Below, in pieces: positions 1-64,000 of a stretch of DNA of 64,000 nt. Origin of the DNA: Candidatus Bathyarchaeota archaeon. GTDB lineage: Archaea > Thermoproteota > Bathyarchaeia > Bathyarchaeales > Bathyarchaeaceae. Positions within the stretch are counted from its first letter, which is position 1; every line of letters starts with the position of its first letter. The stretch is taken from positions 15,849 through 79,848 of the forward strand of contig CAVOMX010000017.1 in the NCBI GenBank assembly GCA_963697165.1. Reading direction: 5' to 3'. Made by a program: the position numbers and the translations under genes. Below the pieces are notes generated by a model that worked only from the letters and a program-made list of their open reading frames with translations, did not search any database and was not told the origin of the DNA.

Positions 1-414
1 CAAAACATTATCCAAAATTCCACCGTAATAACCAGAGACAAGTCCTACCAATACTGCTAATGACATCGCAATGACAGCTGCTCCAATTCCAACATAAAGT
101 GCCGATCGAGCACCATAAACTACTTGACTGAAAACATCATGACCCACATAATCAGTTCCAAATAAATATTTTAGAGACGGAGGAACTCTAGCTTCTCCAA
201 CATAAAATCCTGGTGTAGCGTTTGGAGGAAATGGAGCAATCAATGCATCAAAAACGGCAAAGAACAGCACAAAACCTATTATAAATGTACCCGCTAGGGC
301 AGTTTTGTTTTTCGAAAATCTTCTCCAAGCTATATTCCATTGACTTACCCCTTTAGAGATTTTTTTTTCATTCACCTTCTTATGTCCCCGTTTAGTAAAC
401 CTTTTTTCGGTCAT
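1..414 (-). CDS. ABC peptide/nickel transporter permease, OppC/DppC family (N-terminal part; gene runs off the left edge)
   Basis: Not in ORF track because truncated. Hand translation of minus strand from ATG at 414-412: MTEKRFTKRGHKKVNEKKISKGVSQWNIAWRRFSKNKTALAGTFIIGFVLFF...LFGTDYVGHDVFSQVVYGARSALYVGIGAAV, a typical OppC N-terminus. It lies directly downstream of the OppB-like gene. Confidence 0.8.
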   Translation of the reverse strand, partial: MTEKRFTKRGHKKVNEKKISKGVSQWNIAWRRFSKNKTALAGTFIIGFVLFFAVFDALIAPFPPNATPGFYVGEARVPPSLKYLFGTDYVGHDVFSQVVYGARSALYVGIGAAVIAMSLAVLVGLVSGYYGGILDNVL

Positions 415-436
415 TTACCAAGTCCTCAAGGTTTTT

Positions 437-1417
437 TTATTCAAGTCTAATTCTAGGATCTATGTAACCATAAGTTAAATCAGTAACCAAATTAGCTATA
501 AGAGTCATTATTGTGATAAACACAGTAATACCCATTATTACTGGAAAATCTAATTTTGTTGTGGCCTCAACGAAAAGACGACCTACTCCAGGCCAATTAA
601 AGACTTTCTCAGTTATTGGAGCACCGGCGAGCATCGCACCAAAATATAATCCCACATAAGTTACTACTGGTATTAGTGCGTTTCTTAATGCGTGTTTATA
701 GATTACACTCCTTTCACTAAGTCCACTAGCTCTTGCAGCCAATATGTAGTCCTGTCGCAAAACTTCAAGCATACTTGATCGAACTAGCAGAACTACAGGA
801 GCAATAATTGCAAAAGTTAGTACCGCTGTAGGCAAAACCATATGCCACAAGTTATCTAGTATAGCGCTTCCAAAGGGATAACGTTCTATTAGAATTGAGT
901 ACGCACCTCCTGGCGGAAACCATCCTAGAAAAAATGAAAAAATGATGATTGCAATGATTCCCATATAGAAAACCGGTATGCATGTACCAACTAATGAGGT
1001 GGTAGTTACGGTTACATCCAATTTTGAGTATTGTTTTTTGGCTGATATTATTCCCACAGGAATTGCGATCAGGAGTGATAATACAAGAGCGGCAAGTTGG
1101 AGTTGGAACGTTAACCAAGCATAATCTCCGAGCAATGATGTTACTGCAATTCCTCCTCTAATTGCATAAGAATTCCCAAGGTTACCTTGAAATAATTGGC
1201 CAAGAAATAGGAAAAATTGATAATACAACGGTTTATCAAGACCATAATATTCTCTTAAATTTTCTTTAGCCTCAGCTGTGATACGGGGATTTTGAGTAGT
1301 CATAAGTTGAACTGGGTCTCCAGCAATACGTGATGCAACAAAAACTATAATTAGGATACCAAAAAAAAGCGGTACGAGATAGATCAATCTTCGGATTACA
1401 TATCGAATCATAGACAA
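437..1417 (-). CDS. ABC peptide/nickel transporter permease, OppB/DppB family
   Basis: 326-aa polytopic membrane ORF. N-terminus MIRYVIRRLIYLVPLFFGILIIVFV and the ...YILAARASGLSERSVIYKHALRNALIPVVT segment are classic OppB/DppB binding-protein-dependent permease signatures. Confidence 0.9.
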   Translation of the reverse strand: MSMIRYVIRRLIYLVPLFFGILIIVFVASRIAGDPVQLMTTQNPRITAEAKENLREYYGLDKPLYYQFFLFLGQLFQGNLGNSYAIRGGIAVTSLLGDYAWLTFQLQLAALVLSLLIAIPVGIISAKKQYSKLDVTVTTTSLVGTCIPVFYMGIIAIIIFSFFLGWFPPGGAYSILIERYPFGSAILDNLWHMVLPTAVLTFAIIAPVVLLVRSSMLEVLRQDYILAARASGLSERSVIYKHALRNALIPVVTYVGLYFGAMLAGAPITEKVFNWPGVGRLFVEATTKLDFPVIMGITVFITIMTLIANLVTDLTYGYIDPRIRLE

Positions 1418-1632
1418 ATTGTGTCACAAATCCAAACTTACTTTCTGAACTCAATTAATATATAAATATTCTTGAAAGATTCAATAAATCATCATTCAAG
1501 AATAAATTGCTTTAGAATTCCGAAAAACGTTTTTTATAGCACTTAATTTTTGTAATATTGAACATAATATTGAACAATAGGCAAAAGTTATAAATCAAAT
1601 ATACTCAAATTAAGATCTAGGGAGATTAAATT

Positions 1633-3513
1633 TTGACAAAACAAAAATTCAAAATAACTACACTATGCGCAATATTAATACTTAGTACTTTCATAGTTGC
1701 TGCAAATTCTTTAGTACAAGGTCAACAGAATTTATTTCAAGTTACATTAACCGTTCCATCAACGAATCCATCAAGACAAGCTTGGGCCGAAATTGTACAA
1801 TCCAATATGCTTGCAGCTGGAATCGACACAAGCAGAGTAATACAAGATTGGGGAACAATCTATGACAGAGCACTTGATCCGCCTCCAGAAGTAGCCGGTA
1901 AGATATTTGATGACGGTGGTTTTGACATGCTGTTTGTGGGCTATGCTATGGACATAGATCCTGATCCATTTTCGTTGTATCATAGTAGCCAACTCCCACC
2001 TGGACAAAACTACTACAATTGGGTAAATGAAGAAAATGATAGACTATGCAAATTAATCAAGGAAACCGTCGACGAAGACTTACTGCTCCAATACATTAAG
2101 GAGTGGCAAAAGTTGGGATACGAGGAACAACCCTCAATTACTATTAAATACGATCAGGAGGCAGTTTGCTTTGATCCAACGGCTCTTGTGGGAGACATAT
2201 TCGAGATTGTGCATTATCCTGCTTGGCCTAGAGTTCATGAATGGAAATTAAATCCTTCAACAACCCAAAACACAATTGTCTACGCTCAAACGGGGCCAGC
2301 ACCCGAAGAAGGTTTGAATCCCTACTGTTCCACTTCGTACTATGACTTTACTGTATTCGGTGCAGTTTTCGAATGTTTGACTAAAAGACAAAATCTTGAG
2401 ACTTTAGAATTAATTCCTGCATTAGCTACAAGTTGGAATGTTGCAGACGATGACAAGACTTGGACTGTTAACTTGAGACAAGGTGTTAAGTGGCATGATG
2501 GTGTCGAATTTACCGCTGAAGACGTGAAGTTTACATTCACTGCCGCTATGGCAGATGATTTAGCCTCCCAACAGGGCGGTTTTGTAAAAGACATCATTGG
2601 TTCACCGGAAAACATCGAGATAGTAGATGATTATACTTTGAAATTCCATCTTCCTGCACCTTATGGTTTCTTTGCTTCAAGTTTACTCTCGGAAGGAACA
2701 ACTGGCTGGATACTGCCCAAACATGTTCTGGAAAATGTACCATACGATGACTGGAGAAGTCACTCATTCAACACAGGCGAAGGTTCTTACACCTCTAATG
2801 GACAGACCTTCAGTGGTCCAATAGGCACTGGACCTTATAAATACGACAGTTATAATCCAACCACTTTCACAAACACTATGAATAGAAATGACGAATACTG
2901 GGACGCTCAGAGACTAATGGATGCAGGAACGTTCGGAATCGAGAAGTATGTTGTTGTCTTTATAGAAGGTTCTGACACCGCTATCACCGCTCTAAAGACA
3001 GGCGAAGTAGACTTTCTTGATGCCCAATATAGTCTTCAAGCAAAGTTGGGGAGCATTGAAGAACCTTGGGGAGATTGGGTAGCTTATGACGCATTCGGCT
3101 TACAAGAATTGGGCTTTAACATGAATCACCCAGTTTTCGGTACTGGTGTTGACACACCCCTAGGCAAGGAACATCCCTCAAGAGCAGCAGAAGCAGCGCG
3201 CTACGTGCGACAAGCCATTAGCCATCTGGTTCCTAGACAAAACATTATAGACACAATCCTTGCTGGATACGGTACCCCAGGTGTAACAACTCCTGTCACA
3301 ACATTAACCTTTGGATACGACTCAAGTCTGAAGCCCTACTCTTACGATGTTAACTTAGCCAAGTCTTTGCTGGCAGCAGCTGGCTATGATACTGGAGTTC
3401 CGCCGCCATCAAAAGGTTTCCTTGAAGAATATGGTCTTTACGTGGGAGTAGCCGTTGTAGCTGTTGTAGTCGCAGTGGGAGCCGTGTACTTCATTAGAAG
3501 ACGCCAAAGCTAA
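1633..3513 (+). CDS. ABC transporter substrate-binding protein, family 5 (peptide/nickel), with signal peptide and C-terminal transmembrane anchor
   Basis: 626-aa ORF, TTG start, divergent from the permease genes. N-terminal signal-like helix. SBP_bac_5-like core (VKWHDGVEFTAEDVKFTF, GTGPYKY). C-terminal hydrophobic helix plus RRRQS tail, as in archaeal anchored binding proteins. Confidence 0.85.
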   Translation: MTKQKFKITTLCAILILSTFIVAANSLVQGQQNLFQVTLTVPSTNPSRQAWAEIVQSNMLAAGIDTSRVIQDWGTIYDRALDPPPEVAGKIFDDGGFDMLFVGYAMDIDPDPFSLYHSSQLPPGQNYYNWVNEENDRLCKLIKETVDEDLLLQYIKEWQKLGYEEQPSITIKYDQEAVCFDPTALVGDIFEIVHYPAWPRVHEWKLNPSTTQNTIVYAQTGPAPEEGLNPYCSTSYYDFTVFGAVFECLTKRQNLETLELIPALATSWNVADDDKTWTVNLRQGVKWHDGVEFTAEDVKFTFTAAMADDLASQQGGFVKDIIGSPENIEIVDDYTLKFHLPAPYGFFASSLLSEGTTGWILPKHVLENVPYDDWRSHSFNTGEGSYTSNGQTFSGPIGTGPYKYDSYNPTTFTNTMNRNDEYWDAQRLMDAGTFGIEKYVVVFIEGSDTAITALKTGEVDFLDAQYSLQAKLGSIEEPWGDWVAYDAFGLQELGFNMNHPVFGTGVDTPLGKEHPSRAAEAARYVRQAISHLVPRQNIIDTILAGYGTPGVTTPVTTLTFGYDSSLKPYSYDVNLAKSLLAAAGYDTGVPPPSKGFLEEYGLYVGVAVVAVVVAVGAVYFIRRRQS

Positions 3514-3681
3514 AATGCTCCATTTCCCTTTTCTTTTTTTATGTTCAAAGATAATTACTAAATAATTCTTTATAGAAAAAAGAAAATTTTGATTTGTAAT
3601 TCTTGTCTATTTTCACAGATAAGGCCTTTCTGAAATTAAGCTATCAAAAAATACATGCGCTTAAAAACTGACAAATGTTTA

Positions 3682-4548
3682 CTACAAAAGTGACAAAGTT
3701 ATCAAAGGAATCAAACCAAGTACCACCGTAATAGGAAGCCCAGGAAATATGCCTCGCCGTAAAGTCATTACATATGATAACAAAGTACCAATTAAAATCA
3801 TAAGTAATGAAAAAACACCTGTTAGAATCCCAAAATTTGCTGAAGTGTTTGACACAATTATTGAATAGCACGTCAAATCGCCTATTCCTATACCCCAATT
3901 CTTGTCTGAGAAAGCTATTTCGACAATCAACTTGTCATATGCGGCTACTCCCAAGATTTTTTCCACACTTTTTTTCTTAATCAAAATGAGATCTGCAAAC
4001 GAAAAAAACAAAGAAATTCCAATAATTGGAATGGTTGGGACCAAAATGCCTACGAAAGAACCGAGAGCGCCGCTACAAATCACAAATAGTAGATTTTTCA
4101 TCCTTTCAGACAGTGCTTCAACTAGAACCAGATATGCAAAATATGCACCAATATATGTCACGAATCCCACAATTATCAGAATTATAGGGGATTCCAGAGA
4201 TAGAGAATTAAAAATCAGTTTTGCAAAGAGTAATGTCGAAAGAATTCCACTCAATATAAATGTTGCAACCAAGATTTTTATTGCAAATTCTTGCCTCTTT
4301 CTGAATAAACGAAAAAATAGAAATAAACTCGTTATTGAGATCAAAATAATAACAAAAATATTTAGTGTCGCAAAAAATTCGTCTACTCCAAGAAACAATG
4401 ATGTTGAATTGCCTCCCTCAAATTGTAAGACTAACACAAAATATGAAAGAATTATTGAAATTGTTATTGTAAATAAAATCGGCAGCATGAAATGTAGTTT
4501 ATTTGTCTTGGTTGCCAAACGGGATTCAAAAAAATTAATTCTTGTCAT
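3682..4548 (-). CDS. Presenilin / signal-peptide-peptidase-like intramembrane aspartyl protease (A22 family candidate)
   Basis: 288-aa polytopic membrane protein. It has FSFADLILIKKK (first Asp at the end of a TM followed by a basic loop), WGIGIGDL (GxGD motif) and a C-terminal PGLP (PAL-like) motif in the order expected for PSH/SPP. Confidence 0.55.
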   Translation of the reverse strand: MTRINFFESRLATKTNKLHFMLPILFTITISIILSYFVLVLQFEGGNSTSLFLGVDEFFATLNIFVIILISITSLFLFFRLFRKRQEFAIKILVATFILSGILSTLLFAKLIFNSLSLESPIILIIVGFVTYIGAYFAYLVLVEALSERMKNLLFVICSGALGSFVGILVPTIPIIGISLFFSFADLILIKKKSVEKILGVAAYDKLIVEIAFSDKNWGIGIGDLTCYSIIVSNTSANFGILTGVFSLLMILIGTLLSYVMTLRRGIFPGLPITVVLGLIPLITLSLL

Positions 4549-4727
4549 GATGATGAATCCTAAACTTGTGTTTCCGGAATAACATCATTAAGTTTTCTCC
4601 GAATATAAGATGAGCAATAAATTAGATAAAAAAGATAGCCTTAACAATTCTTAAAATTCTATAAATTATTAGATCCAAATTGGTTGATAAATAAACTACA
4701 TTTTATTTAATATGTGTTATGAGATAT

Positions 4728-5087
4728 TCAAATAGCCGATAAAAGAAGAGCTTCAATTATCAAGACAATCCCAGTTACAATAAACACTTCCATCTGTTTC
4801 TCAATTTCCTTTTGGCGTTTGGCATTCCAAGGTTTAGAATGGAATAAGACTTCGTCTATCTTGGCAACCGGGGGGGAATATAGGGTTACTGCACCACCTA
4901 CAATGAGGCCAATTCCCCCTTCAATCAACATAACAAATGAAAGAGTGTATGTAATCTGATTTGTTCCCCCAATGAGGAAGACAATTAAAATAGCATCTAT
5001 TGTTATGATGATTAACGAATAAATTGAAGACCTAACAAGAGACTCCAACGCAGTTTTCCAAACAATCATAGAATATTCTGTCTTCAC
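4728..5087 (-). CDS. Small integral membrane protein, function unknown
   Basis: 119-aa ORF with three to four hydrophobic helices; no recognisable motif. Confidence 0.4.
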   Translation of the reverse strand: MKTEYSMIVWKTALESLVRSSIYSLIIITIDAILIVFLIGGTNQITYTLSFVMLIEGGIGLIVGGAVTLYSPPVAKIDEVLFHSKPWNAKRQKEIEKQMEVFIVTGIVLIIEALLLSAI

Positions 5088-5189
5088 AATTCTATTTAAG
5101 ATTGGTCAAATCAAATATGAGAGCAGGGGATTGGCTGAAAAAGTTTTTCCTGTTCTGGGTGAATTCATTAAATTAATGAAAAAGTAGTT

Positions 5190-6452
5190 ATGCAGATTAA
5201 TCAAACAATTCTGCTATCTATGTCAATTAAAAAAGTCTACGGCTGCTACACCGGAATACCGAAAGAGGCAAAATATCTAATCTATGCCTCCATAATGCCA
5301 TCTGTTGCGTACGGCATGTTATTTACTGATCTATCCTTTTTCCTGACTGCTGTGCAAGGAGTCTCGACTAATTTCATGGGAATAGTCATAACTTCAATGG
5401 GTGTCTCTACGTTTGTTGCCAGTATTCTTCTCGGAATTATTGCAGATGTTTATGGGCGAAAGAGACTGCTTATTGGCGGTAATGTGCTTGCTAGTGTAAT
5501 ATTAATTGCTTTTGCATTAACAACTGACCCATTGCTATTAATTGCCGCTGCAATTGTGGAAGGAATATCTGAAGGTGCCATCTTAGCATCCAGCAACGCT
5601 TTGCTTGCAGAAAAAGTGAAGGATGAACAAAGAACCAGTGTTTTTTCATTATATGGTTTTGCACAAAGTATTGCATTCGGTCTAGGAAGTTTTGCAGTAT
5701 CCGCCGTTTTAGTTTTTGAATTATTTGGATTCACGAACAGAGAAAGTCACATCCTTGTTTACATAATAATTGGTATTTTAAGTCTATTTTCAACTCTTAT
5801 CATGATCAAAGTAAAAGAATCCACGAACCTCAAAAAAATCAAAAAAGGTATATCAGATTTGATGCCTGGAAAATCAAAAAAACTTTTGTTTAAGTACGTT
5901 TTGACTGGCGCCATAATAGCTTTTGGAGCAGGATTAGTGGTTCCTCTTATGACTCTCTGGTTTAATTTGCAGTATGGAATTTCAGACGCAATAAGTGCAC
6001 CCATCTTGGCAATATCAAGTATACTGATTGGATTGGCAACACTTTATTCGCCTTTGTTGACAAAAAGACTCGGTCTAATTAAAGCGATAGTCATTACACA
6101 GATAGCTTCAACCGTTTTCATGTTCGCTACACCCTTTTCTCCTAACTTTGCAGTTGCCGGATTTGTATATAGTATGCGTGCGTTGCTCATGAACATGGGA
6201 AGCCCGTTGTCTCAGTCAATGATTATGGGTTTAGTTCCGGAAGATGAGCGTGGAACTGCTTCTGGGATAAGTGGCGCTTTATGGAGACTTCCTAATGCTT
6301 TGAGCACATGGATTGGAGCATGGCTTATGGGTATTGGATTATTGTTTGAGCCCTTCTTTATTGCAGGTTTATTCTACATTATTTCGATAATGTTATTCTG
6401 GTTTTTCTTTAGAAGATTGAAAATTCCTGAAGAACAGATTCCGCCCAAATAA
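5190..6452 (+). CDS. MFS transporter
   Basis: 420-aa ORF with about 12 hydrophobic segments. MFS loop 2-3 motif ADVYGRKRLLIGG. The true start may be an internal Met (MSIKK). Confidence 0.8.
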   Translation: MQINQTILLSMSIKKVYGCYTGIPKEAKYLIYASIMPSVAYGMLFTDLSFFLTAVQGVSTNFMGIVITSMGVSTFVASILLGIIADVYGRKRLLIGGNVLASVILIAFALTTDPLLLIAAAIVEGISEGAILASSNALLAEKVKDEQRTSVFSLYGFAQSIAFGLGSFAVSAVLVFELFGFTNRESHILVYIIIGILSLFSTLIMIKVKESTNLKKIKKGISDLMPGKSKKLLFKYVLTGAIIAFGAGLVVPLMTLWFNLQYGISDAISAPILAISSILIGLATLYSPLLTKRLGLIKAIVITQIASTVFMFATPFSPNFAVAGFVYSMRALLMNMGSPLSQSMIMGLVPEDERGTASGISGALWRLPNALSTWIGAWLMGIGLLFEPFFIAGLFYIISIMLFWFFFRRLKIPEEQIPPK

Positions 6453-6562
6453 TTTCATCTTCGTTTAACCCAGTTTGTAACTAGACAAATAATCAAAGAT
6501 TCTTGTTTTTCAGAAAAACCTTATAACATCAGATCCCACTCTCGAAAATTAAGGAATAGTTC

Positions 6563-7450
6563 TTGCGAAAACCAAACCTCGCAGCAGGTGATAAAAAAGA
6601 AGCAGTGCTGTTCACGATTATAGCCAGCTCTCTGTGGGGCACCTCTTTTCCAGCAATAAAGATTGGCTTACAGTATATGGATCCTTATACTTTTGTATTC
6701 TTGAGATTCTTTATTGCCTCGCTGATGATGTTAGCCATGATTATATTTACAAAAAATTTCAGCTTTAACTTCAACAAGAAACGATTAATCCTATTCTTGG
6801 GTTTAACGAACGGGGTAGCATATCTTTTGCAATATATTGGCATGTTTTACACCTTCGCCTCAAAATCATCGTTATTGGTAAACCTCACGGTAGTCTGGGT
6901 TGCCTTGCTAAGTCCAATAATATTAAAGGAACAAATAGGCAGAAAAAAATTGGCAGGCGTGATTCTAAGTCTTCTAGGAATTGTACTTGTAACAACGAAC
7001 TTAGATTTCCAGTCATTTGGCATGGGAGAGATTATGGGGGATTTACTCATGATTGCAGCTGGAATGATCTGGGCGCTATTTATTATATACAATAAGCCGT
7101 TGGTTAACGAAAGCAAAAACATGATTCAGTCCTTGACTTGGCTCTTGCTCTTCACTATGCTACCTTTAATTCCAGTGGTGCCTTTTTCTGCAAAGAATTT
7201 CCTAACGTTACCCTGGGAGGCTTGGATTGCAATCATCTATACTGCAATCTTTTGCTGGATCATACCTTATTATCTTTGGTCTAAAGGATTGAAAAATATT
7301 TCACCTGTAACTTCGGCAGTAATTCTCTTGAATGAAATACTAGTTGCCGTAACAATTTCAACAATAGTTCTTGGAGAATCCTTGACAGCAATCTCTGGTA
7401 TCGGAGCCGTTTTTATTATTATAGCAATCATGCTAGTTTCGTATGGATGA
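6563..7450 (+). CDS. EamA/DMT family transporter
   Basis: 295-aa ORF with 10 predicted helices arranged as two EamA-like halves (WGTSFPAIKIGL..., ...LWSKGLKNISPVTSAVILLNEILVAV). Confidence 0.8.
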   Translation: MRKPNLAAGDKKEAVLFTIIASSLWGTSFPAIKIGLQYMDPYTFVFLRFFIASLMMLAMIIFTKNFSFNFNKKRLILFLGLTNGVAYLLQYIGMFYTFASKSSLLVNLTVVWVALLSPIILKEQIGRKKLAGVILSLLGIVLVTTNLDFQSFGMGEIMGDLLMIAAGMIWALFIIYNKPLVNESKNMIQSLTWLLLFTMLPLIPVVPFSAKNFLTLPWEAWIAIIYTAIFCWIIPYYLWSKGLKNISPVTSAVILLNEILVAVTISTIVLGESLTAISGIGAVFIIIAIMLVSYG

Positions 7451-7573
7451 TTTTCCTTTTTGATTTGATGAATGAATTCATTTTCACAAAATTTTTTTCC
7501 TGGGACTCCACTTAGATATCACGGGAACCGCTATATTGCGGATAAAAAAGATTAGGTCAGGTTGAGACTTGAA

Positions 7574-8461
7574 ATGGAAAAACCAACTTTTAATATTGTA
7601 GATGTGTTTGCCGAAGAAAAATTTACAGGAAACCAGCTTGCGGTTTTTAGATTTGTAAAAAAATTATCAGATGATCAAATGCAGCGAATAGCCAAAGAAA
7701 TGAATTACTCAGAAACAACATTCATATTATCAGATGAAAAACAAGACGAGGGATACGATGTACGCATTTTTACGCCAGAAATAGAGGTGCCTTTTGCAGG
7801 TCATCCAACATTAGGGACAGCTTTTGTGATACAGCACGAAATCATAAAAGAACCTATAAACGAGATAGTTTTGAATCTGAAAGCCGGTAAAATTCCCGTT
7901 TCCTTCAGTTATGACGGAGAGAAATCATGTAATTTATGGATGAAGCAGCTTCACCCGTTATTTGGAGAAAAGTTTGATGCCGAGTTGATCTCTAAGATTT
8001 TAAGTCTTGATATAAGCGATATAAATGCAGTCTTCCCAATTCAAGAGGTTTCAACCGGTCTCCCTGCTGTAATAGTTCCACTAAAAACATTGGATGCAGT
8101 GAAAAAAGCCAGAATAAATAGGGACCGGTATTTCGAGTTTATCAAGGACATTGAAGCTAAAACAATGCTAATTTTTTGTCCAGAAACTTACAATCTCGCA
8201 CATGACTTAAATGTGAGGTTTTTTGCAGATCATTACGGTATCCCAGAAGACCCTGCTACGGGAAGTGCAAATGGGTGTCTGGCAGCCTACCTCGTTAAAC
8301 ATCGCTACTTTGGAACCCATCGAATAAATCTTCAAGTAGAACAGGGCTATGAAATAGGTAGACCATCATTACTTTTTCTAAAAGCGGAGGAGAAAAAACA
8401 AGAGCTTGCTGTGTATGTAGGTGGCAAAGTAGAGATGATAGCCAAGGGAGAACTTGTATAA
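7574..8461 (+). CDS. PhzF-family (phenazine biosynthesis-like) isomerase
   Basis: FNIVDVFAEEKFTGNQLAVF, NYSETTFI, FAGHPTLGTA and DPATGSANGCLAAYL are hallmark PhzF/YddE motifs. The ORF track starts at TTG 7562; ATG at 7574 preferred. Confidence 0.85.
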   Translation: MEKPTFNIVDVFAEEKFTGNQLAVFRFVKKLSDDQMQRIAKEMNYSETTFILSDEKQDEGYDVRIFTPEIEVPFAGHPTLGTAFVIQHEIIKEPINEIVLNLKAGKIPVSFSYDGEKSCNLWMKQLHPLFGEKFDAELISKILSLDISDINAVFPIQEVSTGLPAVIVPLKTLDAVKKARINRDRYFEFIKDIEAKTMLIFCPETYNLAHDLNVRFFADHYGIPEDPATGSANGCLAAYLVKHRYFGTHRINLQVEQGYEIGRPSLLFLKAEEKKQELAVYVGGKVEMIAKGELV

Positions 8462-8803
8462 AACAACCCGTTTATTTGGTTTGAATAAAAGAGATTAAAA
8501 ATGATCTATCTCAAAAAGAAAAGAACAAGTTTGCTTATTTTCGTGATAATAATATAGTTTTACGGAAGTTGCGTTTTTTCTTTAATAAATCTTTCTTAGC
8601 TAACTTTTTTGTCCTATAGATCAATTGTCTTTGCAGCTATAGGCCGGACTCAGATTCTATTTCCTGTGAAATGAAACAACATGTAACCGATAATAAAGAA
8701 GCCTAATTTGAGGTGTGTATAAACCAAAATAATTAATCTAAGGTTGCATATAAACGAGGTTTCGAATACCTTTTCTTAGCGTATTCCTTTAGAGTGTGAG
8801 AAT

Positions 8804-9787
8804 ATGAAGGAAATTCAATTCCGAAATTATCTCCAAGAACGTAAGTTGACCCCAGAGGAAGCTAATTTGTCTGTGAACTCAATCAAAGAGTTCGAGGACT
8901 ATCTTGAAAAGAAGAAAATGTCGTTCGAGACTGCAGGATTAGATACGCTTGTAGAGTATATCTCACTGATGATTGAAGAAGACAAGAACTCGATGAACAG
9001 ACTCATCGCGATTGCTCGCTACTGCAACATTACTAAGAAAGATGACTACTACGTTTATCTAGTATCAATTTTAGGTGCTAGAAATGTGTTGCCTGACATA
9101 GGCGAAAGGGTAGCACTTATTTCTGGAGAGGTAGTTCAACATAAAGTCTTTCAAGGGTTCGAGTTGCCTCCGCTAGGGGCGCCTCCTGAGAACTACCCAC
9201 AAATCACCAAGATTATTATGGATAGGCTGAAGGCTGAACTTCCCAACGAAACCTGCAGGAAGATCCTCACGTGGAACTACCATAGAGTGCCAACTGAGAG
9301 CTTCAAGGAGAAGAAAGACCGATTTGAGAAATCCGATAGTATCGACGGATACTTGAAAAACGAACATAAGATGTTTGTAGATGAGCTTAAGAAGTTCATG
9401 AACGAGGGGAGAATATGGTACGAGCAAGAGATATCCCCTGAAGTTCTAGAGTTCGTACGGGGTAATCAAGAGATTTGTACAGGTGTCAGACGCGGTAATA
9501 GGATCTACCTGACCAAAATACCTTATGCTCCGAAGCAATACCTGGAGGAGAAGGATTCCGCCTTGAAGAGGTACTACGCCTGTCATTGCCCTCTCGTAAG
9601 ATCAGCCTTATGTAATGGAAAAATCGAGATATCACATATGTTCTGCTACTGTAGTGCCGGATATGAAAAAATAGGATTCGACGTAATATTCGAAGAATCA
9701 GTTGAAGTAGAGTTGCTAGAGAGTGCACTCAAAGGAGACTCTCAATGTCGCTTTGCTATTAGAATTCCAAGAGGTAAAATGAAATAA
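8804..9787 (+). CDS. Hypothetical protein with Cys-rich C-terminal domain
   Basis: 327-aa ORF. N-terminus resembles the SAM-like helical domain of phage integrases (FRNYLQERKLTPEEANLSVNSIKEFEDYL). C-terminus has YACHCPLVR...FCYCSAGYEK...GDSQCRFAIRIP, a probable metal/ligand-binding module. Confidence 0.6.
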   Translation: MKEIQFRNYLQERKLTPEEANLSVNSIKEFEDYLEKKKMSFETAGLDTLVEYISLMIEEDKNSMNRLIAIARYCNITKKDDYYVYLVSILGARNVLPDIGERVALISGEVVQHKVFQGFELPPLGAPPENYPQITKIIMDRLKAELPNETCRKILTWNYHRVPTESFKEKKDRFEKSDSIDGYLKNEHKMFVDELKKFMNEGRIWYEQEISPEVLEFVRGNQEICTGVRRGNRIYLTKIPYAPKQYLEEKDSALKRYYACHCPLVRSALCNGKIEISHMFCYCSAGYEKIGFDVIFEESVEVELLESALKGDSQCRFAIRIPRGKMK

Positions 9788-9789
9788 CG

Positions 9790-10011
9790 TCAGAAGAAAT
9801 GATTATTTTTTTGTTTTCCCCATTCAAGCATATTCCAGAATCTTTCATGGAAGTAATATAGTATCATTGTAATAGCATTGTATATCGTTCCAATTGCTAC
9901 GGAAACATCAATGTTTCCTGTCAAAAAGTATGCCGTAATAATGCTAACTGTTATACAGATAATTCTCCAAAGGATTGATTTTACTAATGACCTTTTTCTT
10001 GTTTCTATCAT
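9790..10011 (-). CDS. DUF2061-like small membrane protein
   Basis: 73 aa. RSLVKSILWRIICI...TAYFLTGNI...AITMILYYFHERFWN matches my memory of the DUF2061 two-helix pattern. Confidence 0.6.
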   Translation of the reverse strand: MIETRKRSLVKSILWRIICITVSIITAYFLTGNIDVSVAIGTIYNAITMILYYFHERFWNMLEWGKQKNNHFF

Positions 10012-10099
10012 GAAATTTATTTTTCGAATACACTCATAATAAGTTTTATCACACCTAATGGCTTTGCTGAGAATCCAAACAAAAATAATTGAGGATTGA

Positions 10100-10116
10100 A
10101 GCTATATTTTATAGCT
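10100..10116 (+). promoter_or_regulatory. Palindromic A/T-rich TATA-like element upstream of the methyltransferase gene
   Basis: AGCTATAtttTATAGCT (7-bp arms) ends 36 nt before the ATG at 10152. Position and composition fit an archaeal TATA box. Confidence 0.35.
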
Positions 10117-10151
10117 TAGAACGAGTCATATTTTGAAAGGGATATTGAGAA

Positions 10152-10877
10152 ATGAGTTTCATTAATTCTTATCAGGATTTTTTTCGTGCAAAAGCTTATG
10201 CTAAACTTGAGTTTCCTGGAACATATTATTTGGCATATAGAGATTTGCCAGAAATCTTAAGTAAATATGTAAGTGGATTTAAAGCATTAGATTTTGGTTG
10301 TGGAACAGGTCGTTCCACACGATTTCTCCAAAAACTAGGTTTTGAAGCTATCGGTGTTGATATTGCAGAGAAAATGATCAATCAAGCAAAAGAAATTGAC
10401 CCAAATGGGAATTATCGCCTTGTTGAAGAAGATCTTAGTCAGTTTAAAAATAATACATATAATCTGGTCTTATCTGTTTTCACATTTGATAACATTCCTA
10501 CAAAAGAAAAAAAGGTCAATACTTTACAGGAAATTACACGTATTTTAAAAAAAGGAGGCATATTTATAAATTTGGTTTCATCTCCTGAGATTTATACTCA
10601 TGAATGGGCATCGTTTTCAACCAAAGACTTTCCAGAAAACAAACATGCAAAAAGTGGAGATGTTGTCCGAATAATAATTACTGAAATTGATGATAAAAGA
10701 CCCGTTGAAGATGTCCTTTGGTTAGACGAAGACTATAAAGACGTATTTGAGGAATCTAAACTTGAATTGATTGCAACTCATAAACCATTAGCAAAAGAAA
10801 CTGAGATATACAATTGGGTTAACGAAAAAATGATTGCTCCTTGGATAATTTATGTACTAAAAGATGGAAATAAATAA
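10152..10877 (+). CDS. Class I SAM-dependent methyltransferase
   Basis: Motif I ALDFGCGTGRSTRFL, followed by GVDIAEKMI and a LKKGGIFI post-II segment. Confidence 0.85.
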   Translation: MSFINSYQDFFRAKAYAKLEFPGTYYLAYRDLPEILSKYVSGFKALDFGCGTGRSTRFLQKLGFEAIGVDIAEKMINQAKEIDPNGNYRLVEEDLSQFKNNTYNLVLSVFTFDNIPTKEKKVNTLQEITRILKKGGIFINLVSSPEIYTHEWASFSTKDFPENKHAKSGDVVRIIITEIDDKRPVEDVLWLDEDYKDVFEESKLELIATHKPLAKETEIYNWVNEKMIAPWIIYVLKDGNK

Positions 10878-11221
10878 TTCATGAATTTGAAACCTGATTT
10901 TGGTATACGAAAGGTGATTTGAAGTTTGAATAAGATAGAAGAAATAATAAAAAGACGAAAAATGGCTTATGCGAAATTTTTATCTTAAAAATCAAAGGTG
11001 TATGAAAATTTTCCCCAGTTTGAAGAAGATGAAGTTGTCGAAAAAGGAATACTGACAATTTAGACATAAATCAATGAGGAAGCAATGCGCACGCAACTGA
11101 AAAAAATCCAAAAAAATGCAAAGATCCACATATAATGCGGCTTTTAGGGAAGTAGTGCGTAAATCTTTGGAGTAATCAAGGTGTAAACAGTCATTAATAG
11201 TGTTCCATAGAATGGATCAAT

Positions 11222-11503
11222 CTAGGATAACGCGTCCTTAAATGGAGCCCCTAGAATAAACGCCCAAATACCAAATGCTATTGTTGATAGTATGGCTTTC
11301 ATTATTTGTCCGTCGGTGTTGACTTCACTCGCTTTTAATTCTCTTTTATTGGTAGCCAGACTGAATACCAAGGTAGCTACTAATCCCATTGCAAACATAA
11401 CCCAATTGATGTTTTGGTATGGAATTTCCCCCATAACCGATTGTGATGAAATAAATATTGCATTATAAAACGTTACTACTTCAGAAGGAACAAATTTCAC
11501 CAA
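11222..11503 (-). CDS. Small membrane protein, function unknown
   Basis: 93-aa ORF (GTG start) with two to three hydrophobic helices. The frame stays open upstream without a canonical start. Confidence 0.4.
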   Translation of the reverse strand: MVKFVPSEVVTFYNAIFISSQSVMGEIPYQNINWVMFAMGLVATLVFSLATNKRELKASEVNTDGQIMKAILSTIAFGIWAFILGAPFKDALS

Positions 11504-11620
11504 TTGCGAAAGATAGTCGTCCGTTTTTTCTTCGTCCTCTCCCTCTTTCGTTGGATCGATTATTTTTTCTACATCTTTTCAGTTATAATATTTTTCATGA
11601 CCCCTTTGGGATCGAATTCC

Positions 11621-11657
11621 AAATTGTTTGGGTTTGGGCTTAAAATTTAAGGCTTTC
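11621..11657 (+). repeat. Intergenic motif M, copy 1 (TTGGGTTTGGG + palindromic CTTAAAATTTAAG core)
   Basis: aaattgtttgggtttgggcttaaaatttaaggctttc; 29 of 33 aligned positions identical to the copy at 16921-16957. Confidence 0.6.
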
Positions 11658-11854
11658 AAAAAAGAGGGTTTGGTGGATTATTTTCTGGAGATGTCTTCAG
11701 CGGTGACCAGGTCCAGACTAATCTAGAGGACTTTTGGTGACCTGGTCATCCATATCACAGATAGCGATTTCAAAGATACTTTAGATCAGTATTCTCAGTT
11801 GTGTAGTTATTTCAAAAAATATTGATATTCGGGTCAATTATTGCTCGTTATTTT

Positions 11855-12586
11855 TTATGTGTTCCCATACTTTTCAAACGATATTATTCCCATAATAACA
11901 ATCATGACGCTTACTGTGGAAATAATTACCAAATCAAAGAAAAAGTTTGTATTCATCCAATTCCCTTCAAAAATCAACTTTAATGCATCGAACAAATAAT
12001 GACTTGGTACAAACTTGGCGATCTCCTGAGTTGAACTGCTAAGTGGCATAAAAGTACCAAAAAACATCTGAGGAAGAATAAACAAGAATGAAAGTCCTAC
12101 ACCCATTTCAGGATTTTTTGATAATGTTGCAGTGATAAGCCCCAGACCAACTGAACTCAAAGCAAATATCCCAGTTACAGGTAACGCCAAAAATATTCCT
12201 TCAAAACTACTTTCTGGCCTGAATCCCAATAAATAAGCCAAAACAAGTACTACAATCACTTGCACTATTGCTATGATCATGTTAGATATAATCTGACTTC
12301 CAATAAATTCTGTTGAAGTCATTGGCGTAGTATTAAGCCTTCTCAATAATTTCTTTTCCGAAGAAAAGGATTGAGCAACAGTCATAATCAAAAAAATTAC
12401 TGCGTAAACAACCAAACCGGGAACCACAGAATTTATAGTCATTCCCAATTCTGGGTCCGAAAAAGTAAACATAAACACGACCGTTAAAAGAGCTGGAAAT
12501 AGAAGATTCATAAATAGATTGACTGGATGACGAACTAACTTCTTTAATTCCACATTGACAAGAGCAGCTAAAGCCTGCAATTTCAT
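11855..12586 (-). CDS. ABC-2 type exporter permease
   Basis: 243 aa, six hydrophobic helices. Its ATG immediately follows the TGA of the upstream ATPase gene (TGAATG), so the two genes form an operon. Confidence 0.8.
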   Translation of the reverse strand: MKLQALAALVNVELKKLVRHPVNLFMNLLFPALLTVVFMFTFSDPELGMTINSVVPGLVVYAVIFLIMTVAQSFSSEKKLLRRLNTTPMTSTEFIGSQIISNMIIAIVQVIVVLVLAYLLGFRPESSFEGIFLALPVTGIFALSSVGLGLITATLSKNPEMGVGLSFLFILPQMFFGTFMPLSSSTQEIAKFVPSHYLFDALKLIFEGNWMNTNFFFDLVIISTVSVMIVIMGIISFEKYGNT

Positions 12587-13525
12587 TCATATTCCCTCCA
12601 AGATTCTTCGCCCCGTAATATTCAAAAAGACCTGCTCCAAATTTTTTGCTTTATATCTTTCCATAAGTTCCCTAGGAGTTCCTACTTCAACCAGTTTTCC
12701 ATAATCCATGATTCCAACTCGATCACTCAATGCTTCTGCTTCTTCGATATAATGAGTGGTTAAGATAATCGTCTTGTTTTCGCCCTTTAGAGAGCCAATA
12801 AATTCCCATGTATTACGACGAGCTCTTGCATCCATTCCAACTGTGGGTTCATCAAGAAAAGCAATCTTAGGATCGTTAATTAATGCCATCATCAAATTTA
12901 GTTTTCTTAGCATTCCTCCACTATAGCCTCCAGCTTTTCTTTTACTGGCGTCAGTTAATCCTAATAATTTTAGAAATCTATCTGTACGTTCTTCTATTTC
13001 CTTCTTGGATAATGAATGAAGATTCCCAAAAAGTTCAATGTTTTCTCGTGCATTAAGGAATGAAAATACTGCGGCTTCTTGGGGACATACACCAATTATT
13101 TTTTTCACTTCATCTGGATTCTTTGTCACATCAAAACCAGCAATAAGAGCATTTCCACTTGTAGGTTTAATTATCCCGTTAAGAATATTCACTGTTGTAG
13201 TTTTGCCTGCACCATTGGGTCCTAGAAGACTGAAAAGTTCACCCTCACCAATTACAAGGTTTAAATTATCAACTGCAGTAACATTCTCAAATTTCTTAAC
13301 AAGATCCTTTATGACTATTATCGGAGCACCTTTAGATATTTTCTTGGACTTGACTGGTTTTATTTTATTTAACTGAATGTCATCAACTGTAATATTTAGA
13401 GAAAGGAGCTCCACTATGAGTTCCTTAGACCAGTTGTTGGGAATATTAATCTTCTTCAGAACCGCTATTTGCAAAAGTTCTTCTCGATTCAATCCTTTGA
13501 GTAGATTCTTAATATCTGAAGTCAA
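12587..13525 (-). CDS. ABC transporter ATP-binding protein with about 70-aa N-terminal extension
   Basis: Walker A GPNGAGKTT, signature YSGGMLRKL, Walker B IAFLDEPT, H-loop TTHY. TTG start. The N-terminal extension LNREELLQIAVLKKINIPNNWSKELIVELL looks like a SAP/HeH or Rho-N helix-hairpin. Confidence 0.9.
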   Translation of the reverse strand: MTSDIKNLLKGLNREELLQIAVLKKINIPNNWSKELIVELLSLNITVDDIQLNKIKPVKSKKISKGAPIIVIKDLVKKFENVTAVDNLNLVIGEGELFSLLGPNGAGKTTTVNILNGIIKPTSGNALIAGFDVTKNPDEVKKIIGVCPQEAAVFSFLNARENIELFGNLHSLSKKEIEERTDRFLKLLGLTDASKRKAGGYSGGMLRKLNLMMALINDPKIAFLDEPTVGMDARARRNTWEFIGSLKGENKTIILTTHYIEEAEALSDRVGIMDYGKLVEVGTPRELMERYKAKNLEQVFLNITGRRILEGI

Positions 13526-13579
13526 AAAAATCCCACATATTGGTATGTTTTAACTTCTATTTACATTTAAGACATTTAA

Positions 13580-13610
13580 CGCTTGGGTTTGCAGGTTAAA
13601 TTTTAACTTG
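13580..13610 (+). repeat. Intergenic motif M, copy 2
   Basis: gcttgggtttgcaggttaaattttaacttg, 55-85 nt upstream of the ABC ATPase start codon (minus strand). Confidence 0.5.
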
Positions 13611-13702
13611 AAACTTCTTTTGTCGTTTGATTGATATATAATCTGATGTTACTGTTTTCTAGAAAAAAAGAAAAAGGGGAAATTATGGTTTTTGAAAAAC
13701 CA

Positions 13703-14293
13703 TCATGGTGCAGGTGGTGTGTATATCGCTTCTGGACACTTTAGCCAGTATCCATACCATGAATTTACTTCGGAAATGTAATTAATCCAACCGTGTCCAA
13801 TGTTAAGTGTTTGTCCCTCAAAGTCTCCAGTGCCATGGAAAATTCCGTATGCTTTTGACAGTTGGTCCACGTTATTCAACATAACCAAGCCGTTGCCTTC
13901 AAAGCCTGCATCTGCAACTTCATCGTCATCCAAATCAAACGTAAACACATAGTTGTCTGTAAGAACCACTCTAGCTCCCACCTTTATATTCACGACCTTC
14001 CTGTAAACAACGGCATATCCTTCAAGAGTTGAATCATCGTCAAATGTAATGGTAATGAAAAAATGTTGTTCCAAAACAACATGGATTATCTGACCAGTAA
14101 CTACAGGTCCTTCGAGTAGAATTCCGTTGCCGCCCCCATCCCCACCATCTGCAGGGTCTGCCCTATCACGAGTCATGTCTACTGTAACTGCCACTTTGTT
14201 TGGTCCGTTTGTTGGTTTTGCATATGCTGGAATAGCAGAGACAATTAGCAACGCCAACAACATAATGCTGATAAGCATAATTTTCTTTTTCAT
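13703..14293 (-). CDS. Secreted protein, function unknown
   Basis: The ORF track starts at 14401. The internal ATG at 14293 is preceded by GGTGA and begins MKKKIMLISIMLLALLIVSAIPAYA (signal peptide). The mature part is beta-rich with a Gly/Asp patch. Confidence 0.6.
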   Translation of the reverse strand: MKKKIMLISIMLLALLIVSAIPAYAKPTNGPNKVAVTVDMTRDRADPADGGDGGGNGILLEGPVVTGQIIHVVLEQHFFITITFDDDSTLEGYAVVYRKVVNIKVGARVVLTDNYVFTFDLDDDEVADAGFEGNGLVMLNNVDQLSKAYGIFHGTGDFEGQTLNIGHGWINYISEVNSWYGYWLKCPEAIYTPPAP

Positions 14294-14613
14294 TTTTTCA
14301 CCGCCCCTATGTTCTGTTCCTGAGAAAGATTGACAAAATTGGAGTTTCTGTCCTCTCCCCCAGTGTGCTAATTTAGAAAATAAACTCATCTTATGTGACA
14401 TTTAAAGTTAACTAGATGATAGTTCTAGAAAACTCAATATAAATAACAACTTATGTTACAGGAGAATACGTCCTTTCCTTTTTACTTGTGTGTTTGGAGT
14501 TATGGAGAGGTGTTTTAGTTTCAGTTAACTCTCCACTTTTCCTGAATCCCAATGAACTCAACTAGTATATTCAGATTTTGTGATTGTAGTTTGGTGTTAA
14601 GTGTTGGGTTTCA

Positions 14614-14796
14614 GTGTTGTCTGTCATGGATGCGATGCTTTACTGTTTGAAGGAAGGGACATTGATTCCTCTTTACAAGCTTAGGAATAAGACTGACGGA
14701 AAATGTCCAAACTGCGGAAGGCGTTTGAGTCTCCGTCCCCTAAGCATAAACTTTCATAACAAGGAATTAACCACTTCACCATCAACTGAACCCTAA
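14614..14796 (+). CDS. Possible small zinc-ribbon-like protein (weak)
   Basis: 60-aa ORF containing CPNCGRRL, but only a single clear CxxC. It may not be expressed. Confidence 0.2.
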   Translation: MLSVMDAMLYCLKEGTLIPLYKLRNKTDGKCPNCGRRLSLRPLSINFHNKELTTSPSTEP

Positions 14797-14912
14797 CACT
14801 GCACTCTTTTTTTGCAAAGTTTCCTATGAGCTCTAATATCGTGAGTCGGTACGACTGAAGTACCAACATTCTTTGCAGTAGGTTACAAGGAAACAGCAAA
14901 TATTCGGTATTT

Positions 14913-15359
14913 TTAGCTGAAGAATTCTTTGACTGGAAGGAGTAACCCAACTATCCAGAGTATTACTAATATTATGGAACTGGGAAGGTAGAATGCAGTT
15001 AAAACATTAGCATTAGTATAGACAAGAATCAATTGTCCCAAAAGAGCAACACCGAAAATGACTAATACCGCATACCAAGCCCATTTTTTTCCCCGTCTAA
15101 AAGGTAACAATGACATAAAGATTAAACTTAAACTAAGACCCAACATATTCACCGCATCAAAATGATATACAAGCGTAATTTTATCCATCAAATTAGAGTT
15201 GAAAGCACGAACTTCTGAAATTGTTAATCCAAACAACTCTTGGAATTCTGAGTCTGATGGAGCTAGGAATAAACTCTGTAAAGCGTATACGATACCACCA
15301 ATAGCAACAATGACCAGCAAAACAGATGCAACATTCAAAACTCTACTAAATTCAATCAC
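14913..15359 (-). CDS. Integral membrane protein, function unknown
   Basis: 148 aa with four hydrophobic helices. Confidence 0.55.
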   Translation of the reverse strand: MIEFSRVLNVASVLLVIVAIGGIVYALQSLFLAPSDSEFQELFGLTISEVRAFNSNLMDKITLVYHFDAVNMLGLSLSLIFMSLLPFRRGKKWAWYAVLVIFGVALLGQLILVYTNANVLTAFYLPSSIILVILWIVGLLLPVKEFFS

Positions 15360-15480
15360 CCCCTTTTAATTGAATATGAGCAGTAGTTCATTTCTTTTGT
15401 TTCTGCCTTTAAGACTTGTGTACCAACTTTGCCTGTGTAATAATTTACAGAAAGAATCTCTCAACTGCTTGAATCTATGA

Positions 15481-15558
15481 GTATATCCTTTTTGTGTGAT
15501 GGATATACGAATTTTATTGGTATATCCTTTTAGTCGAAAGGGTATACGAATTCCCTAA
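15481..15558. repeat. Two tandem 39-nt units, each an inverted repeat GTATATCC-N12/13-GGATATAC followed by GAATT
   Basis: Unit 1 is 15481-15519: gtatatcc tttttgtgtgat ggatatac gaatt. Unit 2 is 15520-15558: gtatatcc ttttagtcgaaag ggtatac gaatt. Confidence 0.7.
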
Positions 15559-15660
15559 TTCCTTATTGTATTCTTATTATATTGATTTGATACTGTTTTT
15601 ACAGACCAAATTCTTACTGAATCATGCCTGATTCCTATCCATTTTCATTTTTCTGGTGCA

Positions 15661-15703
15661 AATGCCCTTGTCTCGTCAAATCAAATAATGTGACAAGGGC
15701 ATT
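15661..15703. other. Perfect 12-bp inverted repeat (AATGCCCTTGTC / GACAAGGGCATT) with 19-nt spacer
   Basis: Read directly: aatgcccttgtc tcgtcaaatcaaataatgt gacaagggcatt. It lies about 140 nt downstream of the surface-protein gene. Confidence 0.7.
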
Positions 15704-15844
15704 CAACCCATTTCTTGGATGATAAAACAGGCGTGATTTTTTTTGCTTAAAATTTAACCCCCACACAAAATGCATAAACAAAGAAAAGAGGTAGAATATG
15801 TGATGTGGAAAAAAGAGAGAAAGGTTTTGGTATGAATTTTTTTG

Positions 15845-16801
15845 TTATGTCTTTTTTGTTCGATAACGTTTGAATCCTACATATCCTATTAGGGTAACAA
15901 ACATGCTAAGGGTAGCCATTATTGTGCCTAGTGGAAGCTCTGGAACAACGAAAATGGGACATGGCATTGTACACTCGTTATTTGCTTCGTCGATTTCAAC
16001 TATTTCAGCTGACGAGTCTGCCCAAGCCTTTATGTTGTATACGTTCAATGCAATTCCTGTGGTGTTCCAGGTAAAGGTTACGATTCTAGATTCTCCTGGA
16101 GCCAAGGATTCTACATTTATGGTGCCAATTTCTATGCTGTCGTAGTAGCAGCTAAGGTCAAAAGACTCGGTGTAATTGCCATTATTTCGAACAGTGACAT
16201 CAATATCAACCAAGTCCCCTGGCAGCGCCTCATTATCACAAACAGTTTGGGAAACTGCTTCAACATCATGCACCCATTCTGGATCTTCGGTGAATGTGGC
16301 GGTTACAGTCTTGTTGCTATCCATAAGGAGGAACTCAGGATTAGCAGAGCCACTGAGATCACCGCTCCAACCACTGAACGTCCAACCAGCAGCTGGAGTA
16401 GCCGTTAACTGTACAATTGATCCAGCAGCATAAGGTGAACTGCCATTGACGGCAACAGATCCGCTTCCAACAATATTCACCGTCAAACAATACTCTGGAA
16501 TCTCTGTGAAGGTGGCGGTTACAGTCTTGTTGCTATCCATAAGGAGGAACTCAGGATTAGCAGAGCCACTGAGATCACCGCTCCAACCACTGAACGTCCA
16601 ACCAGCAGCTGGAGTAGCCGTTAACTGTACAACTGATCCAGCAGCATAAGGTGAACTGCCATTGACGGCAACAGATCCGCTTCCAACAATATTCACCGAC
16701 AAACTATACTCAGGACTCTGAGCAAACACAAAGTTTGATATTCCTAAAGGTACTGTTGTAACTAACAGAAAAGCAATTAAAAAGAAAGCAGATTTCTTCA
16801 A
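15845..16801 (-). CDS. Surface protein: signal peptide, two InlB-B-repeat-like domains, CARDB-like domain, C-terminal PELPL+TM anchor
   Basis: TTG start with a GGGGAG RBS. The 72-aa repeat is YSLSVNIVGSGSVAVNGSSPYAAGSVVQLTATPAAGWTFSGWSGDLSG...TVTATFTE, present twice. The CARDB-like part reads DIDVTVRNNGN...SLAPGESRIVTFTW...EANNE. The tail is VPELPLGTIMATLSMFVTLIGYVGFKRYRTKKT. Confidence 0.8.
   Translation of the reverse strand: MKKSAFFLIAFLLVTTVPLGISNFVFAQSPEYSLSVNIVGSGSVAVNGSSPYAAGSVVQLTATPAAGWTFSGWSGDLSGSANPEFLLMDSNKTVTATFTEIPEYCLTVNIVGSGSVAVNGSSPYAAGSIVQLTATPAAGWTFSGWSGDLSGSANPEFLLMDSNKTVTATFTEDPEWVHDVEAVSQTVCDNEALPGDLVDIDVTVRNNGNYTESFDLSCYYDSIEIGTINVESLAPGESRIVTFTWNTTGIALNVYNIKAWADSSAEIVEIDEANNECTMPCPIFVVPELPLGTIMATLSMFVTLIGYVGFKRYRTKKT
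16291..16722. repeat. Direct tandem duplication, 2 x 216 bp, inside the surface-protein gene
   Basis: 16291-16506 and 16507-16722 are identical over about 190 bp apart from two mismatches; they diverge only at the unit ends. Confidence 0.9.
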
Positions 16802-16920
16802 GGAGTCTCCCCTTACAAGTTATAGGTGTGTGTATAAATAAAAGCTTAATTGGTATAATTCTCTAGAAAAACTAGACTGATTTTCTATATATCAATTTAT
16901 GATTGAAAACCATAAAAGCA

Positions 16921-16957
16921 AAAATGTTTGGGTTTAGGCTTAAATTTTAAGCCCATC
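16921..16957 (+). repeat. Intergenic motif M, copy 3
   Basis: aaaatgtttgggtttaggcttaaattttaagcccatc, in the divergent region between 16801 (minus-strand start) and 17041 (plus-strand start). Confidence 0.6.
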
Positions 16958-17040
16958 CTTAAGCAACAATATGGGCTACAGCAGTTTATGTCATGGTACA
17001 ACATTAGTTTCTTAAAGGACTAAAATACAATACAATTGAT

Positions 17041-17508
17041 ATGGCAACTTTAGTTAGAGAACAGATTCTTTCCCAAATCATGAAGTGGGTGGTTAATTCG
17101 GGATTAGACGTTGAATCAATTTCTAACGAGAAACATGATTTTGCGATAACTATGTACGAGAATAGGAACCTGCCACAACTGCAAATAATTCACCCAAAAG
17201 CAGATACCGCATACGTTCTGGTTGTAGGTCTAGTTAGCATCCCTGAAAGTGACCGCAAAAAACTGAAGGAATTAAAACGTGAACAGTTTGATGAATTAAT
17301 TTGGGATAACAAAATGAGATTACTAACAATGGATGTTGATTTTACAGTATGGGGTTCTGAGCAGGATCCGGATTCTTGGGAAGTTCAAAAGCGTGTCTTC
17401 TTAGACGAAACTAACACAAACCACTTTCATGAAGCATGTCATAAAGTCAAGAACGCAATTATAAGCATTATCTGGTCATACAAACGAGAATTAGCAACAA
17501 CCGCATAG
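17041..17508 (+). CDS. Hypothetical protein (possibly YbjN/type-III-chaperone-like fold)
   Basis: 155-aa soluble ORF with no catalytic motif. The alpha/beta pattern and size suggest a YbjN-like protein, but this is an impression only. Confidence 0.5.
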   Translation: MATLVREQILSQIMKWVVNSGLDVESISNEKHDFAITMYENRNLPQLQIIHPKADTAYVLVVGLVSIPESDRKKLKELKREQFDELIWDNKMRLLTMDVDFTVWGSEQDPDSWEVQKRVFLDETNTNHFHEACHKVKNAIISIIWSYKRELATTA

Positions 17509-17529
17509 TCTACCTAAAAACCAGACATA

Positions 17530-18591
17530 TCATCCAAGTTGCTCTGTCCAATCGTTATCTTGGTTTAGCAAATCAACAATTATTGTTAGAAGAAGTTTCC
17601 ATATTTCAGAATGGTGTGCCAAGGTTGGGGATTGATGCTTAACTTGAGCCCAGTTGGAAAGAAATCGTTTGCGTTCTTCATCAAAATGCGCTTTCCGGGT
17701 TTTGTAGACTTCTTTCGCAGGTTGAGGTATCAGAACATGGTATTGAGGCAGAAGATTAATGATACCTATTTTTTTGCCTACTAATTTCCCTCTCTGTGTC
17801 CAATTGTCAACAAATTGGAATCGTTCAGGCTTCAATAAGGTAAGTCGGGCTAGTTCCAAGCTGAGTCTGAAAGCAATATTCAGATTCACCAATGCATCGC
17901 TACATTTGGCTGGAGGCTTTGTAAGCGCTAACAAGTATACTGCGGCGGGGTAACCCGATAGTTTTGGTTTTAAAAAATTGTTTTTTACCGAAAAAATCAG
18001 TCCATCTTTGATGGATGTTTTGAAGGCTTCCGATTGGATATGTGCCTTAACGCTTTCCGTGTCATCAGTAGATATTTCTGGTTTCATACTTGGCAACATC
18101 AGTTCTAGAATGTCAGCAAAGAGGTAGATACAACTGGAAAAGTCTCTGTGGAAAAACCCCCACGAATGATTAAACCAAGATTCGATACCACTTTTTTTGA
18201 TTTTGAGAAGCATGTTAACTGTTTCTAAGTAATTTTTTTGGGTATCATTCATTGTTTCTGATTGGTTTATGTGTTTCAAGAGAGCTTCGTCGCTTACGAG
18301 GGCAACTGTTTTTTCGGCTTCGTTGTTATTGCTCCATTTATCTTGTATGTAATGAAGAGCATTTCCAAGTTCACCGTAGCAATAATCATCATTTTCAAGA
18401 AACAGAGCTCTCGCGTTGTCAAGGTTATACAGGATTTTTCCATCTTTCCCAGTTGCGTGAGGAAAATCCGCATGAGAATCTGGACCCAAAGAGCCGGAAA
18501 CCAGTGACTGGGTGTCTGCTGGGGATAGGTCTAGTTCGGCTGCAATTTTTTCTGCCATAATTCTGTGATTAATCGGAAGCAAATAAACCAT
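17530..18591 (-). CDS. Hypothetical protein with N-terminal zinc-dependent phospholipase C / P1-nuclease-like His/Asp pattern
   Basis: 353 aa. The spacing NHRIMAEKIA...GSLGPDSHADFPH...LGNALHYIQDKW resembles the metal-ligand spacing of the PLC/S1-P1 superfamily. The C-terminal 230 aa are unassigned. Confidence 0.5.
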   Translation of the reverse strand: MVYLLPINHRIMAEKIAAELDLSPADTQSLVSGSLGPDSHADFPHATGKDGKILYNLDNARALFLENDDYCYGELGNALHYIQDKWSNNNEAEKTVALVSDEALLKHINQSETMNDTQKNYLETVNMLLKIKKSGIESWFNHSWGFFHRDFSSCIYLFADILELMLPSMKPEISTDDTESVKAHIQSEAFKTSIKDGLIFSVKNNFLKPKLSGYPAAVYLLALTKPPAKCSDALVNLNIAFRLSLELARLTLLKPERFQFVDNWTQRGKLVGKKIGIINLLPQYHVLIPQPAKEVYKTRKAHFDEERKRFLSNWAQVKHQSPTLAHHSEIWKLLLTIIVDLLNQDNDWTEQLG

Positions 18592-18606
18592 CCTGAATTG
18601 GCGATT

Positions 18607-19173
18607 CTATTGTTCTTCTTTTTTTTCTGGAAATTTTGGCATTCGGTTCATCCAACGGGTTAACTCGTTGAACATTTCCGTAAACAAAGGCTCCTCACTT
18701 ACAAGCAACAATGTATATTGTGCCAGTGTCTTGTCATCTAGTTCGTCAGTTAGTTTTGGCAAGTTAAAATTATATTTTTCAACTATTTTAGGACCGACAT
18801 CAAATTCTGTGTCAGAAAAGAACGGCAAAATCTCTTTTTCTTTTTTCTTAAATTGACCATAAATATCGTTTCGAATATCACAAACCATGGTCTTCATTGT
18901 TTCGTTGACTTTTGGTATTTGCTGCTCAAATTCCTTTTTTATTTCTTCTCCGGATTCTTCTCCTACTAGTGCATTTGCTATTCCTGTAGCCATTGTGCTT
19001 GTTGATTGTACCATTATTTCTCCAAAAGCATCCATCATTGCGCTCATAATTATCACGCTTGTATTTACGACAGTGTTCATGATTTTTGTTTCCCTAGTTG
19101 GCACACTTTGGGAATTACCATTTTCATTTTCACTAGAATGTTTCGCTGTGTTAGAACGCTTTTCACCTGTCAT
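18607..19173 (-). CDS. Hypothetical protein
   Basis: The ORF track starts at 19227; the ATG at 19173 (MTGEKRSN...) is more plausible. No recognisable motif. Confidence 0.5.
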   Translation of the reverse strand: MTGEKRSNTAKHSSENENGNSQSVPTRETKIMNTVVNTSVIIMSAMMDAFGEIMVQSTSTMATGIANALVGEESGEEIKKEFEQQIPKVNETMKTMVCDIRNDIYGQFKKKEKEILPFFSDTEFDVGPKIVEKYNFNLPKLTDELDDKTLAQYTLLLVSEEPLFTEMFNELTRWMNRMPKFPEKKEEQ

Positions 19174-19228
19174 AAAAATCACTTCAAAAAGATTGCTCTG
19201 ATATTCTAATAACACTTGTGCGAACAAC

Positions 19229-19268
19229 GGTTTGGGCTGGGTTGGGTTTTTGGTTAAAATTTAACCTC
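19229..19268 (+). repeat. Intergenic motif M, copy 4
   Basis: ggtttgggctgggttgggtttttggttaaaatttaacc, immediately upstream of the 18607-19173/19227 gene (minus strand). Confidence 0.5.
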
Positions 19269-19446
19269 TAACTCTGTTCTTTAGTTGATGCTATCTTTGT
19301 CACGAATTGGATTCTTGTTTCTCTGCAGATTTGTTAGTTTGTTTCTTCCTATTTTTTTGATGCACATTATATTTCTAAATTAGCTTAATGTCTATATTGT
19401 GGAATATTATCTCCAGAACGGGCATCCAAAATAATTAGTTGATGTA

Positions 19447-19998
19447 TCATGTTTGTTTCCCATAGAATAATCTCATTATTTGTGCTCTAAAAACCCAATA
19501 CCCAATGTCATAGCGTTTAACTCTACTAAAGATAGCTAAAAAGTAACCCAGAATAGAGAATATGTTTCTAAAATCGTGAATCACTCTTTCAAAAACGTGA
19601 ATGGGTTCATAACCAAGTTTGTATATTTCTTTTCCACGATTGTAATAATATCTATAAGAATTATGTTGACCGCTTTTCCTTATTAATTTTGGTGGACAAA
19701 CCCATCCTTTCACAGAACAGTCTTGGTGTAGGAATTTTAACCAAACGTAGCTATCTTCAGAACCGACTTCAGCGAATTTACCGTTAAACACCTTTAGAAA
19801 TGGAGAAACCTTAAGAAGCATCGCATATCCTGATCCACCTAAATAGTCCGTGTTTGCTTTTTGGTTTTTTTCTATAAACCGAGGCGGAAGTATTGTGTCC
19901 GCATCAACTCTTAAGATGTAATCATATTCATGCAAATTGACTTGATTTAATGCGATATTGAGGGCTGTTGCTATTCTTTTTCCTAAGTAATCATTCAT
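19447..19998 (-). pseudogene. Family-2 glycosyltransferase lacking its N-terminal ~50-60 residues (probable remnant)
   Basis: GKRIATALNIAL...YILRVDADTILPP is the GT2 region around the DxD motif. The upstream frame is open for only about 15 more codons before a TAA. Just about 55 nt then remain before the neighbouring gene end at 20101. Confidence 0.45.
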
Positions 19999-20100
19999 GT
20001 TTGGTCTAACGTAAATAATTTCAATTGTGTTTGAACTTTGAGGGAATTATTGGTTACAAATCTAGCTACTGCTTTTTTTATAAAAAATTTGTGTGTATAA

Positions 20101-21471
20101 TCATAATGTAGTAATTTCATAACCAGCGTTCTTCCAAGCAATCATACCCCCAAGCATATTATTGATGTCTTGAAAACCTGCTCGAAGTAGAATACTCGCT
20201 GCCAAGCTAGCACGATTTCCCACATTGCACACAACTATGATAGAACGATCTTTTGGTAATTCTGAAACCCGATTTTGTAGATATCCTGAAAAGATATTAA
20301 CTGATCCAGGAATGTGACCCTGCTCCCATTTTTCATCTTCTCTAACGTCGAGTATGAACAAGTCATCTTTTTCGTTTAACCACTTCTTTAATTCTTGCAC
20401 AGAAATTAAACCAAAATGATCCACAGGTAGGGACTGTTTATACCAGCCTTCTATCCCTCCCACAAGATACCCTGTTATGTTATCATAGCCTAGTCTGTAA
20501 AGATATCGAGTAGCTTTGTTTATGTAATTTTTGTCCTCCAAAATTAACAGGATTGATTTATCGTAAGGCAAAGTCCAACCTGCATATGAGGGAATTCTTT
20601 CCAACCAGATATTATACGAGTCTTTCAAGTGAGCACCCCCAAATGATGGAGGTTGACGAGTGTCAACTACAATAGCGCCTAATTTCATCTGGTTTAAGAA
20701 TGCTATTGGCATAAGAGGTGAAGGATTTGGTAATTTCGTCAATACTGGTGGTCCTTCCAGATTGTATTTTTCCATTTTCAAAAAGTAAGGGGGCTGATTA
20801 TGCCGTTCAGTAATTTTATGTTCTATGAATTCTTCTCTTGTTTTCTGTAAAAGTGGATTAAAGACCCTTTCTATACCTAACGTGCTTTCCTCTCGTTGAC
20901 TAATATCGCCTCCACAAACTGATCCGGCACCATGGGCAGGAAAAATAAGCATTTCATCTCCTAAAGGTAAAAGTTTGTTGAAAATGCTATTATGAAGTGC
21001 TTCAGCTAATCTTGGTGCTTCACTTGGTCCATATAGGTCTGTACGTCCAACGTCTCCAACAAATAATGTATCTCCAGTAAAAACCATTATTGGTCTTTCG
21101 CTTAGGTCTAGATCAGCTAAAGCATAAGACATGCTTTCATCTGTGTGACCAGGTGTCTCTAATGCAATTAGTTTGATTTTTCCAAAGAAAAATTCTTGTC
21201 CATCCTGTAACGATTGGCCATATTTGAAGTCTAGTTTGGATCCATGAAAGATCTCCGCCCCTGTGTGTTGCGCCAGTTCAATTGAACCAATTACGTAATC
21301 TTCATTGCGGTGTGTTTCAAAAATTCCTTTGATTGTCATCTCTTCTTGCTGAGCCATATCAATAAAAATTTGGCAGTCTCGTCGGGGATCAATAACCATT
21401 GCTTCATTTCCCGAGCCTATGAAATATGAATTGTGAGATAATCCTTCAGACTTAACTTTTTTAATCAACAT
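20101..21471 (-). CDS. MBL-fold metallohydrolase fused to two rhodanese domains (persulfide dioxygenase/CstB-like architecture)
   Basis: 456 aa. MBL motifs ETHRNEDYV (variant of HxHxDH), TPGHTDES, FTGDTLFVGDVGRTD and PAHGAGS. The C-terminal rhodanese has the active-site loop VVCNVGNRAS. Confidence 0.85.
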   Translation of the reverse strand: MLIKKVKSEGLSHNSYFIGSGNEAMVIDPRRDCQIFIDMAQQEEMTIKGIFETHRNEDYVIGSIELAQHTGAEIFHGSKLDFKYGQSLQDGQEFFFGKIKLIALETPGHTDESMSYALADLDLSERPIMVFTGDTLFVGDVGRTDLYGPSEAPRLAEALHNSIFNKLLPLGDEMLIFPAHGAGSVCGGDISQREESTLGIERVFNPLLQKTREEFIEHKITERHNQPPYFLKMEKYNLEGPPVLTKLPNPSPLMPIAFLNQMKLGAIVVDTRQPPSFGGAHLKDSYNIWLERIPSYAGWTLPYDKSILLILEDKNYINKATRYLYRLGYDNITGYLVGGIEGWYKQSLPVDHFGLISVQELKKWLNEKDDLFILDVREDEKWEQGHIPGSVNIFSGYLQNRVSELPKDRSIIVVCNVGNRASLAASILLRAGFQDINNMLGGMIAWKNAGYEITTL

Positions 21472-21642
21472 AAATAATACCTGTTAATAAATTTACTAAA
21501 TTAGTATATTAATTATTACATTGACTGGGGAAATCGAAAACAATCATGATAATTACCAACTGGAATTTGCTATTATCCCTTGTTATTAGTAGTTTTTTTA
21601 TATGAAAAAGCTTATTTGAAGAGTCAATTTATAAATTATTCC

Positions 21643-22104
21643 ATGTTTCCATTAGGTTTTTTTCCATACATTATAGGTGGAATAATAATAGGAATCGGTG
21701 TAAGTCTTATTTACATTGCAACAGGACTTCACGCAACACAAAGCAGTTTCTTTGATACTACAATATCCTTTTTTTCGAAAAGACCATACTTTCTTCAAAA
21801 ACAGTATCTCGATTCTAGAGGATGGCGCATCACTTTTGCTCTAGGAGTCATTGTAGGAGCATTCATTTACACAATAACATTAGCTGCGGAAGGTTTCTTC
21901 ACAACATCAGTAGAATGGTGGAGACTTGCAATTGGGGGTTTTCTTGTAGGATTTGGAACAAGACTTTCAAAAGGTTGCACGTCTGGACATGGTATAAGCG
22001 GTTTAGCGTCACTATCTACAACTTCACTTGTTGCTGTAATCACATTCATAACAGTTGGAATATTAACTGCCCTTGTTATCCAAAGTCTGGGGGTATTGCC
22101 TTGA
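21643..22104 (+). CDS. YeeE/YedE family sulfur-compound transport protein (half-size)
   Basis: Four helices and the LSKGCTSGHGISGL motif. The ATG at 21643 is preferred over the TTG at 21580. Confidence 0.8.
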   Translation: MFPLGFFPYIIGGIIIGIGVSLIYIATGLHATQSSFFDTTISFFSKRPYFLQKQYLDSRGWRITFALGVIVGAFIYTITLAAEGFFTTSVEWWRLAIGGFLVGFGTRLSKGCTSGHGISGLASLSTTSLVAVITFITVGILTALVIQSLGVLP

Positions 22105-22505
22105 AATCAAAACATGTTTTTGTGTTTATAGGCGGAATATTCTTTGGTTTTGGCTTAGCAATAGGTGGAATGTCAAAACAAGAAATCGTTCTAAGCTTTC
22201 TGCAATTAAAAGATCTGGGACTATTGTTACTACTTGGCGGATCAGCTCTAGTAACAGCACTAGCAATAAATCTTGTACCCAAAATTTTAAAAAAACCAAT
22301 ATTAGGTGGCGAATTTAAGAAAAGAACCCGAACATTAACCAAAAGAACAATTATCGGCGCAATAATTTTTGGCGTAGGTTGGGGACTCTCAGGTTTATGT
22401 CCTGGATCAGCAATGGCAAGTCTCGGAATAGGAAATCTTCCAGCCTTAATCGGTATTGCCGGTATGTTTCTTGGAGCCTACATAATGGGAAGATACTTTA
22501 CATGA
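22101..22505 (+). CDS. YeeE/YedE family sulfur-compound transport protein (second half-size paralog)
   Basis: The TTG start overlaps the upstream TGA (ccTTGA). LKSKHVFVFIGGIFFGFGLAIGGMSKQEIVLSFL...GWGLSGLCPGSA. The 5' part of track ORF 21822-22505 is an out-of-frame overlap. Confidence 0.75.
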   Translation: MKSKHVFVFIGGIFFGFGLAIGGMSKQEIVLSFLQLKDLGLLLLLGGSALVTALAINLVPKILKKPILGGEFKKRTRTLTKRTIIGAIIFGVGWGLSGLCPGSAMASLGIGNLPALIGIAGMFLGAYIMGRYFT

Positions 22506-22550
22506 GGTTTGAATAAAATAGTCAATATCTGAATTATTGGCTTTATCAAG

Positions 22551-22904
22551 ATGAAAAAGGTTGTAGATATTCAAGCTCGGGACTTTGATTATGAAATTAA
22601 GTCCAATAATCCGGTAGTAGTCGAATTCTGGATAAAATCGTGTGGTAACTGTAAAAAATTCAAACCCGTTTATTATGAGCTTTCTGAAATTTTTGCTGAC
22701 AGATTAAAATTCACCAGAATTAACATGTTTGAAAGTATTGAGAATCTTAGATTGGCAGAGGGGCTTGGAGTAGAAGAAACACCAACAACTAAACTATTTC
22801 ACAAAAGTGAAGAAATTGGAGAGATTATTGGATTTACTACACTAGAAACTGCAACTGAAGAGATTAAAGCAATTATGAAAAAATCAAGTTGTTGCAAAGA
22901 ATAG
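22551..22904 (+). CDS. Thioredoxin-fold protein (CxxC = CGNC)
   Basis: VVEFWIKSCGNCKKFKPVYYEL, with the thioredoxin layout following. Confidence 0.8.
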   Translation: MKKVVDIQARDFDYEIKSNNPVVVEFWIKSCGNCKKFKPVYYELSEIFADRLKFTRINMFESIENLRLAEGLGVEETPTTKLFHKSEEIGEIIGFTTLETATEEIKAIMKKSSCCKE

Positions 22905-22994
22905 TAAATACCTCCGTGATAAAAAAGTAAAAAAAGCTTGCAGCACAATTAGCTTTTAATCTTTTGAATTCAATAGTTAATTTGGGATAATTTT

Positions 22995-24443
22995 ATGTCC
23001 AAGAGTATGAATTTAACAATTTTACAAATAAATGACACCCATAGCTACTTTGAATTGCACAATGAACTATACTGGGTTGGACATAGAGCAAGCCATAAAA
23101 AATCCGGAGGATACGCAAGAATTTCCACTCTTTTTAAAGAAATAAGAAACGAAAAAAATGGAAAAGTGATTACGTTAGATAACGGAGATACAATTCATGG
23201 TACATTTCCTGCAGTGAATAGTAAAGGTGAAGCATTAATTCCCATATTGAATGAATTAGCTATAGATGCAATGACGGCGCATTGGGAATTTGCATACGGT
23301 CCAGATAACTTTAGAAACATAGTCAATAAGCTCAATTTTCCAATGATAGCAATTAATTGTTATGAAAAAGAAACGAACAAACTTGTTTTTTCCCCTTTTC
23401 ACATAATAGATATTGAGGATCTGAGGATAGGAATTATTGGGATTTCGGCTACAATTGTGGATAAAACAATGCCTAAACACTTCAGTAAAGGTATTTACTT
23501 TACTTTGGGAAACGAAGAATTACCTATATACATTAAGAAACTCCGGGAAAGTGAAAAAGTAGATCTGATTATTGTTTTGTCTCATTTGGGATACCCACAA
23601 GAACTCAAGCTAGCTAAAGAAGTTGGTGGAATAGACGTTTTGTTAAGTGGACATACTCATAACCGTCTTTATGAAGCAGTAGTTGTAAATGGTAGCATAA
23701 TAATGCAATCGGGTTGTCATGGTTCTTTTGTTGGCAGATTGGATCTTGAAGTGAGGAACGGTAAGATTCATAAATTTCAGCATAAATTAATCAATGTTGA
23801 TGAAACAATAAAACCTGACCCAAATGTTGATTGTTTTGTCAACAAAGCTTTAGATAAACATCGAGATATGTTAAATCTTGTTGTAGGAAAAACCAAAACT
23901 ATCCTTAATCGATACCACGTAATGGAATCTACAATGGATAATTTTTTACTCCAAACTCTGATTAAAGTTAGTGGAAAAAAAATTGCATTTTCTAATGGAT
24001 GGCGTTACGGAGCGCCTGTTCTGACTGGATACATAGTAATGAATGATCTTTGGAACATCATTCCCACTAATCCAAAAGTTTCAATTTGTAATATTAGTGG
24101 AGCAGAGCTTTGGGATATGATGGAAGAGAATCTGGAACATACATTTTCTTGTGACCCATACAAACAAATGGGGGGTTATGTGAAAAGATGTTTAGGTCTA
24201 AACATTTATTTCAAAGTAGAAAATCCTGAGGGAAAGAGAATTCAAGAGTTTTTTGTAAATGGAAAAAGGGTGAATAAGTCAAAAATGTATAGCACATGTT
24301 TTGTGACAACCCAAGGTGTTCCAGAGAGATATGGCAAAGATCGGGAAAGCCTGGAGATTAATGCAATAGATGCTCTTGAAGAATATTTAGAAAAAAATAA
24401 GTTAGTTTCTGCAGAATTAAGAAGAACAATAGTACCAATTTAG
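22995..24443 (+). CDS. Bifunctional metallophosphatase/5'-nucleotidase family protein (UshA/SoxB-like), cytoplasmic
   Basis: ILQINDTHSY, DNGDTIHGT and SGHTHNRL, plus a C-terminal 5'-nucleotidase substrate domain. No signal peptide or Tat motif. Confidence 0.85.
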   Translation: MSKSMNLTILQINDTHSYFELHNELYWVGHRASHKKSGGYARISTLFKEIRNEKNGKVITLDNGDTIHGTFPAVNSKGEALIPILNELAIDAMTAHWEFAYGPDNFRNIVNKLNFPMIAINCYEKETNKLVFSPFHIIDIEDLRIGIIGISATIVDKTMPKHFSKGIYFTLGNEELPIYIKKLRESEKVDLIIVLSHLGYPQELKLAKEVGGIDVLLSGHTHNRLYEAVVVNGSIIMQSGCHGSFVGRLDLEVRNGKIHKFQHKLINVDETIKPDPNVDCFVNKALDKHRDMLNLVVGKTKTILNRYHVMESTMDNFLLQTLIKVSGKKIAFSNGWRYGAPVLTGYIVMNDLWNIIPTNPKVSICNISGAELWDMMEENLEHTFSCDPYKQMGGYVKRCLGLNIYFKVENPEGKRIQEFFVNGKRVNKSKMYSTCFVTTQGVPERYGKDRESLEINAIDALEEYLEKNKLVSAELRRTIVPI

Positions 24444-24557
24444 AAACACTAAACTATAGTTGAAGCTGATTGAATATCACTTTCCAATTTGCTACTTAGC
24501 TTAAGATTCCATTTGAATTACAAGCCAAAACTCAAATAATCAAAGGAGGAGCTGAAA

Positions 24558-24962
24558 ATGAACGAAATTAATGAACAAGAAGTTCTAGCAAAAATCCGTA
24601 CCTTATTAGCTTTAGAAAGAAATTATCTTGCAGAAGAAAGGACTGCAATGGCTGAATTTAGAAACGGTTTGGCACTTATAGTTATTGGTCCTACAGTGAT
24701 TACAATAATAGCATATACATTGTCAGTTTTTACTGTAGAAAAATCAATTTTTTTGGATGTATTAAATTTTGCATTTTTTGGTATATTATCGATTGTTGGA
24801 ATATGGATAAGTTTTCGTTCACAATCCAAATTAAGGATAATTAGGAAAAAGAAGGCAAATATTAAAAATCGAACAATTGAAATTAGTAAATCCTCTAAAG
24901 AAATCTACAATCTTCTATGTGATTGTTTAGACGATAATGATGAGGACGGCAATCTTCTCTAA
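24558..24962 (+). CDS. DUF202 (YidH-like) membrane protein
   Basis: LALERNYLAEERTAMAEFRNGLALI followed by two to three helices, as in DUF202. Confidence 0.65.
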   Translation: MNEINEQEVLAKIRTLLALERNYLAEERTAMAEFRNGLALIVIGPTVITIIAYTLSVFTVEKSIFLDVLNFAFFGILSIVGIWISFRSQSKLRIIRKKKANIKNRTIEISKSSKEIYNLLCDCLDDNDEDGNLL

Positions 24963-25065
24963 TTTTTTCACAGGACAAGATTGTGAATAGCCAAAGCATT
25001 AAGCTTGCATTTGGAAACTCGATTTAACTAATAATTAGGTATTAATGCAATATCAATCACTAAAG

Positions 25066-26349
25066 TTACCAAGAACCAAATAATATCCATGCAAAGATTA
25101 ATGTAAGAATTAGATTTAGTGATTGGCCTACAATATATAATTGGACTGGTTTACCCCCGGAAATCTGGGTTTTAAGGGTTTTAAAGTCTGTTTCTAATCC
25201 TATACTCAAAAAGGCAATTGCAAAAAGAAACGTTCGAATGCTTCCTGTTAATTTAAGGATGTTAGTTGACATCACTTCGCCCATTATGGGTAGGACTACA
25301 AATGAAGAGAGTATTGAAAGAAAGGCGAATCCAATTATAAATTTTGGAAATCTATACCAGATCTGAATTAGACCTGGTTTATCGTTTGAGGTTTTATCAA
25401 TCTTTGTGACCCATAGAAATGCAATAACAAATGCTATTAGTGCAATCATAACGTTTTGAATGAGTTTGATTACTGTGGCTACTTCCATTGCTTCTTCTCC
25501 CAGCAATTCTCCTGCAGCTACAACCGCACCGGTTGAATCAACGGTCCCCCCGATCCAAGCTCCACCAACTATAAAGTCCATTCCCGTAAGTCTAATAAGA
25601 GTAGGTAGACCAACCAGCAGTATTACTGTGGATATTAAGGAAATTGAAATTGTTAATGTCAGAAATTCCTTTCTAGCTTTAGTTGCTGCTGCAACCGCTA
25701 TAGCCGCAGATACTCCACAAACAGAGGTTGCAGCTGACATTAAGACTGTTAGTGTTTTATCCATTTTAAGAACAGATGTGCCATATTTGTACATAAGAAA
25801 TAAGACGATGGGTGTTACTCCCCAGGCAAGCAATAGACCTTGTATTCCCAAATTTAATATTTGGGAAAATAAAATTTCAGCGCCTAATAACACTAATCCT
25901 ATTTTTATGTACAATTCTGTTTTTATTGCAGGTATTAAAAAATCGGGTACACCGATTGTGTTGCTGATTATTAATCCAATAATTAATGCCCAAAGAACGT
26001 ATTCCAAACCATAAGTTCCAATGAATGATTGTTTAGATATTACTTGGGCAACTAATCCTAAAACCGAAAATATGAGAAAGGCAGGAATAAAAGTCGACAA
26101 TTTACCTTGAATCGATTTGATAGCTATTGAAAGAATGATAAGTAGAATAAATGTCAAAAAAAGATAGGAAATAAACCCATCTGTAGAAAATGAGTTAAAA
26201 GGATTTGTAACCCATAGATTTGGCTTAGGCACGGTAGTAATTATTCCTAATAAAGTGACCCCAAAAAGAATTAATCCCAACCAAACTGTCCACCAATCTT
26301 CTGACTTTCTTAAAGCTAAAAAAAGGGTTTTTAAAGATATGCTAATCAC
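25066..26349 (-). CDS. YeiH/UPF0324 family membrane protein (putative sulfate-exporter family)
   Basis: 427-aa polytopic protein. The central SAATSVCGVSAAIAVAAATKARKEF segment resembles the conserved YeiH family motif. Confidence 0.55.
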   Translation of the reverse strand: MISISLKTLFLALRKSEDWWTVWLGLILFGVTLLGIITTVPKPNLWVTNPFNSFSTDGFISYLFLTFILLIILSIAIKSIQGKLSTFIPAFLIFSVLGLVAQVISKQSFIGTYGLEYVLWALIIGLIISNTIGVPDFLIPAIKTELYIKIGLVLLGAEILFSQILNLGIQGLLLAWGVTPIVLFLMYKYGTSVLKMDKTLTVLMSAATSVCGVSAAIAVAAATKARKEFLTLTISISLISTVILLVGLPTLIRLTGMDFIVGGAWIGGTVDSTGAVVAAGELLGEEAMEVATVIKLIQNVMIALIAFVIAFLWVTKIDKTSNDKPGLIQIWYRFPKFIIGFAFLSILSSFVVLPIMGEVMSTNILKLTGSIRTFLFAIAFLSIGLETDFKTLKTQISGGKPVQLYIVGQSLNLILTLIFAWILFGSW

Positions 26350-26738
26350 CTTTATTTAATATTTTATCTAATTTCAATTTAACACTTTTCCGTAATTATT
26401 AACATCGAGTCAAAAGTAGCAATCTTTCACAGTGATGAGAAAAAGGCTGTTTTTATTCGGCTTCAAACTACTGGGATTCATAACGATATGGGTCCGTCGC
26501 TTGCAAGAAGGATTTCTGAGGAAATAAAATAGAAACTGGGTTTTCAAATAGCATAAAAGTGATGATTATTCCTATTTTTACATATAGTTTATAGAAAAAA
26601 TGGTCTGATCATCTAATCCAGCTGCCACAAATGCGCGCACATGTGTGGTTTCTATATTACTGAGTAAGATAAATTGGTTGGGGAATTAAAAGTTAATTAA
26701 GAAAATCAACTTAAAAGACGATTGAAGAGGGAAACAGC

Positions 26739-27797
26739 ATGTTCGCGTCTGAAAATATTGATTATAGAAGCGATACAGTCACCCTGCCTACTGAAGAAAT
26801 GTTGGAGGCTATTAGACATGCAGATCTAGGTGATGACGTTTTTAGGGAAGATCCAACAGTTAATAGGCTCGAGCAACTTGCCGCCGAAATGATGGGTAAG
26901 GAAGCAGCTCTTCTTGTTACAAGTGGAACCCAAGCCAATTTAATTTCTTTGATGAGTAACTCTAATCGTGGAAATCTTGTGATACTTGAGGCTGAATCAC
27001 ATATTTACTGGTATGAGGTAGGCGGCATCTCTATGATAGCTGGATTATTTCCGTGGCCAGTGAAAAGTGCATTGGGGGTACTTGATCCTGAAGATGTTGA
27101 AGCTGCAATAAGACCAAGAAACATCCATTTTCCAGAACCTTCTCTAATCTGCATCGAGAACACGCATAATAGGCATGGTGGAACAATCATAACTCCCAGT
27201 CAAATAGAAGCAATAAGTGAAGTTACCCATAAACATGGTCTGAAACTTTACATGGATGGTGCACGGATTTTTAACGCTGCAGTTGCGTTAAAAGTTGATG
27301 TTAAAGAATTTACCAAGCATGTTGACAATTTAATGTTTTGTCTATCTAAAAGTTTGTGCTGTCCAGTCGGTTCGTTGCTTGTTGGTACCAGCGATTTCAT
27401 TGAAAAAGCTAGAAAATTAAGAAAAGTGTTGGGTGGTGGAATGCGTCAAGCAGGAATAATCGCAGCTCCGGGTATTGTTGCTTTAGAAAGAATGATTGAT
27501 AGGTTGGAAGAGGATCACAGAAATGCTAGACGTTTAGCAGAGGGAATTGCTAAAATGGAAGGAATCCAGATTGACTTGAACCGTGTGCAGACGAACATGG
27601 TGTGTTTTGACATTACTGGTTTGGGAATATCCAACGAATTATTCGTATCGAAGCTTAAAGAGAATGGAATACTTGCTTTACCATTGACTGAGAACAAAGT
27701 GCGGATGGTAACCCATAGAGGAATTGAAGAAGAACATATAAAAAAGTCCGTTGAAGTAATTGAAAATATAACAAACGAATTCCGGCGGTCTTTGTAA
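26739..27797 (+). CDS. ltaE: Low-specificity L-threonine aldolase (PLP-dependent)
   Basis: DYRSDTVTLPTEEMLEAI, GDDVFREDPTVNRLE, TSGTQANL and the PLP lysine context FCLSKSLCCPVGS. Confidence 0.85.
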   Translation: MFASENIDYRSDTVTLPTEEMLEAIRHADLGDDVFREDPTVNRLEQLAAEMMGKEAALLVTSGTQANLISLMSNSNRGNLVILEAESHIYWYEVGGISMIAGLFPWPVKSALGVLDPEDVEAAIRPRNIHFPEPSLICIENTHNRHGGTIITPSQIEAISEVTHKHGLKLYMDGARIFNAAVALKVDVKEFTKHVDNLMFCLSKSLCCPVGSLLVGTSDFIEKARKLRKVLGGGMRQAGIIAAPGIVALERMIDRLEEDHRNARRLAEGIAKMEGIQIDLNRVQTNMVCFDITGLGISNELFVSKLKENGILALPLTENKVRMVTHRGIEEEHIKKSVEVIENITNEFRRSL

Positions 27798-27880
27798 CTA
27801 ACAACTCCAAAACAGGTAAAAACCTTTAGAGCCGGAAAAATTGGCGTGGAAGTCTTCAAGAAGTCAATAAAGTTCCAATC

Positions 27881-28450
27881 TTAACCTGTCTTCTGGATAT
27901 CCGCCCATCTCTGGTATAGGTCATGTTCGATTCCTAGAACATCCAAAATCCTTCCAACAACAAAATCTACCAAATCATCAATGTTTTTTGGTTTATGGTA
28001 ATACGCTGGCATTGACGGAACGATTATGGCACCTTGTTTTGCGAGGTCAAGCATGTTCCGAAGATGAATGATATTTAACGGGGTTTCTCTAGGCACAAGG
28101 ATTAGCTTTCTCTGTTCCTTAAGTGCTACATCTGCTGCTCTTAGGATAACGTTCTCTGCGAATCCGCTAGCGATACCTGCTAGTGTTTTCATACTGCAAG
28201 GAACAATCACCATACCATCCATTATGAATGATCCACTCACTATGGGGGAACTCCAGTCATCAATTTCATAGACGTGATTTGCCAATTTTTCAAGGGTTTT
28301 TTCGGATGTTTCAAGTTCAAGTTTGATTATCCTTTTTGCGGCTTGACTGATGACAAGATGGGTTTCAACTTTTTTGTTGTGTAACTCTTCTAGTAGGCGT
28401 TTACCGTAGATGACCCCACTGGCTCCGGTTATTGCTATGGTAAGTTTCAA
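27881..28450 (-). CDS. ubiX: Flavin prenyltransferase UbiX
   Basis: MKLTIAITGASGVIYGKRLLEEL...VPCSMKTLAGIASG...RKLILVPRETPL are canonical UbiX/Pad1 motifs. Confidence 0.9.
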   Translation of the reverse strand: MKLTIAITGASGVIYGKRLLEELHNKKVETHLVISQAAKRIIKLELETSEKTLEKLANHVYEIDDWSSPIVSGSFIMDGMVIVPCSMKTLAGIASGFAENVILRAADVALKEQRKLILVPRETPLNIIHLRNMLDLAKQGAIIVPSMPAYYHKPKNIDDLVDFVVGRILDVLGIEHDLYQRWADIQKTG

Positions 28451-28530
28451 TTAAGCACCTAACTCTTATTATCTGTTTGTTGCTCACTAAAGCCTTTTGG
28501 AAACATAAGAAAACCGCTGACTAAACGCCT

Positions 28531-29178
28531 TTATTCGTTCTTTTGTTCGGGTGTTAACGCTGGGATTCTTCGGAAGATTATGAGTCCCAGTAGTAGTGAG
28601 GCAGTTAGGTCGATTATTCCTTGTATGGTATTCCAGATTGCTACTTCAGCAACATATGCTCCTAATCCAATTAGACCTAATGAGTTTCCGATGAAGCTTA
28701 ACGAATTTGCACTCGAGAACATGACAATTATTGAGTCTGGTGTCATGTAATAGAATAAGGGTAATGCAAAGTAGAAATTGAAAACTACAGTAACTATGGC
28801 TCGTACAATGAGTGCAAAAACACTGGCTAGCACAAAAAGGCGCTTGTTTTCTAGGAGTCCTTTTGTCCCGCCTGCTTTCCATGCGAAGATTGCTGGGATA
28901 AGGAACATCCAGATGGTTGCTACAGATTTCATGGTTGCTCCAACCCAGCCTCCGGCGAAGGGACCTAGAAATCCTACGAGTGGCGCGCTGATTAGTAGGC
29001 TTAAAAGGGCGGGTTTTAATCCAAATATTATCCAGCATATCATCCAAGGGATGGCTACGAGGTCTATTCGCATGCCCCATGGTGTTACGAATAGGGGTAC
29101 AAAAATCTGTAGGATTACTGCTAGTGGGGCTAGTATTGTTGCGCCTGCGAGTTTTATTGTTGGTCTGTTGAGGTTCAT
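28531..29178 (-). CDS. Polytopic membrane protein, possibly an ECF-transporter S-component-like substrate-capture protein
   Basis: 215 aa with six helices and Gly-rich helix faces. No ECF A/T genes are in the window. Assignment is weak. Confidence 0.35.
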   Translation of the reverse strand: MNLNRPTIKLAGATILAPLAVILQIFVPLFVTPWGMRIDLVAIPWMICWIIFGLKPALLSLLISAPLVGFLGPFAGGWVGATMKSVATIWMFLIPAIFAWKAGGTKGLLENKRLFVLASVFALIVRAIVTVVFNFYFALPLFYYMTPDSIIVMFSSANSLSFIGNSLGLIGLGAYVAEVAIWNTIQGIIDLTASLLLGLIIFRRIPALTPEQKNE

Positions 29179-29320
29179 TTCTATTCTCCTAATGGTTGGT
29201 TTCTATTATTTTAACTTATTTAAGAGTAACTACCCATAAAAGAGTATAATTTTTGGTGTTTTCAAAGAAAGGTTTTAAAGAATTCACTCCATTCTTAAAG
29301 TAAAGTGTGGAACATGAGTT

Positions 29321-30445
29321 ATGTCTGAAACTCTTGAGATGCCGCTCAATGCCCTCAACGAATGGCTAAACAAAGAAACAACCGCCATAATTGAACCCCT
29401 AAAGGATGACGCAAAAAAGATACTTGAAGACACCAAAACTAAGCTTGAAGAACTCTCAGACGCCAGTGACAAATTGTTAGATGATGCAGAAAAAGAGATG
29501 GCAAAATCTAGCCGCAAAACATATAATCGCGCAAAATATCTCTACAAACTCGCTGGAACATTCTCTGATTTAATTGAGAAAGTCACCATTCCCGAAGAAA
29601 TCAACGGAAAAACCCTTAATGAAACTTCTGAACAAATCGGAAAAACCATAAAAACAATCGGTCAAGAGAAAACAAAATGGTTCCGCGCGATTTCACCATA
29701 CTTCATAATTTCTCGTCGAAGATTCGAGGCTTCATTTAAGAGGGCAGATGATTCAATCCGAAACTTTACTGACTTCATGACGAAAGAGTACGTTAAGGCT
29801 GAAAGCGCTGAAAACGTTTTTTCCAAGATAGATGAGTTACGCCAATCCTTAGCCGAGTTAAACGAGTACGAAAAAGGTAAAGAAACAAGAGAACAGAAAA
29901 AACAGCTTCTTGAAACGAACATAGCCAAGAGTCAACAGAATATTCAGGCAATCCAGTGTAAAGACGAGGTAGTTGAACTCGTTCAAATAAACTCGAGAAT
30001 CAAAGAATTGACTGAAACTGTTAAACATGAATTGCGACACATCCAAAAACCGCTTCTAAAATTTCAAACATTAGTTAACAGCCCTGGATACAGTCTCTTT
30101 CCTGAGGCAACCAGTAAACTTGATGAATACTTGTCTAATCCATTTGATGCCTTGGCGACAGAAAAAGAAGGTTATCCTCTGCTAAGAAGCATTCTTCAAA
30201 AGATAGACACAGTTTTAGATAACAAACAAATGAAACTTAAACCGAGTCGCCTGAAGAAGGCGAAAGACCAGATAGAAAGTATTGTAAATAAAGAGGCTTT
30301 AGTGTCGCTTCAGAAGAACTGCAGCAAAGTTTTAAACAAAAAATATGAGTTGTCGGCTTCAGGGACAATAAGCGAGTGCAGAGACGAAAGAGCAAGATTA
30401 CATGATCGCTTGGAAGACTTGCAGACGACAGAAGAGTATCGTTGA
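29321..30445 (+). CDS. Coiled-coil protein, function unknown (coding potential continues in another frame to 30572)
   Basis: 374 aa, rich in K/E/L heptads. After the TGA at 30443-30445 the +1 frame reads IVEIRDSRLEKEHNEARKKIDDQKRALEKIVSDISSKNVQIVIN*, which has the same character. Confidence 0.6.
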   Translation: MSETLEMPLNALNEWLNKETTAIIEPLKDDAKKILEDTKTKLEELSDASDKLLDDAEKEMAKSSRKTYNRAKYLYKLAGTFSDLIEKVTIPEEINGKTLNETSEQIGKTIKTIGQEKTKWFRAISPYFIISRRRFEASFKRADDSIRNFTDFMTKEYVKAESAENVFSKIDELRQSLAELNEYEKGKETREQKKQLLETNIAKSQQNIQAIQCKDEVVELVQINSRIKELTETVKHELRHIQKPLLKFQTLVNSPGYSLFPEATSKLDEYLSNPFDALATEKEGYPLLRSILQKIDTVLDNKQMKLKPSRLKKAKDQIESIVNKEALVSLQKNCSKVLNKKYELSASGTISECRDERARLHDRLEDLQTTEEYR

Positions 30446-30695
30446 AATCAGAGACAGTAGGTTAGAGAAAGAGCATAATGAAGCACGCAAAAAAATTGAC
30501 GACCAGAAAAGGGCTCTGGAAAAGATTGTGTCAGATATATCCTCCAAGAATGTACAGATCGTGATAAATTAACTGTATTTCAAAACATTTTATCCATAAA
30601 TTTCATGATCTAGGAAACTGGTAAAAGTCTGTAAACCTTTATTTAATGGAATTATTAAATTTAGGTCTATACAAAAAGCGGGGGTAAGGCTAAAC

Positions 30696-31148
30696 ATGTT
30701 CGAAGATCAAATAGACAAAATTATCGATAAGTATGAGAACGAAAAAGGTATTTTGATTCAATTATTACTCGATATTCAACACGAGTTTCGTTGGATACCA
30801 AAGGATGCAATAACAAGAATAAGTGAGAGGCTCAAGATTCCCTACAGTCAAATATTTAGGGTTGCAAGTTTTTACACTGGACTGAGTCTCAAACCTATAG
30901 GTCGTCATCTTATTAGAGTATGCGTTGGTACTGCTTGTTATGTTCGAGGAGGACCGAGAATTCTGGATGCCGTAGAGAATAAATTAGGGATAAAATCTGG
31001 CGAGACAACAAGTGACAATAAGTTCAGTTTAGAGACAGTAAATTGCTTAGGTTGCTGCGCCTTGGGGCCAGTTATGGAAATTGATGGTCAATATTTTGGA
31101 AAGCTCAATTCCGCAAATCTTGAGAAAACACTCTCTAACTATAATTAA
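30696..31148 (+). CDS. NuoE/HndA/HydC-like [2Fe-2S] thioredoxin-like ferredoxin subunit
   Basis: LLDIQHEFRWIP..., CVGTACYVRGG and VNCLGCCALGP give the NuoE cysteine pattern. Confidence 0.85.
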   Translation: MFEDQIDKIIDKYENEKGILIQLLLDIQHEFRWIPKDAITRISERLKIPYSQIFRVASFYTGLSLKPIGRHLIRVCVGTACYVRGGPRILDAVENKLGIKSGETTSDNKFSLETVNCLGCCALGPVMEIDGQYFGKLNSANLEKTLSNYN

Positions 31149-31166
31149 CAGGAGAAATGAAAAGTA

Positions 31167-33101
31167 ATGAAACCGTTAAAATCTTCTTCTGATCTGGAAA
31201 AACTCCGAAAAAAGATACTTGACAAAAAAGATCCTAAGAGGATAACTATCTCAGCATGCGTAAGTACTGGTTGTAAAGCTCTTGGCGCCCAAAAAGTCCT
31301 TGAAGCTTTCAATGTAGAACTCAAAAAACAGGGCCTAGACAGAAAAGTAGATATTAAAGAAACAGGTTGCCTAGGTTTCTGCGAAAAAGGTCCTAGAATA
31401 GTTATCTATCCTGAAGAAATTTACTATTTCCAAGTAGACGCAAAAGATGTACCAGAAATCGTATCGAAGACTTTGATCAACAATGAAATTGTTGAAAGGT
31501 TACTTTACACTGATCTGATTACTGGCGAAAAAGCACGCTATCTGTCTGAAGTTCCATTCTATAAGTATCAGAACAGGCTTCTTTTGGAGAGCAATAGTAA
31601 AATCGACCCTAAAAAGATAGAGGATTACTTATCGATAGGTGGTTATGCAGCATTAGCAAAAGCTCTTTTTCAAATGACACCTGAGGACGTAATGAATGAA
31701 GTTAAGGAATCCAAACTTCGCGGTCGGGGTGGAGGCGGTTTCCCAACTTACATAAAGTGGGAATCTACCCGTAAGGCACCAGGAGAGCCCAAATATGTTA
31801 TTGTAAACTGCGACGAAGGCGATCCGGGAGCCTTCATGAACAGGGCGTTGATGGAAGGAAATCCACATTCAATTCTTGAGGGCCTTATCATAGGAGCTTA
31901 TGCAATAGGTTCGGATGAGGGATTCCTTTATGTGCGTCAAGAGTATCCACTCGCAGTTGAGAACATGGAAATAGCCATTAAAGAAGCAGAAAAGATGGGA
32001 CTTTTAGGTGAAGACATACTAGGTTCAGGATTTAACTTTAAGGTTAAGATCCATAAAGGGGCAGGCGCTTTTGTGTCTGGCGAGTCAAGCGCTCTGATGA
32101 CTGCAATAGAAGGAAAGGTCGGTGAACCAAGACCTAAATATGTCCACACATCTGAAAAAGGAGTCTGGGATAAGCCAAGCACACTGAATAATGTCGAAAC
32201 ATGGGCTAACATACCCCCTATAATCAATAATGGTGCTAAATGGTTTGCATCAATTGGTACCGAAGCCAGCAAAGGCACCAAAATATTTGCTTTAGCCGGC
32301 AAAGTAAACAACACTGGTTTAGTTGAAGTTCCTTTCGGCATTTCATTAAGAGATATCATATTCAAAATTGGTGAAGGAATCCGGGATGGAAAGCGATTCA
32401 AGGGTGTTCAAACTGGGGGTCCCTCTGGAGGCGTCATCCCTGAGCAGCACTTAGATTCTCCCGTTGATTTTGATGAACTCACCAAGCTAGGTTCAATGAT
32501 GGGTTCTGGCGGGATGATCGTAATGGACGAAGATACCTGCATGGTAGAACTAGCCCGTTACTTTGTAAACTTCTTATGCGATGAATCTTGCGGAAAATGC
32601 ACACCTTGTCGGGAAGGATTGAGGCAAGCTAGTATAATCTTAAACAGGATCGTTAGCGGTAAAGGAACAGAGGATGACATAGATAAGCTTGGAAAAATTG
32701 CAGAGGTAACCCGCGTTGCTTCCCTATGCGCTTTAGGACAAACATCTGCAAATCCCTTGTTAACCACTCTTCGATACTTCAAAAACGAATACGAAGTACA
32801 CATAAATGAAAAAAGATGTCCATCATTAGTCTGTAAAGACCTGATATCCTATTATATTGACCCTGAAAAGTGTCAGGCCTGCATGATTTGTTATAGGAAC
32901 TGTCCAACGAATGCGATAATCGGGGAAAAGATGAAAATTCACATCGTTGATCAATCAAAATGCATCAAATGTGGAAGCTGCTATGACTTATGTCCACCCA
33001 GATTTAAGGCAGTAAAAAAAATATCTGGTGAAGCGGTTCCACTACCCATTCCAGAAGAAGAGAGATTGGTCACGAGATTAAGGAAGGAGAAGCGGGACTA
33101 G
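31167..33101 (+). CDS. NuoF/HydB-like NAD(H)-binding FMN iron-sulfur flavoprotein with extra N-terminal 2Fe-2S and C-terminal 2x[4Fe-4S] domains
   Basis: GRGGGGFPT, NCDEGDPGAF, ESCGKCTPCREG, CQACMICYRNCP and CIKCGSCYDLCP. The N-terminal part has SACVSTGCKALGA...GCLGFCEKGP. Confidence 0.9.
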   Translation: MKPLKSSSDLEKLRKKILDKKDPKRITISACVSTGCKALGAQKVLEAFNVELKKQGLDRKVDIKETGCLGFCEKGPRIVIYPEEIYYFQVDAKDVPEIVSKTLINNEIVERLLYTDLITGEKARYLSEVPFYKYQNRLLLESNSKIDPKKIEDYLSIGGYAALAKALFQMTPEDVMNEVKESKLRGRGGGGFPTYIKWESTRKAPGEPKYVIVNCDEGDPGAFMNRALMEGNPHSILEGLIIGAYAIGSDEGFLYVRQEYPLAVENMEIAIKEAEKMGLLGEDILGSGFNFKVKIHKGAGAFVSGESSALMTAIEGKVGEPRPKYVHTSEKGVWDKPSTLNNVETWANIPPIINNGAKWFASIGTEASKGTKIFALAGKVNNTGLVEVPFGISLRDIIFKIGEGIRDGKRFKGVQTGGPSGGVIPEQHLDSPVDFDELTKLGSMMGSGGMIVMDEDTCMVELARYFVNFLCDESCGKCTPCREGLRQASIILNRIVSGKGTEDDIDKLGKIAEVTRVASLCALGQTSANPLLTTLRYFKNEYEVHINEKRCPSLVCKDLISYYIDPEKCQACMICYRNCPTNAIIGEKMKIHIVDQSKCIKCGSCYDLCPPRFKAVKKISGEAVPLPIPEEERLVTRLRKEKRD

Positions 33102-33111
33102 AGGAGCGTGA

Positions 33112-34545
33112 ATGAAGATGGAAAGAAGCGAAAAAGAAATCACGTTGAAGATAGACGGGAATGAAGTCAATGCCAAAGAAGGAACATCCATTTTTGATGT
33201 AGCAAAAACAGTTGGTATTACGATTCCTACGCTCTGTCATAATACTGTTCTTGAGCCTTTTGGTGCTTGCCGTGTATGTTCGGTGGAAATAACGGACAAG
33301 CGAGGAAGGAAAAAGATTGTGACTTCATGCAATTACCCTGTATTTGAAGGACTCATTGTTGACACAAAATCTGAGAAAGTATTCAGAACGCGTCAATTGC
33401 TCCTTGAGTTGTTACTTGCTCGCTGTCCAAATGCTAAAAAGATACAGGATTTAGCGCGGGAATATGGCGTTGAGACGCCGAGCTTTTGTGTAGTAGACCC
33501 AGAAGAGGATTGTATCCTCTGTGGCTTGTGTGCTCGTGTTTGTGAAGAAAAAGTTGGCGTATCTGCAATCAATTTTGCGAATCGAGGCGTAGAACGAGAA
33601 GTCACATCTCCATATCACACGATATCTGATGATTGCGTGGGATGTGGCGCATGCGCTATCGTCTGCCCTACAGACTCAAAAAAAGTTAGAATAAACACCT
33701 ATCCCATGCTGGAAGAGGACATTAAGGAAGCAGAAAAGAAGTTTCTGAACGGAACAAAAGACGAATTTTTGGGCGTTTACACCGAGCTTTTTGCAGCAAA
33801 AAGTTCTATTGATGGCCAAGATGGAGGAATGGCTACTGCTTTGCTCCTTTCGGGATTTGAGAAGGGATTGTTTGATGCTGCTATTGTCGTTAAGCGAACA
33901 GTTGGATATAAAGCGGAGGCAATTATTGCTGAAACTGCTGATGACATACTGAATGCACGAGGAACTAAATATTCAAGAGTTAAAATGATGTCAAAAGTAG
34001 GGGAGCTAGTGGAAAAAGGGAAAAAGAGAATAGCTATTGTTGGTACGCCATGCGAGGTTCGAACAGGAAGAAAAATTCAGCAACAACTACTAAGTAAATA
34101 CCCCGACCTAGAGATTACCATCGTAGGATTGTTCTGCTTTGAAGCCTTCGATTACGACAAACTGAAAGAAGAAATAAAGAGGTTCTTGGGTGTTGATTTG
34201 GACAAGGCTGAAAAAACTCAGATACAGAAAGGAAAATTTATAGTTCGAATTGGTGAAAACGAATACTCTGCAAAGGTGAAAGAATTTCACGATGCTATTC
34301 AGGGCGGATGCGCTTACTGTAATGATTTTGTTGCCCGACTTGCCGATGTTTCAGTTGGTTCAGTAGGAAGCAAGGATGGATATTCAACAGTGATAGTTAG
34401 GTCGGATAAAGGAAAGAAGCTTCTGGAAAATGTTGACTTCGTTAAAGGAGATTGTAACAAAGAAGACGTGATAAAACTAGCGGATTTCAAAAAGAAAAGA
34501 GCGGACAAAAACTTTTCTCCAATTATTAAAGGGACACAGAAGTAG
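33112..34545 (+). CDS. Fusion protein: NuoG/HydA-type N-terminal 2Fe-2S + two 4Fe-4S motifs, then FrhB-type (F420 hydrogenase/dehydrogenase beta) domain
   Basis: ITLKIDGNEVNAKEGTSIFDVA...CHNT..GACRVC, CILCGLCARVCEE and CVGCGACAIVCPT. These are followed by GQDGGMATALLLSGFEKGLFDAAIVV...RIAIVGTPCEV...IVGLFCFEAFDY and CAYCNDF. Confidence 0.8.
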   Translation: MKMERSEKEITLKIDGNEVNAKEGTSIFDVAKTVGITIPTLCHNTVLEPFGACRVCSVEITDKRGRKKIVTSCNYPVFEGLIVDTKSEKVFRTRQLLLELLLARCPNAKKIQDLAREYGVETPSFCVVDPEEDCILCGLCARVCEEKVGVSAINFANRGVEREVTSPYHTISDDCVGCGACAIVCPTDSKKVRINTYPMLEEDIKEAEKKFLNGTKDEFLGVYTELFAAKSSIDGQDGGMATALLLSGFEKGLFDAAIVVKRTVGYKAEAIIAETADDILNARGTKYSRVKMMSKVGELVEKGKKRIAIVGTPCEVRTGRKIQQQLLSKYPDLEITIVGLFCFEAFDYDKLKEEIKRFLGVDLDKAEKTQIQKGKFIVRIGENEYSAKVKEFHDAIQGGCAYCNDFVARLADVSVGSVGSKDGYSTVIVRSDKGKKLLENVDFVKGDCNKEDVIKLADFKKKRADKNFSPIIKGTQK

Positions 34546-34565
34546 AAATTGAGAACCACAAAATT

Positions 34566-34598
34566 AAATCCTGTTTAGACAGGATTTCTCCTTTTTTT
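34566..34598. terminator. Hairpin plus T7 tract between convergent genes (probable bidirectional terminator)
   Basis: AAATCCTG tttaga CAGGATTT ctcc TTTTTTT, lying between the stop at 34545 (plus strand) and the stop at 34602 (minus strand). Confidence 0.55.
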
Positions 34599-34601
34599 AT
34601 G

Positions 34602-35114
34602 TTACTTTATTGTTCTGAATAGTTTGTATCTTTGTAATCGTGGCCAACCCGTTTTTGCATATTTCATCATGTCAGGGTTTTTCTTTAGCCAATCCATCAT
34701 GTGGAAAAAGTTTTTTGCCCGTTTGCTTTCTCGTTCTTCTAGAGGTTCGTAACCTAGATTTCTTAGTTCATCGAGGTAAGCGGTTTCCGTGAAGTCCTGT
34801 GGATCTCCTGTAACTTTGATTCTGTGGATTCGGTCTTCACCATATTTTCGTTTTAGTCTCTCGATAACATCGTCAAAGATGTATCCTCTGCAGATGTGAA
34901 TTTCTTCCTCTGGTTTTGGTTTCATTTCAGCCAGTAGCTTGGTTACAATCTTTGAGGATTGGGTCATGTATGCTTTTCGTGAAAAAAGTCTGGCTTGAAA
35001 ATTTTTCACGTCAATAATGTCGTATTTGAATTCGCGGGTTGAATCTTGATATGCTGCGATAACAACACCAAAGAGTAGGTCGCCCATTCCCGCATCATCT
35101 ATAATAATTGTCAT
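34602..35114 (-). CDS. Uncharacterised conserved protein, family X (paralog of 58677-59204)
   Basis: 170 aa. It shares with its paralog IIDDAGMGDLLFGVVIAA / LIDDSGWGDLILGVVIGA, ICRGYIF / VCSGYVL, KVTGD / EVTGE and AKTGW / VKTGW, in the same order. Confidence 0.7.
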   Translation of the reverse strand: MTIIIDDAGMGDLLFGVVIAAYQDSTREFKYDIIDVKNFQARLFSRKAYMTQSSKIVTKLLAEMKPKPEEEIHICRGYIFDDVIERLKRKYGEDRIHRIKVTGDPQDFTETAYLDELRNLGYEPLEERESKRAKNFFHMMDWLKKNPDMMKYAKTGWPRLQRYKLFRTIK

Positions 35115-35386
35115 TAGGGTTCCCTTTTTTACTCAATGGAGTAACTGACGCTGAAATAAAAATGGTCCGTTTCTTTTATAACAATAGTGATTTGGAGCGT
35201 CTGCAGAGAATGCGTTAAGTGTTTAATTTTTAATAAAATACCCGCACGCTATATATGCAACCGTGCATTATATGTACTCAATGGAATTCTCTTAGTGAAT
35301 ATCGACAAAAATGGTCTCGTTTTTGTCGTTATTTTGAGTATTCTGTTAGGAAAAATCTGGCAAAAGCAAGAGAGGTATGTTAAAAG

Positions 35387-35587
35387 TTGTCTATGTCTGG
35401 TATTCAATTTAAAATGCATCAGCGGCTTATTCGGAAATTTGAGAAAGTAGGAGCTGTTTCGGAGGAGACCGCTAAAACGTTTGTAGAAGCTGACCTAGAT
35501 TTGACGGAACAGTGTTGGTTGGACTATTTTGCTGGTTCTTTTCTTGGCAGCATAAAGAAGACTAGGGACCATCGGTATTATCTGTAA
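35387..35587 (+). CDS. Small hypothetical protein
   Basis: 66-aa ORF with ordinary composition and no motif. Confidence 0.3.
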   Translation: MSMSGIQFKMHQRLIRKFEKVGAVSEETAKTFVEADLDLTEQCWLDYFAGSFLGSIKKTRDHRYYL

Positions 35588-35962
35588 AATTCCAAATGTA
35601 TTATGGAATACTTTGCGTTATGATTTTTGTTGTTTCATACAGGTAATGTAATTATATAAAATTTTAAAATGTTATTTATTCACAGGTTTCTTTGAGTAGG
35701 AATATCTAAGGTTTCTGCAAATGATGTTTTGAAGTAGCTGGAGTTTAAGGCTAAGCCTGATCAGTTAGCGGGATGGACAATGTATGGAATATCAACCGAA
35801 CTTGTGTGAAGTAACCGAAATTACAGATAATTTATAGGTGAATTTTACATTAAAGGGCTGAATGTTTGGTGGGTTAGTTGGCTGACAATGATGTTGAAGC
35901 GGAAGAAACAAAACAGGGTAGAATAGAGTTCAGTTTTCCTATTGTTGACTGTGCGTACACGG

Positions 35963-37109
35963 ATGTTTAGTAGAATTTTTGATCGACTTGGTTCTCTTCG
36001 AGCATCACGTTTGCTTTCGTGGGTTGCGCTTGTCATTGTGCCTGTTGTGGCTGGAATTGGGTTTTATCTTGTTAGCACTAGCTTATTTACGCTGTTGTGG
36101 ACTCCTCTTGCTCGTGATGTTAACACGCGAACTGGGTCCATTGGCTTATCTTTTGTTGCCTGGCATTAATCCAATTTTCCCCCTATTTTATGGGTGGCTG
36201 GCAATAGTCTGTGCGATTGTAGTTCATGAAGGCGCACATGGAATTATAGCAAGAAACCGTGGATTTAACGTTAAGTCAAGCGGTCTCCTTTTCTTTCTCA
36301 TAATTCCTATTGGCGCCTTTGTAGATGTTGATGAAGATCAGATAGCGAAAGCAAAACCTAAAGATTCTTTGAGGGTTATGGCTGCGGGGGTTGCAGGAAA
36401 TGTTGTTGTAGCCATAGTATGCATTCTCGCTGTTCTACTCATTGTTAATGGGTTAACTCCCGTGATTGATGGTGTATATATTTCGGATGTTACAGAAGGC
36501 ATGCCTGCTGAAGCGTCAGGATTGTTGCCTGAGGATATTTTTGTTTCAGTAGATAACGTGACGATTGACAGTTATAATACTTTGAATGCATCCTTTGCGA
36601 TTAAGAGTCCGGGAGATATTGTTCAGGTAACTGTGGCTAGGGGAGAAAATTGGAGGGAACTGTTTTCCACATATGTGAATTTAACTGAATCTGAAGGACG
36701 GGCAGTCATGGGAGTCACTTTAGGCGATTTAATGACTGAAGAGCGGTTAACCTTCTATAAGACTTTGAGTCTCGAAACGGTTACCATATACATGGTTCCT
36801 CCATCTTTAGCTCCCGGTATAGTACCTTTCTCCGATTCCTTGATTCCATTCTACACACATTCCTTAGGGTCACAATGGCACGTATATGCAAACATTTTCT
36901 TTTGGCTCTGGTTCGTGAACGTTAATGTTGCAGTGTTCAATGCTTTGCCTATTATTCCAATGGATGGAGGACGAATGTTCAACATTTCCTTGAAGAGCAT
37001 TCTGGGTCGAAGAGCAAGCGAAAAGACAATCTCTCGAATAACCTACGCTGTAACAGCTGCTTTAGTTTGTGTATTACTGATGATGTACGTGATTCCATTC
37101 ATCATGTAA
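35963..37109 (+). pseudogene. Site-2 protease (peptidase M50) with PDZ domain, interrupted by one frameshift near 36118-36125
   Basis: N-terminus in frame of 35942/35963: MFSRIFDRLGSLRASRLLSWVALVIVPVVAGIGFYLVSTSLFTLLWTPLARDV. The remainder is in the frame of ORF 35979-37109: RELGPLAYLLLPGINPIFPLFYGW...VVHEGAHG (HExxH)...NALPIIPMDGG. Confidence 0.7.
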
Positions 37110-37172
37110 AATGATAGAGTAAACTTAACCAACCTGCTAATTAGGTCGATTAGCCCTCATCTTCTAGCGTAG

Positions 37173-38129
37173 TTGAAGCTGGTGAACAACATGGCTTCTC
37201 ATGTAGAAAGCGGCTCTCTTTTGGCTGAATCAGCAACTAACTCAAGTGCTGAAGAGTTTCTCAGGCTTACCATGCAGATTAGCAAGAGATTGGCTAATGA
37301 AGACGGGCTGGTTAGAACGCTAAAGATAACAGGTAGGCTTGTTGAAGCGCCACCAGTTGGAGAAGCAATCATAGTGGGTGACTTGCATGGAGACCTAAAA
37401 AGCCTCGTGTACATACTGGAACAGAGCAAATTTCTGGCTAAAATAAAGAAGGGCAAGGATGTTTTGCTAATTTTTCTTGGAGACTACGGAGATCGAGGAG
37501 TCCAATCTCCTGAGGTCTATTATGTCGTATTGAAGCTAAAGAAAATTTTTTCTGAGCACGTTATCTTGATGCGAGGTAACCACGAAGGACCCCCAGACCT
37601 CACCGCTTTGCCTCACGACCTACCAAATCACCTAGAAAACAGATTCGGCAACAAAGGCACAGAAGCTTACTTGAAACTCCGAGAACTCTTCAATTATCTC
37701 TACACGGGAGTTATCATACCCGACAGGTACGTTTTACTTCACGGCGGAGCTCCAAGCAAAGCCACCAGCATCAACGACATAGCATACGCCCACAAAAAGC
37801 ATCCACGAGAAACACATCTTGAAGAAATCCTTTGGAATGACCCATGTACGGGAATAAAAGGAACAATCGCTTCACCCAGAGGCGCTGGCAAACTATTCGG
37901 TGAAAACATCACAAACAAGCTGCTAGCAATGCTTAACGTCAAAGCATTGATTCGGGGACACCAATCCTCCCCAGATGGATACCAAAGCAACCACGGTGGA
38001 CGAGTATTAACCCTGTTCTCGAGAAAAGGCACCCCATACAACAATAGATTCGCAGCCTACCTGCAACTTGACATCTCCCAAAAAGTGAAAACCCCAAAAC
38101 AGCTTCTGCAGAGCATCCACAAATTCTAG
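37173..38129 (+). CDS. PPP-family Ser/Thr protein phosphatase (PP1/PP2A-like metallophosphoesterase)
   Basis: GDLHGD, GDYGDRG, RGNHE and LLHGG motifs in canonical order. The start may be the ATG at 37191. Confidence 0.85.
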   Translation: MKLVNNMASHVESGSLLAESATNSSAEEFLRLTMQISKRLANEDGLVRTLKITGRLVEAPPVGEAIIVGDLHGDLKSLVYILEQSKFLAKIKKGKDVLLIFLGDYGDRGVQSPEVYYVVLKLKKIFSEHVILMRGNHEGPPDLTALPHDLPNHLENRFGNKGTEAYLKLRELFNYLYTGVIIPDRYVLLHGGAPSKATSINDIAYAHKKHPRETHLEEILWNDPCTGIKGTIASPRGAGKLFGENITNKLLAMLNVKALIRGHQSSPDGYQSNHGGRVLTLFSRKGTPYNNRFAAYLQLDISQKVKTPKQLLQSIHKF

Positions 38130-38130
38130 A

Positions 38131-38228
38131 CCCAACCCAATCATATTATGAGACTAATAGCAGTTGATTGTTGAAAACAGCCTTTTTTCAGGAAAACCAC
38201 TCACAGCAACAAAAAAGCTGTCTTTAGT
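38131..38228 (-). repeat. Intergenic repeat family R, copy A (reverse orientation)
   Basis: The reverse complement reads ...ggttttcctgaaaaaaggctgttttcaacaat caactgc tattagtctcataatat. It abuts the stop codon of the phosphatase gene. Confidence 0.7.
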
Positions 38229-38297
38229 AAAGAAAACATTTTGTACAGCATTACTATAATCTGTCAGAGTAAGGTTTGATGCATGAAGGGATAAAAC

Positions 38298-39178
38298 TTG
38301 AAAATGGGAATCATGACCAGAGACCAAAAAGGCTGGTGTTCCACACAGCTACGGAAAGCAATGGAAAAACAAAACATAACCCCAATCTGTTTCGGTTACC
38401 GCCCAATAATAGGACGCGTAAACTACACCCCTGAAGCTTCAGTAAACAAAATTAATCTTTCCAAAGACATAGATGCAATGATTACCCGTCCCATTGGACG
38501 GGGCTCCCTTGAAGAAATCATCTTCAGAATGAACCTTCTCCATAGACTAGAACGACTAGGACTACTAATCATCAATCCACCACATAGCCATCGAACGATC
38601 AGTAGACAAATACTGCTCACTAACAATCTTACACGAAAACGGCTTACCTGTCCCACGCACAGCCGTAACAGAAAGCCACGACGAAGCACTAGAATGCTTC
38701 CACGAACTAGGTGGAGACGTCGTAGTAAAACCCCTCTTCGGATCAAGAGGAATAGGCGCTACCAGAATCAACGACCCCGACATCGCAGCAAGAGTCTTCA
38801 GAACAATATCATTCTACCACGGCGTCCTCTACCTGCAAGAATTCATTCCTCACGGAGGCTCAGACATCCGCGCTTTCGTAATAGGTAGACCGAGTCATAG
38901 CCTCCATGCGCCGAGTATCAGAAAACTGGAAAACCAACGTGAGCCTCGGAGCAAAACCTGTACCCTTAAATCTGCCCAAAGAACTGGAAAACCTTGCAGT
39001 TAAAGCAGCCAAACTCATAGGCTGCAAAATTACGGGCGTAGACATCATCGAAGGACCAAACGGACCCGTAATTATAGAATTAAACAGCCAACCAGGATGG
39101 AGAGGACTTCAGTCGGTTACAAAAATAAACATTGCCGACGAAATCATCAACTACATCCTCTCTGAACTCAAATCATAG
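38298..39178 (+). pseudogene. RimK-family ATP-grasp ligase (RimK/MptN/CofF-like) with two +1 frameshifts
   Basis: Piece 1: ...ITRPIGRGSLEEIIFRMNLLHRLERLGLLIINPPH. Piece 2 (next frame): AIERSVDKYCSLTILHENGLPVPRTAV...VVVKPLFGSRGIGATRI...LYLQEFIPHGGSDIRAFVIG. Piece 3 (ORF 38906-39178): DRVIASMRRVSENWKTNVSLGA...ITGVDIIE...IIELNSQPGW. Shifts lie near 38586 and 38887. Confidence 0.8.
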
Positions 39179-39193
39179 GAGAAAAAAGATGGT

Positions 39194-40000
39194 ATGCGGG
39201 AGATACAAGTTTCCCGAGTAAACGTTTCAGACCAGACTGTCGAACAACGGACAGACTACGTAGCAGAAGAGACAGCCCTACATATATTCCTCAACAAACA
39301 CCACTACGGAACAATCCTCTGTTCCCCTAACCAACTAAAAGAAATGGTGATTGGACATCTTCTCTCGGAAGGACTCCTGCAATCAACAAGCGAAATAGAA
39401 GATTTACAACTAAAAAAAGACGGAAAATGCCTACTAACACTCAAACCAAACATAGACGTAGAGACACGAATCTCAACATCACAACGCTTCTCACGCCTAA
39501 TAGTTTCCGCCTGTGGCTCCCCAGACTATCGACCTCTCTCCGAAGTCATCGACAACCTCCCAAAACTGAAATGACTCCAACAGTAGACGCAGAAGTCATT
39601 TCACAGTCAGTAAAAAGCCTAAACACTATTGCTGAGAACTTCAGAAAAACAGGCGGAGTTCATGTTGCAGCACTCTATACCAAAGATGGAAAACTGGAGG
39701 CTCTGGCTGAAGATGTGGGACGCCACAACGCCGTCGACAAAGTCATCGGCTCAGGAGCAATAAAAAACATTGACTTCAAAAACATTTTTCTCGCCTTAAG
39801 CGGGCGTCTCACCGGAGACATAGTTTTGAAAGCTGCACGAATGAAAATTCCAATTATCGCTTCATTGTCAGCCGCAATCAGTTCTGGCTTAGAAGCAGCA
39901 CAACTAACAAGATGTTACCCTAATCGGTTTCGTCAGAGGCAAACGAATGAACGTTTACACAAGTCCAGAACGAATAATCTTTGGCTCCCGTAAAGTTTAA
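39194..40000 (+). pseudogene. fdhD: Formate dehydrogenase accessory sulfurtransferase FdhD with two frameshifts
   Basis: Piece 1 is ORF 39194-39574 (...IVSACGSPDY...). Piece 2: TPTVDAEVISQSV...TGGVHVAAL...GRHNAVDKVIG...IASLSAAISSGLEAAQL. Piece 3: DVTLIGFVRGKRMNVYTSPERIIFGSRKV*. Shifts lie at the A4 run 39562-39565 and near 39906-39912. Confidence 0.8.
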
Positions 40001-40031
40001 CAACAAACAACTTTGACAAACGTGATCAACG

Positions 40032-40666
40032 ATGACTGAAACAGACAAAAACAAGTTCGATTTTCTAAAAGATCAAGCTCTGGAGCTTGGCGCAACCGAA
40101 GCAAAAGTAATTCCAGCAAATGAAATAGTTGTCGAGAACCGAGTTGTACTCAAATGCAAAATAGGATGCAACAATTTCGGAAAAACGTTAATGTGCCCAC
40201 CTTACGCGCCCAGCGTTGACAGATTTTCGGAAAACCCTAAGTGAATACAGTTATGCTCTTGTTCTAAAATTCAAGAGTCAAGCAGAAGCAACACCAGAAG
40301 TTGCTACGTTGTTGTCCATGGATGAAAATGATTCATCATTAACCGAGAAAATGAAAGAGAAAATACGGGCATTCTGGGACGTCTTGGAACAATGACCGAA
40401 AAGAAGTACTCAAGAAACTTTGTGTACTCGAAAAGGCAGCCATGAATAAAGGGTACACCTTTGCATTAGCTTTCACTACAGGCTCTTGCGTAATATGCGA
40501 CAAATGCAATGTTGAACAAAAAGTTTGTATTCGTCCTACAAAAGCGCGCTGCTCAGCTCAAGCTGTGGGAATCAATATCCTGCAAACTCTAGAAAACGCT
40601 GGTATGCCAATGCCTTATCCATTCAAGAAGTCTCCCGAGTCCTTCGGTTTAATGTTAATCGCCTAA
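40032..40666 (+). pseudogene. DUF2284-type predicted metal-binding protein with two frameshifts
   Basis: Piece 1: ...LKCKIGCNNFGKTLMCPPYAPSVD. Piece 2: DFRKTLSEYSYALVLKFKSQAE...KIRAFWD. Piece 3: WNNDRKEVLKKLCVLEKAAMNKGYTFALAFTTGSCVICDKCN... Shifts lie near 40225 and 40385. Confidence 0.65.
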
Positions 40667-41451
40667 ACCCACAATCTCTATTCTCTACTTTGCTACTTTT
40701 CAGAAGAAAACCAAATCTAACTACTAACACAACATAATTCGTAATACATTATTTTCAGAACTCCAATTTTGTCGTTTCCACTCTGAAACATCTGTTTAGG
40801 TTTGATTCTTGCGATTATTTTCGAACCTTATATATGAGTCTAAATTATTAACTTGCAACCCACTGCTCTAAACTGAGTACTCTTTTCTTCGCCATTTTAG
40901 CTTTTAATATTGCACCTAGCATTAGATTTGCGCTTCTGTAATATGTCCTAAAACCGCTAAAAACTACTACATACGAACTAATTTCGTTTAAGAACAAACT
41001 CTGCATCCAAAACAGATTAGATGTCACCTCGAATTAGCATCAAACGAGATCAGAAATCAGCTTCTTCTTCGCCGTCTCATCTTCAAATTCGTGTTTGAAT
41101 CCTCTTTTCATAACGCTTCTTGACTGTTTTGTCTCTTTGGGTGCCAGAGTTTTGAACAGGCTCTCTTTTGCAACTATTTTTTCTTTGTTTTTGGTGCGAA
41201 ATTATGCGAAAGCGAACAATATTTACTTTTAAAAAGCAATTCCCATCTATAATAATCGTCTATTTTACAGTTTTTATGATGTAAACCATGTTTATCTTGG
41301 TTTTCCTCGTTTAGTTAGACTCGAAAAAGCCGATGATGGAAACGAAATCAGACGAAACATGTGAACCGAAAGTAGCCACGCCTAGTATAGTTATGTACCC
41401 GAAAAATGAGATTTGAATGGATAGGAAAAGAATAATAAGTTAAAAATTTAT

Positions 41452-42081
41452 TTGTTGGACGCGATTGTCTTGCAAAGATCGGCGATTATTCTCGCGGGTG
41501 GCTTCTCTAGAAGGTTTGGCAGCGATAAAGGACTAGTTGTATTGGCTAATAAGCCCCTTGTTGTTCATGTGATTGACCGCATATCCCCTGTAGTTGACGA
41601 AGTTCTCTTGGTAGTCAGCTCTGAAGCTCAGAAACAGAGTTTTGAGCCTATCTTGGAAAACAAAGCAAAACTGATCATTGACAAAGACGATTCCCAGAGC
41701 CCCCTTATTGGAGCCATAACAGGATTCGAAACCGCAAAGGGGGAATACTCAGTGCTTCTACCATGTGACACCCCCTTAATTTCAACCAAAATAGTTCAGT
41801 TTTTTCTAGATTTGTGCACCAACAGAAGCGCTGTTATTCCCAGATGGCCAAGCGGATATATTGAACCTCTGCAAGCAGTTTATCACACAAAATCAGCCTT
41901 AACTGCAGCGAAAAACGCGCTAGCCGAGGGAAACATGAACATGCAGTCAATGATTGATGATCTAATGGGAGTACGCTATGTTTCCACAATGGTTTTGGAG
42001 CAAATGGAACCTGAGCTTGTGACCTTTTTTAACGTCAATACTCCTCAGGATCTACAGAAAGCTGCCGCAATTCTGAACTAA
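41452..42081 (+). CDS. mobA: Molybdenum cofactor guanylyltransferase MobA
   Basis: AIILAGGFSRRFGSDKGL, LPCDTPLI. TTG start. Confidence 0.85.
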   Translation: MLDAIVLQRSAIILAGGFSRRFGSDKGLVVLANKPLVVHVIDRISPVVDEVLLVVSSEAQKQSFEPILENKAKLIIDKDDSQSPLIGAITGFETAKGEYSVLLPCDTPLISTKIVQFFLDLCTNRSAVIPRWPSGYIEPLQAVYHTKSALTAAKNALAEGNMNMQSMIDDLMGVRYVSTMVLEQMEPELVTFFNVNTPQDLQKAAAILN

Positions 42082-42345
42082 ATCATTATATTGGATGTTA
42101 GTTCTAATGTTGTGTCTTGACATAAAAATTGCTTTTTGAGAAAAACTCACCTGTTGATTTTTAACTTTTTTGTTTATATACGATCAACGGCTTCAACTAA
42201 TTAATTTTCTTTTAAAAAAATTTTGACTCCAAAAGAGTGAAAAACAATGTTATGACACTACATAATTGGCACTTACTTGCAGCGGAAGCGTGTGTGAATA
42301 GACGAAGAATATTAAACCTTCGATATTGAATTCAGTAAAGAGGCA

Positions 42346-43110
42346 TTGTTATTGAATAAAGTCGATGTATTCGCAGTAACTGGTTTGCCTATTGTAAAAG
42401 AAGGAGATGATCTTGCCCTACTGATTTGTCAAGCCGCTGAAAAGCAGGGAACTCCGATCCAAAATGGTGACGTAATAGTAGTCACTCACGTTGTAGTTTC
42501 TAGAGTTGAAGGAAATGTTGTAGACCTCGAAACAGTAACCCCCTCCGAATTTGCAAAAACAGTAGCTAAAACAACACACAAAGACCCCAAACTCGTTGAA
42601 GTTATTCTCAGAGAATCTAAAAGCATCGTACGTATGAGTAACGGAAAACTCATCACAGAAAGCAAACAAGGGTTGGTTTGCGCTAACTCAGGGATTGATC
42701 AGTCTAACGTTCCCGGAAAAACAGTTGTAGCGCCTTTGCCTAAAGATTCTGATAATTCAGCACGAACGATACGAAAAAATGTGCTGAATATTTCTGGAAA
42801 AGACGTGGCCGTCATTGTATCGGACACGCATGGACGTCCACTTCGTCAGGGTGAAATCAACATAGCTTTAGGCACTTCCGGATTCGAGCCACTACGAGAT
42901 CGAAGAGGCGAAAAAGACCTTTTCGGGTACACAATTAGAATCAAAAGAACCGCTATCGCTGACGAGTTAGCTTCAGCCGCTGAATTGGTTATAGGACAAA
43001 CAAATGAAGGCATTCCAGTAGCCATAATTCGTGGATATCTATACCCGAAATCTGAAACCGCAAACGCAAAGAAAATGATACGTCCTCCGGAAGAAGATTT
43101 GTTTATCTAA
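42346..43110 (+). CDS. cofE: Coenzyme F420-0:L-glutamate ligase CofE
   Basis: VFAVTGLPIVKEGDDLALLI, GDVIVVTHVVVSRVEG, ANSGIDQSN and VSDTHGRPLRQG fit the CofE/FbiB N-terminal-domain family. Confidence 0.85.
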   Translation: MLLNKVDVFAVTGLPIVKEGDDLALLICQAAEKQGTPIQNGDVIVVTHVVVSRVEGNVVDLETVTPSEFAKTVAKTTHKDPKLVEVILRESKSIVRMSNGKLITESKQGLVCANSGIDQSNVPGKTVVAPLPKDSDNSARTIRKNVLNISGKDVAVIVSDTHGRPLRQGEINIALGTSGFEPLRDRRGEKDLFGYTIRIKRTAIADELASAAELVIGQTNEGIPVAIIRGYLYPKSETANAKKMIRPPEEDLFI

Positions 43111-43135
43111 AACATTTTTTGGAACAAACAAGCAA

Positions 43136-43858
43136 ATGACCACCAAAACAGACGTCCTGATATCCATACTAAAAAATACAAACAGTGGTCCCGCTGTAAA
43201 AGAAATTATTGCCCAAGAAGCCAACATTCCGGTTCACATTACAAATGGCATTCTGAATGAGCTTCGTGAAATTGGACTTATCGAATGTGAAAACGAACTA
43301 ATCGAAGTATCTTCGAACCAACGAGTCAAACTTGCCATTCACGCAATCAACCAAGGAACTGATATTGAAAGAGTCTGCGAAGTTCTTGAATGGATAGAGT
43401 TTGAAAATTTTGCAGCCACAGCCTTTGAAAAAAACAACTTCAATGTTAAACGACGATTCCGATTCAAAGCAGCACAAAGAAGATGGGAAATCGATGTCCT
43501 CGCGTATAGTGAACCAATTGTTGTTTGCGTAGATTGCAAACGTTGGCGGCGTGGTTGGGGAAATTCAGCAATAACAAGAGTTGCTGCAGCACAGGCACAA
43601 AGAACTGAAGTGTTAGCAAAGAATCTTCAGGATATTCAACGAAAAATAGGTTTGGCTGATTGGAAACAAGCAACTCTTTTTCCCGCAATCTTGTCGCTGT
43701 TTCCGGGTCCAGTAAAAGTCTACAACAAAGTGCCTGTTGTTCCTATTTTGCAGCTTCAAAACTTCGTGGATGAGTTCCAAGGACACATTACGGAATTAGC
43801 CCACTTTAGGGCGACTTTAGGAGCCAAACTATCTTATTACCTCGACAGGGATCAATGA
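43136..43858 (+). CDS. Winged-helix DNA-binding domain fused to PD-(D/E)xK (restriction-endonuclease-fold) domain
   Basis: N-terminal wHTH: VKEIIAQEANIPVHITNGILNELREIGLIE. C-terminal part: FENFAATAFEKNNF...RWEIDVLAY...VVCVDCKRW, i.e. the E...D...(D/E)xK arrangement. Confidence 0.55.
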   Translation: MTTKTDVLISILKNTNSGPAVKEIIAQEANIPVHITNGILNELREIGLIECENELIEVSSNQRVKLAIHAINQGTDIERVCEVLEWIEFENFAATAFEKNNFNVKRRFRFKAAQRRWEIDVLAYSEPIVVCVDCKRWRRGWGNSAITRVAAAQAQRTEVLAKNLQDIQRKIGLADWKQATLFPAILSLFPGPVKVYNKVPVVPILQLQNFVDEFQGHITELAHFRATLGAKLSYYLDRDQ

Positions 43859-43989
43859 TGCAAGAGTATTTATTCTCTGAATGGCTCGTTGTCATATATT
43901 TTTATCTATGTCGGTACGATTTTTTTGATAAAATAATGATGTCTTAATTATTTTTAGGCAATATTTTGTATCTCTGATGGCACAGTTAA

Positions 43990-44640
43990 TAATTGTGTTT
44001 TTTTGTCTAAACGGTTGTGTATTAGTTTTACTGGACGGTCAACAATGATTCAAAAACAGTTTTCTTTAATGCCCTAATTTTCTCAAAGATACTTACTAGA
44101 CCTGTTTCTGTGCAAGTTTCCGATAGGGTTCGTTTGCGAGAAGAAGGAGATCATTAGCTAAAGCTCGAGCAAATGTAACTCTGGCGTTACCCTCCACTTA
44201 GTTGAACAGATAAGTATTGATTCAATGCTCCAAACAAATCAGCTTGAGCAGCTTTTCTGAGCGGTCTTTTTGTTTTTTCTCTTTTCCAACCAAGCTAACT
44301 CTATAACAAAGACGATGTTTTTGACTGCTGTTAATGTCGAAATTGGGTTGTAGGATTGAAAAACAAATCCGATGTACGTTAAGCGGAACGTTCCCAAAAA
44401 GTTTTCGTTATATGTTCAAAGGTCAAAGTAAAAAACAACAATCTGTACACTTGTTGGTTTATCCAAGGCCCCCATCAGATTAAGAAGAGTTGTCTTTCCT
44501 AGGCCAGAACGACCATTTACAAAAATGAATTCGCTGATTCAACCGTAAGGTCTAAGTTCTTTACGGGTTCAATAACCACTGCATCAATTCGAATTGCATT
44601 AACAAAGCAAAAACTACAACAACTTTCTATCTCATCATCT
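43990..44640 (-). pseudogene. Decayed ABC transporter ATP-binding gene (MacB/LolD-like) with in-frame stops and frameshifts
   Basis: Minus-strand fragments in several frames: NAIRIDAVVIEPVKNLDLTVES, EFIFVNGRSGLGKTTLLNLMGALDKPT (Walker A), IGFVFQSYNPISTLTAVKNI (Q-loop) and LSGG*RQ (signature followed by TAA). Confidence 0.7.
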
Positions 44641-45276
44641 GTCGGCGTGTTTGGATCTGAAATGGTGAATGTCCAATGAGGTTACACTTCCGTTTACCTT
44701 CACATAACAAGTGATTGTTTAGGCTTTGAAAGCATTGTAAACCCTCATTTAATGAGGGGCTATGTTTGCTGATCGCTTCGACTGATAAAATGATATTTAA
44801 GTGAAAAATGTGAAGAATCGCTGGAAATTGTTGATGCTTTTGTATCCACACGTTGCTAAGGAATATTTCTTAAGTATCCCAAAGATGCTTTGAAGTGATA
44901 TGTCCTGATTTTTGCTTTAAATTATGGGTGAACACTCACATGTTTTAGGTTACAAGGCCTACCCTTTTTGTGTAAAAAACATGAGTGTTTATTGTTGGCT
45001 CTGGAACATTTCAACGTTTTTGGAAGTGATACATATGGCGTGATCTGTCGCTAATCACGCTAGTATTTGGGTTGACTCTATTGTTGTCTTTGACTTTTTT
45101 TCCTACAGCTTTGCTATCTAACAGTTTGACGAAACTGTTACATCAACTTTGTTTTAACACTAAAATGTTTATTTAAGTTTTTTCCACTATGGATATTGAC
45201 AATTTCGGATTCCAGAAAACTGATGCAAAAAAAGACCCAGTAAATTGATACCAAAAAGGGGCTTTCTTTGAATAAC

Positions 45277-45973
45277 TTAGAACCTTTTCTTCAGTAATTT
45301 GGGGAAGTATCTTCGCCAGTCCAAATGTGCATACCTGGACAAGGAAGACCCAACACCAACCATGCTGCGTAGGGTCCAGCCGCCATAAACAGACAGATCA
45401 AAACCCGTGAAGCCGAAAGTCTCAATTAATTCTGTTGCTCGCAAGTGACGCAGAGCGTGAGTTCTAAACGGTTTATTGTGTGCCTTAACGGGTTTGGGTT
45501 TGGGGTCCTCCGGGTCGTACTGGCTATATTTTTCTATTGGATAACTCAGTCCAGAGAAAGTCTCCTTTGCGTAGTCCCAAGCCTTTTGTCTAGTGAACGG
45601 AAAGACTTTGTCGTTTCCCTGCTCCAGATAATAATTGTAAAGCTGTTCCGTCCATGGTTCAAACTTTTTTTCAAGGGGCAATGCAATCTTTCTTATTTTT
45701 CCGTCACGTTTCGCGGTTCTAACTGTGAAGATTGCGGCTTCGCTTTTGATGTCTCCAAGTTCAAAGGTCTCGAGTTTAACGTCTTGTCCAGTTGGACCGC
45801 GAGCCACTGTTTGATTGTGTGACTATATCGTAGCGGTTTGTTGTTCCAATTATTTCTGAAGCCCTTGCACAAAAGAGGTAGGCGGCCATTAAGCAGAACT
45901 TTGCTTCTTTTTTTGTTGCTGTTTCTATTCTTTTTCGTACTGTTTCCACTTCAGGTAACGTCAGGTCATCCAT
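45277..45973 (-). pseudogene. Tyrosine recombinase/integrase remnant (catalytic domain only, one frameshift near 45776-45810)
   Basis: ORF 45776-45973 has ...AAYLFCARASEIIG (box I Arg). ORF 45277-45807 has THALRHLRATELIE (HxxR), YGGW and LSRYAHL (catalytic Tyr). There is no N-terminal core-binding domain. Confidence 0.7.
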
Positions 45974-46240
45974 CTTTGTTCGTCGCTCAAGGTGTTTATT
46001 GATGTTAGTCTATTTAAGATTGACAGTTGGCGAGAACTGTTAATCGAGTTATTGGATAAATGAGGCTCCCGCGTCGATCCTTAGGGCACATAGTTAGCAC
46101 TGGTGATGCAGATTTTAGTCCATAATACATGATTCACCAACATCACCAAATGGTCTAAAATTATTGTTCACAGGGGGCAAAAGTGGTTAGTTTTGTCTAC
46201 GTTCTTCACTACATATAGCACCACTCTCAAAATCAAAGGC

Positions 46241-46973
46241 TCAAAAATCCGTTCTTTTGTGACACCAAGTCGAAGAAGCAGTAAAGCAAAAACGTTGGTG
46301 ACACACAAAAGCGAGCAGATCAACAGGGTTACGGTAGTTATATGCTTTAATTTCTCTCAGTAACGTGGATACAAAAGCATCAACAAAACTCCCGCTAGGC
46401 ACTGATGATTTCCGAAAAACCATAAGATAGTGATACTTGAGCTCATGTGCCTTCAAAACTGTTAAACCCTGCTTTTCAAAGAGACGACTCGTTTGTTCTT
46501 TAGAAACCCTGACGGATACAGGGGGTCCAAAGCCAGTTTTCTCTTTCTTGAAATCAATTATAGCTACTTGTCCGTCTGGTTTGAGTACCCTTCGTATCTC
46601 GTTGATTATCTTCTCTGCGTCGTGGAATTCGTGAAGCGTGTTTACTGACAGCAGCAAGTCTACACTTTCGTTTTGGAGCGGAATCTCATTTTCTTTTGAG
46701 CGCAAGGTTTCAATGTTCAATATTTTTTGTGTTTGAATCTTCTCTTCAAGAAACTCTAACATTTCCTTTTGAACATCAATGCCGTATACTTTCTTGACCT
46801 TACGAGAAATTGGAACCGTAAAGTATCCGCTTCCACAACCTAAGTCAGCCACAACATAGGATGGCTTAAGCTCCAGCAATTCCCATTATTTCTTCGGGAT
46901 TCTGCCAAGTCTTCCTATCTTCAGACTCTAAAGTATCGATGTGTTTCGGGTTAAAAACCTGCGATTCCTTCAT
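46241..46973 (-). pseudogene. Class I SAM-dependent methyltransferase with one frameshift near 46885-46892
   Basis: ATG at 46973 behind AGGAGGA: MKESQVFNPKHIDTLESEDRKTWQNPEEIMG... in one frame, then ELLELKPSYVVADLGCGSGYF (motif I) in the frame of ORF 46241-46879. Confidence 0.7.
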
Positions 46974-47149
46974 TTCTGGTTCCTCCTTTTCTTGACAAAC
47001 GTTGAACACCCATCAACAATGATGTAAGTGGTTACATTTTAATTAACTGATTCTGGGCATAGGACACCCAATCCAACACGTGCTTTCTCTTCTCGTTTTC
47101 GAAAAGATAATATCTTTTTCTACTACGATTACTATTAGATGACTTCGAT

Positions 47150-48328
47150 ATGCCGACTAATCTTCCTCCAGAGGCTAAAAAGAAGTATCAAGAAGCGACT
47201 CTTGCTAGGCGACCTGAGGAAAAAATCAAGAAACTGCAAGAGTTCATGAGCATGTTTCCTAAGCATAAAGGTACAGAAACTCTTCGTGCACAAGTTAAAA
47301 CAAAGATTTCGCGGCTAAAACAGGAGATCGAAGATAAAAAGCAAAAGAGAACGGGCGTAGCAACTGGACCCAAAGTTTTTGTAGAAAAAGAGGGGGATGC
47401 TCAAATCGTTATTTTGGGACCAACCAATGTTGGACGTAGTAGTTTATTGTCTACTCTAACTAACTCAAAAGTGGCGATTTGGAATTATCCATATACCACA
47501 ACGGAGCTGACGCCAGGAATGTTTAATTATAAAGATTTACAGTTGCAGATGGTTGAAGCACCAGCACTTATGAATGGTTCTTCAGAGGGGGGTTCTTGGG
47601 GTTTGCAAACTTTGACTTCTGCCAGAAACGCTGATGGTCTTGTTTTAATGGTGGATTTGTCGCAGGATCCCGTTGAACAGTTCTCGCTTATCATTAAAGA
47701 GTTAGAAAAAGCAAAACTTCTTACGAAAAAGCCCAAAGCGCGTATAGAAATTGAGAAGAAGCATATGGGCGCCAAATTAAAGTTCATTGTTTTGGGGAAA
47801 TTGATTGATTGTTCAGTTAAGGATTTGACGCAGCTTCTTAAAAGCTACGGAATACGTGATGCCACGGTTAAGATTCGGGGCGAAGCTACACTAGATGATG
47901 TTGAAGAAGCAATTTTTGAGGGCAAAGTGTATAGACCTGCCATAATTTTAGCCAACAAGGCAGACCATCCGAAGGCTGCTGAAAAATTAGAACAACTCAA
48001 AAAGGTTGTAGGCAATAAAATGAAGATTATTGCCGTGTCATGTAAAACAAAGGTGGGGATGGAGAATCTTGGGGCTGAACTGTTTGGTATGCTTGATGTA
48101 ATGCGTGTCTACACTAAGGAACCAAATAAGAAAGATTCTTCAAGGCGACCTTTCACTATCAGAAAAGGCTCAACCGTCTTTGATTTGGCTAAAAGAATTC
48201 ACAGCGACTTCTACGAGCAGTTTACGTACGCGAAAGTATGGTCAAAGAGGTTACGTTTTAGTCCACAAAAGGTAGGTGGAACTTTTACTCTTGAAGACGG
48301 CGACACAGTGGAACTTCACATAAATTAG
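47150..48328 (+). CDS. DRG/OBG-class GTPase homolog with C-terminal TGS domain; G1 and G3 motifs degenerate
   Basis: N-terminus LPPEAKKKYQEATLARRPEEKIKKLQEF...HKGTETLRAQ. G1 reads GPTNVGRSS (Lys replaced by Arg), G3 reads MVEAPAL instead of DxPG, and G4 NKAD is present. TGS-like end GDTVELHI. Confidence 0.85.
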   Translation: MPTNLPPEAKKKYQEATLARRPEEKIKKLQEFMSMFPKHKGTETLRAQVKTKISRLKQEIEDKKQKRTGVATGPKVFVEKEGDAQIVILGPTNVGRSSLLSTLTNSKVAIWNYPYTTTELTPGMFNYKDLQLQMVEAPALMNGSSEGGSWGLQTLTSARNADGLVLMVDLSQDPVEQFSLIIKELEKAKLLTKKPKARIEIEKKHMGAKLKFIVLGKLIDCSVKDLTQLLKSYGIRDATVKIRGEATLDDVEEAIFEGKVYRPAIILANKADHPKAAEKLEQLKKVVGNKMKIIAVSCKTKVGMENLGAELFGMLDVMRVYTKEPNKKDSSRRPFTIRKGSTVFDLAKRIHSDFYEQFTYAKVWSKRLRFSPQKVGGTFTLEDGDTVELHIN

Positions 48329-48447
48329 CATAGAAATTTTTTGCGATCATCTTCGAAGCTTATATTCTCCAAAAATCTCGAGATTGATGTTTATTTTTGA
48401 GAATAAATGGGTATCACAGTTTACCCGTTTTTGATGCCGTTTTTTGT

Positions 48448-48545
48448 GGAAACAGCATTTTGTTGTTGCTTAGGTTTTCCAGAAAAAGGTTGTTTTCAAC
48501 AATCTTCTGTTATTAGTCTCCTAATATAATTGATTGCTTAGTTTT
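48448..48545 (+). repeat. Intergenic repeat family R, copy B
   Basis: ...aaacagcattttgttgttgcttaggttttccagaaaaaggttgttttcaacaat cttctgt tattagtctcctaatat... Confidence 0.7.
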
Positions 48546-48632
48546 GTTTGCATTTCTTCCTTGTTTTTGTTGTTGGAACAAGACGAAGATGGACGAAGGT
48601 GCGTTTTATTTAACAGTATATTGTAAAACAGT

Positions 48633-48899
48633 CTATGTTTTGGTTGGCTGTCTTTGACATCTTTTCTGTATTTGGTGCTCTGAGAGACAGATGAAAGCAT
48701 GGCAAAGGTCAACGTTTTTGTTTGATTTCAATCGATTCGATTTGTGGCTGCAGATAACTTGATTTTCATCTCTTGGAAAATTTGACACGATCACCTTTTC
48801 TTGGTTAAGCTTTAGCGTTAGTGTGTTTCGGTGTTTTTCGTTTGTTTTATCAGTTATTTCAAGTTCAATTCCGTTAAAAAACGGAGAAAGGAGAGGCAA
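48633..48899 (-). CDS. Hypothetical small protein (weak)
   Basis: 88-aa ORF with TTG start in an otherwise ORF-poor 0.9-kb stretch; no motif. Confidence 0.2.
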   Translation of the reverse strand: MPLLSPFFNGIELEITDKTNEKHRNTLTLKLNQEKVIVSNFPRDENQVICSHKSNRLKSNKNVDLCHAFICLSEHQIQKRCQRQPTKT

Positions 48900-49246
48900 A
48901 AACTTGAAAAAAGCTAAAATAACAAGTTAACTGTCACAGATTTACATTATATCTGTAAATATTGTTGTGTTTCGTCATGTTTCGTTTAATCTAACTTCTG
49001 GTGAAACGTCTTTTTGGAACTGGCTGAATAGTCAAAATGGGTATTGAATCCAGTGAATGACACAACCATGTGGTATCAAAGGCTAAAACTGGGTGTTCTT
49101 TACAAAAAACGTCCAAGATAATCAGTTTTGGTTGTTTTCTGAAGCTAAATTCTGTGAAGAATTGCTTCCTTTTTTGATGCTATTATAAGATTCGTTATTA
49201 AACGTGAATTCTTAATGTGAATGTATACTTAATCTGTGGTTGTTGT

Positions 49247-49651
49247 TTATTCGCCGAGGACCTGCATGATGATTGTTCTTTGTCTGGGGTATACGTCGGT
49301 TTCCACGAAAACTAGGGACTGCCAAGTGCCAAAAATTGCTTGTCCATCTATTACGGGCAGGGTTTTGTCTGGACTCAGAAGCATTGATCTCAGATGTGAG
49401 TGCGCATTTGATGGGTGCCTATAGCCGCCATTTTTGGGAATTATTTTTTCGAGAAAATCTTTAACGTCCATGTCTAAGCTTGGTTCATGTTCAGTTAATA
49501 TGATTACTCCTGTAGCGTGGGGTGCAAAAATGTGAACCAGCCCATTTTTGATTCTAGACTTTCTTACAACATCATGAACCTTTTCGGTCAAGTCCTTGAA
49601 TTCTATTTCTCCCTTGGTCAAAAAAACTATTCTATCATTAAAAACATTCAT
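49247..49651 (-). CDS. YjbQ/UPF0047 family protein (secondary thiamine-phosphate synthase-like)
   Basis: GLVHIFAPHATGVIILTEHEP...GYRHPSNAHSHLRSMLL...IDGQAIFGTWQSLVFVE is the characteristic YjbQ pattern. Confidence 0.85.
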   Translation of the reverse strand: MNVFNDRIVFLTKGEIEFKDLTEKVHDVVRKSRIKNGLVHIFAPHATGVIILTEHEPSLDMDVKDFLEKIIPKNGGYRHPSNAHSHLRSMLLSPDKTLPVIDGQAIFGTWQSLVFVETDVYPRQRTIIMQVLGE

Positions 49652-49814
49652 GTTCCATCAGCTCTAAACAATGAAACGGTGACCAAAAGTAAAAACATTA
49701 CCGCTATGGGTGAATATCAAAACACAGCAGGTTTTTGTCTACTTTGAGGGAGTTTGTTGATGCTTTTGTATCCGCTTCGCTAAACAATAACTGCATTATC
49801 AGACGAGATGCTGG

Positions 49815-50438
49815 TTACTTTTCTTTTGCAACCATTACTTCGGTTGCTTTGATTACGGCTTCGATGGTGTCTCCAGGCGTTACATCCAGTTCTTCGACGG
49901 CTTCTTTTGATATGATCGCAGTTATTATGACTGGTGCTTCAATTTTGATTTTTATTTTCGCTGTTATTATGCCCTTTTCTACGCTCTGAACAATTCCTTT
50001 CAGTTGATTTCTTGCACTTATTTTCAATCCAATATCCTCCCAACAAGTTTCGTCGCCCATCATTTCACTCATGTAGCATTCGGCCCTATTGTATTCGTTC
50101 AACAATTTTTTGCCTAGTTCTGTTAGGGTGGCTCCTCCGCCTCCTTTGCTACCGCCTTTGAAGGTTTTTACTACCGGTTCGTCTAGTCTTTTTTCAAGTT
50201 TTGCTAAGTAATTCCATACGTACCGATAGGACATTTCAGCCTTTTTTGCTGCTTTAGAAATAGATTCTACTTCTTTGATGGTTTCTAGTATTTCTGCTCC
50301 ACCCTTTCCAAGTAAGGGTTCTCCTCTGTATTCGAGCCAGATTTTGCATAGAACCTTGTGCTTATTTTTAGTGAGCATGGGCTTCATTATAGGTATTAGC
50401 CGTTGTGATATAAAACGCTGTCGGGTATCTTGACACAA
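49815..50438 (-). CDS. modE: ModE-like molybdate/tungstate-responsive regulator (wHTH + TOBE/Mop domain)
   Basis: GGAEILETIKEVESISKAAKKAEMSYRYVWNYLAKLEKRL...GGSKGGGGATLTELG (ModE N-terminal domain). The C-terminus ISARNQLKGIVQSVEKG...AVIKATEVMV is a TOBE domain. The start is likely the internal Met at 50387. Confidence 0.8.
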   Translation of the reverse strand: MCQDTRQRFISQRLIPIMKPMLTKNKHKVLCKIWLEYRGEPLLGKGGAEILETIKEVESISKAAKKAEMSYRYVWNYLAKLEKRLDEPVVKTFKGGSKGGGGATLTELGKKLLNEYNRAECYMSEMMGDETCWEDIGLKISARNQLKGIVQSVEKGIITAKIKIKIEAPVIITAIISKEAVEELDVTPGDTIEAVIKATEVMVAKEK

Positions 50439-50488
50439 AGTTAAACTAAAAAGTTAAATAATGGCGCTATGTTTTCACATACCTAACG

Positions 50489-51510
50489 GTGAAGTGTATG
50501 AAGAAATATTACGGAATAATCCTCATCGCAATTATAATCACTGGAATTGGTATAGCCGCATGGGCACTAAATGCACCACAAGACAAAGCGATACTGATAG
50601 TTTCCACAACAACTAGTTTCTATGAAACAGGGCTTCTAGATGTACTCGACGCCAAATTTGAAGAAAAATATCCTAGTATCAACGTTACTTTTATCTCACA
50701 AGGAACGGGCTTAGCAATAGAAACAGCAAAACGATGGTGATGCTGACATGATTCTTGTTCATGACGCTGCCCGAGAGAAAGCGTTTCTTGAAGAGGGTTA
50801 CGGAGTTAACAGAAAAATCGTGGCTTACAACTTCTTCGTTATTGTTGGTCCAGAAGATGACCCTGCTAACATACAAGGACTTGACCCTGTTGAAGCTCTG
50901 TTAACAATAAAAGCTGCTGGCGAAGCAGGTGATGCAGTATGGGTCTCCAGAGGAGACGACTCAGGTACACATGCAATGGAGAAAAGACTCTGGATTGCTG
51001 GTGGCGAAGATGTAGCAGAACTAAGAGAAGACAGACTGGTACTTAGAACGAGGAGCAGGCATGACTGCGACATTGTCATTAGCGAACGAAAAGAGAGCAT
51101 ACACAATATGTGATATGGGAAGCTATCTAAATAACTACGTTTCTGGAAACATTGACTTGGTAATTTTGGTTGAAGCTGGACAGGCCACATTAAATGTTTA
51201 CAGTGCAATAGCATGTGACCCACAGAATTCCGGTTTGTCTCATGTAAAATTTGATGAGGCAATGAAGTTCATCGATTTCCTTGTGTCAGACGAAGTTCAA
51301 GAGATATTCGCTGATTTTGGCGTTGACACATTTAATCAAGCATTGTTTAATCCAGCAGTTAAACTTCTTACAGAAAACACTGACCCTACAGTAGCAGGTT
51401 GGATTAAAGACGCCGCATTTATAGATGGAACAGAGTGCCCAGCAAATAAACGTTACAATGCGGGTAACCTATCGTTCGTAAATTCTGTTATTATCCCTTT
51501 ACTAAAATGA
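50489..51510 (+). pseudogene. tupA: Tungstate/molybdate ABC substrate-binding protein (TupA-like, TTTS motif) with two frameshifts
   Basis: Three track ORFs in three frames: ...ILIVSTTTSFYETGLLD...GTGLAIETAKR | GDADMILVHDAAREKAFLEEGYG...FVIVGPEDDPANI...VSRGDDSGTHAMEKRLW | WYLERGAGMTATLSLANEKRAYTICDMGSYL... Shifts lie near 50738 and 51040. Confidence 0.8.
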
Positions 51511-51521
51511 GCGATTCTTAA

Positions 51522-52195
51522 GTGACAAGTCAAATAGTTGATGGAATAATCAAAGCATTCCAACTCATTTTTTCTCTTGACCCAGAAATTTACGGCATAG
51601 TTTTTCGATCACTATATGTATCTGGATTGGCAGTAGCTATGGCTACACTTTGGAGCATCCCAATCGCAGCAATATTGGGTTTGAAAAATTTTCGAGGAAG
51701 ACGTTTCTGAAGGGTTCGTTTAACGCTTTTATTGGATTTCCAACAGTTGTACTTGGTCTGATACTGTATTTGCTCTTTACACGGCAGGACCATTGGGATG
51801 TTTGGGCTTTTGTATGGTAATTACGGTAAGCTATCGGACAAGCAATTCTAATGACGCCATAATTGTTACGTTTCAACAAGCAGCTATTGAATCCATTGAC
51901 TTTGATCTTAGAGATTTATCTCGGACACTTGGGTCAACCGAAATTCAGGCATCAATTCGCATTCTGCGAGAGGCTTTAGGGGCGTGGCACTTAGCGATTT
52001 TAGCAGGATTCAACAGAGATTTGCAGAGTTAGGTGTTGCTATGATGATAGGGGGTAACGCACAGGATATACTCGAGTTTTAACTACGACAATCGCGTTGG
52101 AAGTTAAACAAAGCGAAATCGAGTTCAGTATTGCCTTAGGTGTCATATTGATTCTTATAGTTTTTACCGTGAGCTTAGTTCTCAATTACTATTGA
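51522..52195 (+). pseudogene. tupB: Tungstate/molybdate ABC permease (TupB-like) with at least six frameshifts
   Basis: Readable pieces in alternating frames: ...AILGLKNFRGRR | FLKGSFNAFIGFPTVVLGLILYLLFTRQ | GPLGCLGF | AIGQAILMTP | IIVTFQQAAIESIDFDLRDLSRTLGSTEIQ...ILAGFNR | AELGVAMMIGGN | YTRVLTTTIALEVKQSEIEFSIALGVILILIVF...NYY*. Confidence 0.75.
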
Positions 52196-52209
52196 GGAGG
52201 CGATAAGAC

Positions 52210-53280
52210 ATGTCTACAATTATTGAATTATGTAATGTCTGGAAAAGCTTCGAAAAAATAAACGCACTTCAAGACACCAATTTACATATCTACGTGGCAA
52301 AATTACAACGTTGCTGGGCCAAGTGGATCAGGAAAAACAACACTTTTACGAATAGTTGCAGGGTTAGATAGCCCAACCAAGGAAATGTGTTTTATGAACA
52401 ATACTAAAATTACAGCTGATGAATAAACGTGCTATCCTTCGACAAAAGGCCACGATGGTATTTCAAAAGTCTGTGTTTTTTGATACTACTGTCTTCAATA
52501 ACATCGCGTATGGGTTAAAACTTAATGAAGAACTCTCAAAAGAGGAAATTAACCAAAAAATTAGTGAAGCCCTAGCAATGGTTAGACTTGAAGGTTTTGA
52601 AAATCGGTCGCAGCAAAAAAATTGTCCGGTGGAGAACAACAAAGAGTATCTCTAGCTCGAGCAATAGTTCTAGACCGAGAGATTCTACTTTTAGATGAAC
52701 CAACCGTCAACCTTGACCCAAAAAACGTTTCAATAATTGAGGAAACAATCCGTCGGATAACCCAAGAAAGGAAAAAAACTATTGTCTTGGCGACACATAA
52801 CATGTTTCAGGCCGAGTCCGTTAGCCAAAACATAGCATTACTTCTTGAGGGAACTGTAAAGCAGACAGGAACAAAAAATGAAATCTTTGGAAAATCAAAC
52901 ATGTATTTGACAAGTTTTGCACGTCTAGAAAACGTTTTTTCAGGCAACATCAAAAACAAGCAAAGACGGCACTTCACTGATAGAAATCAATCAAAGTCTA
53001 AAAATCGAAGCATCATTCAATCGGTCCGGAAAAGTTACTGTTCATGTGAGACCGGAAGATATTCTGGTTTCAACTGAACCCATAAAATCAAGTGCACGAA
53101 ACGTATTCAGAGGACAAATTGTTGGAATCACAGATTTGGGATCCACAGCCAAACTGACTGTTGATGCAGGAAAGAAGTTTAGTGTTCAAATCACAAAGAA
53201 AGTCATTGACTGAAATGAAACTAAATGTCGGCTCCGAAATCTTTCTCACGTTCAAAGCATCATCCGTTCTAGCCATTTGA
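52210..53280 (+). pseudogene. tupC: Tungstate/molybdate ABC ATP-binding protein with C-terminal TOBE domain (TupC/ModC-like), at least five frameshifts
   Basis: ATG at 52210 behind GAGGAGG. Pieces: MSTIIELCNVWKSFEKINALQDTNLHIY | GKITTLLG | PSGSGKTTLLRIVAGLDSPT | NKRAILRQKATMVFQKSVFF... | LSGGEQQRVSLARAIVLDREILLLDEPT...LATHNM | ...VHVRPEDILVS...ARNVFRGQIVGITDLGS | EMKLNVGSEIFLTFKASSVLAI*. Confidence 0.8.
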
Positions 53281-53365
53281 ATATTTCCACTGTGCAGAAC
53301 CCAAACAAGTTTTACGCCGCAAACATAAGACCTTACAGAACAAAGGTGGTGGACTAAACAAAATT

Positions 53366-54059
53366 ATGATCAAAGCGGTGATTTTGACCTTGACGGAACC
53401 CTCGTAAAATTTAACCTTGATGTTAAAGCTTGCAGGACAGAAATCATACAATACCTCACCGAACAGGGTATCCCTCAAGATTTATTCTCAATGAAAGAAA
53501 CCGCCTTTGGATATGCTAATGAAAGTAAAAAAATACTTGACAACAAAATCAAACAAAGAACAGAAATTTGATCAGATCAGAAAGACTGTGTTCTTCTATT
53601 GTAGAGAACTTTGAGTTGAAATCTGCCAAAACAACAGAAATGTTTCTAGGTATACCTGAAACCCTAAAAGCCTTGAAAGAGATGAATCTGAAACTTGCGT
53701 TATGCACTATAAGCGGCGAGAAAGCAGTAGAACACATTCTTAATCGCTTTAATCTTGGACACTTTTTTGATGCAATAATAACACGAGAAAATGTTTCAGA
53801 GGTTAAGCCTCATCCAGCTCACCTAGAAGCGGTATTAAACGCATTGAATGTTCTGCCTCAGAATGCGATGCTGGTGGGAGACAGCATAAAAGATATGATT
53901 TGCGCTAACCATATTGATGTTCTCGCTGTAGGGGTAACGACAGGACTTGCTTGTATAGAAGAGCTGATCAGTTCTGGAGCTCATTACATATTCTCTTCAG
54001 CAAATGACGTTCCAAAGTTTATACTGCAACTTAAAAAATCAATAAATGAAACGTTCTGA
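53366..54059 (+). pseudogene. HAD-superfamily hydrolase (subfamily IA, phosphoglycolate phosphatase-like) with three frameshifts in the first 250 nt
   Basis: MIKAVI then (T4 run 53382-53385) DLDGTLVKFNLDVKACRTEIIQYL... (motif I DxDGT). There are two further shifts near 53560-53590. The intact remainder is ORF 53568-54059, with ...LALCTISG..., VKPHPAHL and MLVGDSIKDM. Confidence 0.75.
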
Positions 54060-54353
54060 ATCTCAACCAGTAATATTAACAATCTAGACTTTGATACCAT
54101 ACGTCATTAATTTGAAGAAATGCCTCACGTTCAAGTATGTCAGCAACTAGAACGTTGGACATTATCTGATAAAATCGATTTCTCATCAACTATCAAAAAC
54201 TGGTTGGTCTAACCCACAAATCGTCGATACATGCCATACATGTGAACGATGATGAGGATTTTTTTGAAAATTTCTAAACGAAACTTGGAAAAGCAGGGTT
54301 TGTTCCAGATAGACTCTGTCTTATCTTTTAACAATGAATAACGCTAGATTCAA

Positions 54354-54754
54354 TTAAATGGGTCTAAAGAAGTATCTGCTCCATGCAGGCCATTGAGCCG
54401 AAGTTGATGTGTTGAAGCAAATTTTTAGTTCCATTCCAACTTTGAGCTTTTCAGGTGTCACATTACTAATCATTCCGGGTAAACGAAGACCACTCTTAAA
54501 CTCAACAATGCCAACATTGTATGGTGTCATAGACTGAAACTGTTCTGGCGCAACATGGATAATTGTGTAGCTAAGCAGATTTCCTAGCACCTTCAAGTTC
54601 AATCCACTTTAGATTTGTAGAAAGGCACTTGGTACACATTGGTTTTGGCGGCAGAAGTATCATTTCCGCATTCACTGCACTTGGCGGCCATTAGCCTATT
54701 TTCACCTACAAACTTGTAGAAACTTGATATTGTGAATGGACGTTCGTCAGACAT
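54354..54754 (-). pseudogene. DUF35 OB-fold/zinc-ribbon protein (thiolase-associated) with two frameshifts
   Basis: The ATG at 54754 lies 2 nt after the thiolase stop. Pieces: MSDERPFTISSFYKFVGENRLMAAKCSECG | MILLPPKPMCTKCLSTNLKWIELEGA | GNLLSYTIIHVAPEQF...VGIVEF (ORF 54354-54602). Confidence 0.75.
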
Positions 54755-54756
54755 CT

Positions 54757-55930
54757 TTAATCTCTCCTGTAAATATGTACGCTAGCTGTAGCTCCAGAGC
54801 CACCAACATTATGACTTAAACCGATTTCGGCTCCATCAACTTGCCTCTTTTGAGCCTGTCCTGTCAGTTGTAAATAGATTTCGTATGCTTGAGCTGTTCC
54901 AGTTGCCCCAACAGGATGCCCCTTTGATTTTAGTCCTCCACTCGGGTTTACGGGAAGCTTGCTTCCAAGTTCAGTTACCCCTTCTTGTATCAGGTTTCCG
55001 CCTTTTCCAGAACCACAGAAACCTAGGTCTTCGTATGCTAGTATTTCGGCTATAGTGAAGCAGTCATGAACTTCTGCAACATCCAAATCTTTGGGTTCTA
55101 CGCCCGCCATCTTGTAGGCTTCTTGTCCTGCAAGTCTTGCAGCTTTAAGCGAAGTGAGCGATTCTCTTTCGTACAGTCCAATTGTGTCGCTGGCCTGTCC
55201 AGAACCAACTATGTGAACGGGTGTGTCAGTGAATTTTTTTGCAAGGTCAGGATGTGTTAAAATTATGCAACTTGCTCCGTCAGTTATCAGGGAACAATCA
55301 TACAGTTTCAGAGGCCATGCAACAACCTTTGAGGCCAATGCTTTTTCTAAAGTTATTTCTTTTTGCATGTGAGCTTTCGGATTTAAGGTTCCGTTGTGAT
55401 GGTTCTTTACCGCCACTTGGGCCATCTGCTCTTCAGTTGTGCCGTATTTGTGCATGTGAGCAGTAGCCATGAGGGCATACAGTGCAGGAAAAGTTATTCC
55501 ATTCCATTGTTCAAAGGGCATGTCCGAGGCCATAGCCAGAAACTCTGTTACTTCAGCTGTTGTGCGGTGAGTCATTTTTTCTACCCCGCCAACCATGACG
55601 ACCTTGTGTAGACCAGAAAGTATTGCCAGAATTCCGATTCTTAGGGCGGATCCGGACGAGGCACATGCAGATTCAATTCTTATTGCAGGTTTTGGGAGTA
55701 AACCAGTCCAGTCGGCTAATGTGGGTCCTGTGTGTCCTTGATGTTCATAGGATTCGCCCATGTGACCCACGAATAGGGCTTCAATGTCTTTTATTGGATC
55801 CAGATTAGGACATCTATCAAATGATTCTTTGGTTGCTTCTACAAAAATTTCTCTGCATAGCACTTTCTTCGTGGCGTCCAAACTTGGATAATCCTGCGGA
55901 TACGATTGAAACTAATGGTTTACTTGCCAA
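54757..55930 (-). pseudogene. Archaeal-type thiolase (acetyl-CoA acetyltransferase), body intact but one frameshift about 15 codons from the start
   Basis: ORF 54757-55881 has IESACASSGSALR (active Cys), NPSGGLKSKGHPVGATG and HNVGGSG. The upstream frame from TTG 55930 gives ASKPLVSIVSAGLSKFG, the expected N-terminus. The shift lies near 55880-55890. Confidence 0.8.
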
Positions 55931-56139
55931 TCACGGGACCTCCTGTAGAGAGTGCTTCATAGCAGTTAGTAAAGGTTGCTTGAAATAATTATTTAACGTA
56001 GTTACCGGGAGAACCCTGTGCCAACTCATCTTTTTTTCTAGTTGATGTAATTTTACATTCTAGCCGACATTAATTTTGAAACATTACGAAAATGTTATCA
56101 AGTATTCTACATTTTTGGTATAATAGAGGTTATGGAATT

Positions 56140-56424
56140 ATGTTGTCAGAAAGGCCGATTAAAATCGAAAAAGTTGGAAAAAAATTTACTGACCGAGAAA
56201 TTTTGAGACTAGCAATAATTGCCGAGTTGGATGCTGTGAGTTTGTATGAGCAGTTAGCTGAGTCAACAGAGAATAAAGCGATTCGCGAAGTTCTGTTAGA
56301 TGTAGCTAAAGAGGAAAAGACTCATGTGGGCGAATTCCAGACTTTGCTGCTAAGAGAAGACAAAGAACAAGTTGAAGAACTAAAACATGGAAAAGAAGAG
56401 GTTGAAAAAGAGCTGGGGCTCTAA
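56140..56424 (+). CDS. Small ferritin-like protein of the encapsulated-ferritin (EncFtn)/rubrerythrin-like type
   Basis: LAIIAELDAVSLYEQLAE...VLLDVAKEEKTHVGEFQTLLLRED follows the EL.AV..Y.Q...EEK.H pattern I recall for EncFtn di-iron ligands. ATG 56140 is preceded by AGAGGT. Confidence 0.55.
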   Translation: MLSERPIKIEKVGKKFTDREILRLAIIAELDAVSLYEQLAESTENKAIREVLLDVAKEEKTHVGEFQTLLLREDKEQVEELKHGKEEVEKELGL

Positions 56425-56501
56425 GTTCATAGATGGGATTACCCACTTTTTTGGGTATATTTCCCGAGGGTTTAAATTAATGATTGTCGTAAACGGTTGA
56501 T

Positions 56502-57115
56502 ATGAGTTCCAGTAAATTTCGCAAACGTAGACAACGTAAAAATAAAAGCAACAGTAAAAAGATATTATTGATTGTTGCTTTGTTGGCTGTTGCTGTAACG
56601 ATTATTGTGGGGTATAGCATGTTAGGCAATAACACTTCAGACGAGAATAATCCAGAAGAAATAACTTCAATGAAGGTTCTTCTTGAAACAAGTATGGGAA
56701 ACATCACGATACAGTTACGCGATGACATGCCAATAACAACAGAGAATTTCAAGAATCTGGTTCAGCAAGGCGTGTATGATAGCACAATATTTCACAGAGT
56801 GATTTCTGACTTTATGATTCAGGGCGGAGACCCTAATGGGAATGGAATGTCAGATGATGGAATACCAACAATTCTGATGAAGTTCATGGACAACAACAGG
56901 AATAACAGGGGAACAATAGCCATGGCAAATAGCAGGCGCAAACACAGGAAGCAGCCAGTTCTTCATTAATGTTGTAAACAACAATTACCTTGACAAATGC
57001 GCATCCAGTTTTTGGGGACAGTAATAGCGGGAATGGATGTTGTTGACCCATCTCAAACGTAGAAACAGACACAAACGACCACCCAATAGACGCAGTTACA
57101 ATAATCAGGGCATAG
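56502..57115 (+). pseudogene. Membrane-anchored cyclophilin-type peptidyl-prolyl isomerase with about four frameshifts in the 3' third
   Basis: Basic N-terminus plus TM, then VLLETSMGNITIQL...TTENFKNLV...FHRVISDFMIQGGDP...RGTIAMAN. Later pieces in other frames: AGANTGSSQFFINVVNNNYLD | NAHPVFG | VIAGMDVVD | ISNVETDTNDHPIDAVTIIRA*. Confidence 0.8.
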
Positions 57116-57145
57116 CTTATTGACTAAAACGGGCAACTTTGGGGC

Positions 57146-57898
57146 TCAATCATTACCTTGCCGAGTTGGCGTAGAAAAGAAAACTAAGCCTCCAAATTGG
57201 CTGATTCTGTTACCTGCCGGAGTTTCCGCGTTGACTACTCTTGTTTTGACTTTTTTGTTCTTTGATATCTGCAGTAATCGGTGAATTCTGTTCTTTTGTT
57301 TGCTGTCGGCTAGATACTTGTCCGTAAGCAGCAGGTATTCTGTTCTGGATGTTTTGTTTTTTTCTCGGTTATAGATCGTGTCTTCGATTTCTTTTAACGC
57401 ATATAGGACAACCGAGTTGTTGATGTTGCCGTAAAGATGCTTCTCCAAATTGTTAACAACTTGGTCAGATTCTTCAGAAGTTGTTTCTGCAATCAGATTG
57501 GTAAATTCTTTGGTTTTCACTAGTTCAGCCACGTTGATGTTGTCATCTGCGGAGCCGACTAGCTCAGCGAAGTTTGCACGGTTTGGGCTCTTGGATTGAA
57601 TTAGATACCTGTGATGTTTTTGTATGTGTTCCAGAAAGTCTTGGGAATATGTTGTTCTCGCTGGAGATGTAACAACGATACTTCTTACTCCCTCTTTGAG
57701 TACTGGTTTTAGTGCATCAACAACTGATTCATGAAAATTATACAGAACTTTTTCGTCTGTTCTTTTTCCGTCAAGCTCTAACCTAAGAGATATTTTTACA
57801 ACATTACTAAATATCTGCCAGAATACCATATGATTGGCTTCAAAACCCATAAGAAGCGCTACTGGGTACCCGCGCCTGTATCGACGTTTACGATTCAC
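57146..57898 (-). CDS. Pelota/eRF1-superfamily-like protein lacking the N-terminal domain (central + C-terminal domains only)
   Basis: 250 aa. VALLMGFEANHMVFWQI...GKR...FHESVVDALKPVLKEGVRSIVVTSPARTTYSQDFLEHI follows the Pelota central-domain pattern. VVLYALKEIEDTI...EYLLLTDKYL...KTRVVNAETPAGNRISQFGGLVFF follows the domain-3 pattern (...GGIAAxLRF). No GGQ motif. Confidence 0.5.
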   Translation of the reverse strand: MNRKRRYRRGYPVALLMGFEANHMVFWQIFSNVVKISLRLELDGKRTDEKVLYNFHESVVDALKPVLKEGVRSIVVTSPARTTYSQDFLEHIQKHHRYLIQSKSPNRANFAELVGSADDNINVAELVKTKEFTNLIAETTSEESDQVVNNLEKHLYGNINNSVVLYALKEIEDTIYNREKNKTSRTEYLLLTDKYLADSKQKNRIHRLLQISKNKKVKTRVVNAETPAGNRISQFGGLVFFSTPTRQGND

Positions 57899-58008
57899 TT
57901 ATGTCACCTAATCATTTACAGGTAAATAGTCTTTGTAATCTTTCTAGGTTTTGACGAAGATTTATATGTCTTAAATGTGAGTAAAAGAAAAATCATATTG
58001 AGCGTGTA

Positions 58009-58593
58009 ATGATAATGGGCGATAAACTAGCGAATCCAGCTCCTCTGGGACTATTGGGTTTCGGAATGACAACAGTGCTTCTGAACATACACAACGCAGG
58101 CATATATCCATTAGGCAGCATGATACTGGCTATGGGACTGGTATACGGTGGATTAGCTCAAGTAATTGCTGGGGTTATGGAGTACAAGAAAGGTAACACT
58201 TTTGGTACCCTTGCTTTCAGTTCTTACGGCTTATTCTGGTGGTCCCTCGTTATTTTGCTATTGCTCCCCAACTTTACGTTTCTGTCTCCCGCTGTTACAA
58301 CTCCTGACAATACAGCCATGGCAGCATACTTCTTCATGTGGGGGATGTTCACGTTGCTGATGTTCTGTGGTACACTAAAAAGTAATCGTGCAATACAGTT
58401 CGTCTTTAGCAGCTTAACTGTGCTGTTCTTCTTGTTGACGATTGTGAGACTGACCGGAAACGCGGATTTACTATTGATTACGGGAATAGAAGGAATAATC
58501 TGTGGAGCAAGCGCAATCTACACCGGCATAGCTGAAGTCTTGAATGAAGTCTACGGAAGAACAGTTCTGCCATTGTGTCCAGTAAACAAGTAA
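58009..58593 (+). CDS. satP: GPR1/FUN34/YaaH family acetate/succinate transporter
   Basis: The [18 protein letters not shown] signature and six helices. Confidence 0.85.
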
Positions 58594-58676
58594 AAACGTT
58601 TGTATAGACAACTTTTTTACGGTTTACTCCCTTATTCTTTTTTAATATACCAATCGTCTTCAGGTAGGTTGTAGAT

Positions 58677-59204
58677 GTGGATAGATTCTTGTACAAAAAA
58701 GAGATTCTGATTGACGACTCTGGATGGGGAGACCTAATCTTGGGCGTAGTAATAGGTGCTCTGAAGCTTCCAGAAGGCAGATATATGGATCGTCGGATTC
58801 CCATTTCATCTTTTCAGCATCCAAATTTCCAGAATAAACGGTATCTGGAAGATGCAGTGAAGATTGCAGAAGAAATGGTGGAGGTTATGCAGCCTGACGA
58901 TGAAACCGTTTTCAAGGTCTGTTCTGGATATGTCCTCTCTAGCATACGAGGCTACCTTAGAAAGCGAGGATTCAAAGTTGAAGAAATCGAAGTTACGGGA
59001 GAACTTCAGGAGATGGTTGAAAGAAGTTTTGCCACTTGGTGCAAAGAGGTGGGAATCGAGTTTGAACGGTTAAATGGAAAAAGAAGCTTCAACACTTTTC
59101 TGGAATGGGTTGCAGAAAAACCTCAGCTCAGAGAAAACCTTGTGAAGACAGGATGGAAGAGTTGGAACCAACGATGGCGAGAAAGAGCATATAACATGAG
59201 ATAA
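58677..59204 (+). CDS. Uncharacterised conserved protein, family X (paralog of 34602-35114)
   Basis: 175 aa, GTG start. For the shared motifs see 34602-35114. Confidence 0.7.
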   Translation: MDRFLYKKEILIDDSGWGDLILGVVIGALKLPEGRYMDRRIPISSFQHPNFQNKRYLEDAVKIAEEMVEVMQPDDETVFKVCSGYVLSSIRGYLRKRGFKVEEIEVTGELQEMVERSFATWCKEVGIEFERLNGKRSFNTFLEWVAEKPQLRENLVKTGWKSWNQRWRERAYNMR

Positions 59205-59214
59205 TAAAACTGTT

Positions 59215-59940
59215 TTAATCTATTAGCTGAAAAAGATCTTCACGGATATAGTTTATGAGATCGTCTTTTGTGCATTTACTGAAGAGAGTCACTACGCTGT
59301 TTCGGGTGATTCCCATCGTAAGCCCACGTTTCTGTGCCTCAAAAACCACATACCAAATCTGGCCATGCAACAGATAATCCTGATAGAGTGGACTATCAAC
59401 AAGATCTGACCCTGCTAGGCACAGTTTCTCGACTCCTGGCAGATCAACTTGATCAAACCATATTAGACGAGTTGCCTGCGGATTTGATTCATGTAATGTT
59501 TTGAGGGTTTCATGAGGAATCTTTGTCTCCACAATCGCTCTTGGTGTTATGAACAGAATCTTGCTGAGCTTGTTAGCCACGTGACTCGATAACAGCTTTT
59601 TGACTCCACGAGCCACAGAAGGTGCCACTACAATAAGGAAGAGCCGGTTCTGGAAGCGGGTTACCCAAAAAAGAGCCTCCTCAGTAACAGCCGCTTCAAT
59701 TTGCTTCCGCCTGTAGTAATTTCTCTGCATAAAATCTGCACTGAAAACTCCAGAAACAAGATTCTCTTTTAGTGTAAGGTCAAGAATTTCTGTTACCTGA
59801 GTTACGGTTTCGCCGTCGCTTGTTTCATAGTTTTCTTCTTCATGGAAGTCCTTCAGTTTTTGAAGCATCAAACCAAAATTGATTTCCTCTTTGATTTCGA
59901 AGACTTTAGCAGGCAGAACCATGTTTCCACTTGCAAACAC
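59215..59940 (-). CDS. Hypothetical protein, co-directional and downstream of eS30
   Basis: 241-aa soluble ORF (ATG at 59922 or GTG at 59940) with no motif recognised. Confidence 0.55.
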   Translation of the reverse strand: MFASGNMVLPAKVFEIKEEINFGLMLQKLKDFHEEENYETSDGETVTQVTEILDLTLKENLVSGVFSADFMQRNYYRRKQIEAAVTEEALFWVTRFQNRLFLIVVAPSVARGVKKLLSSHVANKLSKILFITPRAIVETKIPHETLKTLHESNPQATRLIWFDQVDLPGVEKLCLAGSDLVDSPLYQDYLLHGQIWYVVFEAQKRGLTMGITRNSVVTLFSKCTKDDLINYIREDLFQLID

Positions 59941-60062
59941 TTTGTTTTCTAGATTTTAAAGGTTCTGCGAATCCCTATAACAAAACGTTTGTAGAAAACG
60001 AAAAAGTATTATACGTTATGTACAGAATGTTGCAATAAGAGAAAATAGTGGAAAAAAGAGAT

Positions 60063-60251
60063 TTACTTGCGTTTTCTTCTTTTTCGCTTTCCTGGCGTGT
60101 ATTGACCGCTATCCCTGCTTAAAATAAAACGTTTGTAGTACGAGCTGCGATTGTCAACTCGTGGAGCAGAAGAGTGTCTTTCCCTTGCTTCTAGCTTAGG
60201 AGTTACAGATCTGACTTTGCCCGCTTTAGATAACGAACCGTGTGATGGTAT
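60063..60251 (-). CDS. rps30e: 30S ribosomal protein eS30 (S30e)
   Basis: Absent from the ORF track. Minus-strand translation: (ATA)PSHGSLSKAGKVRSVTPKLEARERHSSAPRVDNRSSYYKRFILSRDSGQYTPGKRKRRKRK*. HGSLxKAGKVRxxTPK and PRxxNRxxYxKR are eS30 hallmarks. There is no in-frame ATG/GTG/TTG after the upstream TAA. Confidence 0.75.
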   Translation of the reverse strand: MPSHGSLSKAGKVRSVTPKLEARERHSSAPRVDNRSSYYKRFILSRDSGQYTPGKRKRRKRK

Positions 60252-60382
60252 AATCTCACATCCTTTTGATATTTAGTGAAATACTAAAAGCAGAGATTCT
60301 TATAAAGATTCACAATTTGTTTGCTACTAAACATATATCTTTGAGGAGAAACAAGTCTTAACAAGGTACCTGGGGTGAACTT

Positions 60383-61021
60383 GTGAGAGAAGCAATAATT
60401 TTGGCTGGAGGAGAAGGATGGAGACTTAAACCCGCAACTTGGGTTCCAAAACCACTCTTGAAAATAAACAAGAAAACCTTGATTGACCATCAGATAGATT
60501 GGCTTCGTTCTCACGATTTTGAGAACATAGTTGTTGCATCCAACAGAGCAGACCTCACAAAAGAGCCAGTTACATATTCAACGGAAGAGGACAGTTTAGG
60601 AACTGGCGGAGCCACAAAAAAAGCCTTTGAGAACATCAAAGGAAATGTTGCTTACGTCATGAACGTGGATGACCTTGTCTTTTATGACCCTAAAGAGCTC
60701 TTTGATTACGCGGGTAAAGGGGCGGGAATACTTTTGGCTAAGCCACAGATACCTTTTGGCAAGGTTACTTTGGCGAATGGCATTGATGTTATTAGATTTC
60801 AGCATAGGGAAACCCTTGACTTCTATGTCAGCACAGGCCATTATGTCTTCAAAAAAAGCGTAGTTGAGAAACTTTTTCCAGAAAAGGGCGACTTCGAGTT
60901 CACTGCCATGCAACGGTTAGCGGACAAGAAGATGCTTCAGGGATACACATACCATGGAATGTGGTTTACGCTCAACACAATGAAGGACCTTCTTGATGTA
61001 AGAAGATTCTTCAAAGAGTAA
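60383..61021 (+). CDS. Sugar-phosphate nucleotidyltransferase (NTP_transferase family)
   Basis: AIILAGGEGWRLKPATWVPKPLLKI (G-rich NTP loop). GTG start. Confidence 0.8.
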   Translation: MREAIILAGGEGWRLKPATWVPKPLLKINKKTLIDHQIDWLRSHDFENIVVASNRADLTKEPVTYSTEEDSLGTGGATKKAFENIKGNVAYVMNVDDLVFYDPKELFDYAGKGAGILLAKPQIPFGKVTLANGIDVIRFQHRETLDFYVSTGHYVFKKSVVEKLFPEKGDFEFTAMQRLADKKMLQGYTYHGMWFTLNTMKDLLDVRRFFKE

Positions 61022-61032
61022 AGGCACATGGC

Positions 61033-61569
61033 ATGAAAATATTAGCGTTGATTGGCAGTCCCCGACGAGAGGGTAATACTGATCGGCTAGTTGAGACAGA
61101 TTCTGGAAGGCAGCAGAACAAAGGGGCACACAACAGAGAAACTATACCTTTATGACTATACCATTTCTCTTTGCACTGATTGTCGTAGCTGCAAGAAAGG
61201 GGATTATGTTTGTTGCATAAATGATGAGATGCAACAGATTTATCCTCTGATGGAAGAGGCGGAGTTGATAATTTTTGGCACACCCATATATTGGTATGGT
61301 CCTACTGCCAAGATGAAGTTGCTTATTGACAGAATGCGTCCCTTCGTCGAAAACAGGAAATTAAGGGACAAAAAGGCTGTTGTTGTGGCACCTTCAGCAG
61401 AAGGACCAATAGCCTGTGATCCGTTGCTTGAAATGTTTCGTAGGATGTTTGAGTATCTGAAGATAGAGATTTGATGGGTAAGGTTCTTGTTAAAGCCTAC
61501 GAGAAAGGAGAAATCATAACGAACAAGAAAGAGATGGACAAAGCATACCAGCTTGGTACTTCGCTGTAA
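61033..61569 (+). pseudogene. Iron-sulfur flavoprotein / NADPH-dependent FMN reductase family protein with two frameshifts
   Basis: MKILALIGSPRREGNTDRLVE | ILEGSRTKGHTTEKLYLYDYTISLCTDCRSCKKGDYVCC...IIFGTPIYWYGPTAKMKLLIDR (ORF 61091-61474) | GKVLVKAYEKGEIITNKKEMDKAYQLGTSL*. Confidence 0.7.
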
Positions 61570-62140
61570 CTATATTTGTGGCCACTTCTTTTTATAAACG
61601 ATAACTGCCAGAAGCATTGTTATCATAATTATTGACATGATTAGATTTAGTGGGAGTTCGGGTATTGGCTACGGGTTATCTTGGAATGTTATATTGGTTC
61701 CATCTGTTGAGCCTGTGATTGTTCCCAACGTTATACTTCTATATTGTTATTTCGTGGGGGTGACCGTAATTGTTGCTTTCGCCTGCACATATAATCGCGT
61801 CTGATGGGGATACAATATCAAGAAAATTTTGACTTGTAACAGTGTAGCTTCCGTGCAAGTCCGCCGAGATGGTCTTCGCGTGCATGTGTTCCAATCATAA
61901 GGTGTATGTGTATTATGTTCAAGTTAAAGGTAATCTAATACTGTCTGAAATTCTGATGTGAAGTCGCAGTCTATCAGTACGTTCCTGCTTTGTGTGTCGA
62001 TGAAGATGGAGTCGCCTTGTCCAACGTCGTTAAATTGACTGTAACGTTTGCTCCGTTTTGGGATGACACGGCGGGTATGAAGCAAACGGCTATTGATACA
62101 ACAAAAAAACCGTGAGAAAAGCAATATTACCTCTTTTGAT
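61570..62140 (-). pseudogene. Secreted MBL-fold (ComEC C-terminal-domain-like) hydrolase with PELPL+TM C-terminal anchor, multiple frameshifts
   Basis: Pieces on the minus strand: NIAFLTVFLLY (signal helix) | FNDVGQGDSIFIDTQSRNVLIDC (ORF 61924-62124) | MIGTHAREDHLGGL | AIICAGESNNYGHPHEITI | TITGSTDGTNITFQDN | PIPELPLNLIMSIIMITMLLAVIVYKKKWPQI*. Confidence 0.6.
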
Positions 62141-62148
62141 GTTATAGA

Positions 62149-62400
62149 CTATTTGATGCGTCTCCAGCCTTGTTTAGTTATGGAAGATGATTGGCTCTCA
62201 AAAACCGTTTTAGCACCGCATTTACAGTTGACATGAATTTTTAGGGTTCCCTTTTCTGTTTGATGAACAGAACCATCTAACACAACCAATTTGACTGGAG
62301 AAGAAACATTTTTTTTATTATAATAAATTCTTAGAGTACGCTTACACCCGCTACATCTAAGTGTTAGTCGTTGTCCAGTTTGGCTATCAGTTTTTCCCAC
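62149..62400 (-). CDS. Small Cys-containing protein (possible zinc ribbon)
   Basis: 83 aa, GTG start. CSGCKR...CKCG pairs. Confidence 0.4.
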   Translation of the reverse strand: MGKTDSQTGQRLTLRCSGCKRTLRIYYNKKNVSSPVKLVVLDGSVHQTEKGTLKIHVNCKCGAKTVFESQSSSITKQGWRRIK

Positions 62401-62483
62401 AAGAAACGCTCTCCACTAGTATCTATGTTAATGAACATACATAAAAACGCTTAACATGCAAAAAGTTTTGGAAATTGAATGAT

Positions 62484-62560
62484 TAGGTTTTGGGCTGTAA
62501 CTGAAAAAAGGCTGTTTTCAACAATGAAGTCTTATTAGTCTCCTAATATCTTAGGAGTTT
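62484..62560 (+). repeat. Intergenic repeat family R, copy C
   Basis: ttaggttttgggctgtaactgaaaaaaggctgttttcaacaat gaagtct tattagtctcctaatat cttaggag. It abuts the stop codon (62565-62567) of the minus-strand gene to its right. Confidence 0.7.
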
Positions 62561-62564
62561 AAAG

Positions 62565-63817
62565 TTAGTCTGTGCTGTTCCAATAAATGATTTTTGGGTA
62601 GATGTTTGCGAGTGGATAATTTGGGTCGTCATAAACGATATCCATAGTTAAGCCGTACTGATCAAGCAGTTTTTGGGATAAATCCCAGATTTGTGGGGAT
62701 AGATCGTCTGGGCCCCAGTATCCCCATATTTTGTCGTCGGGGCGACGCATCCCCCATGCGTAATTTTCAGGAAGAACTAGGGTGGCTTGTGCTGCTGTTT
62801 TTCCGTAATCTTCTGGATTCTGTTTCATGTAGTTCCAGAACTCCTGCATTGCCTCGAAGTGTTCGTCTGTTAATATGCCATAAGGGTTGCCTGGAGGGTC
62901 TGTGGGATAATTGAAAATGATGATGTAGTTTGCTCCTGTTTCATATGAAACGTGCATGTCTGAGAGCATTTCGGGTCCAGTCTTGTAGACTCCTGTATTG
63001 TCTGTTTCATTGCGGTCATTCCATACAATGATTGTGCCCCATTCTTTGTGTTGTACGGTTGCTGCCCCCCTGCATAGGGCGATATGCTGTGCCGTAATAT
63101 GATTCCATCCTAATTCAACAAAAACTGTGTCGTAGCCCGCAAGGTAATCAAACCAGTACAAGGCATAATCAGAAGTGAAAGTGATAATTGATTTATTATT
63201 CAAGATACCAAGTTCTATGTGGGTTCGAAGGTAAGTTAACATAATTGTTTTTTACTAGTTCATAATCTCGGGTTACAGTTTGGTTTTCGTCTTCTTCGAT
63301 ATACTCTTTTATTGTTTGGTAGACTTCTGGGTCGACTTCTTTTATGTGATGAAACATGAATTCCCAATCATAGTCAAGTTGGATTCCGCCAGGCTCATCA
63401 AAAAAATAAACACCCAAGAAATTGTCTCCCCATTGTTCCTCAGCATAGTCTAGCCATGGAATCTGCCATGGAGCCGCGGGGTCAAACCAGCCAAAAAACA
63501 CGATAAAATCTAATCCCGCGTCTAACAGCGTAATCGCAGATTATGTTTGTGGCAGTCTTATTCTTGCTTACTGGTCCTGATTGTAAAACAAAAAGGTTGG
63601 TGTAGTCTTTGGTTTTATCAATTAGCAGTTTTGCCTGGTCAGTTGTGTTTCCACAAAAAGAAACTCCGAAATAGGGTTCTGGCTCGATTGGCAGTGTTTT
63701 CTGTGTTATTCGGGAAATAGATGTACTACAGTTATCATTGAAAAAATAAGTATCGAACTGAGGAAAAACCATCTCAAACTGAGAGATTGACCAAAGTTTT
63801 GAACTCAAATTGAACAT
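62565..63817 (-). pseudogene. About 415-aa hypothetical protein split over three frames (two frameshifts near 63490 and 63220)
   Basis: Track ORFs 63482-63817, 63196-63501 and 62565-63242 overlap end to end and read as one continuous protein. It is rich in W/Y/D, possibly a glycoside-hydrolase-like barrel; that is only a guess. Confidence 0.6.
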
Positions 63818-64000
63818 CCTATCTTTTCGGTTAGAAAAGTAAAAGGATTTCGACCCAAATTAATACTACGAATTTTTCGTATATGCTTTCATTTAAAATT
63901 CAAATGAAGCGAATGAATTTAAATCTAGCGTCAAGGGTACTCTAAATTCAGCTAAAGATAGTTCTCTTCTTAGGGTTGAATCTAGGCGAAAGAACATTGT

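Follow-up and report, generated by a model that had tools for sequence, protein, structure and literature searches.

The window analyzed, a stretch of 64,000 nucleotides from a Candidatus Bathyarchaeota archaeon, contains a conserved block of seven genes at positions 20092–26389. On the minus strand lies the gene for a CstB-like MBL/rhodanese (MBL-Rhd) protein of 456 residues (20101–21471). A divergent intergenic region (21472–21642) separates it from four plus-strand genes, which encode a PmpA-type half-size YeeE/YedE membrane protein (21643–22104), its PmpB-type counterpart (22101–22505), a thioredoxin-fold protein with the motif CGNC (22551–22904), and a signal-less SoxB-like binuclear metallohydrolase of 482 residues (22995–24443). 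Genes for a small DUF202 membrane protein (24558–24962, plus strand) and a YeiH/UPF0324 membrane protein (25066–26349, minus strand) complete the block. A preliminary description had named these genes and the motifs CNVGNRAS, GCTSGHG, CGNC, and THRNEDY, and a check of the sequence, open reading frames, and profile matches found every one of them in place.

The limits of the block were set by tblastx comparison with L001 and with G019/L086; outside these limits the flanks are unrelated, and the block is therefore read as a unit that moves together. It lies entirely within a strain-specific variable region of about 16.6 kb (10050–26700, limits approximate): in G003, a genome of the same genus, the sequence collinear with window positions 3.8–10.0 kb continues directly at 26.7 kb. 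Short contigs from an estuary metatranscriptome map to the MBL-Rhd and YeiH genes with at least 99% identity, a weak hint of expression.

The MBL-Rhd protein, in which Pfam and NCBIfam profiles detect a Lactamase_B domain and two rhodanese stretches, consists of a persulfide dioxygenase (PDO)-like MBL domain, a pseudo-rhodanese without Cys, and a C-terminal rhodanese that carries the only catalytic Cys (Cys415, in the loop CNVGNRAS). Over its full length it can be aligned with the CstB-type structures 3TP9 (E 2e-71) and 3R2U (E 5e-51), and it shares with CstB of Staphylococcus aureus and its relatives, and with Blh of the BigR operon, the three-domain layout, the Cys following the PAHGAGS motif, and the His, His, and Asp positions of the MBL domain. 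These last three (the first motif His, the PGH His, and the GD Asp), which correspond to the Fe ligands of persulfide dioxygenases such as ETHE1, are invariant in the subfamily, so that the domain plausibly retains a metal site. The motif THRNEDY had been set against HxHxDH; the appropriate comparison is the HxHxDF of CstB-type proteins (HIHADF in CstB and Blh, HRNEDY here), and the sole change is from the second His, present in all solved PDO relatives, to Asn56. The motif does not vary across 120 homologues, all six copies that accompany a SoxB-like gene, and 29 loci from Bathyarchaeia, within a large subfamily found mostly in archaea and anaerobes; the invariant Asn suggests altered chemistry. 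The partners of CstB and Blh, namely CstR, BigR, sulfide:quinone oxidoreductase (SQR), and CstA, are absent here, and within the block there is no regulator that could reveal the inducing compound. The MBL domain comes from a family of oxygen-dependent dioxygenases, a poor fit with an anaerobic route.

Alignment of the intergenic region with L001 and G019 reveals conserved A/T-rich blocks about 25–30 nt upstream of both divergent start codons, which may serve as archaeal promoters of leaderless transcripts. TTG 21580 was considered as the start of the first YeeE half and rejected in favor of ATG 21643, since the L002 orthologue has the same 153-residue open reading frame with an ATG start and the A/T-rich block about 30 nt upstream is conserved. 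This first half (Sulf_transp) matches positions 177–307 of PF04143, the C-terminal half of full-length YeeE, and the second (DUF6691) matches PF20398 and PF04143. The TTG start of the second half overlaps the upstream TGA, and the four-base NTGA overlap recurs in all five orthologous loci, where the start is TTG, ATG, or GTG; this conservation supports both the TTG start and the translational coupling suggested in the preliminary description. Split YeeE proteins of this type are already known, as is their position beside an MBL gene, the pmpABC/BigR arrangement (PMC11582611). Like PmpA/PmpB of Serratia and other YedE1/YedE2-type pairs, the two proteins have about 130–150 residues and four predicted helices each, adjoin the gene for an MBL-fold protein, and carry one Cys per half: that of GCTSGHG in the first, corresponding to Cys293 of full-length YeeE and kept in most orthologues (GCTSGAA in L063), and that of GLCPGS in the second, corresponding to Cys91. 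The pair described here differs in being archaeal, in the overlap of its genes, and in often having an adjacent dedicated CxxC thioredoxin, on either side, instead of a TusA/YeeD-type partner. TusA and YeeD are indeed missing from the cluster, as had been pointed out, although the genome carries two TusA genes at other sites.

The thioredoxin (PF00085) bears a subfamily signature, EFWI(K/R)SCxxC, in an alignment of five orthologues, and its homologues adjoin MBL-Rhd or YeeE-half genes in six further Bathyarchaeia loci. The DUF202 assignment is borderline (PF02656, 23.2 bits, cut-off 23.4); at 7 of 80 loci, a DUF202 gene neighbors the SoxB-like gene. The YeiH protein, whose gene is also part of the block in L001 and G019, matches PF03601 (Cons_hypoth698) with 170 bits and, below its cut-off, TIGR00698 with 99 bits; a role of this putative sulfate exporter family in sulfate export is a prediction. 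The generic nature of the thioredoxin and of the YeiH exporter is a point against a sulfur-processing reading.

The hydrolase consists of Metallophos and 5_nucleotid_C domains and scores 345 bits with the SoxB model TIGR04486 (cut-off 550), compared with 119 bits for UshA and 119–143 bits for nucleotidase models. It retains the full set of metallophosphoesterase metal ligands; at 10 conserved positions it agrees with SoxB against the nucleotidases, and at only 3 with the nucleotidases against SoxB. The catalytic His of nucleotidases in motif III (GNHEF, 19/19) is Trp in the hydrolase clade (AHWEF, 18/18), as in SoxB; the diagnostic motifs HWEF, WRYG, and DPYxQxGG..R are kept; R337/G339, the DP...GG insert, and R398 are SoxB-type, so that the positions of the nucleotidase Arg (column 339) and Gln (column 398) follow the SoxB pattern. 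An AlphaFold model (pLDDT 96.8) has SoxB structures as its top fold matches (2WDC, TM 0.93, rmsd 2.3), with closed nucleotidases at 0.84–0.87. Profile scores, tree, motifs, and fold thus agree with the earlier view of a SoxB-like enzyme distinct from ordinary nucleotidases. In the tree, three clades are resolved: canonical SoxB, the nucleotidases, and a third that holds the hydrolase; by sequence the enzyme is neither a nucleotidase nor a canonical SoxB.

Both this enzyme and canonical SoxB (TIGR04486; 2WDC from Thermus thermophilus; 4UWQ with SoxYZ) have the two-domain metallophosphoesterase/5'-nucleotidase-C fold, the metal ligands, HWEF, (W/F)R(Y/W)G, and the DPYxQxGG..R insert with its Arg. 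The hydrolase differs in lacking a Tat signal (neither an N-terminal hydrophobic nor a twin-arginine stretch was found), in missing about 70 residues that follow DxH in SoxB, and in having GGY (Tyr395) for the conserved GGD of SoxB; neither the genome nor the surroundings of the gene yielded SoxY, SoxZ, SoxA, or SoxX. Cys241 and Cys399 are invariant in its clade and peculiar to it, so the chemistry may differ from that of SoxB. The score below the SoxB equivalog cut-off, the missing stretch after DxH, and Tyr395 also count against a sulfur-processing reading. The predicted role is that of a cytoplasmic S-sulfonate/thiosulfonate sulfohydrolase. A published precedent, similar by description, is TsdA/SoxB-like/SdoA of Erythrobacter flavus 21-3, in which a SoxYZ-independent SoxB-like "metallophosphatase/5'-nucleotidase," encoded near an MBL-PDO-rhodanese gene, was shown genetically to release sulfate from tetrathionate, proposedly by freeing it from the sulfonate-ended sulfur chain (Zhang et al., 2020, ISME J, PMC7608252). 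That pathway is aerobic and bacterial and begins with periplasmic TsdA, whereas the present locus belongs to an anaerobic archaeon, has no cytochrome in the block, and combines a clearly non-exported hydrolase with thioredoxin, split YeeE, DUF202, and YeiH.

The locus is a sulfur-trafficking cluster akin to cst, BigR, pmpABC, and YeeE loci, as had been proposed, and has two layers. The core module, MBL-Rhd with split YeeE and often a CxxC thioredoxin, was detected in 53 of the 251 Bathyarchaeia genomes sampled; the accessory layer consists of the SoxB-like hydrolase, DUF202, and the YeiH/PSE exporter, with the SoxB-like gene a rare add-on (8 of the 251 genomes; within the genus, 1 of 24 others). 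The expectation that the five genes from MBL-Rhd to hydrolase form a set with conserved synteny is borne out in L001, L002, G019, and L090, and partially in bacteria, but they are not a uniform unit. MBL-Rhd is present in all eight genomes with a SoxB-like gene versus 45 of 243 others, a link overstated by the non-independence of related genomes. Links of thioredoxin, YeeE, and SoxB-like genes, and of SoxB-like with MBL-Rhd genes, appear in other gene orders in L090, L088, L054, L004, L018, and L040. The hydrolase family is widespread among anaerobes, including methanogens; of 80 loci of the family, 27 lie within 6 kb of a gene for DsrE, rhodanese, MBL-Rhd, split YeeE, TauE, or SoxA/TsdA. The other two thirds have no sulfur neighbor, and the surroundings are very heterogeneous, which counts against a sulfur-processing reading.

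We put at about even the chances that the block serves as an accessory and laterally mobile sulfur island for uptake of thiosulfate-like or sulfane sulfur and its cytoplasmic processing without oxygen or respiratory cofactors. Gene content, motifs, the resemblance of the hydrolase to SoxB in signature and fold, its missing export signal, the gene partnerships that recur across arrangements and lineages, and the accessory distribution are direct observations; all six steps of such a route are suggested by the protein families. The two-piece YeeE channel would import thiosulfate, polysulfide, or polythionate sulfur; the C-terminal rhodanese would accept the sulfane sulfur on Cys415 in persulfide form, leaving a sulfite or sulfonate moiety; and the thioredoxin would reduce the persulfide to sulfide, open to assimilation. 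The sulfonate sulfur would come to sit on a thiol as an S-sulfonate or thiosulfonate, by routes including sulfite attack on a disulfide or polythionate exchange, from which the di-metal hydrolase would release sulfate, as SoxB does on SoxY, for export by YeiH assisted by DUF202. Overall, the route would amount to something like thiosulfate + water → sulfide + sulfate. Siroheme sulfite reductase, ATP sulfurylase, SoxY, SoxZ, and any other route for sulfonate sulfur were not found in the genome, which is 81% complete.

A possible but doubtful alternative is cst/BigR-type detoxification of reactive sulfur during oxygen exposure, with the MBL domain a true persulfide dioxygenase (persulfide + O2 → sulfite), the rhodanese making thiosulfate, the hydrolase and thioredoxin repairing S-sulfonated or persulfidated thiols, and YeiH exporting the oxidized product. 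It would suit the full-length resemblance to CstB-type structures, the invariance of the three presumed Fe-binding positions, and the peroxiredoxin and pyridine-nucleotide disulfide oxidoreductase that flank the block in L002, as well as the pmpABC/BigR-like gene order (PMC11582611). Bathyarchaeia, however, are sediment anaerobes, the second PDO His is Asn throughout the subfamily, and neither a CstR/BigR-type regulator nor SQR is encoded in the block.

That the hydrolase is an ordinary intracellular nucleotidase or phosphoesterase, a chance neighbor whose association with the sulfur module is functionally meaningless, is improbable: the His-to-Trp substitution, the SoxB pattern at columns 339 and 398, and the recurrence of sulfur links in independent arrangements in bacteria and archaea weigh against it, despite the NCBI family name "bifunctional metallophosphatase/5'-nucleotidase," the unrelated neighbors at most family loci, and a fairly good match in sequence and fold to the cytoplasmic Escherichia coli nucleotidase 3IVD. 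Very improbable is a role in selenium rather than sulfur handling, such as selenite or selenosulfate uptake and detoxification; the matches to YedE putative selenium transporter, rhodanese-related (seleno)protein, and UshA-like (seleno)protein models that hint at it are weak and all far below cut-off, sulfur families account for all the stronger matches, and neither a selenocysteine codon nor a SelD context was seen within the block.

In this block, an uncharacterized, non-exported cousin of SoxB is combined with a module of known type for sulfur import and transfer. If the sulfur-processing reading holds, thiosulfate-like sulfur would probably be split inside the cell, in the absence of oxygen, into usable sulfide and exported sulfate.

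All of the genes that the preliminary description listed for this sulfur block were found at the coordinates it had assigned, in a window of low G+C content (about 37%) from a 2.0-Mb assembly that is 81% complete. The minus-strand gene (20101-21471) encodes a CstB-like protein of 456 aa, here termed MBL-Rhd, with an MBL domain and two rhodanese stretches; the hydrolase gene on the plus strand (22995-24443) encodes Metallophos and 5_nucleotid_C domains. Pfam and NCBIfam profile matches bear out the CGNC thioredoxin, DUF202, and YeiH-family genes. The YeiH-family protein is a Cons_hypoth698 membrane protein of the YeiH/PSE family (170 bits against PF03601); it scores 99 bits against TIGR00698, below the cut-off of 232.6, and sulfate transport is its predicted function.

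The split YeeE is encoded by two neighbouring genes, whose products PmpA and PmpB are each about half the size of YeeE; by Pfam profile ranges the first corresponds to its C-terminal half (conserved Cys in GCTSGHG) and the second (DUF6691, conserved Cys in GLCPGS) to its N-terminal half. Division of YeeE into PmpA and PmpB halves is a published pattern (PMC11582611). The first of the two genes most likely starts at the ATG at 21643 rather than at the upstream TTG, because its orthologue in another compared locus, L002, is the same 153-aa ORF read from an ATG; this ATG is also preceded, at a distance of ~30 nt, by a conserved A/T-rich block. The proposed overlap of the second start with the stop codon of the first gene is retained, as NTGA, in all five orthologous loci, where the start codon itself is TTG, ATG, or GTG; that the overlap is kept though the start codon varies is good evidence for both this start and coupled translation.

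A Cys within the last ~10 residues is present in three of the five thioredoxin orthologues (SSCCKE, RYCQGQKMR, and TACALS; window 22887-22904, L002 4547-4915, and L090 2626-2982) and absent from two. A SoxY-like Cys swinging arm, considered for the SSCCKE tail, was rejected as a general feature since the tail is not conserved; the C-terminal Cys may mark a sulfur-carrying tail of certain lineages, or may be there by chance.

The hydrolase scores 344.8 bits against the SoxB equivalog model TIGR04486, below the cut-off of 550 and with the match restricted to profile positions 111-547; true SoxB representatives score 617-803 bits. Against NCBIfam nucleotidase models it scores 119-143 bits, where cut-offs are at least 600, and its best sequence match in the PDB is Thermus SoxB. 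Relatives at E ≤ 1e-30 numbered 497 in a scan of 1.84 billion representative proteins. A tree of 76 full-length relatives, with clade representatives classified by NCBIfam, contains three well-supported clades, although as an unrooted tree it does not fix their sister relations: canonical SoxB, nucleotidases, and a third clade that includes the hydrolase of the window and has SoxB-model scores of 215-345 and weak nucleotidase scores. The hydrolase, termed 5'-nucleotidase/SoxB-like in the preliminary description, thus stands outside the nucleotidase clade.

The binuclear metal site (D14, H16, D65, N121, H197, H220, and H222) is conserved in all three clades. At the substrate site the hydrolase has the SoxB-type motifs HWEF, R-x-G instead of G-x-R, and DPYxQxGG..R, and it has neither the Asp-His dyad nor the C-domain Arg/Gln pattern of nucleotidases, UshA, and CpdB. 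Nucleotidases carry GNHEF, with the Asn and the catalytic His present in 19 of 19 sequences; the position of this His is Trp97 in the hydrolase, within a family motif AHWEF (18/18) that in canonical SoxB is mostly GHWEF. GNH(D/E) is a general motif of the calcineurin-like superfamily, so the Trp is best read as a derived character common to SoxB and the third clade. SoxB and the SoxB-like family also have R337, G339, and Arg at column 398, where nucleotidases have Gly (12/19), Arg (14/19), and Gln, respectively, and the DPYxQxGG insert found in the hydrolase is missing in most nucleotidases. Ten conserved positions are common to the SoxB-like family and SoxB against nucleotidases, and three show the reverse. 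Modelled by AlphaFold from an alignment of 82 sequences, the hydrolase gives a structure of very high confidence (pLDDT 96.8), whose top PDB fold matches are SoxB entries (TM 0.93, rmsd 2.3 Å), with closed-form nucleotidases behind them (TM 0.84-0.87).

Canonical SoxB nevertheless differs from the hydrolase in several respects. The hydrolase lacks a Tat leader and the ~70-residue segment that follows DxH in SoxB; the Asp of the SoxB GGD motif (13/14) is Tyr395 in the SoxB-like family (18/18); and invariant Cys241 and Cys399, the latter adjoining the SoxB-type Arg398, are peculiar to that family. The DxH motif lies at residues 14-16, too near the N-terminus for a signal peptide to precede it, and there is no hydrophobic or RR leader. 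SoxY and SoxZ were not found in the 81%-complete genome, so that neither the periplasmic (Tat) export of SoxB nor its action on a SoxYZ carrier has a recognized counterpart here. With the motifs and fold of SoxB but with these differences in leader, segment, Tyr395, Cys241/Cys399, and SoxYZ, the hydrolase is, judged by sequence and model, a SoxB-like enzyme and not a SoxB. A complex prediction for the hydrolase and thioredoxin scored 0.00, which is not evidence either way.

Close relatives of the hydrolase (55-85% identity, all ~482 aa) occur in many lineages, including the archaea Methanoculleus, Methanobacteriaceae, Methanosarcina, Methanoperedens, and Thermoplasmata, Asgard-labelled MAGs (Promethearchaeota and Hermodarchaeota), and, among bacteria, Anaerolineae, Nitrospirota, Clostridia, Bacteroidota, and others. 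In the tree, sequences from the two domains are interleaved, which indicates lateral transfer of the family. Many members are named "sulfur-oxidizing protein SoxB" by JGI, whereas NCBI calls the same family nucleotidases.

Neighbours of the SoxB-like family are heterogeneous, and a Pfam scan of 150 dereplicated neighbour genes found no dominant family; the sulfur signal is visible only by counting loci rather than neighbour genes. Counted in this way, 27 of 80 loci have at least one recognizable sulfur gene within 6 kb of the SoxB-like gene: DsrE-like genes occur in 15 of the 80 loci, MBL-Rhd in six, split YeeE in five, SoxA/TsdA-type cytochromes in four, and tandem rhodanese and TauE genes in two each. 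DUF202, left out of the 27, is a neighbour in seven.

Eight loci from Desulfobacterium N47, several Nitrospirota, a Bacteroidota MAG, and Ca. Methanoperedens (L042, L057, L060, L064, L070, L071, L073, and L043) carry SoxB-like genes that are 82-95% identical across phyla and domains. Here, a SoxA/TsdA-like cytochrome c gene, genes for two large cbb3-type cytochrome c-domain proteins, and sometimes DUF202 are co-directional and followed by the SoxB-like gene; in the vicinity are DsrE-like, SBP_bac_11, and P-type ATPase genes. This arrangement looks like a laterally spread TsdA and SoxB-like module, oddly with a non-exported hydrolase.

MBL-Rhd aligns over its full length with 3TP9 (E 2e-71) and 3R2U, both CstB-type structures, and has the CstB architecture of MBL, pseudo-rhodanese, and rhodanese domains; a catalytic Cys (in CNVGNRAS) is found only in the C-terminal rhodanese, where it is the invariant Cys415, and the middle rhodanese is Cys-less, as in CstB. 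The MBL motif THRNEDY had been set against HxHxDH in the preliminary description; the proper comparison is with HIHADF of CstB-type proteins, from which the second His alone differs. MBL-Rhd thus has H-R-N-E-D-Y in place of the HxHxD(F/H) of solved persulfide dioxygenases. At the position of the second His, all 120 close homologues and all 29 Bathyarchaeia loci examined have Asn, whereas the solved relatives (CstB-type, Myxococcus PDO, and Arabidopsis ETHE1) have His without exception. All MBL-Rhd genes found beside SoxB-like genes encode THRNEDY, including those of Anaerolineae, WOR-3, and Micrarchaeota. H54 (the first motif His), H109 (the PGHT His), and D134 (the GD Asp) are invariant, as are the PAHG His and the Cys186 that follows. 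H54, H109, and D134 correspond to the three residues that bind Fe in persulfide dioxygenases of the ETHE1 type. Residue conservation is therefore consistent with a 2-His-1-carboxylate Fe site, and comparison with ETHE1 and CstB, far from leaving the MBL domain without a metal site, makes one plausible.

The genes of the block differ in how widely they are conserved. MBL-Rhd is present in 53 of 251 sampled Bathyarchaeia genomes. In 29 MBL-Rhd loci for which adjacency was scored within 1.5-kb flanks, both YeeE halves directly adjoin MBL-Rhd in 16, mostly downstream and co-directional, and a thioredoxin homologue lies beside it in six, in four of these between MBL-Rhd and the YeeE halves. This adjacency identifies MBL-Rhd and PmpAB, sometimes with thioredoxin, as a common conserved module of Bathyarchaeia. 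The SoxB-like gene is rare, occurring in only eight of the 251 genomes and in one of 24 other genomes of the genus; MBL-Rhd is present in all eight. The block (window 20092-26389), in the order MBL-Rhd, PmpA, PmpB, Trx, SoxB-like, DUF202, and YeiH, is kept as a unit in the locus L001 (hydrolase 84% identity) and the genome G019 (77%, without DUF202), both with flanks unrelated to those of the window, and recurs in L002 with MBL-Rhd co-directional and without YeiH. In other orders, Trx-PmpA-PmpB is divergent from the SoxB-like gene (L090), the SoxB-like gene is convergent with MBL-Rhd (L088), and PmpAB lies directly upstream of the SoxB-like gene in two bacterial loci (L054 and L046). That the partnerships recur in differing gene orders speaks for a functional link and against adjacency by descent.

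Three further observations concern these relatives. The window's copies of MBL-Rhd, PmpA, and PmpB are 82-87% identical to those of G019 and L001, and two genomes of the same genus, G001 and G005, have a more distant, co-directional copy (L104 and L107; 51-53% identity), so the genus may hold two lineages of the module. The contig of L001, whose copy of the block is the nearest to that of the window (84-95% protein identity), is labelled "Promethearchaeati archaeon", an Asgard-level name at odds with the Bathyarchaeia window, which reflects either transfer between lineages or a labelling or binning problem. In L002 the block is flanked by genes for a peroxiredoxin (AhpC/TSA) and a pyridine-nucleotide disulfide oxidoreductase (1611-2009 and 8412-9839), a hint of a thiol or oxidative-stress context.

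The block lies in a strain-specific variable region. In G003, a genome of the same genus, the stretch collinear with window 3.8-10.0 kb passes directly into window 26.7 kb, which defines ~10.05-26.7 kb (~16.6 kb) as the variable region. It contains an accessory-looking block (11.6-19.3 kb), a truncated GT2 gene (19447-19998), and the sulfur block; a search around it for tRNA genes and significant flanking direct repeats found no tRNA and only short, chance-level repeats.

The most coherent reading of the block, each step of which we infer, is that imported thiosulfate-like or sulfane sulfur is processed in the cytoplasm. The PmpAB channel would bring in the sulfur compound, the rhodanese would accept sulfane sulfur as a persulfide, and thioredoxin would reduce the persulfide to sulfide; the SoxB-like enzyme would then hydrolyse the leftover S-sulfonate or thiosulfonate to sulfate, which the YeiH/PSE protein would export. 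Siroheme sulfite reductase and ATP sulfurylase were not found in the 81%-complete genome, nor was any other outlet for sulfite-level sulfur; two TusA proteins and one DsrE-like protein are encoded elsewhere in it. In Erythrobacter flavus, a SoxYZ-free SoxB-like hydrolase is genetically required for sulfate release from tetrathionate, and such a SoxB-like gene clusters with an MBL-PDO-rhodanese gene (PMC7608252). Three metatranscriptome contigs with at least 99% identity to the MBL-Rhd and YeiH genes are a weak hint that the block is expressed; they do not cover the SoxB-like gene, a gap that proves nothing.

The main rival to cytoplasmic processing of imported sulfur is a cst/BigR-like detoxification under oxygen exposure, in which the MBL domain would be a true dioxygenase; the retained iron-ligand positions speak for this and the Asn in place of the second His against it. 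A plain nucleotidase function, in line with the NCBI name, is unlikely given the active-site pattern of the hydrolase. A more specific version of the sulfur-processing reading, and a doubtful one, is that the signal-less SoxB clade comprises cytoplasmic thiol-S-sulfonate/thiosulfonate sulfohydrolases that work with a rhodanese and a dedicated thioredoxin to convert sulfonate sulfur hydrolytically to sulfate, the HRNEDY MBL protein being their O2-independent partner. If this were true, strict anaerobes (Bathyarchaeia, methanogens, Anaerolineae, Clostridia, and others) would gain a purely hydrolytic route, free of molybdenum, haem, and oxygen, by which thiosulfate, polythionates, or sulfite adducts yield their sulfonate sulfur as sulfate; in effect, thiosulfate would be split, or sulfite oxidized with a disulfide as the oxidant.

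Several elements of the block are of known kinds, namely the split transporter PmpAB and the MBL-rhodanese fusion (CstB/Blh architecture), and a SoxYZ-free SoxB-like step already has published precedent. The literature searched contained no report of a cytoplasmic or archaeal SoxB-like enzyme, nor does it describe the non-exported SoxB-like clade of anaerobes, the grouping, within an archaeal accessory island, of a gene of this clade with those for a dedicated thioredoxin, DUF202, and a PSE exporter, or the invariant HRNEDY subfamily. The non-exported clade is large, extending through methanogens, Asgard-labelled and TACK archaea, Chloroflexota, Nitrospirota, Bacillota, and others; given its conflicting database labels, counts of soxB in surveys may lead to Sox-type thiosulfate oxidation being wrongly attributed to anaerobes. 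The HRNEDY CstB-type variant, present in about one-fifth of sampled Bathyarchaeia genomes, represents an unstudied subfamily of the dioxygenase family in anaerobes. If sulfate is indeed released from S-sulfonates in the cytoplasm, this would be an unrecognized O2-free means of sulfite-level sulfur disposal or thiosulfate splitting, with a bearing on cryptic sulfur cycling in sediments and on the sulfite tolerance of methanogens.

Follow-up and report, generated by a model that had tools for sequence, protein, structure and literature searches.

A Bathyarchaeia operon predicted to encode an F420-dependent, bifurcating BfuABC-type complex with a BfuA::FrhB fusion

The 64,000-nt stretch of bathyarchaeal DNA analysed here (hereafter the window) harbours a NuoE/NuoF-like flavoprotein core next to an iron-sulfur protein fused to an FrhB-type domain, which raises the question of what substrates such an enzyme would couple and whether it would be complete without a further catalytic subunit. 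The three genes, which the preliminary description gave as co-directional and separated by 18 and 10 nt, were recovered by the ORF check exactly so (Table 1) and constitute a real operon in a Bathyarchaeia genome. The TATA-like box is situated within a 250-nt intergenic region 5' of gene 1, and the candidate terminator hairpin lies between the stop codon of gene 3 and a convergent gene (34602-35114, minus strand). The reading that we favour, with a probability of roughly 0.65, is that the operon encodes a soluble, HydABC-like BfuABC heterotrimer of the F420-Bfu type, which would carry out electron bifurcation with F420. All sequence tests support the earlier suggestion of an F420 oxidoreductase that is linked to NAD(H), possibly coupled to ferredoxin and built on a HydBC-type core.

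Table 1. Coordinates of the operon, its subregions and associated features in the window.
Feature	Position	Strand	Remarks
Gene 1, BfuC (NuoE/HydC-like)	30696..31148	+	150 aa
Gene 2, BfuB (HydB-type NuoF)	31167..33101	+	644 aa
Gene 3, BfuA::FrhB fusion	33112..34545	+	477 aa
Gene 3, N-terminal BfuA part	33112..33675	+	residues 1-188
Gene 3, C-terminal FrhB-type domain	33757..34515	+	residues ~216-468
TATA-like A/T-rich box TTTATTTAA	30638..30646	+	consensus resemblance only, by eye
SD-like G-rich element GCGGGGGT	30678-30685	+	10-17 nt ahead of gene 1 ATG; consensus resemblance only
Terminator-like hairpin	34567..34598		7 bp (AATCCTG / CAGGATT, 6-nt loop), then T x7; read from sequence
cofE (F420-0:gamma-glutamyl ligase)	42346..43110	+	PF01996, 3.1e-76; outside the operon

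The product of gene 1 matches the Pfam family 2Fe-2S_thioredx (PF01257, 1.5e-50), and the NuoE-type 2Fe-2S pattern ascribed to it (CVGTACYVRGG and CLGCCALGP) is found in the translation. For all three genes the Pfam scores are well outside what chance would give. The predicted [2Fe-2S] cluster C1 would be held by C76, C81, C117 and C121, which are kept in 44-45 of 45 orthologs. The top seven PDB matches are without exception C subunits of Bfu enzymes, headed by WorC (9mqx_C, 153 bits) and followed, in this order, by HydC (8a6t_C, 7t2r_C, 7p5h_C), NfnC (9bov_C, 9n5u_C) and again HydC (7q4v_C).

Gene 2 combines Complex1_51K (2e-43) and NADH_4Fe-4S (1.9e-29) domains with an N-terminal 2Fe-2S_thioredx part (5.6e-9) and two Fer4 domains, and the motifs by which it had been described as an NAD(H)/FMN subunit (GRGGGGFPT, CDEGDPGAF, ESCGKCTPCREG, CQACMICYRNCP and CIKCGSCYDLCP) are all present in its translation. 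Its predicted sites comprise an N-terminal [2Fe-2S] domain (C31, C36, C68, C72), an FMN/NAD(H) site (GRGGGGFP 186-193, DEGDPGAFM 216-224), the [4Fe-4S] cluster B1 (C475, C478, C481, C521), a Cys3-His 'B2/Zn' site (C458, H545, C551, C556) and a C-terminal 2x[4Fe-4S] domain (C569-C579, C599-C609) that putatively binds ferredoxin; in NfnABC, ferredoxin docks at this domain. Among PDB entries the best match is the NiFe-HydB of A. mobile (7t2r_B, 791 bits), a clade-49 protein, which ranks above the clade-45 WorB (734 bits) and the HydB of T. kivui (721 bits); NfnB (9n5u_B and 9bov_B) scores 661-678 bits and the S. ovata protein (8oh5_B) 627 bits, as against only ~345 bits for Nqo1. Between 44 and 48 of 48 orthologs keep the ligands and bifurcation-type signatures. 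The N-terminal [2Fe-2S] site of BfuB is short of two of its four cysteines in two orthologs from Bathyarchaeia, and zinc takes that place in one bifurcating archaeal Nfn. Judged by sequence, all three proteins of the operon are nearer to subunits of bifurcating Bfu enzymes with known structure and biochemistry than to complex I or Hox.

These features bear on the alternative that survives best, namely a simple NADH:F420 oxidoreductase without bifurcation, in which FMN-NAD(H) would exchange electrons with the FAD-F420 site of the FrhB domain, ferredoxin would play no part and the extra clusters would be structural or vestigial. Coupling is not thermodynamically needed, since NAD stands at -320 mV and F420 at ~-340 mV (Schut et al. 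2022, Table 1, PMC9304861), and trimeric HydABC-like non-bifurcators such as Hyd1ABC of S. wolfei do exist; that every Bfu-type core bifurcates was put forward by Schut et al. 2022 (PMC9304861) as a hypothesis. However, gene 2 carries every bifurcation marker, including A222/M224 instead of T/S..K, F302 instead of Y and GGPSG (417-421), scored by the criteria of Losey 2020, as well as the Cys3-His site, scored by those of Schut et al. 2022 (PMC9304861), which is missing from Nqo1, Hox and Hyd1B. All these markers are kept in 46-48 of 48 orthologs, and the C-terminal 2x[4Fe-4S] domain on the ferredoxin side occurs in every one of the 48, across four clades, which makes a non-bifurcating enzyme unlikely.

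The N-terminal part of gene 3 matches Fer2_4 (1.1e-17) as well as Fer4_7/Fer4_21, and contains a putative [2Fe-2S] site (C42, C53, C56, C73) followed by two putative [4Fe-4S] sites (C134/137/140/144 and C175/178/181/185), the cysteines of which are kept in 46-48 of 48 orthologs. The likeness to NuoG/HydA stated in the preliminary description stands as far as CILCGLCARVCEE, CVGCGACAIVCPT, the 2Fe-2S and the two 4Fe-4S motifs are concerned, but the His-ligated 4Fe-4S motif of NuoG/HydA is missing from this N-terminus and a short BfuA of the WorA kind fits best. WorA (9mqx_A, residues 5-181) is the best PDB match (141 bits) with an identical cysteine pattern, and the three clusters align with its A4, A2 and A1. 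The AF2 model is poor at both 4Fe-4S motifs (pLDDT <35, residues 125-186).

In the survey of archaeal genomes, 48 of the 49 informative loci had the three genes side by side in C-B-A order (28 from Bathyarchaeia, 11 from ANME-1, four from Methanothrix/Methanocrinis and five from a distant clade), with median spacers of 15 and 1 nt. The full-length fusion is present in at least 60 species-level genomes; the module is abundant in Bathyarchaeia and ANME-1 and far more widespread than reported, well past Methanothrix. Since the C-B-A order is conserved and no constant fourth gene stands beside it in the 48 loci of four clades, the module is self-contained. The possibility, raised beforehand, that the fusion always pairs with FdhA or FrhA fails as well, neither gene adjoining the module in these loci, and a Pfam scan of the non-nested window ORFs of >=140 aa agrees with the initial reading that the window holds no hydrogenase large subunit, FdhA or Hdr.

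It is therefore improbable that the trimer is only the input/output module of a larger complex, the catalytic partner of which (Hdr, Fwd, CODH, hydrogenase or FdhA) is encoded elsewhere. FrhB-type subunits do attach to CODH and Fwd in Ca. Ethanoperedens (8riu_B, 8rja_E), and Type 2 and Type 3 Bfu enzymes have added subunits. In the Ca. Bathyarchaeum chromosome CP070820 the operon directly follows Fwd subunit genes and mch on their downstream side, although the same scan revealed no Fwd neighbourhood in the window itself. FdhD and a MobA-like protein are also encoded in the window, which implies that the genome has a pterin enzyme somewhere. Gene 3, however, lacks the C-terminal Zn-finger/helix adaptor of WorA, the stretch from residue 188 to the FrhB domain being free of cysteine, and it possesses a substrate domain of its own, the defining trait of Type 1.

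This FrhB domain is complete (FrhB_FdhB_N, 5.1e-16; FrhB_FdhB_C, 4.2e-39), and the motifs on which its assignment as an F420/FAD domain was based (GQDGGMATALL, IAIVGTPCEV and VGLFCFEAFDY) are found in the translation. Its predicted FAD site (QDGG 236-239, GTKY 284-287), [4Fe-4S] site (C314, C342, C400, C403) and F420-site motifs (I371-x-KGK375, GSVGS 416-420) map onto the landmarks of M. marburgensis FrhB and are kept across the family; the loss of cofactor residues, considered earlier as a possible refutation, is accordingly not seen. By sequence this half matches Fsr (7np8_A), FrhB (9r51_B/3zfs_C) and 8riu_B. The AF2 model is confident over the domain, and Foldseek relates it to F420-reducing modules (8riu_B, Fsr and FrhB), with a TM of 0.76-0.79 against FrhB. 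The FrhB fold is not confined strictly to F420 enzymes, however, and the plant enzyme HCAR (5dqr), which does not use F420, is a significant but much weaker fold match (19% identity, compared with 30-34% to the F420-dependent relatives). Least probable of all is a donor or acceptor other than F420, as in HCAR: although gene 3 falls under the NCBIfam equivalog cut-offs for both FrhB (TIGR03289, 177 bits) and FpoF and K373 and K375 vary in ~10 of 48 orthologs, every one of the nearest relatives in sequence and fold depends on F420 (Fsr, FrhB, F420-reducing CODH and Fwd components), gene 3 possesses the GSVGS loop as well as the IxKGK turn at the F420 ring, the hosts all belong to F420-using archaeal lineages, and cofE, confirmed in the window, shows that this host makes F420.

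In the bifurcating BfuABC complex proposed here, an F420-binding FAD/[4Fe-4S] domain of the FrhB type would replace the H-cluster domain of hydrogenase in the A subunit. A hydride from F420H2 would be passed to the FAD of this domain, from where single electrons would flow through the FrhB [4Fe-4S] cluster and on through the three clusters at the N-terminus of the A subunit to the [4Fe-4S] cluster B1 beside the FMN of BfuB. The FMN/B1/C1 'flavobicluster' would then split four electrons, two of them passing as hydride to NAD+ and two, by way of C1 and then B3/B4 at the C-terminus, to ferredoxin. The most likely overall reaction would be the reversible 2 F420H2 + NAD+ + 2 Fd(ox) <-> 2 F420 + NADH + 2 Fd(red). 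The F420 couple lies at about -340 to -360 mV, and the physiological NAD and ferredoxin couples at -280 and -500 mV, respectively. Because the F420 couple is slightly above the mean of the other two, confurcation of NADH and reduced ferredoxin to F420H2 would be favoured. In Bathyarchaeia the reaction probably runs in this direction and yields F420H2 for use in the archaeal Wood-Ljungdahl pathway. Fwd/Mch or F420-type Mtd genes occur near the operon in close relatives; according to Loh et al. 2021, the source of F420H2 in these archaea is unclear and orphan FrhB homologs exist.

The enzyme type is not new as a concept, since the same architecture was predicted from genomes as "F420-Bfu" (Type 1 BfuABC, BfuB clade 45) by Schut et al. 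2022 (Front Microbiol 13:946711, PMC9304861), with three members, all from Methanosaetaceae (Euryarchaeota). The claim that no characterised enzyme has this subunit composition nonetheless holds, as none purified or assayed was found in the literature searched. By sequence, the operon is orthologous to the Methanothrix harundinacea locus, which bears exactly the 'Mh F420' motifs of the Schut supplement: gene order is the same, identities are 52/63/50% (C/B/A), the BfuA plan (2Fe-2S and two 4Fe-4S, then an FrhB-type FAD domain where hydrogenases have the H cluster) is shared, and so are the diagnostic BfuB motifs, including the unusual Ser in GAGAFVSGES. The host differs, being a member of Bathyarchaeia (Thermoproteota) rather than a euryarchaeal methanogen, and the role is likely to differ too, with F420H2 supplied to a non-methanogenic Wood-Ljungdahl pathway. 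Chadwick et al. 2022 (PLoS Biol 20:e3001508, PMC9012536) used the label 'FrhB8 (NuoF-Trx)' for FrhB paralogs, nearly restricted to ANME, that cluster with 'thioredoxin' genes and divergent NuoF genes, and proposed no function; the ANME-1 loci retrieved here consist of exactly gene 1 (a thioredoxin-like 2Fe-2S NuoE), gene 2 and gene 3, and are equated with FrhB8 from the published description only.

Among enzymes of known structure, the bifurcating tungsten aldehyde oxidoreductase WorABCSL of Acetomicrobium mobile (PDB 9MQX) provides the best match for gene 1 and for the first 188 residues of gene 3, and the second-best for gene 2. WorA has clusters A1, A2 and A4 without A3, the same set as gene 3, but has at its end an adaptor, made up of a Zn-finger and a helix, that recruits the separate catalytic subunits WorSL, whereas gene 3 runs directly into the FrhB domain and so carries the third-substrate site itself. 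NfnABC (Thermococcus sibiricus, Caldicellulosiruptor saccharolyticus, and StnABC of Sporomusa ovata) is likewise of Type 1, with a strongly similar BfuBC core and, as predicted for F420-Bfu, a BfuA flavin domain for a mid-potential hydride cofactor in a soluble ABC complex linking three cofactor pools. Its third substrate, however, is NADP(H), its FAD domain is glutamate-synthase-like and unrelated to FrhB, and NfnA has more clusters (A1-A3, A6, A7). With FrhB, the N-terminal half of Fsr and FpoF, gene 3 has in common the fold, the four cluster cysteines and the FAD/F420 motifs and, with Fsr and FpoF, a 2x[4Fe-4S] ferredoxin domain ahead of the FrhB domain. Unlike those systems, the operon includes no FrhA/FrhG, sulfite reductase or Fpo membrane module, and gene 3 is distinguished by its additional N-terminal NuoG-type 2Fe-2S domain and its obligate genetic link to BfuBC.

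The three genes which in the preliminary description were taken for one co-directional unit were recovered as open reading frames separated by 18 nt (gene 1/gene 2) and 10 nt (gene 2/gene 3), and all motifs quoted there are present in their translations. In addition to the domains compiled in the table, Pfam searches revealed an N-terminal thioredoxin-like 2Fe-2S part and two C-terminal Fer4 motifs in the product of gene 2 (BfuB, a HydB-type NuoF). In the product of gene 3 (BfuA, an Fe-S::FrhB fusion), the Pfam matches Fer2_4/Fer2 and Fer4_7/Fer4_21 (4Fe-4S dicluster) fall within residues 8-188, and FrhB_FdhB_N/C span residues 234-441. Gene 1 encodes a NuoE/HydC-like BfuC. The 250-nt intergenic region 5' of gene 1 contains an A/T-rich box and a G-rich SD-like element, and a 7-bp hairpin with a T7 run lies 3' of gene 3; as read from the sequence, these flanking elements are consistent with a three-gene transcription unit.

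Genes discussed in the text, with their positions in the window and domain content
Feature	Position	Strand	Product and domains
gene 1	30696-31148	+	150 aa; PF01257, thioredoxin-like [2Fe-2S] NuoE-type, 1.5e-50
gene 2	31167-33101	+	644 aa; PF01512 51-kDa FMN domain, 2e-43; PF10589 NuoF 4Fe-4S region, 1.9e-29
gene 3	33112-34545	+	477 aa; Fer2_4, 1.1e-17; FrhB_FdhB_N, 5.1e-16; FrhB_FdhB_C, 4.2e-39
cofE	42346-43110	+	
5' neighbour of the operon	29321-30445	+	374 aa; apparently coiled-coil, no Pfam match
FdhD/NarQ-family gene	39427-39993		
MobA-like gene	41452-42081		
thiolase gene	54757-55881	-	
GPR1/FUN34/YaaH gene	58009-58593	+	SatP-type acetate/succinate channel

The cofE gene reported from the sequence alone was confirmed in the window. 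Pfam scans of non-nested ORFs of at least 140 aa detected no hydrogenase, FdhA or Hdr gene in the window, just as had been stated, and no Nuo/Fpo membrane or Q-module genes either; tRNA and Rfam scans of the window gave no matches. The FdhD/NarQ-family and MobA-like genes located near cofE point to a molybdo- or tungstopterin enzyme (Fwd/Fmd or Fdh) whose gene lies elsewhere in the genome, beyond the window, and the thiolase and GPR1/FUN34/YaaH genes are consistent with an acetate-producing fermentative or acetogenic lifestyle. Immediately 5' of the operon lies the gene for the apparently coiled-coil protein. At the corresponding place, ∼3.8 kb before the fusion gene, a gene family with a median product length of 416 aa is conserved in 9 bathyarchaeal loci.

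When compared with the PDB, the product of gene 2 scored 791 bits with the HydB of the bifurcating NiFe hydrogenase of Acetomicrobium mobile (clade 49, 7t2r_B), 734 bits with WorB (clade 45) of the WorABCSL tungsten aldehyde oxidoreductase complex of this bacterium and 627-721 bits with HydB/NfnB of other structurally characterised bifurcating enzymes, whereas Nqo1/NuoF reached only ∼345 bits in an alignment confined to the core. The seven best matches of the gene 1 product among solved structures are all Bfu C subunits, WorC being the first, and for both gene 1 and the N-terminus of gene 3 the nearest PDB match is Wor (clade 45). The Cys3-His B2/Zn site, which is common to all 1558 BfuB sequences but missing from non-bifurcating homologs (Schut et al. 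2022, PMC9304861), corresponds to C458, H545, C551 and C556 of gene 2 in the alignment to 7t2r_B and is retained in 48/48 orthologs. Its fifth position is occupied by Val, a listed variant found in 195/1558 BfuB sequences (Schut et al. 2022, PMC9304861). The bifurcation-type residues near the NADH/FMN sites, i.e. A/E and M in PGAFM, F in GAGAF, and GGPSG (Losey et al. 2020), are represented in gene 2 by A222 and M224, F302 and G417-G421. The SLBB domain was unlisted for gene 2 at E<=0.01 and gave a weak match in its 73%-identical ortholog; the respective region of gene 2, however, aligns without gaps to HydB structures and contains GGPSG. The motif HxGAGAFVSGES of gene 2 is also found in the clade-45 sequences ‘Mh F420’ and ‘Dm Mbh’.

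According to the definition of the BfuABC family, BfuB is characterised by IPR011538, IPR019554, IPR019575 and IPR017896, BfuC by IPR002023, and BfuA by at least one 2Fe-2S and one 4Fe-4S ferredoxin-type domain (Schut et al. 2022, PMC9304861). Gene 2 encodes the FMN 51-kDa, NuoF 4Fe-4S and ferredoxin-type 4Fe-4S domains, the adjoining gene 1 encodes the NuoE-like 2Fe-2S BfuC, and both ferredoxin-type domains were found in gene 3. A complex I or Hox-type NADH module was dismissed in view of domain content and signature residues; as to complex I NuoEFG, the His-ligated N5-type motif is absent in gene 3, and gene 2 has extra N- and C-terminal cluster domains not present in NuoF.

Two of the bathyarchaeal BfuB orthologs, namely those of loci L001/L006 (Ca. 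Bathyarchaeum bin115, CP070820.1) and L016 (MCG-6 AD8-1), carry the replacements C31S and C36G, so that their N-terminal [2Fe-2S] site (B5) retains just two of its four cysteines. These proteins recall the active NfnB of T. sibiricus (archaeal Nfn-Bfu), which has zinc at the B5 site.

Residues 10-188 of gene 3 are best aligned with WorA, a short BfuA with an identical Cys pattern. WorA harbours clusters A1, A2 and A4 and no A3, and judging from this alignment the cluster set of gene 3 matches A1, A2 and A4 only, with neither A3 nor A5. The motif of a His-ligated cluster (HxxxCxxCxxxxxC) is absent from gene 3, which reads LLLARCPNAKK, and there is no Cys between residue 188 and the FrhB domain. 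For the C-terminal half, alignments were obtained to FrhB, to the F420H2-oxidase half of Fsr and to F420-reducing components of the CODH/Fwd of Ca. Ethanoperedens. The FrhB cofactor residues, whose loss had been named in the preliminary description as evidence against its proposal, are kept: the four cysteines (C314, C342, C400, C403), QDGG (236-239), GTKY, the I-x-K-G-K turn (371-375) and the GSVGS loop (416-420) correspond to the Fe-S, FAD and F420 landmarks of the FrhB of M. marburgensis (Cys104/134/192/195, 163-IGKGK, S209/V210). Across 45-48 orthologous modules nearly all ligands are invariant, and the two lysines of IxKGK vary in about 10 of them. An AlphaFold2 model of the protein (mean pLDDT 70) is confident in the FrhB domain and poor in the 4Fe-4S stretch (<35); the model matches FrhB (TM 0.76-0.79) and to the same set of F420-reducing modules, and the predicted fold of its N-terminus matches WorA/HydA/NuoG. 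By its Pfam and fold matches, BfuA bears an FrhB-type FAD domain where the H cluster would otherwise be, a defining feature of the F420-Bfu subtype.

The assignment of gene 3 to a canonical FdhB/FrhB served by an FdhA/FrhA encoded elsewhere was rejected, since no such gene was found in the window or beside the 48 modules and gene 3 is much nearer to Fsr/FrhB than to FdhB. Neither a NiFe hydrogenase nor a molybdopterin catalytic subunit, as expected with a canonical FrhB/FdhB of an F420-reducing hydrogenase or formate dehydrogenase, is present in the window or conserved beside the module in 48 loci. The NCBIfam matches agree with those of Pfam, but gene 3 remains under the equivalog cut-offs for FrhB and FpoF (177 vs 331.5 bits in the case of frhB).

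The search of a metagenomic protein collection yielded >1,700 close relatives of the fusion, the best 120 of which all have a length of 466-483 aa and share its core domains. When clustered at 50%, the proteins of full-length architecture fall essentially into two groups, that of the window and another at 44% identity. A one-genome-per-species scan gave 281 relatives, and the full-length fusion is found in 60 of the best 80 loci. Among these best 80, the fusions of Bathyarchaeia are 61-92% identical to gene 3 (the nearest coming from Ca. Bathyarchaeum MAGs, the lineage to which the window is therefore assigned), those of ANME-1/Methanophagales 54-61%, those of Methanothrix and Ca. Methanocrinis 48-50%, and those of a distant clade of Methanosarcinales-type MAGs 39-42%. 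Genes 1, 2 and 3 are contiguous in 48/49 loci with enough upstream sequence (median spacers of 15 and 1 nt). In the sole exception, L077, the ORFs are fragmented, which suggests assembly damage or a pseudogene. A fourth gene conserved across the clades was not found, and the next commonest neighbour is present in 9 loci, of which 7 to 9 belong to Bathyarchaeia; nor is the FdhA/FrhA partner, whose obligatory presence had been set beforehand as an argument against the original proposal, conserved beside the module in any of 48 loci. The module is self-contained and its ligands are conserved. In close relatives, genes for Fwd, Mch or F420-type Mtd are found near the operon.

Three contigs assigned to other hosts also carry the module: ‘Lokiarchaeota’ JAGXOB010000087.1 (77% identity), ‘Ca. 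Acidoferrum’ DATIXS010000266.1 (61%) and ‘Methanophagales’ JANJFQ010000163.1 (88%). Since these identities fall inside the bathyarchaeal range, the contigs are probably mis-binned, and the occurrence of the module in Asgard archaea or bacteria is not claimed.

The two halves of gene 3 differ in their conservation: the distant-clade homologs share 56% identity with the N-terminal half and 32% with the FrhB half, which hints at either faster change or domain replacement. Stand-alone FrhBs of 272-335 aa, which share 48-57% identity with the FrhB half of gene 3, were found in many Bathyarchaeota MAGs (L064 and L067-L083), with no BfuB/BfuC within 8 kb except in L080. In a neighbour-joining tree of FrhB domains (midpoint-rooted, no support values), the stand-alone bathyarchaeal FrhBs lie beside the fused bathyarchaeal domains, inside a clade which also includes the fusions of ANME-1 and Methanothrix. 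This placement is only a lead. The apparent closeness of the stand-alone proteins to the fused domain suggests repeated fission and re-wiring of the module, e.g. beside a Hox-type hydrogenase. The latter case is represented by L080 (3097-8813; Bathyarchaeia MAG A05DMB21, JBNVCD010000001.1), where a co-directional gene for a 271-aa stand-alone FrhB is situated 77 nt downstream of a HoxE/HoxF/HoxU/small-subunit/NiFe-large-subunit cluster whose HoxF has no C-terminal Fer4 domain; an F420-linked Hox-type group 3 hydrogenase may exist in Bathyarchaeia. An ‘unfused’ arrangement is seen in L058 (2485-8921; Bathyarchaeota MAG palsa_986, PKYH01000046.1), where the genes for BfuC, BfuB (68% identity with gene 2) and a 208-aa BfuA, for which Fer2_4 was the sole domain detected, precede three opposite-strand genes; beyond these lies a stand-alone FrhB whose identity with the FrhB half of gene 3 is 57%. 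Two other proteins, P0121 (716 aa) and P0282 (706 aa, Bathyarchaeota), contain a 4Fe-4S and FrhB part 57% identical to residues 133-467 of gene 3, preceded by ∼380 unrelated residues; P0125, the incomplete representative of the cluster, bears the NCBI name ‘RnfD’. These proteins may be RnfD::FrhB fusions which link F420 to an Rnf-type complex.

The original proposal of an NAD(H)-linked, possibly ferredoxin-coupled F420 oxidoreductase is supported by the comparisons of domains, residues and relatives. By analogy with the homologous NfnABC, WorABCSL and HydABC, the most likely mechanism of this enzyme would be a bifurcation that involves NAD(H), ferredoxin and, as third substrate, F420. The FAD of the FrhB domain would be reduced by F420H2, from which single electrons would pass via the FrhB [4Fe-4S] cluster and the three N-terminal clusters of BfuA to B1 beside the FMN of BfuB, and the FMN/B1/C1 flavobicluster would then deliver two electrons as hydride to NAD+. 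The reaction is expected to be reversible. Because the quoted potentials are -340 to -360 mV for F420, -280 mV for physiological NAD and -500 mV for ferredoxin (Schut et al. 2022, PMC9304861), confurcation, which forms F420H2, has a slight energetic advantage. The fermentation of Bathyarchaeia provides NADH and reduced ferredoxin, and with these the enzyme would supply the methyl branch of their Wood-Ljungdahl pathway with F420H2; in ANME-1 it may run in the opposite direction.

A ferredoxin-independent NADH:F420 oxidoreductase is thermodynamically possible and the most probable of the alternatives; opposed to it are all sequence markers and the ferredoxin-side domain, which is conserved throughout. 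It is unlikely that the three subunits serve an unseen catalytic partner encoded elsewhere, as neither a conserved neighbour nor a WorA-type adaptor was found. A substrate other than F420 is likewise improbable: its closest relatives, the retained motifs of the F420 site and the nature of the hosts all speak against it.

In anoxic sediments, Bathyarchaeia rank with the most abundant archaea, and the acetogenic or fermentative metabolism proposed for them involves a H4MPT-type Wood-Ljungdahl pathway, for which F420H2 is required. To our knowledge, most Bathyarchaeia have no F420-reducing hydrogenase. The source of F420H2 for Mer in these archaea has been called unclear, and orphan FrhB homologs are known to exist (Loh et al. 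2021). With its combination of FrhB and a bifurcating NADH/ferredoxin core, the conserved, self-contained operon is a concrete candidate for this source that can be put to the test, and the same candidate may answer the question of redox balancing in ANME-1. The broader proposal, that F420-Bfu is the main F420/NAD/ferredoxin hub of non-methanogenic and methanotrophic archaea without Frh (Bathyarchaeia, ANME-1), providing the missing bathyarchaeal F420H2 through an as yet undemonstrated F420 bifurcation or confurcation, is given roughly a one-in-two chance. Biochemically, the enzyme would add F420 to the few third substrates proven for Bfu enzymes so far, and a compact three-subunit system would become available for the study of Bfu-type bifurcation and its still-unresolved flavobicluster mechanism.

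The existence of such an enzyme has been anticipated. Along with the definition of the BfuABC family, F420-Bfu was predicted as a Type 1 enzyme of BfuB clade 45, with three uncharacterised members, all from Euryarchaeota (Methanosaetaceae), and with a suggested role in the formation of F420H2 from NADH and reduced ferredoxin (Schut et al. 2022, PMC9304861). The Methanothrix harundinacea locus found here (L051) has the same gene order as the window operon, with 52/63/50% identity for C/B/A, and contains exactly both ‘Mh F420’ motifs of the supplement of that study. Since these motifs, including the unusual Ser in GAGAFVSGES, are shared by gene 2, the window operon is regarded as a bathyarchaeal ortholog of the predicted F420-Bfu. 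Judged by its sequence, it thus belongs to an enzyme type that has been predicted but not characterised. In ANME, ‘FrhB8’ paralogs clustered with divergent NuoF and ‘thioredoxin’ genes have been described (Chadwick et al. 2022, PMC9012536). As the ANME-1 loci found here fit that description, by which alone the two were matched, FrhB8 is probably the same module. In the literature searched, the term F420-Bfu was met only in Schut et al., and no purification or assay of any F420-Bfu was found; the papers on bathyarchaeal metabolism, including a 2024 Bathy-6 paper, make no mention of the module, nor does a 2025 Methanothrix preprint mention the complex. The idea of F420-Bfu is hence already in the literature as a prediction, and its architecture would come as no surprise to a specialist. 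What the bathyarchaeal operon adds is not a new kind of enzyme but an extended range and a sharper case, comprising proof of orthology, a self-contained module, conservation of ligands and a host range much wider than published.
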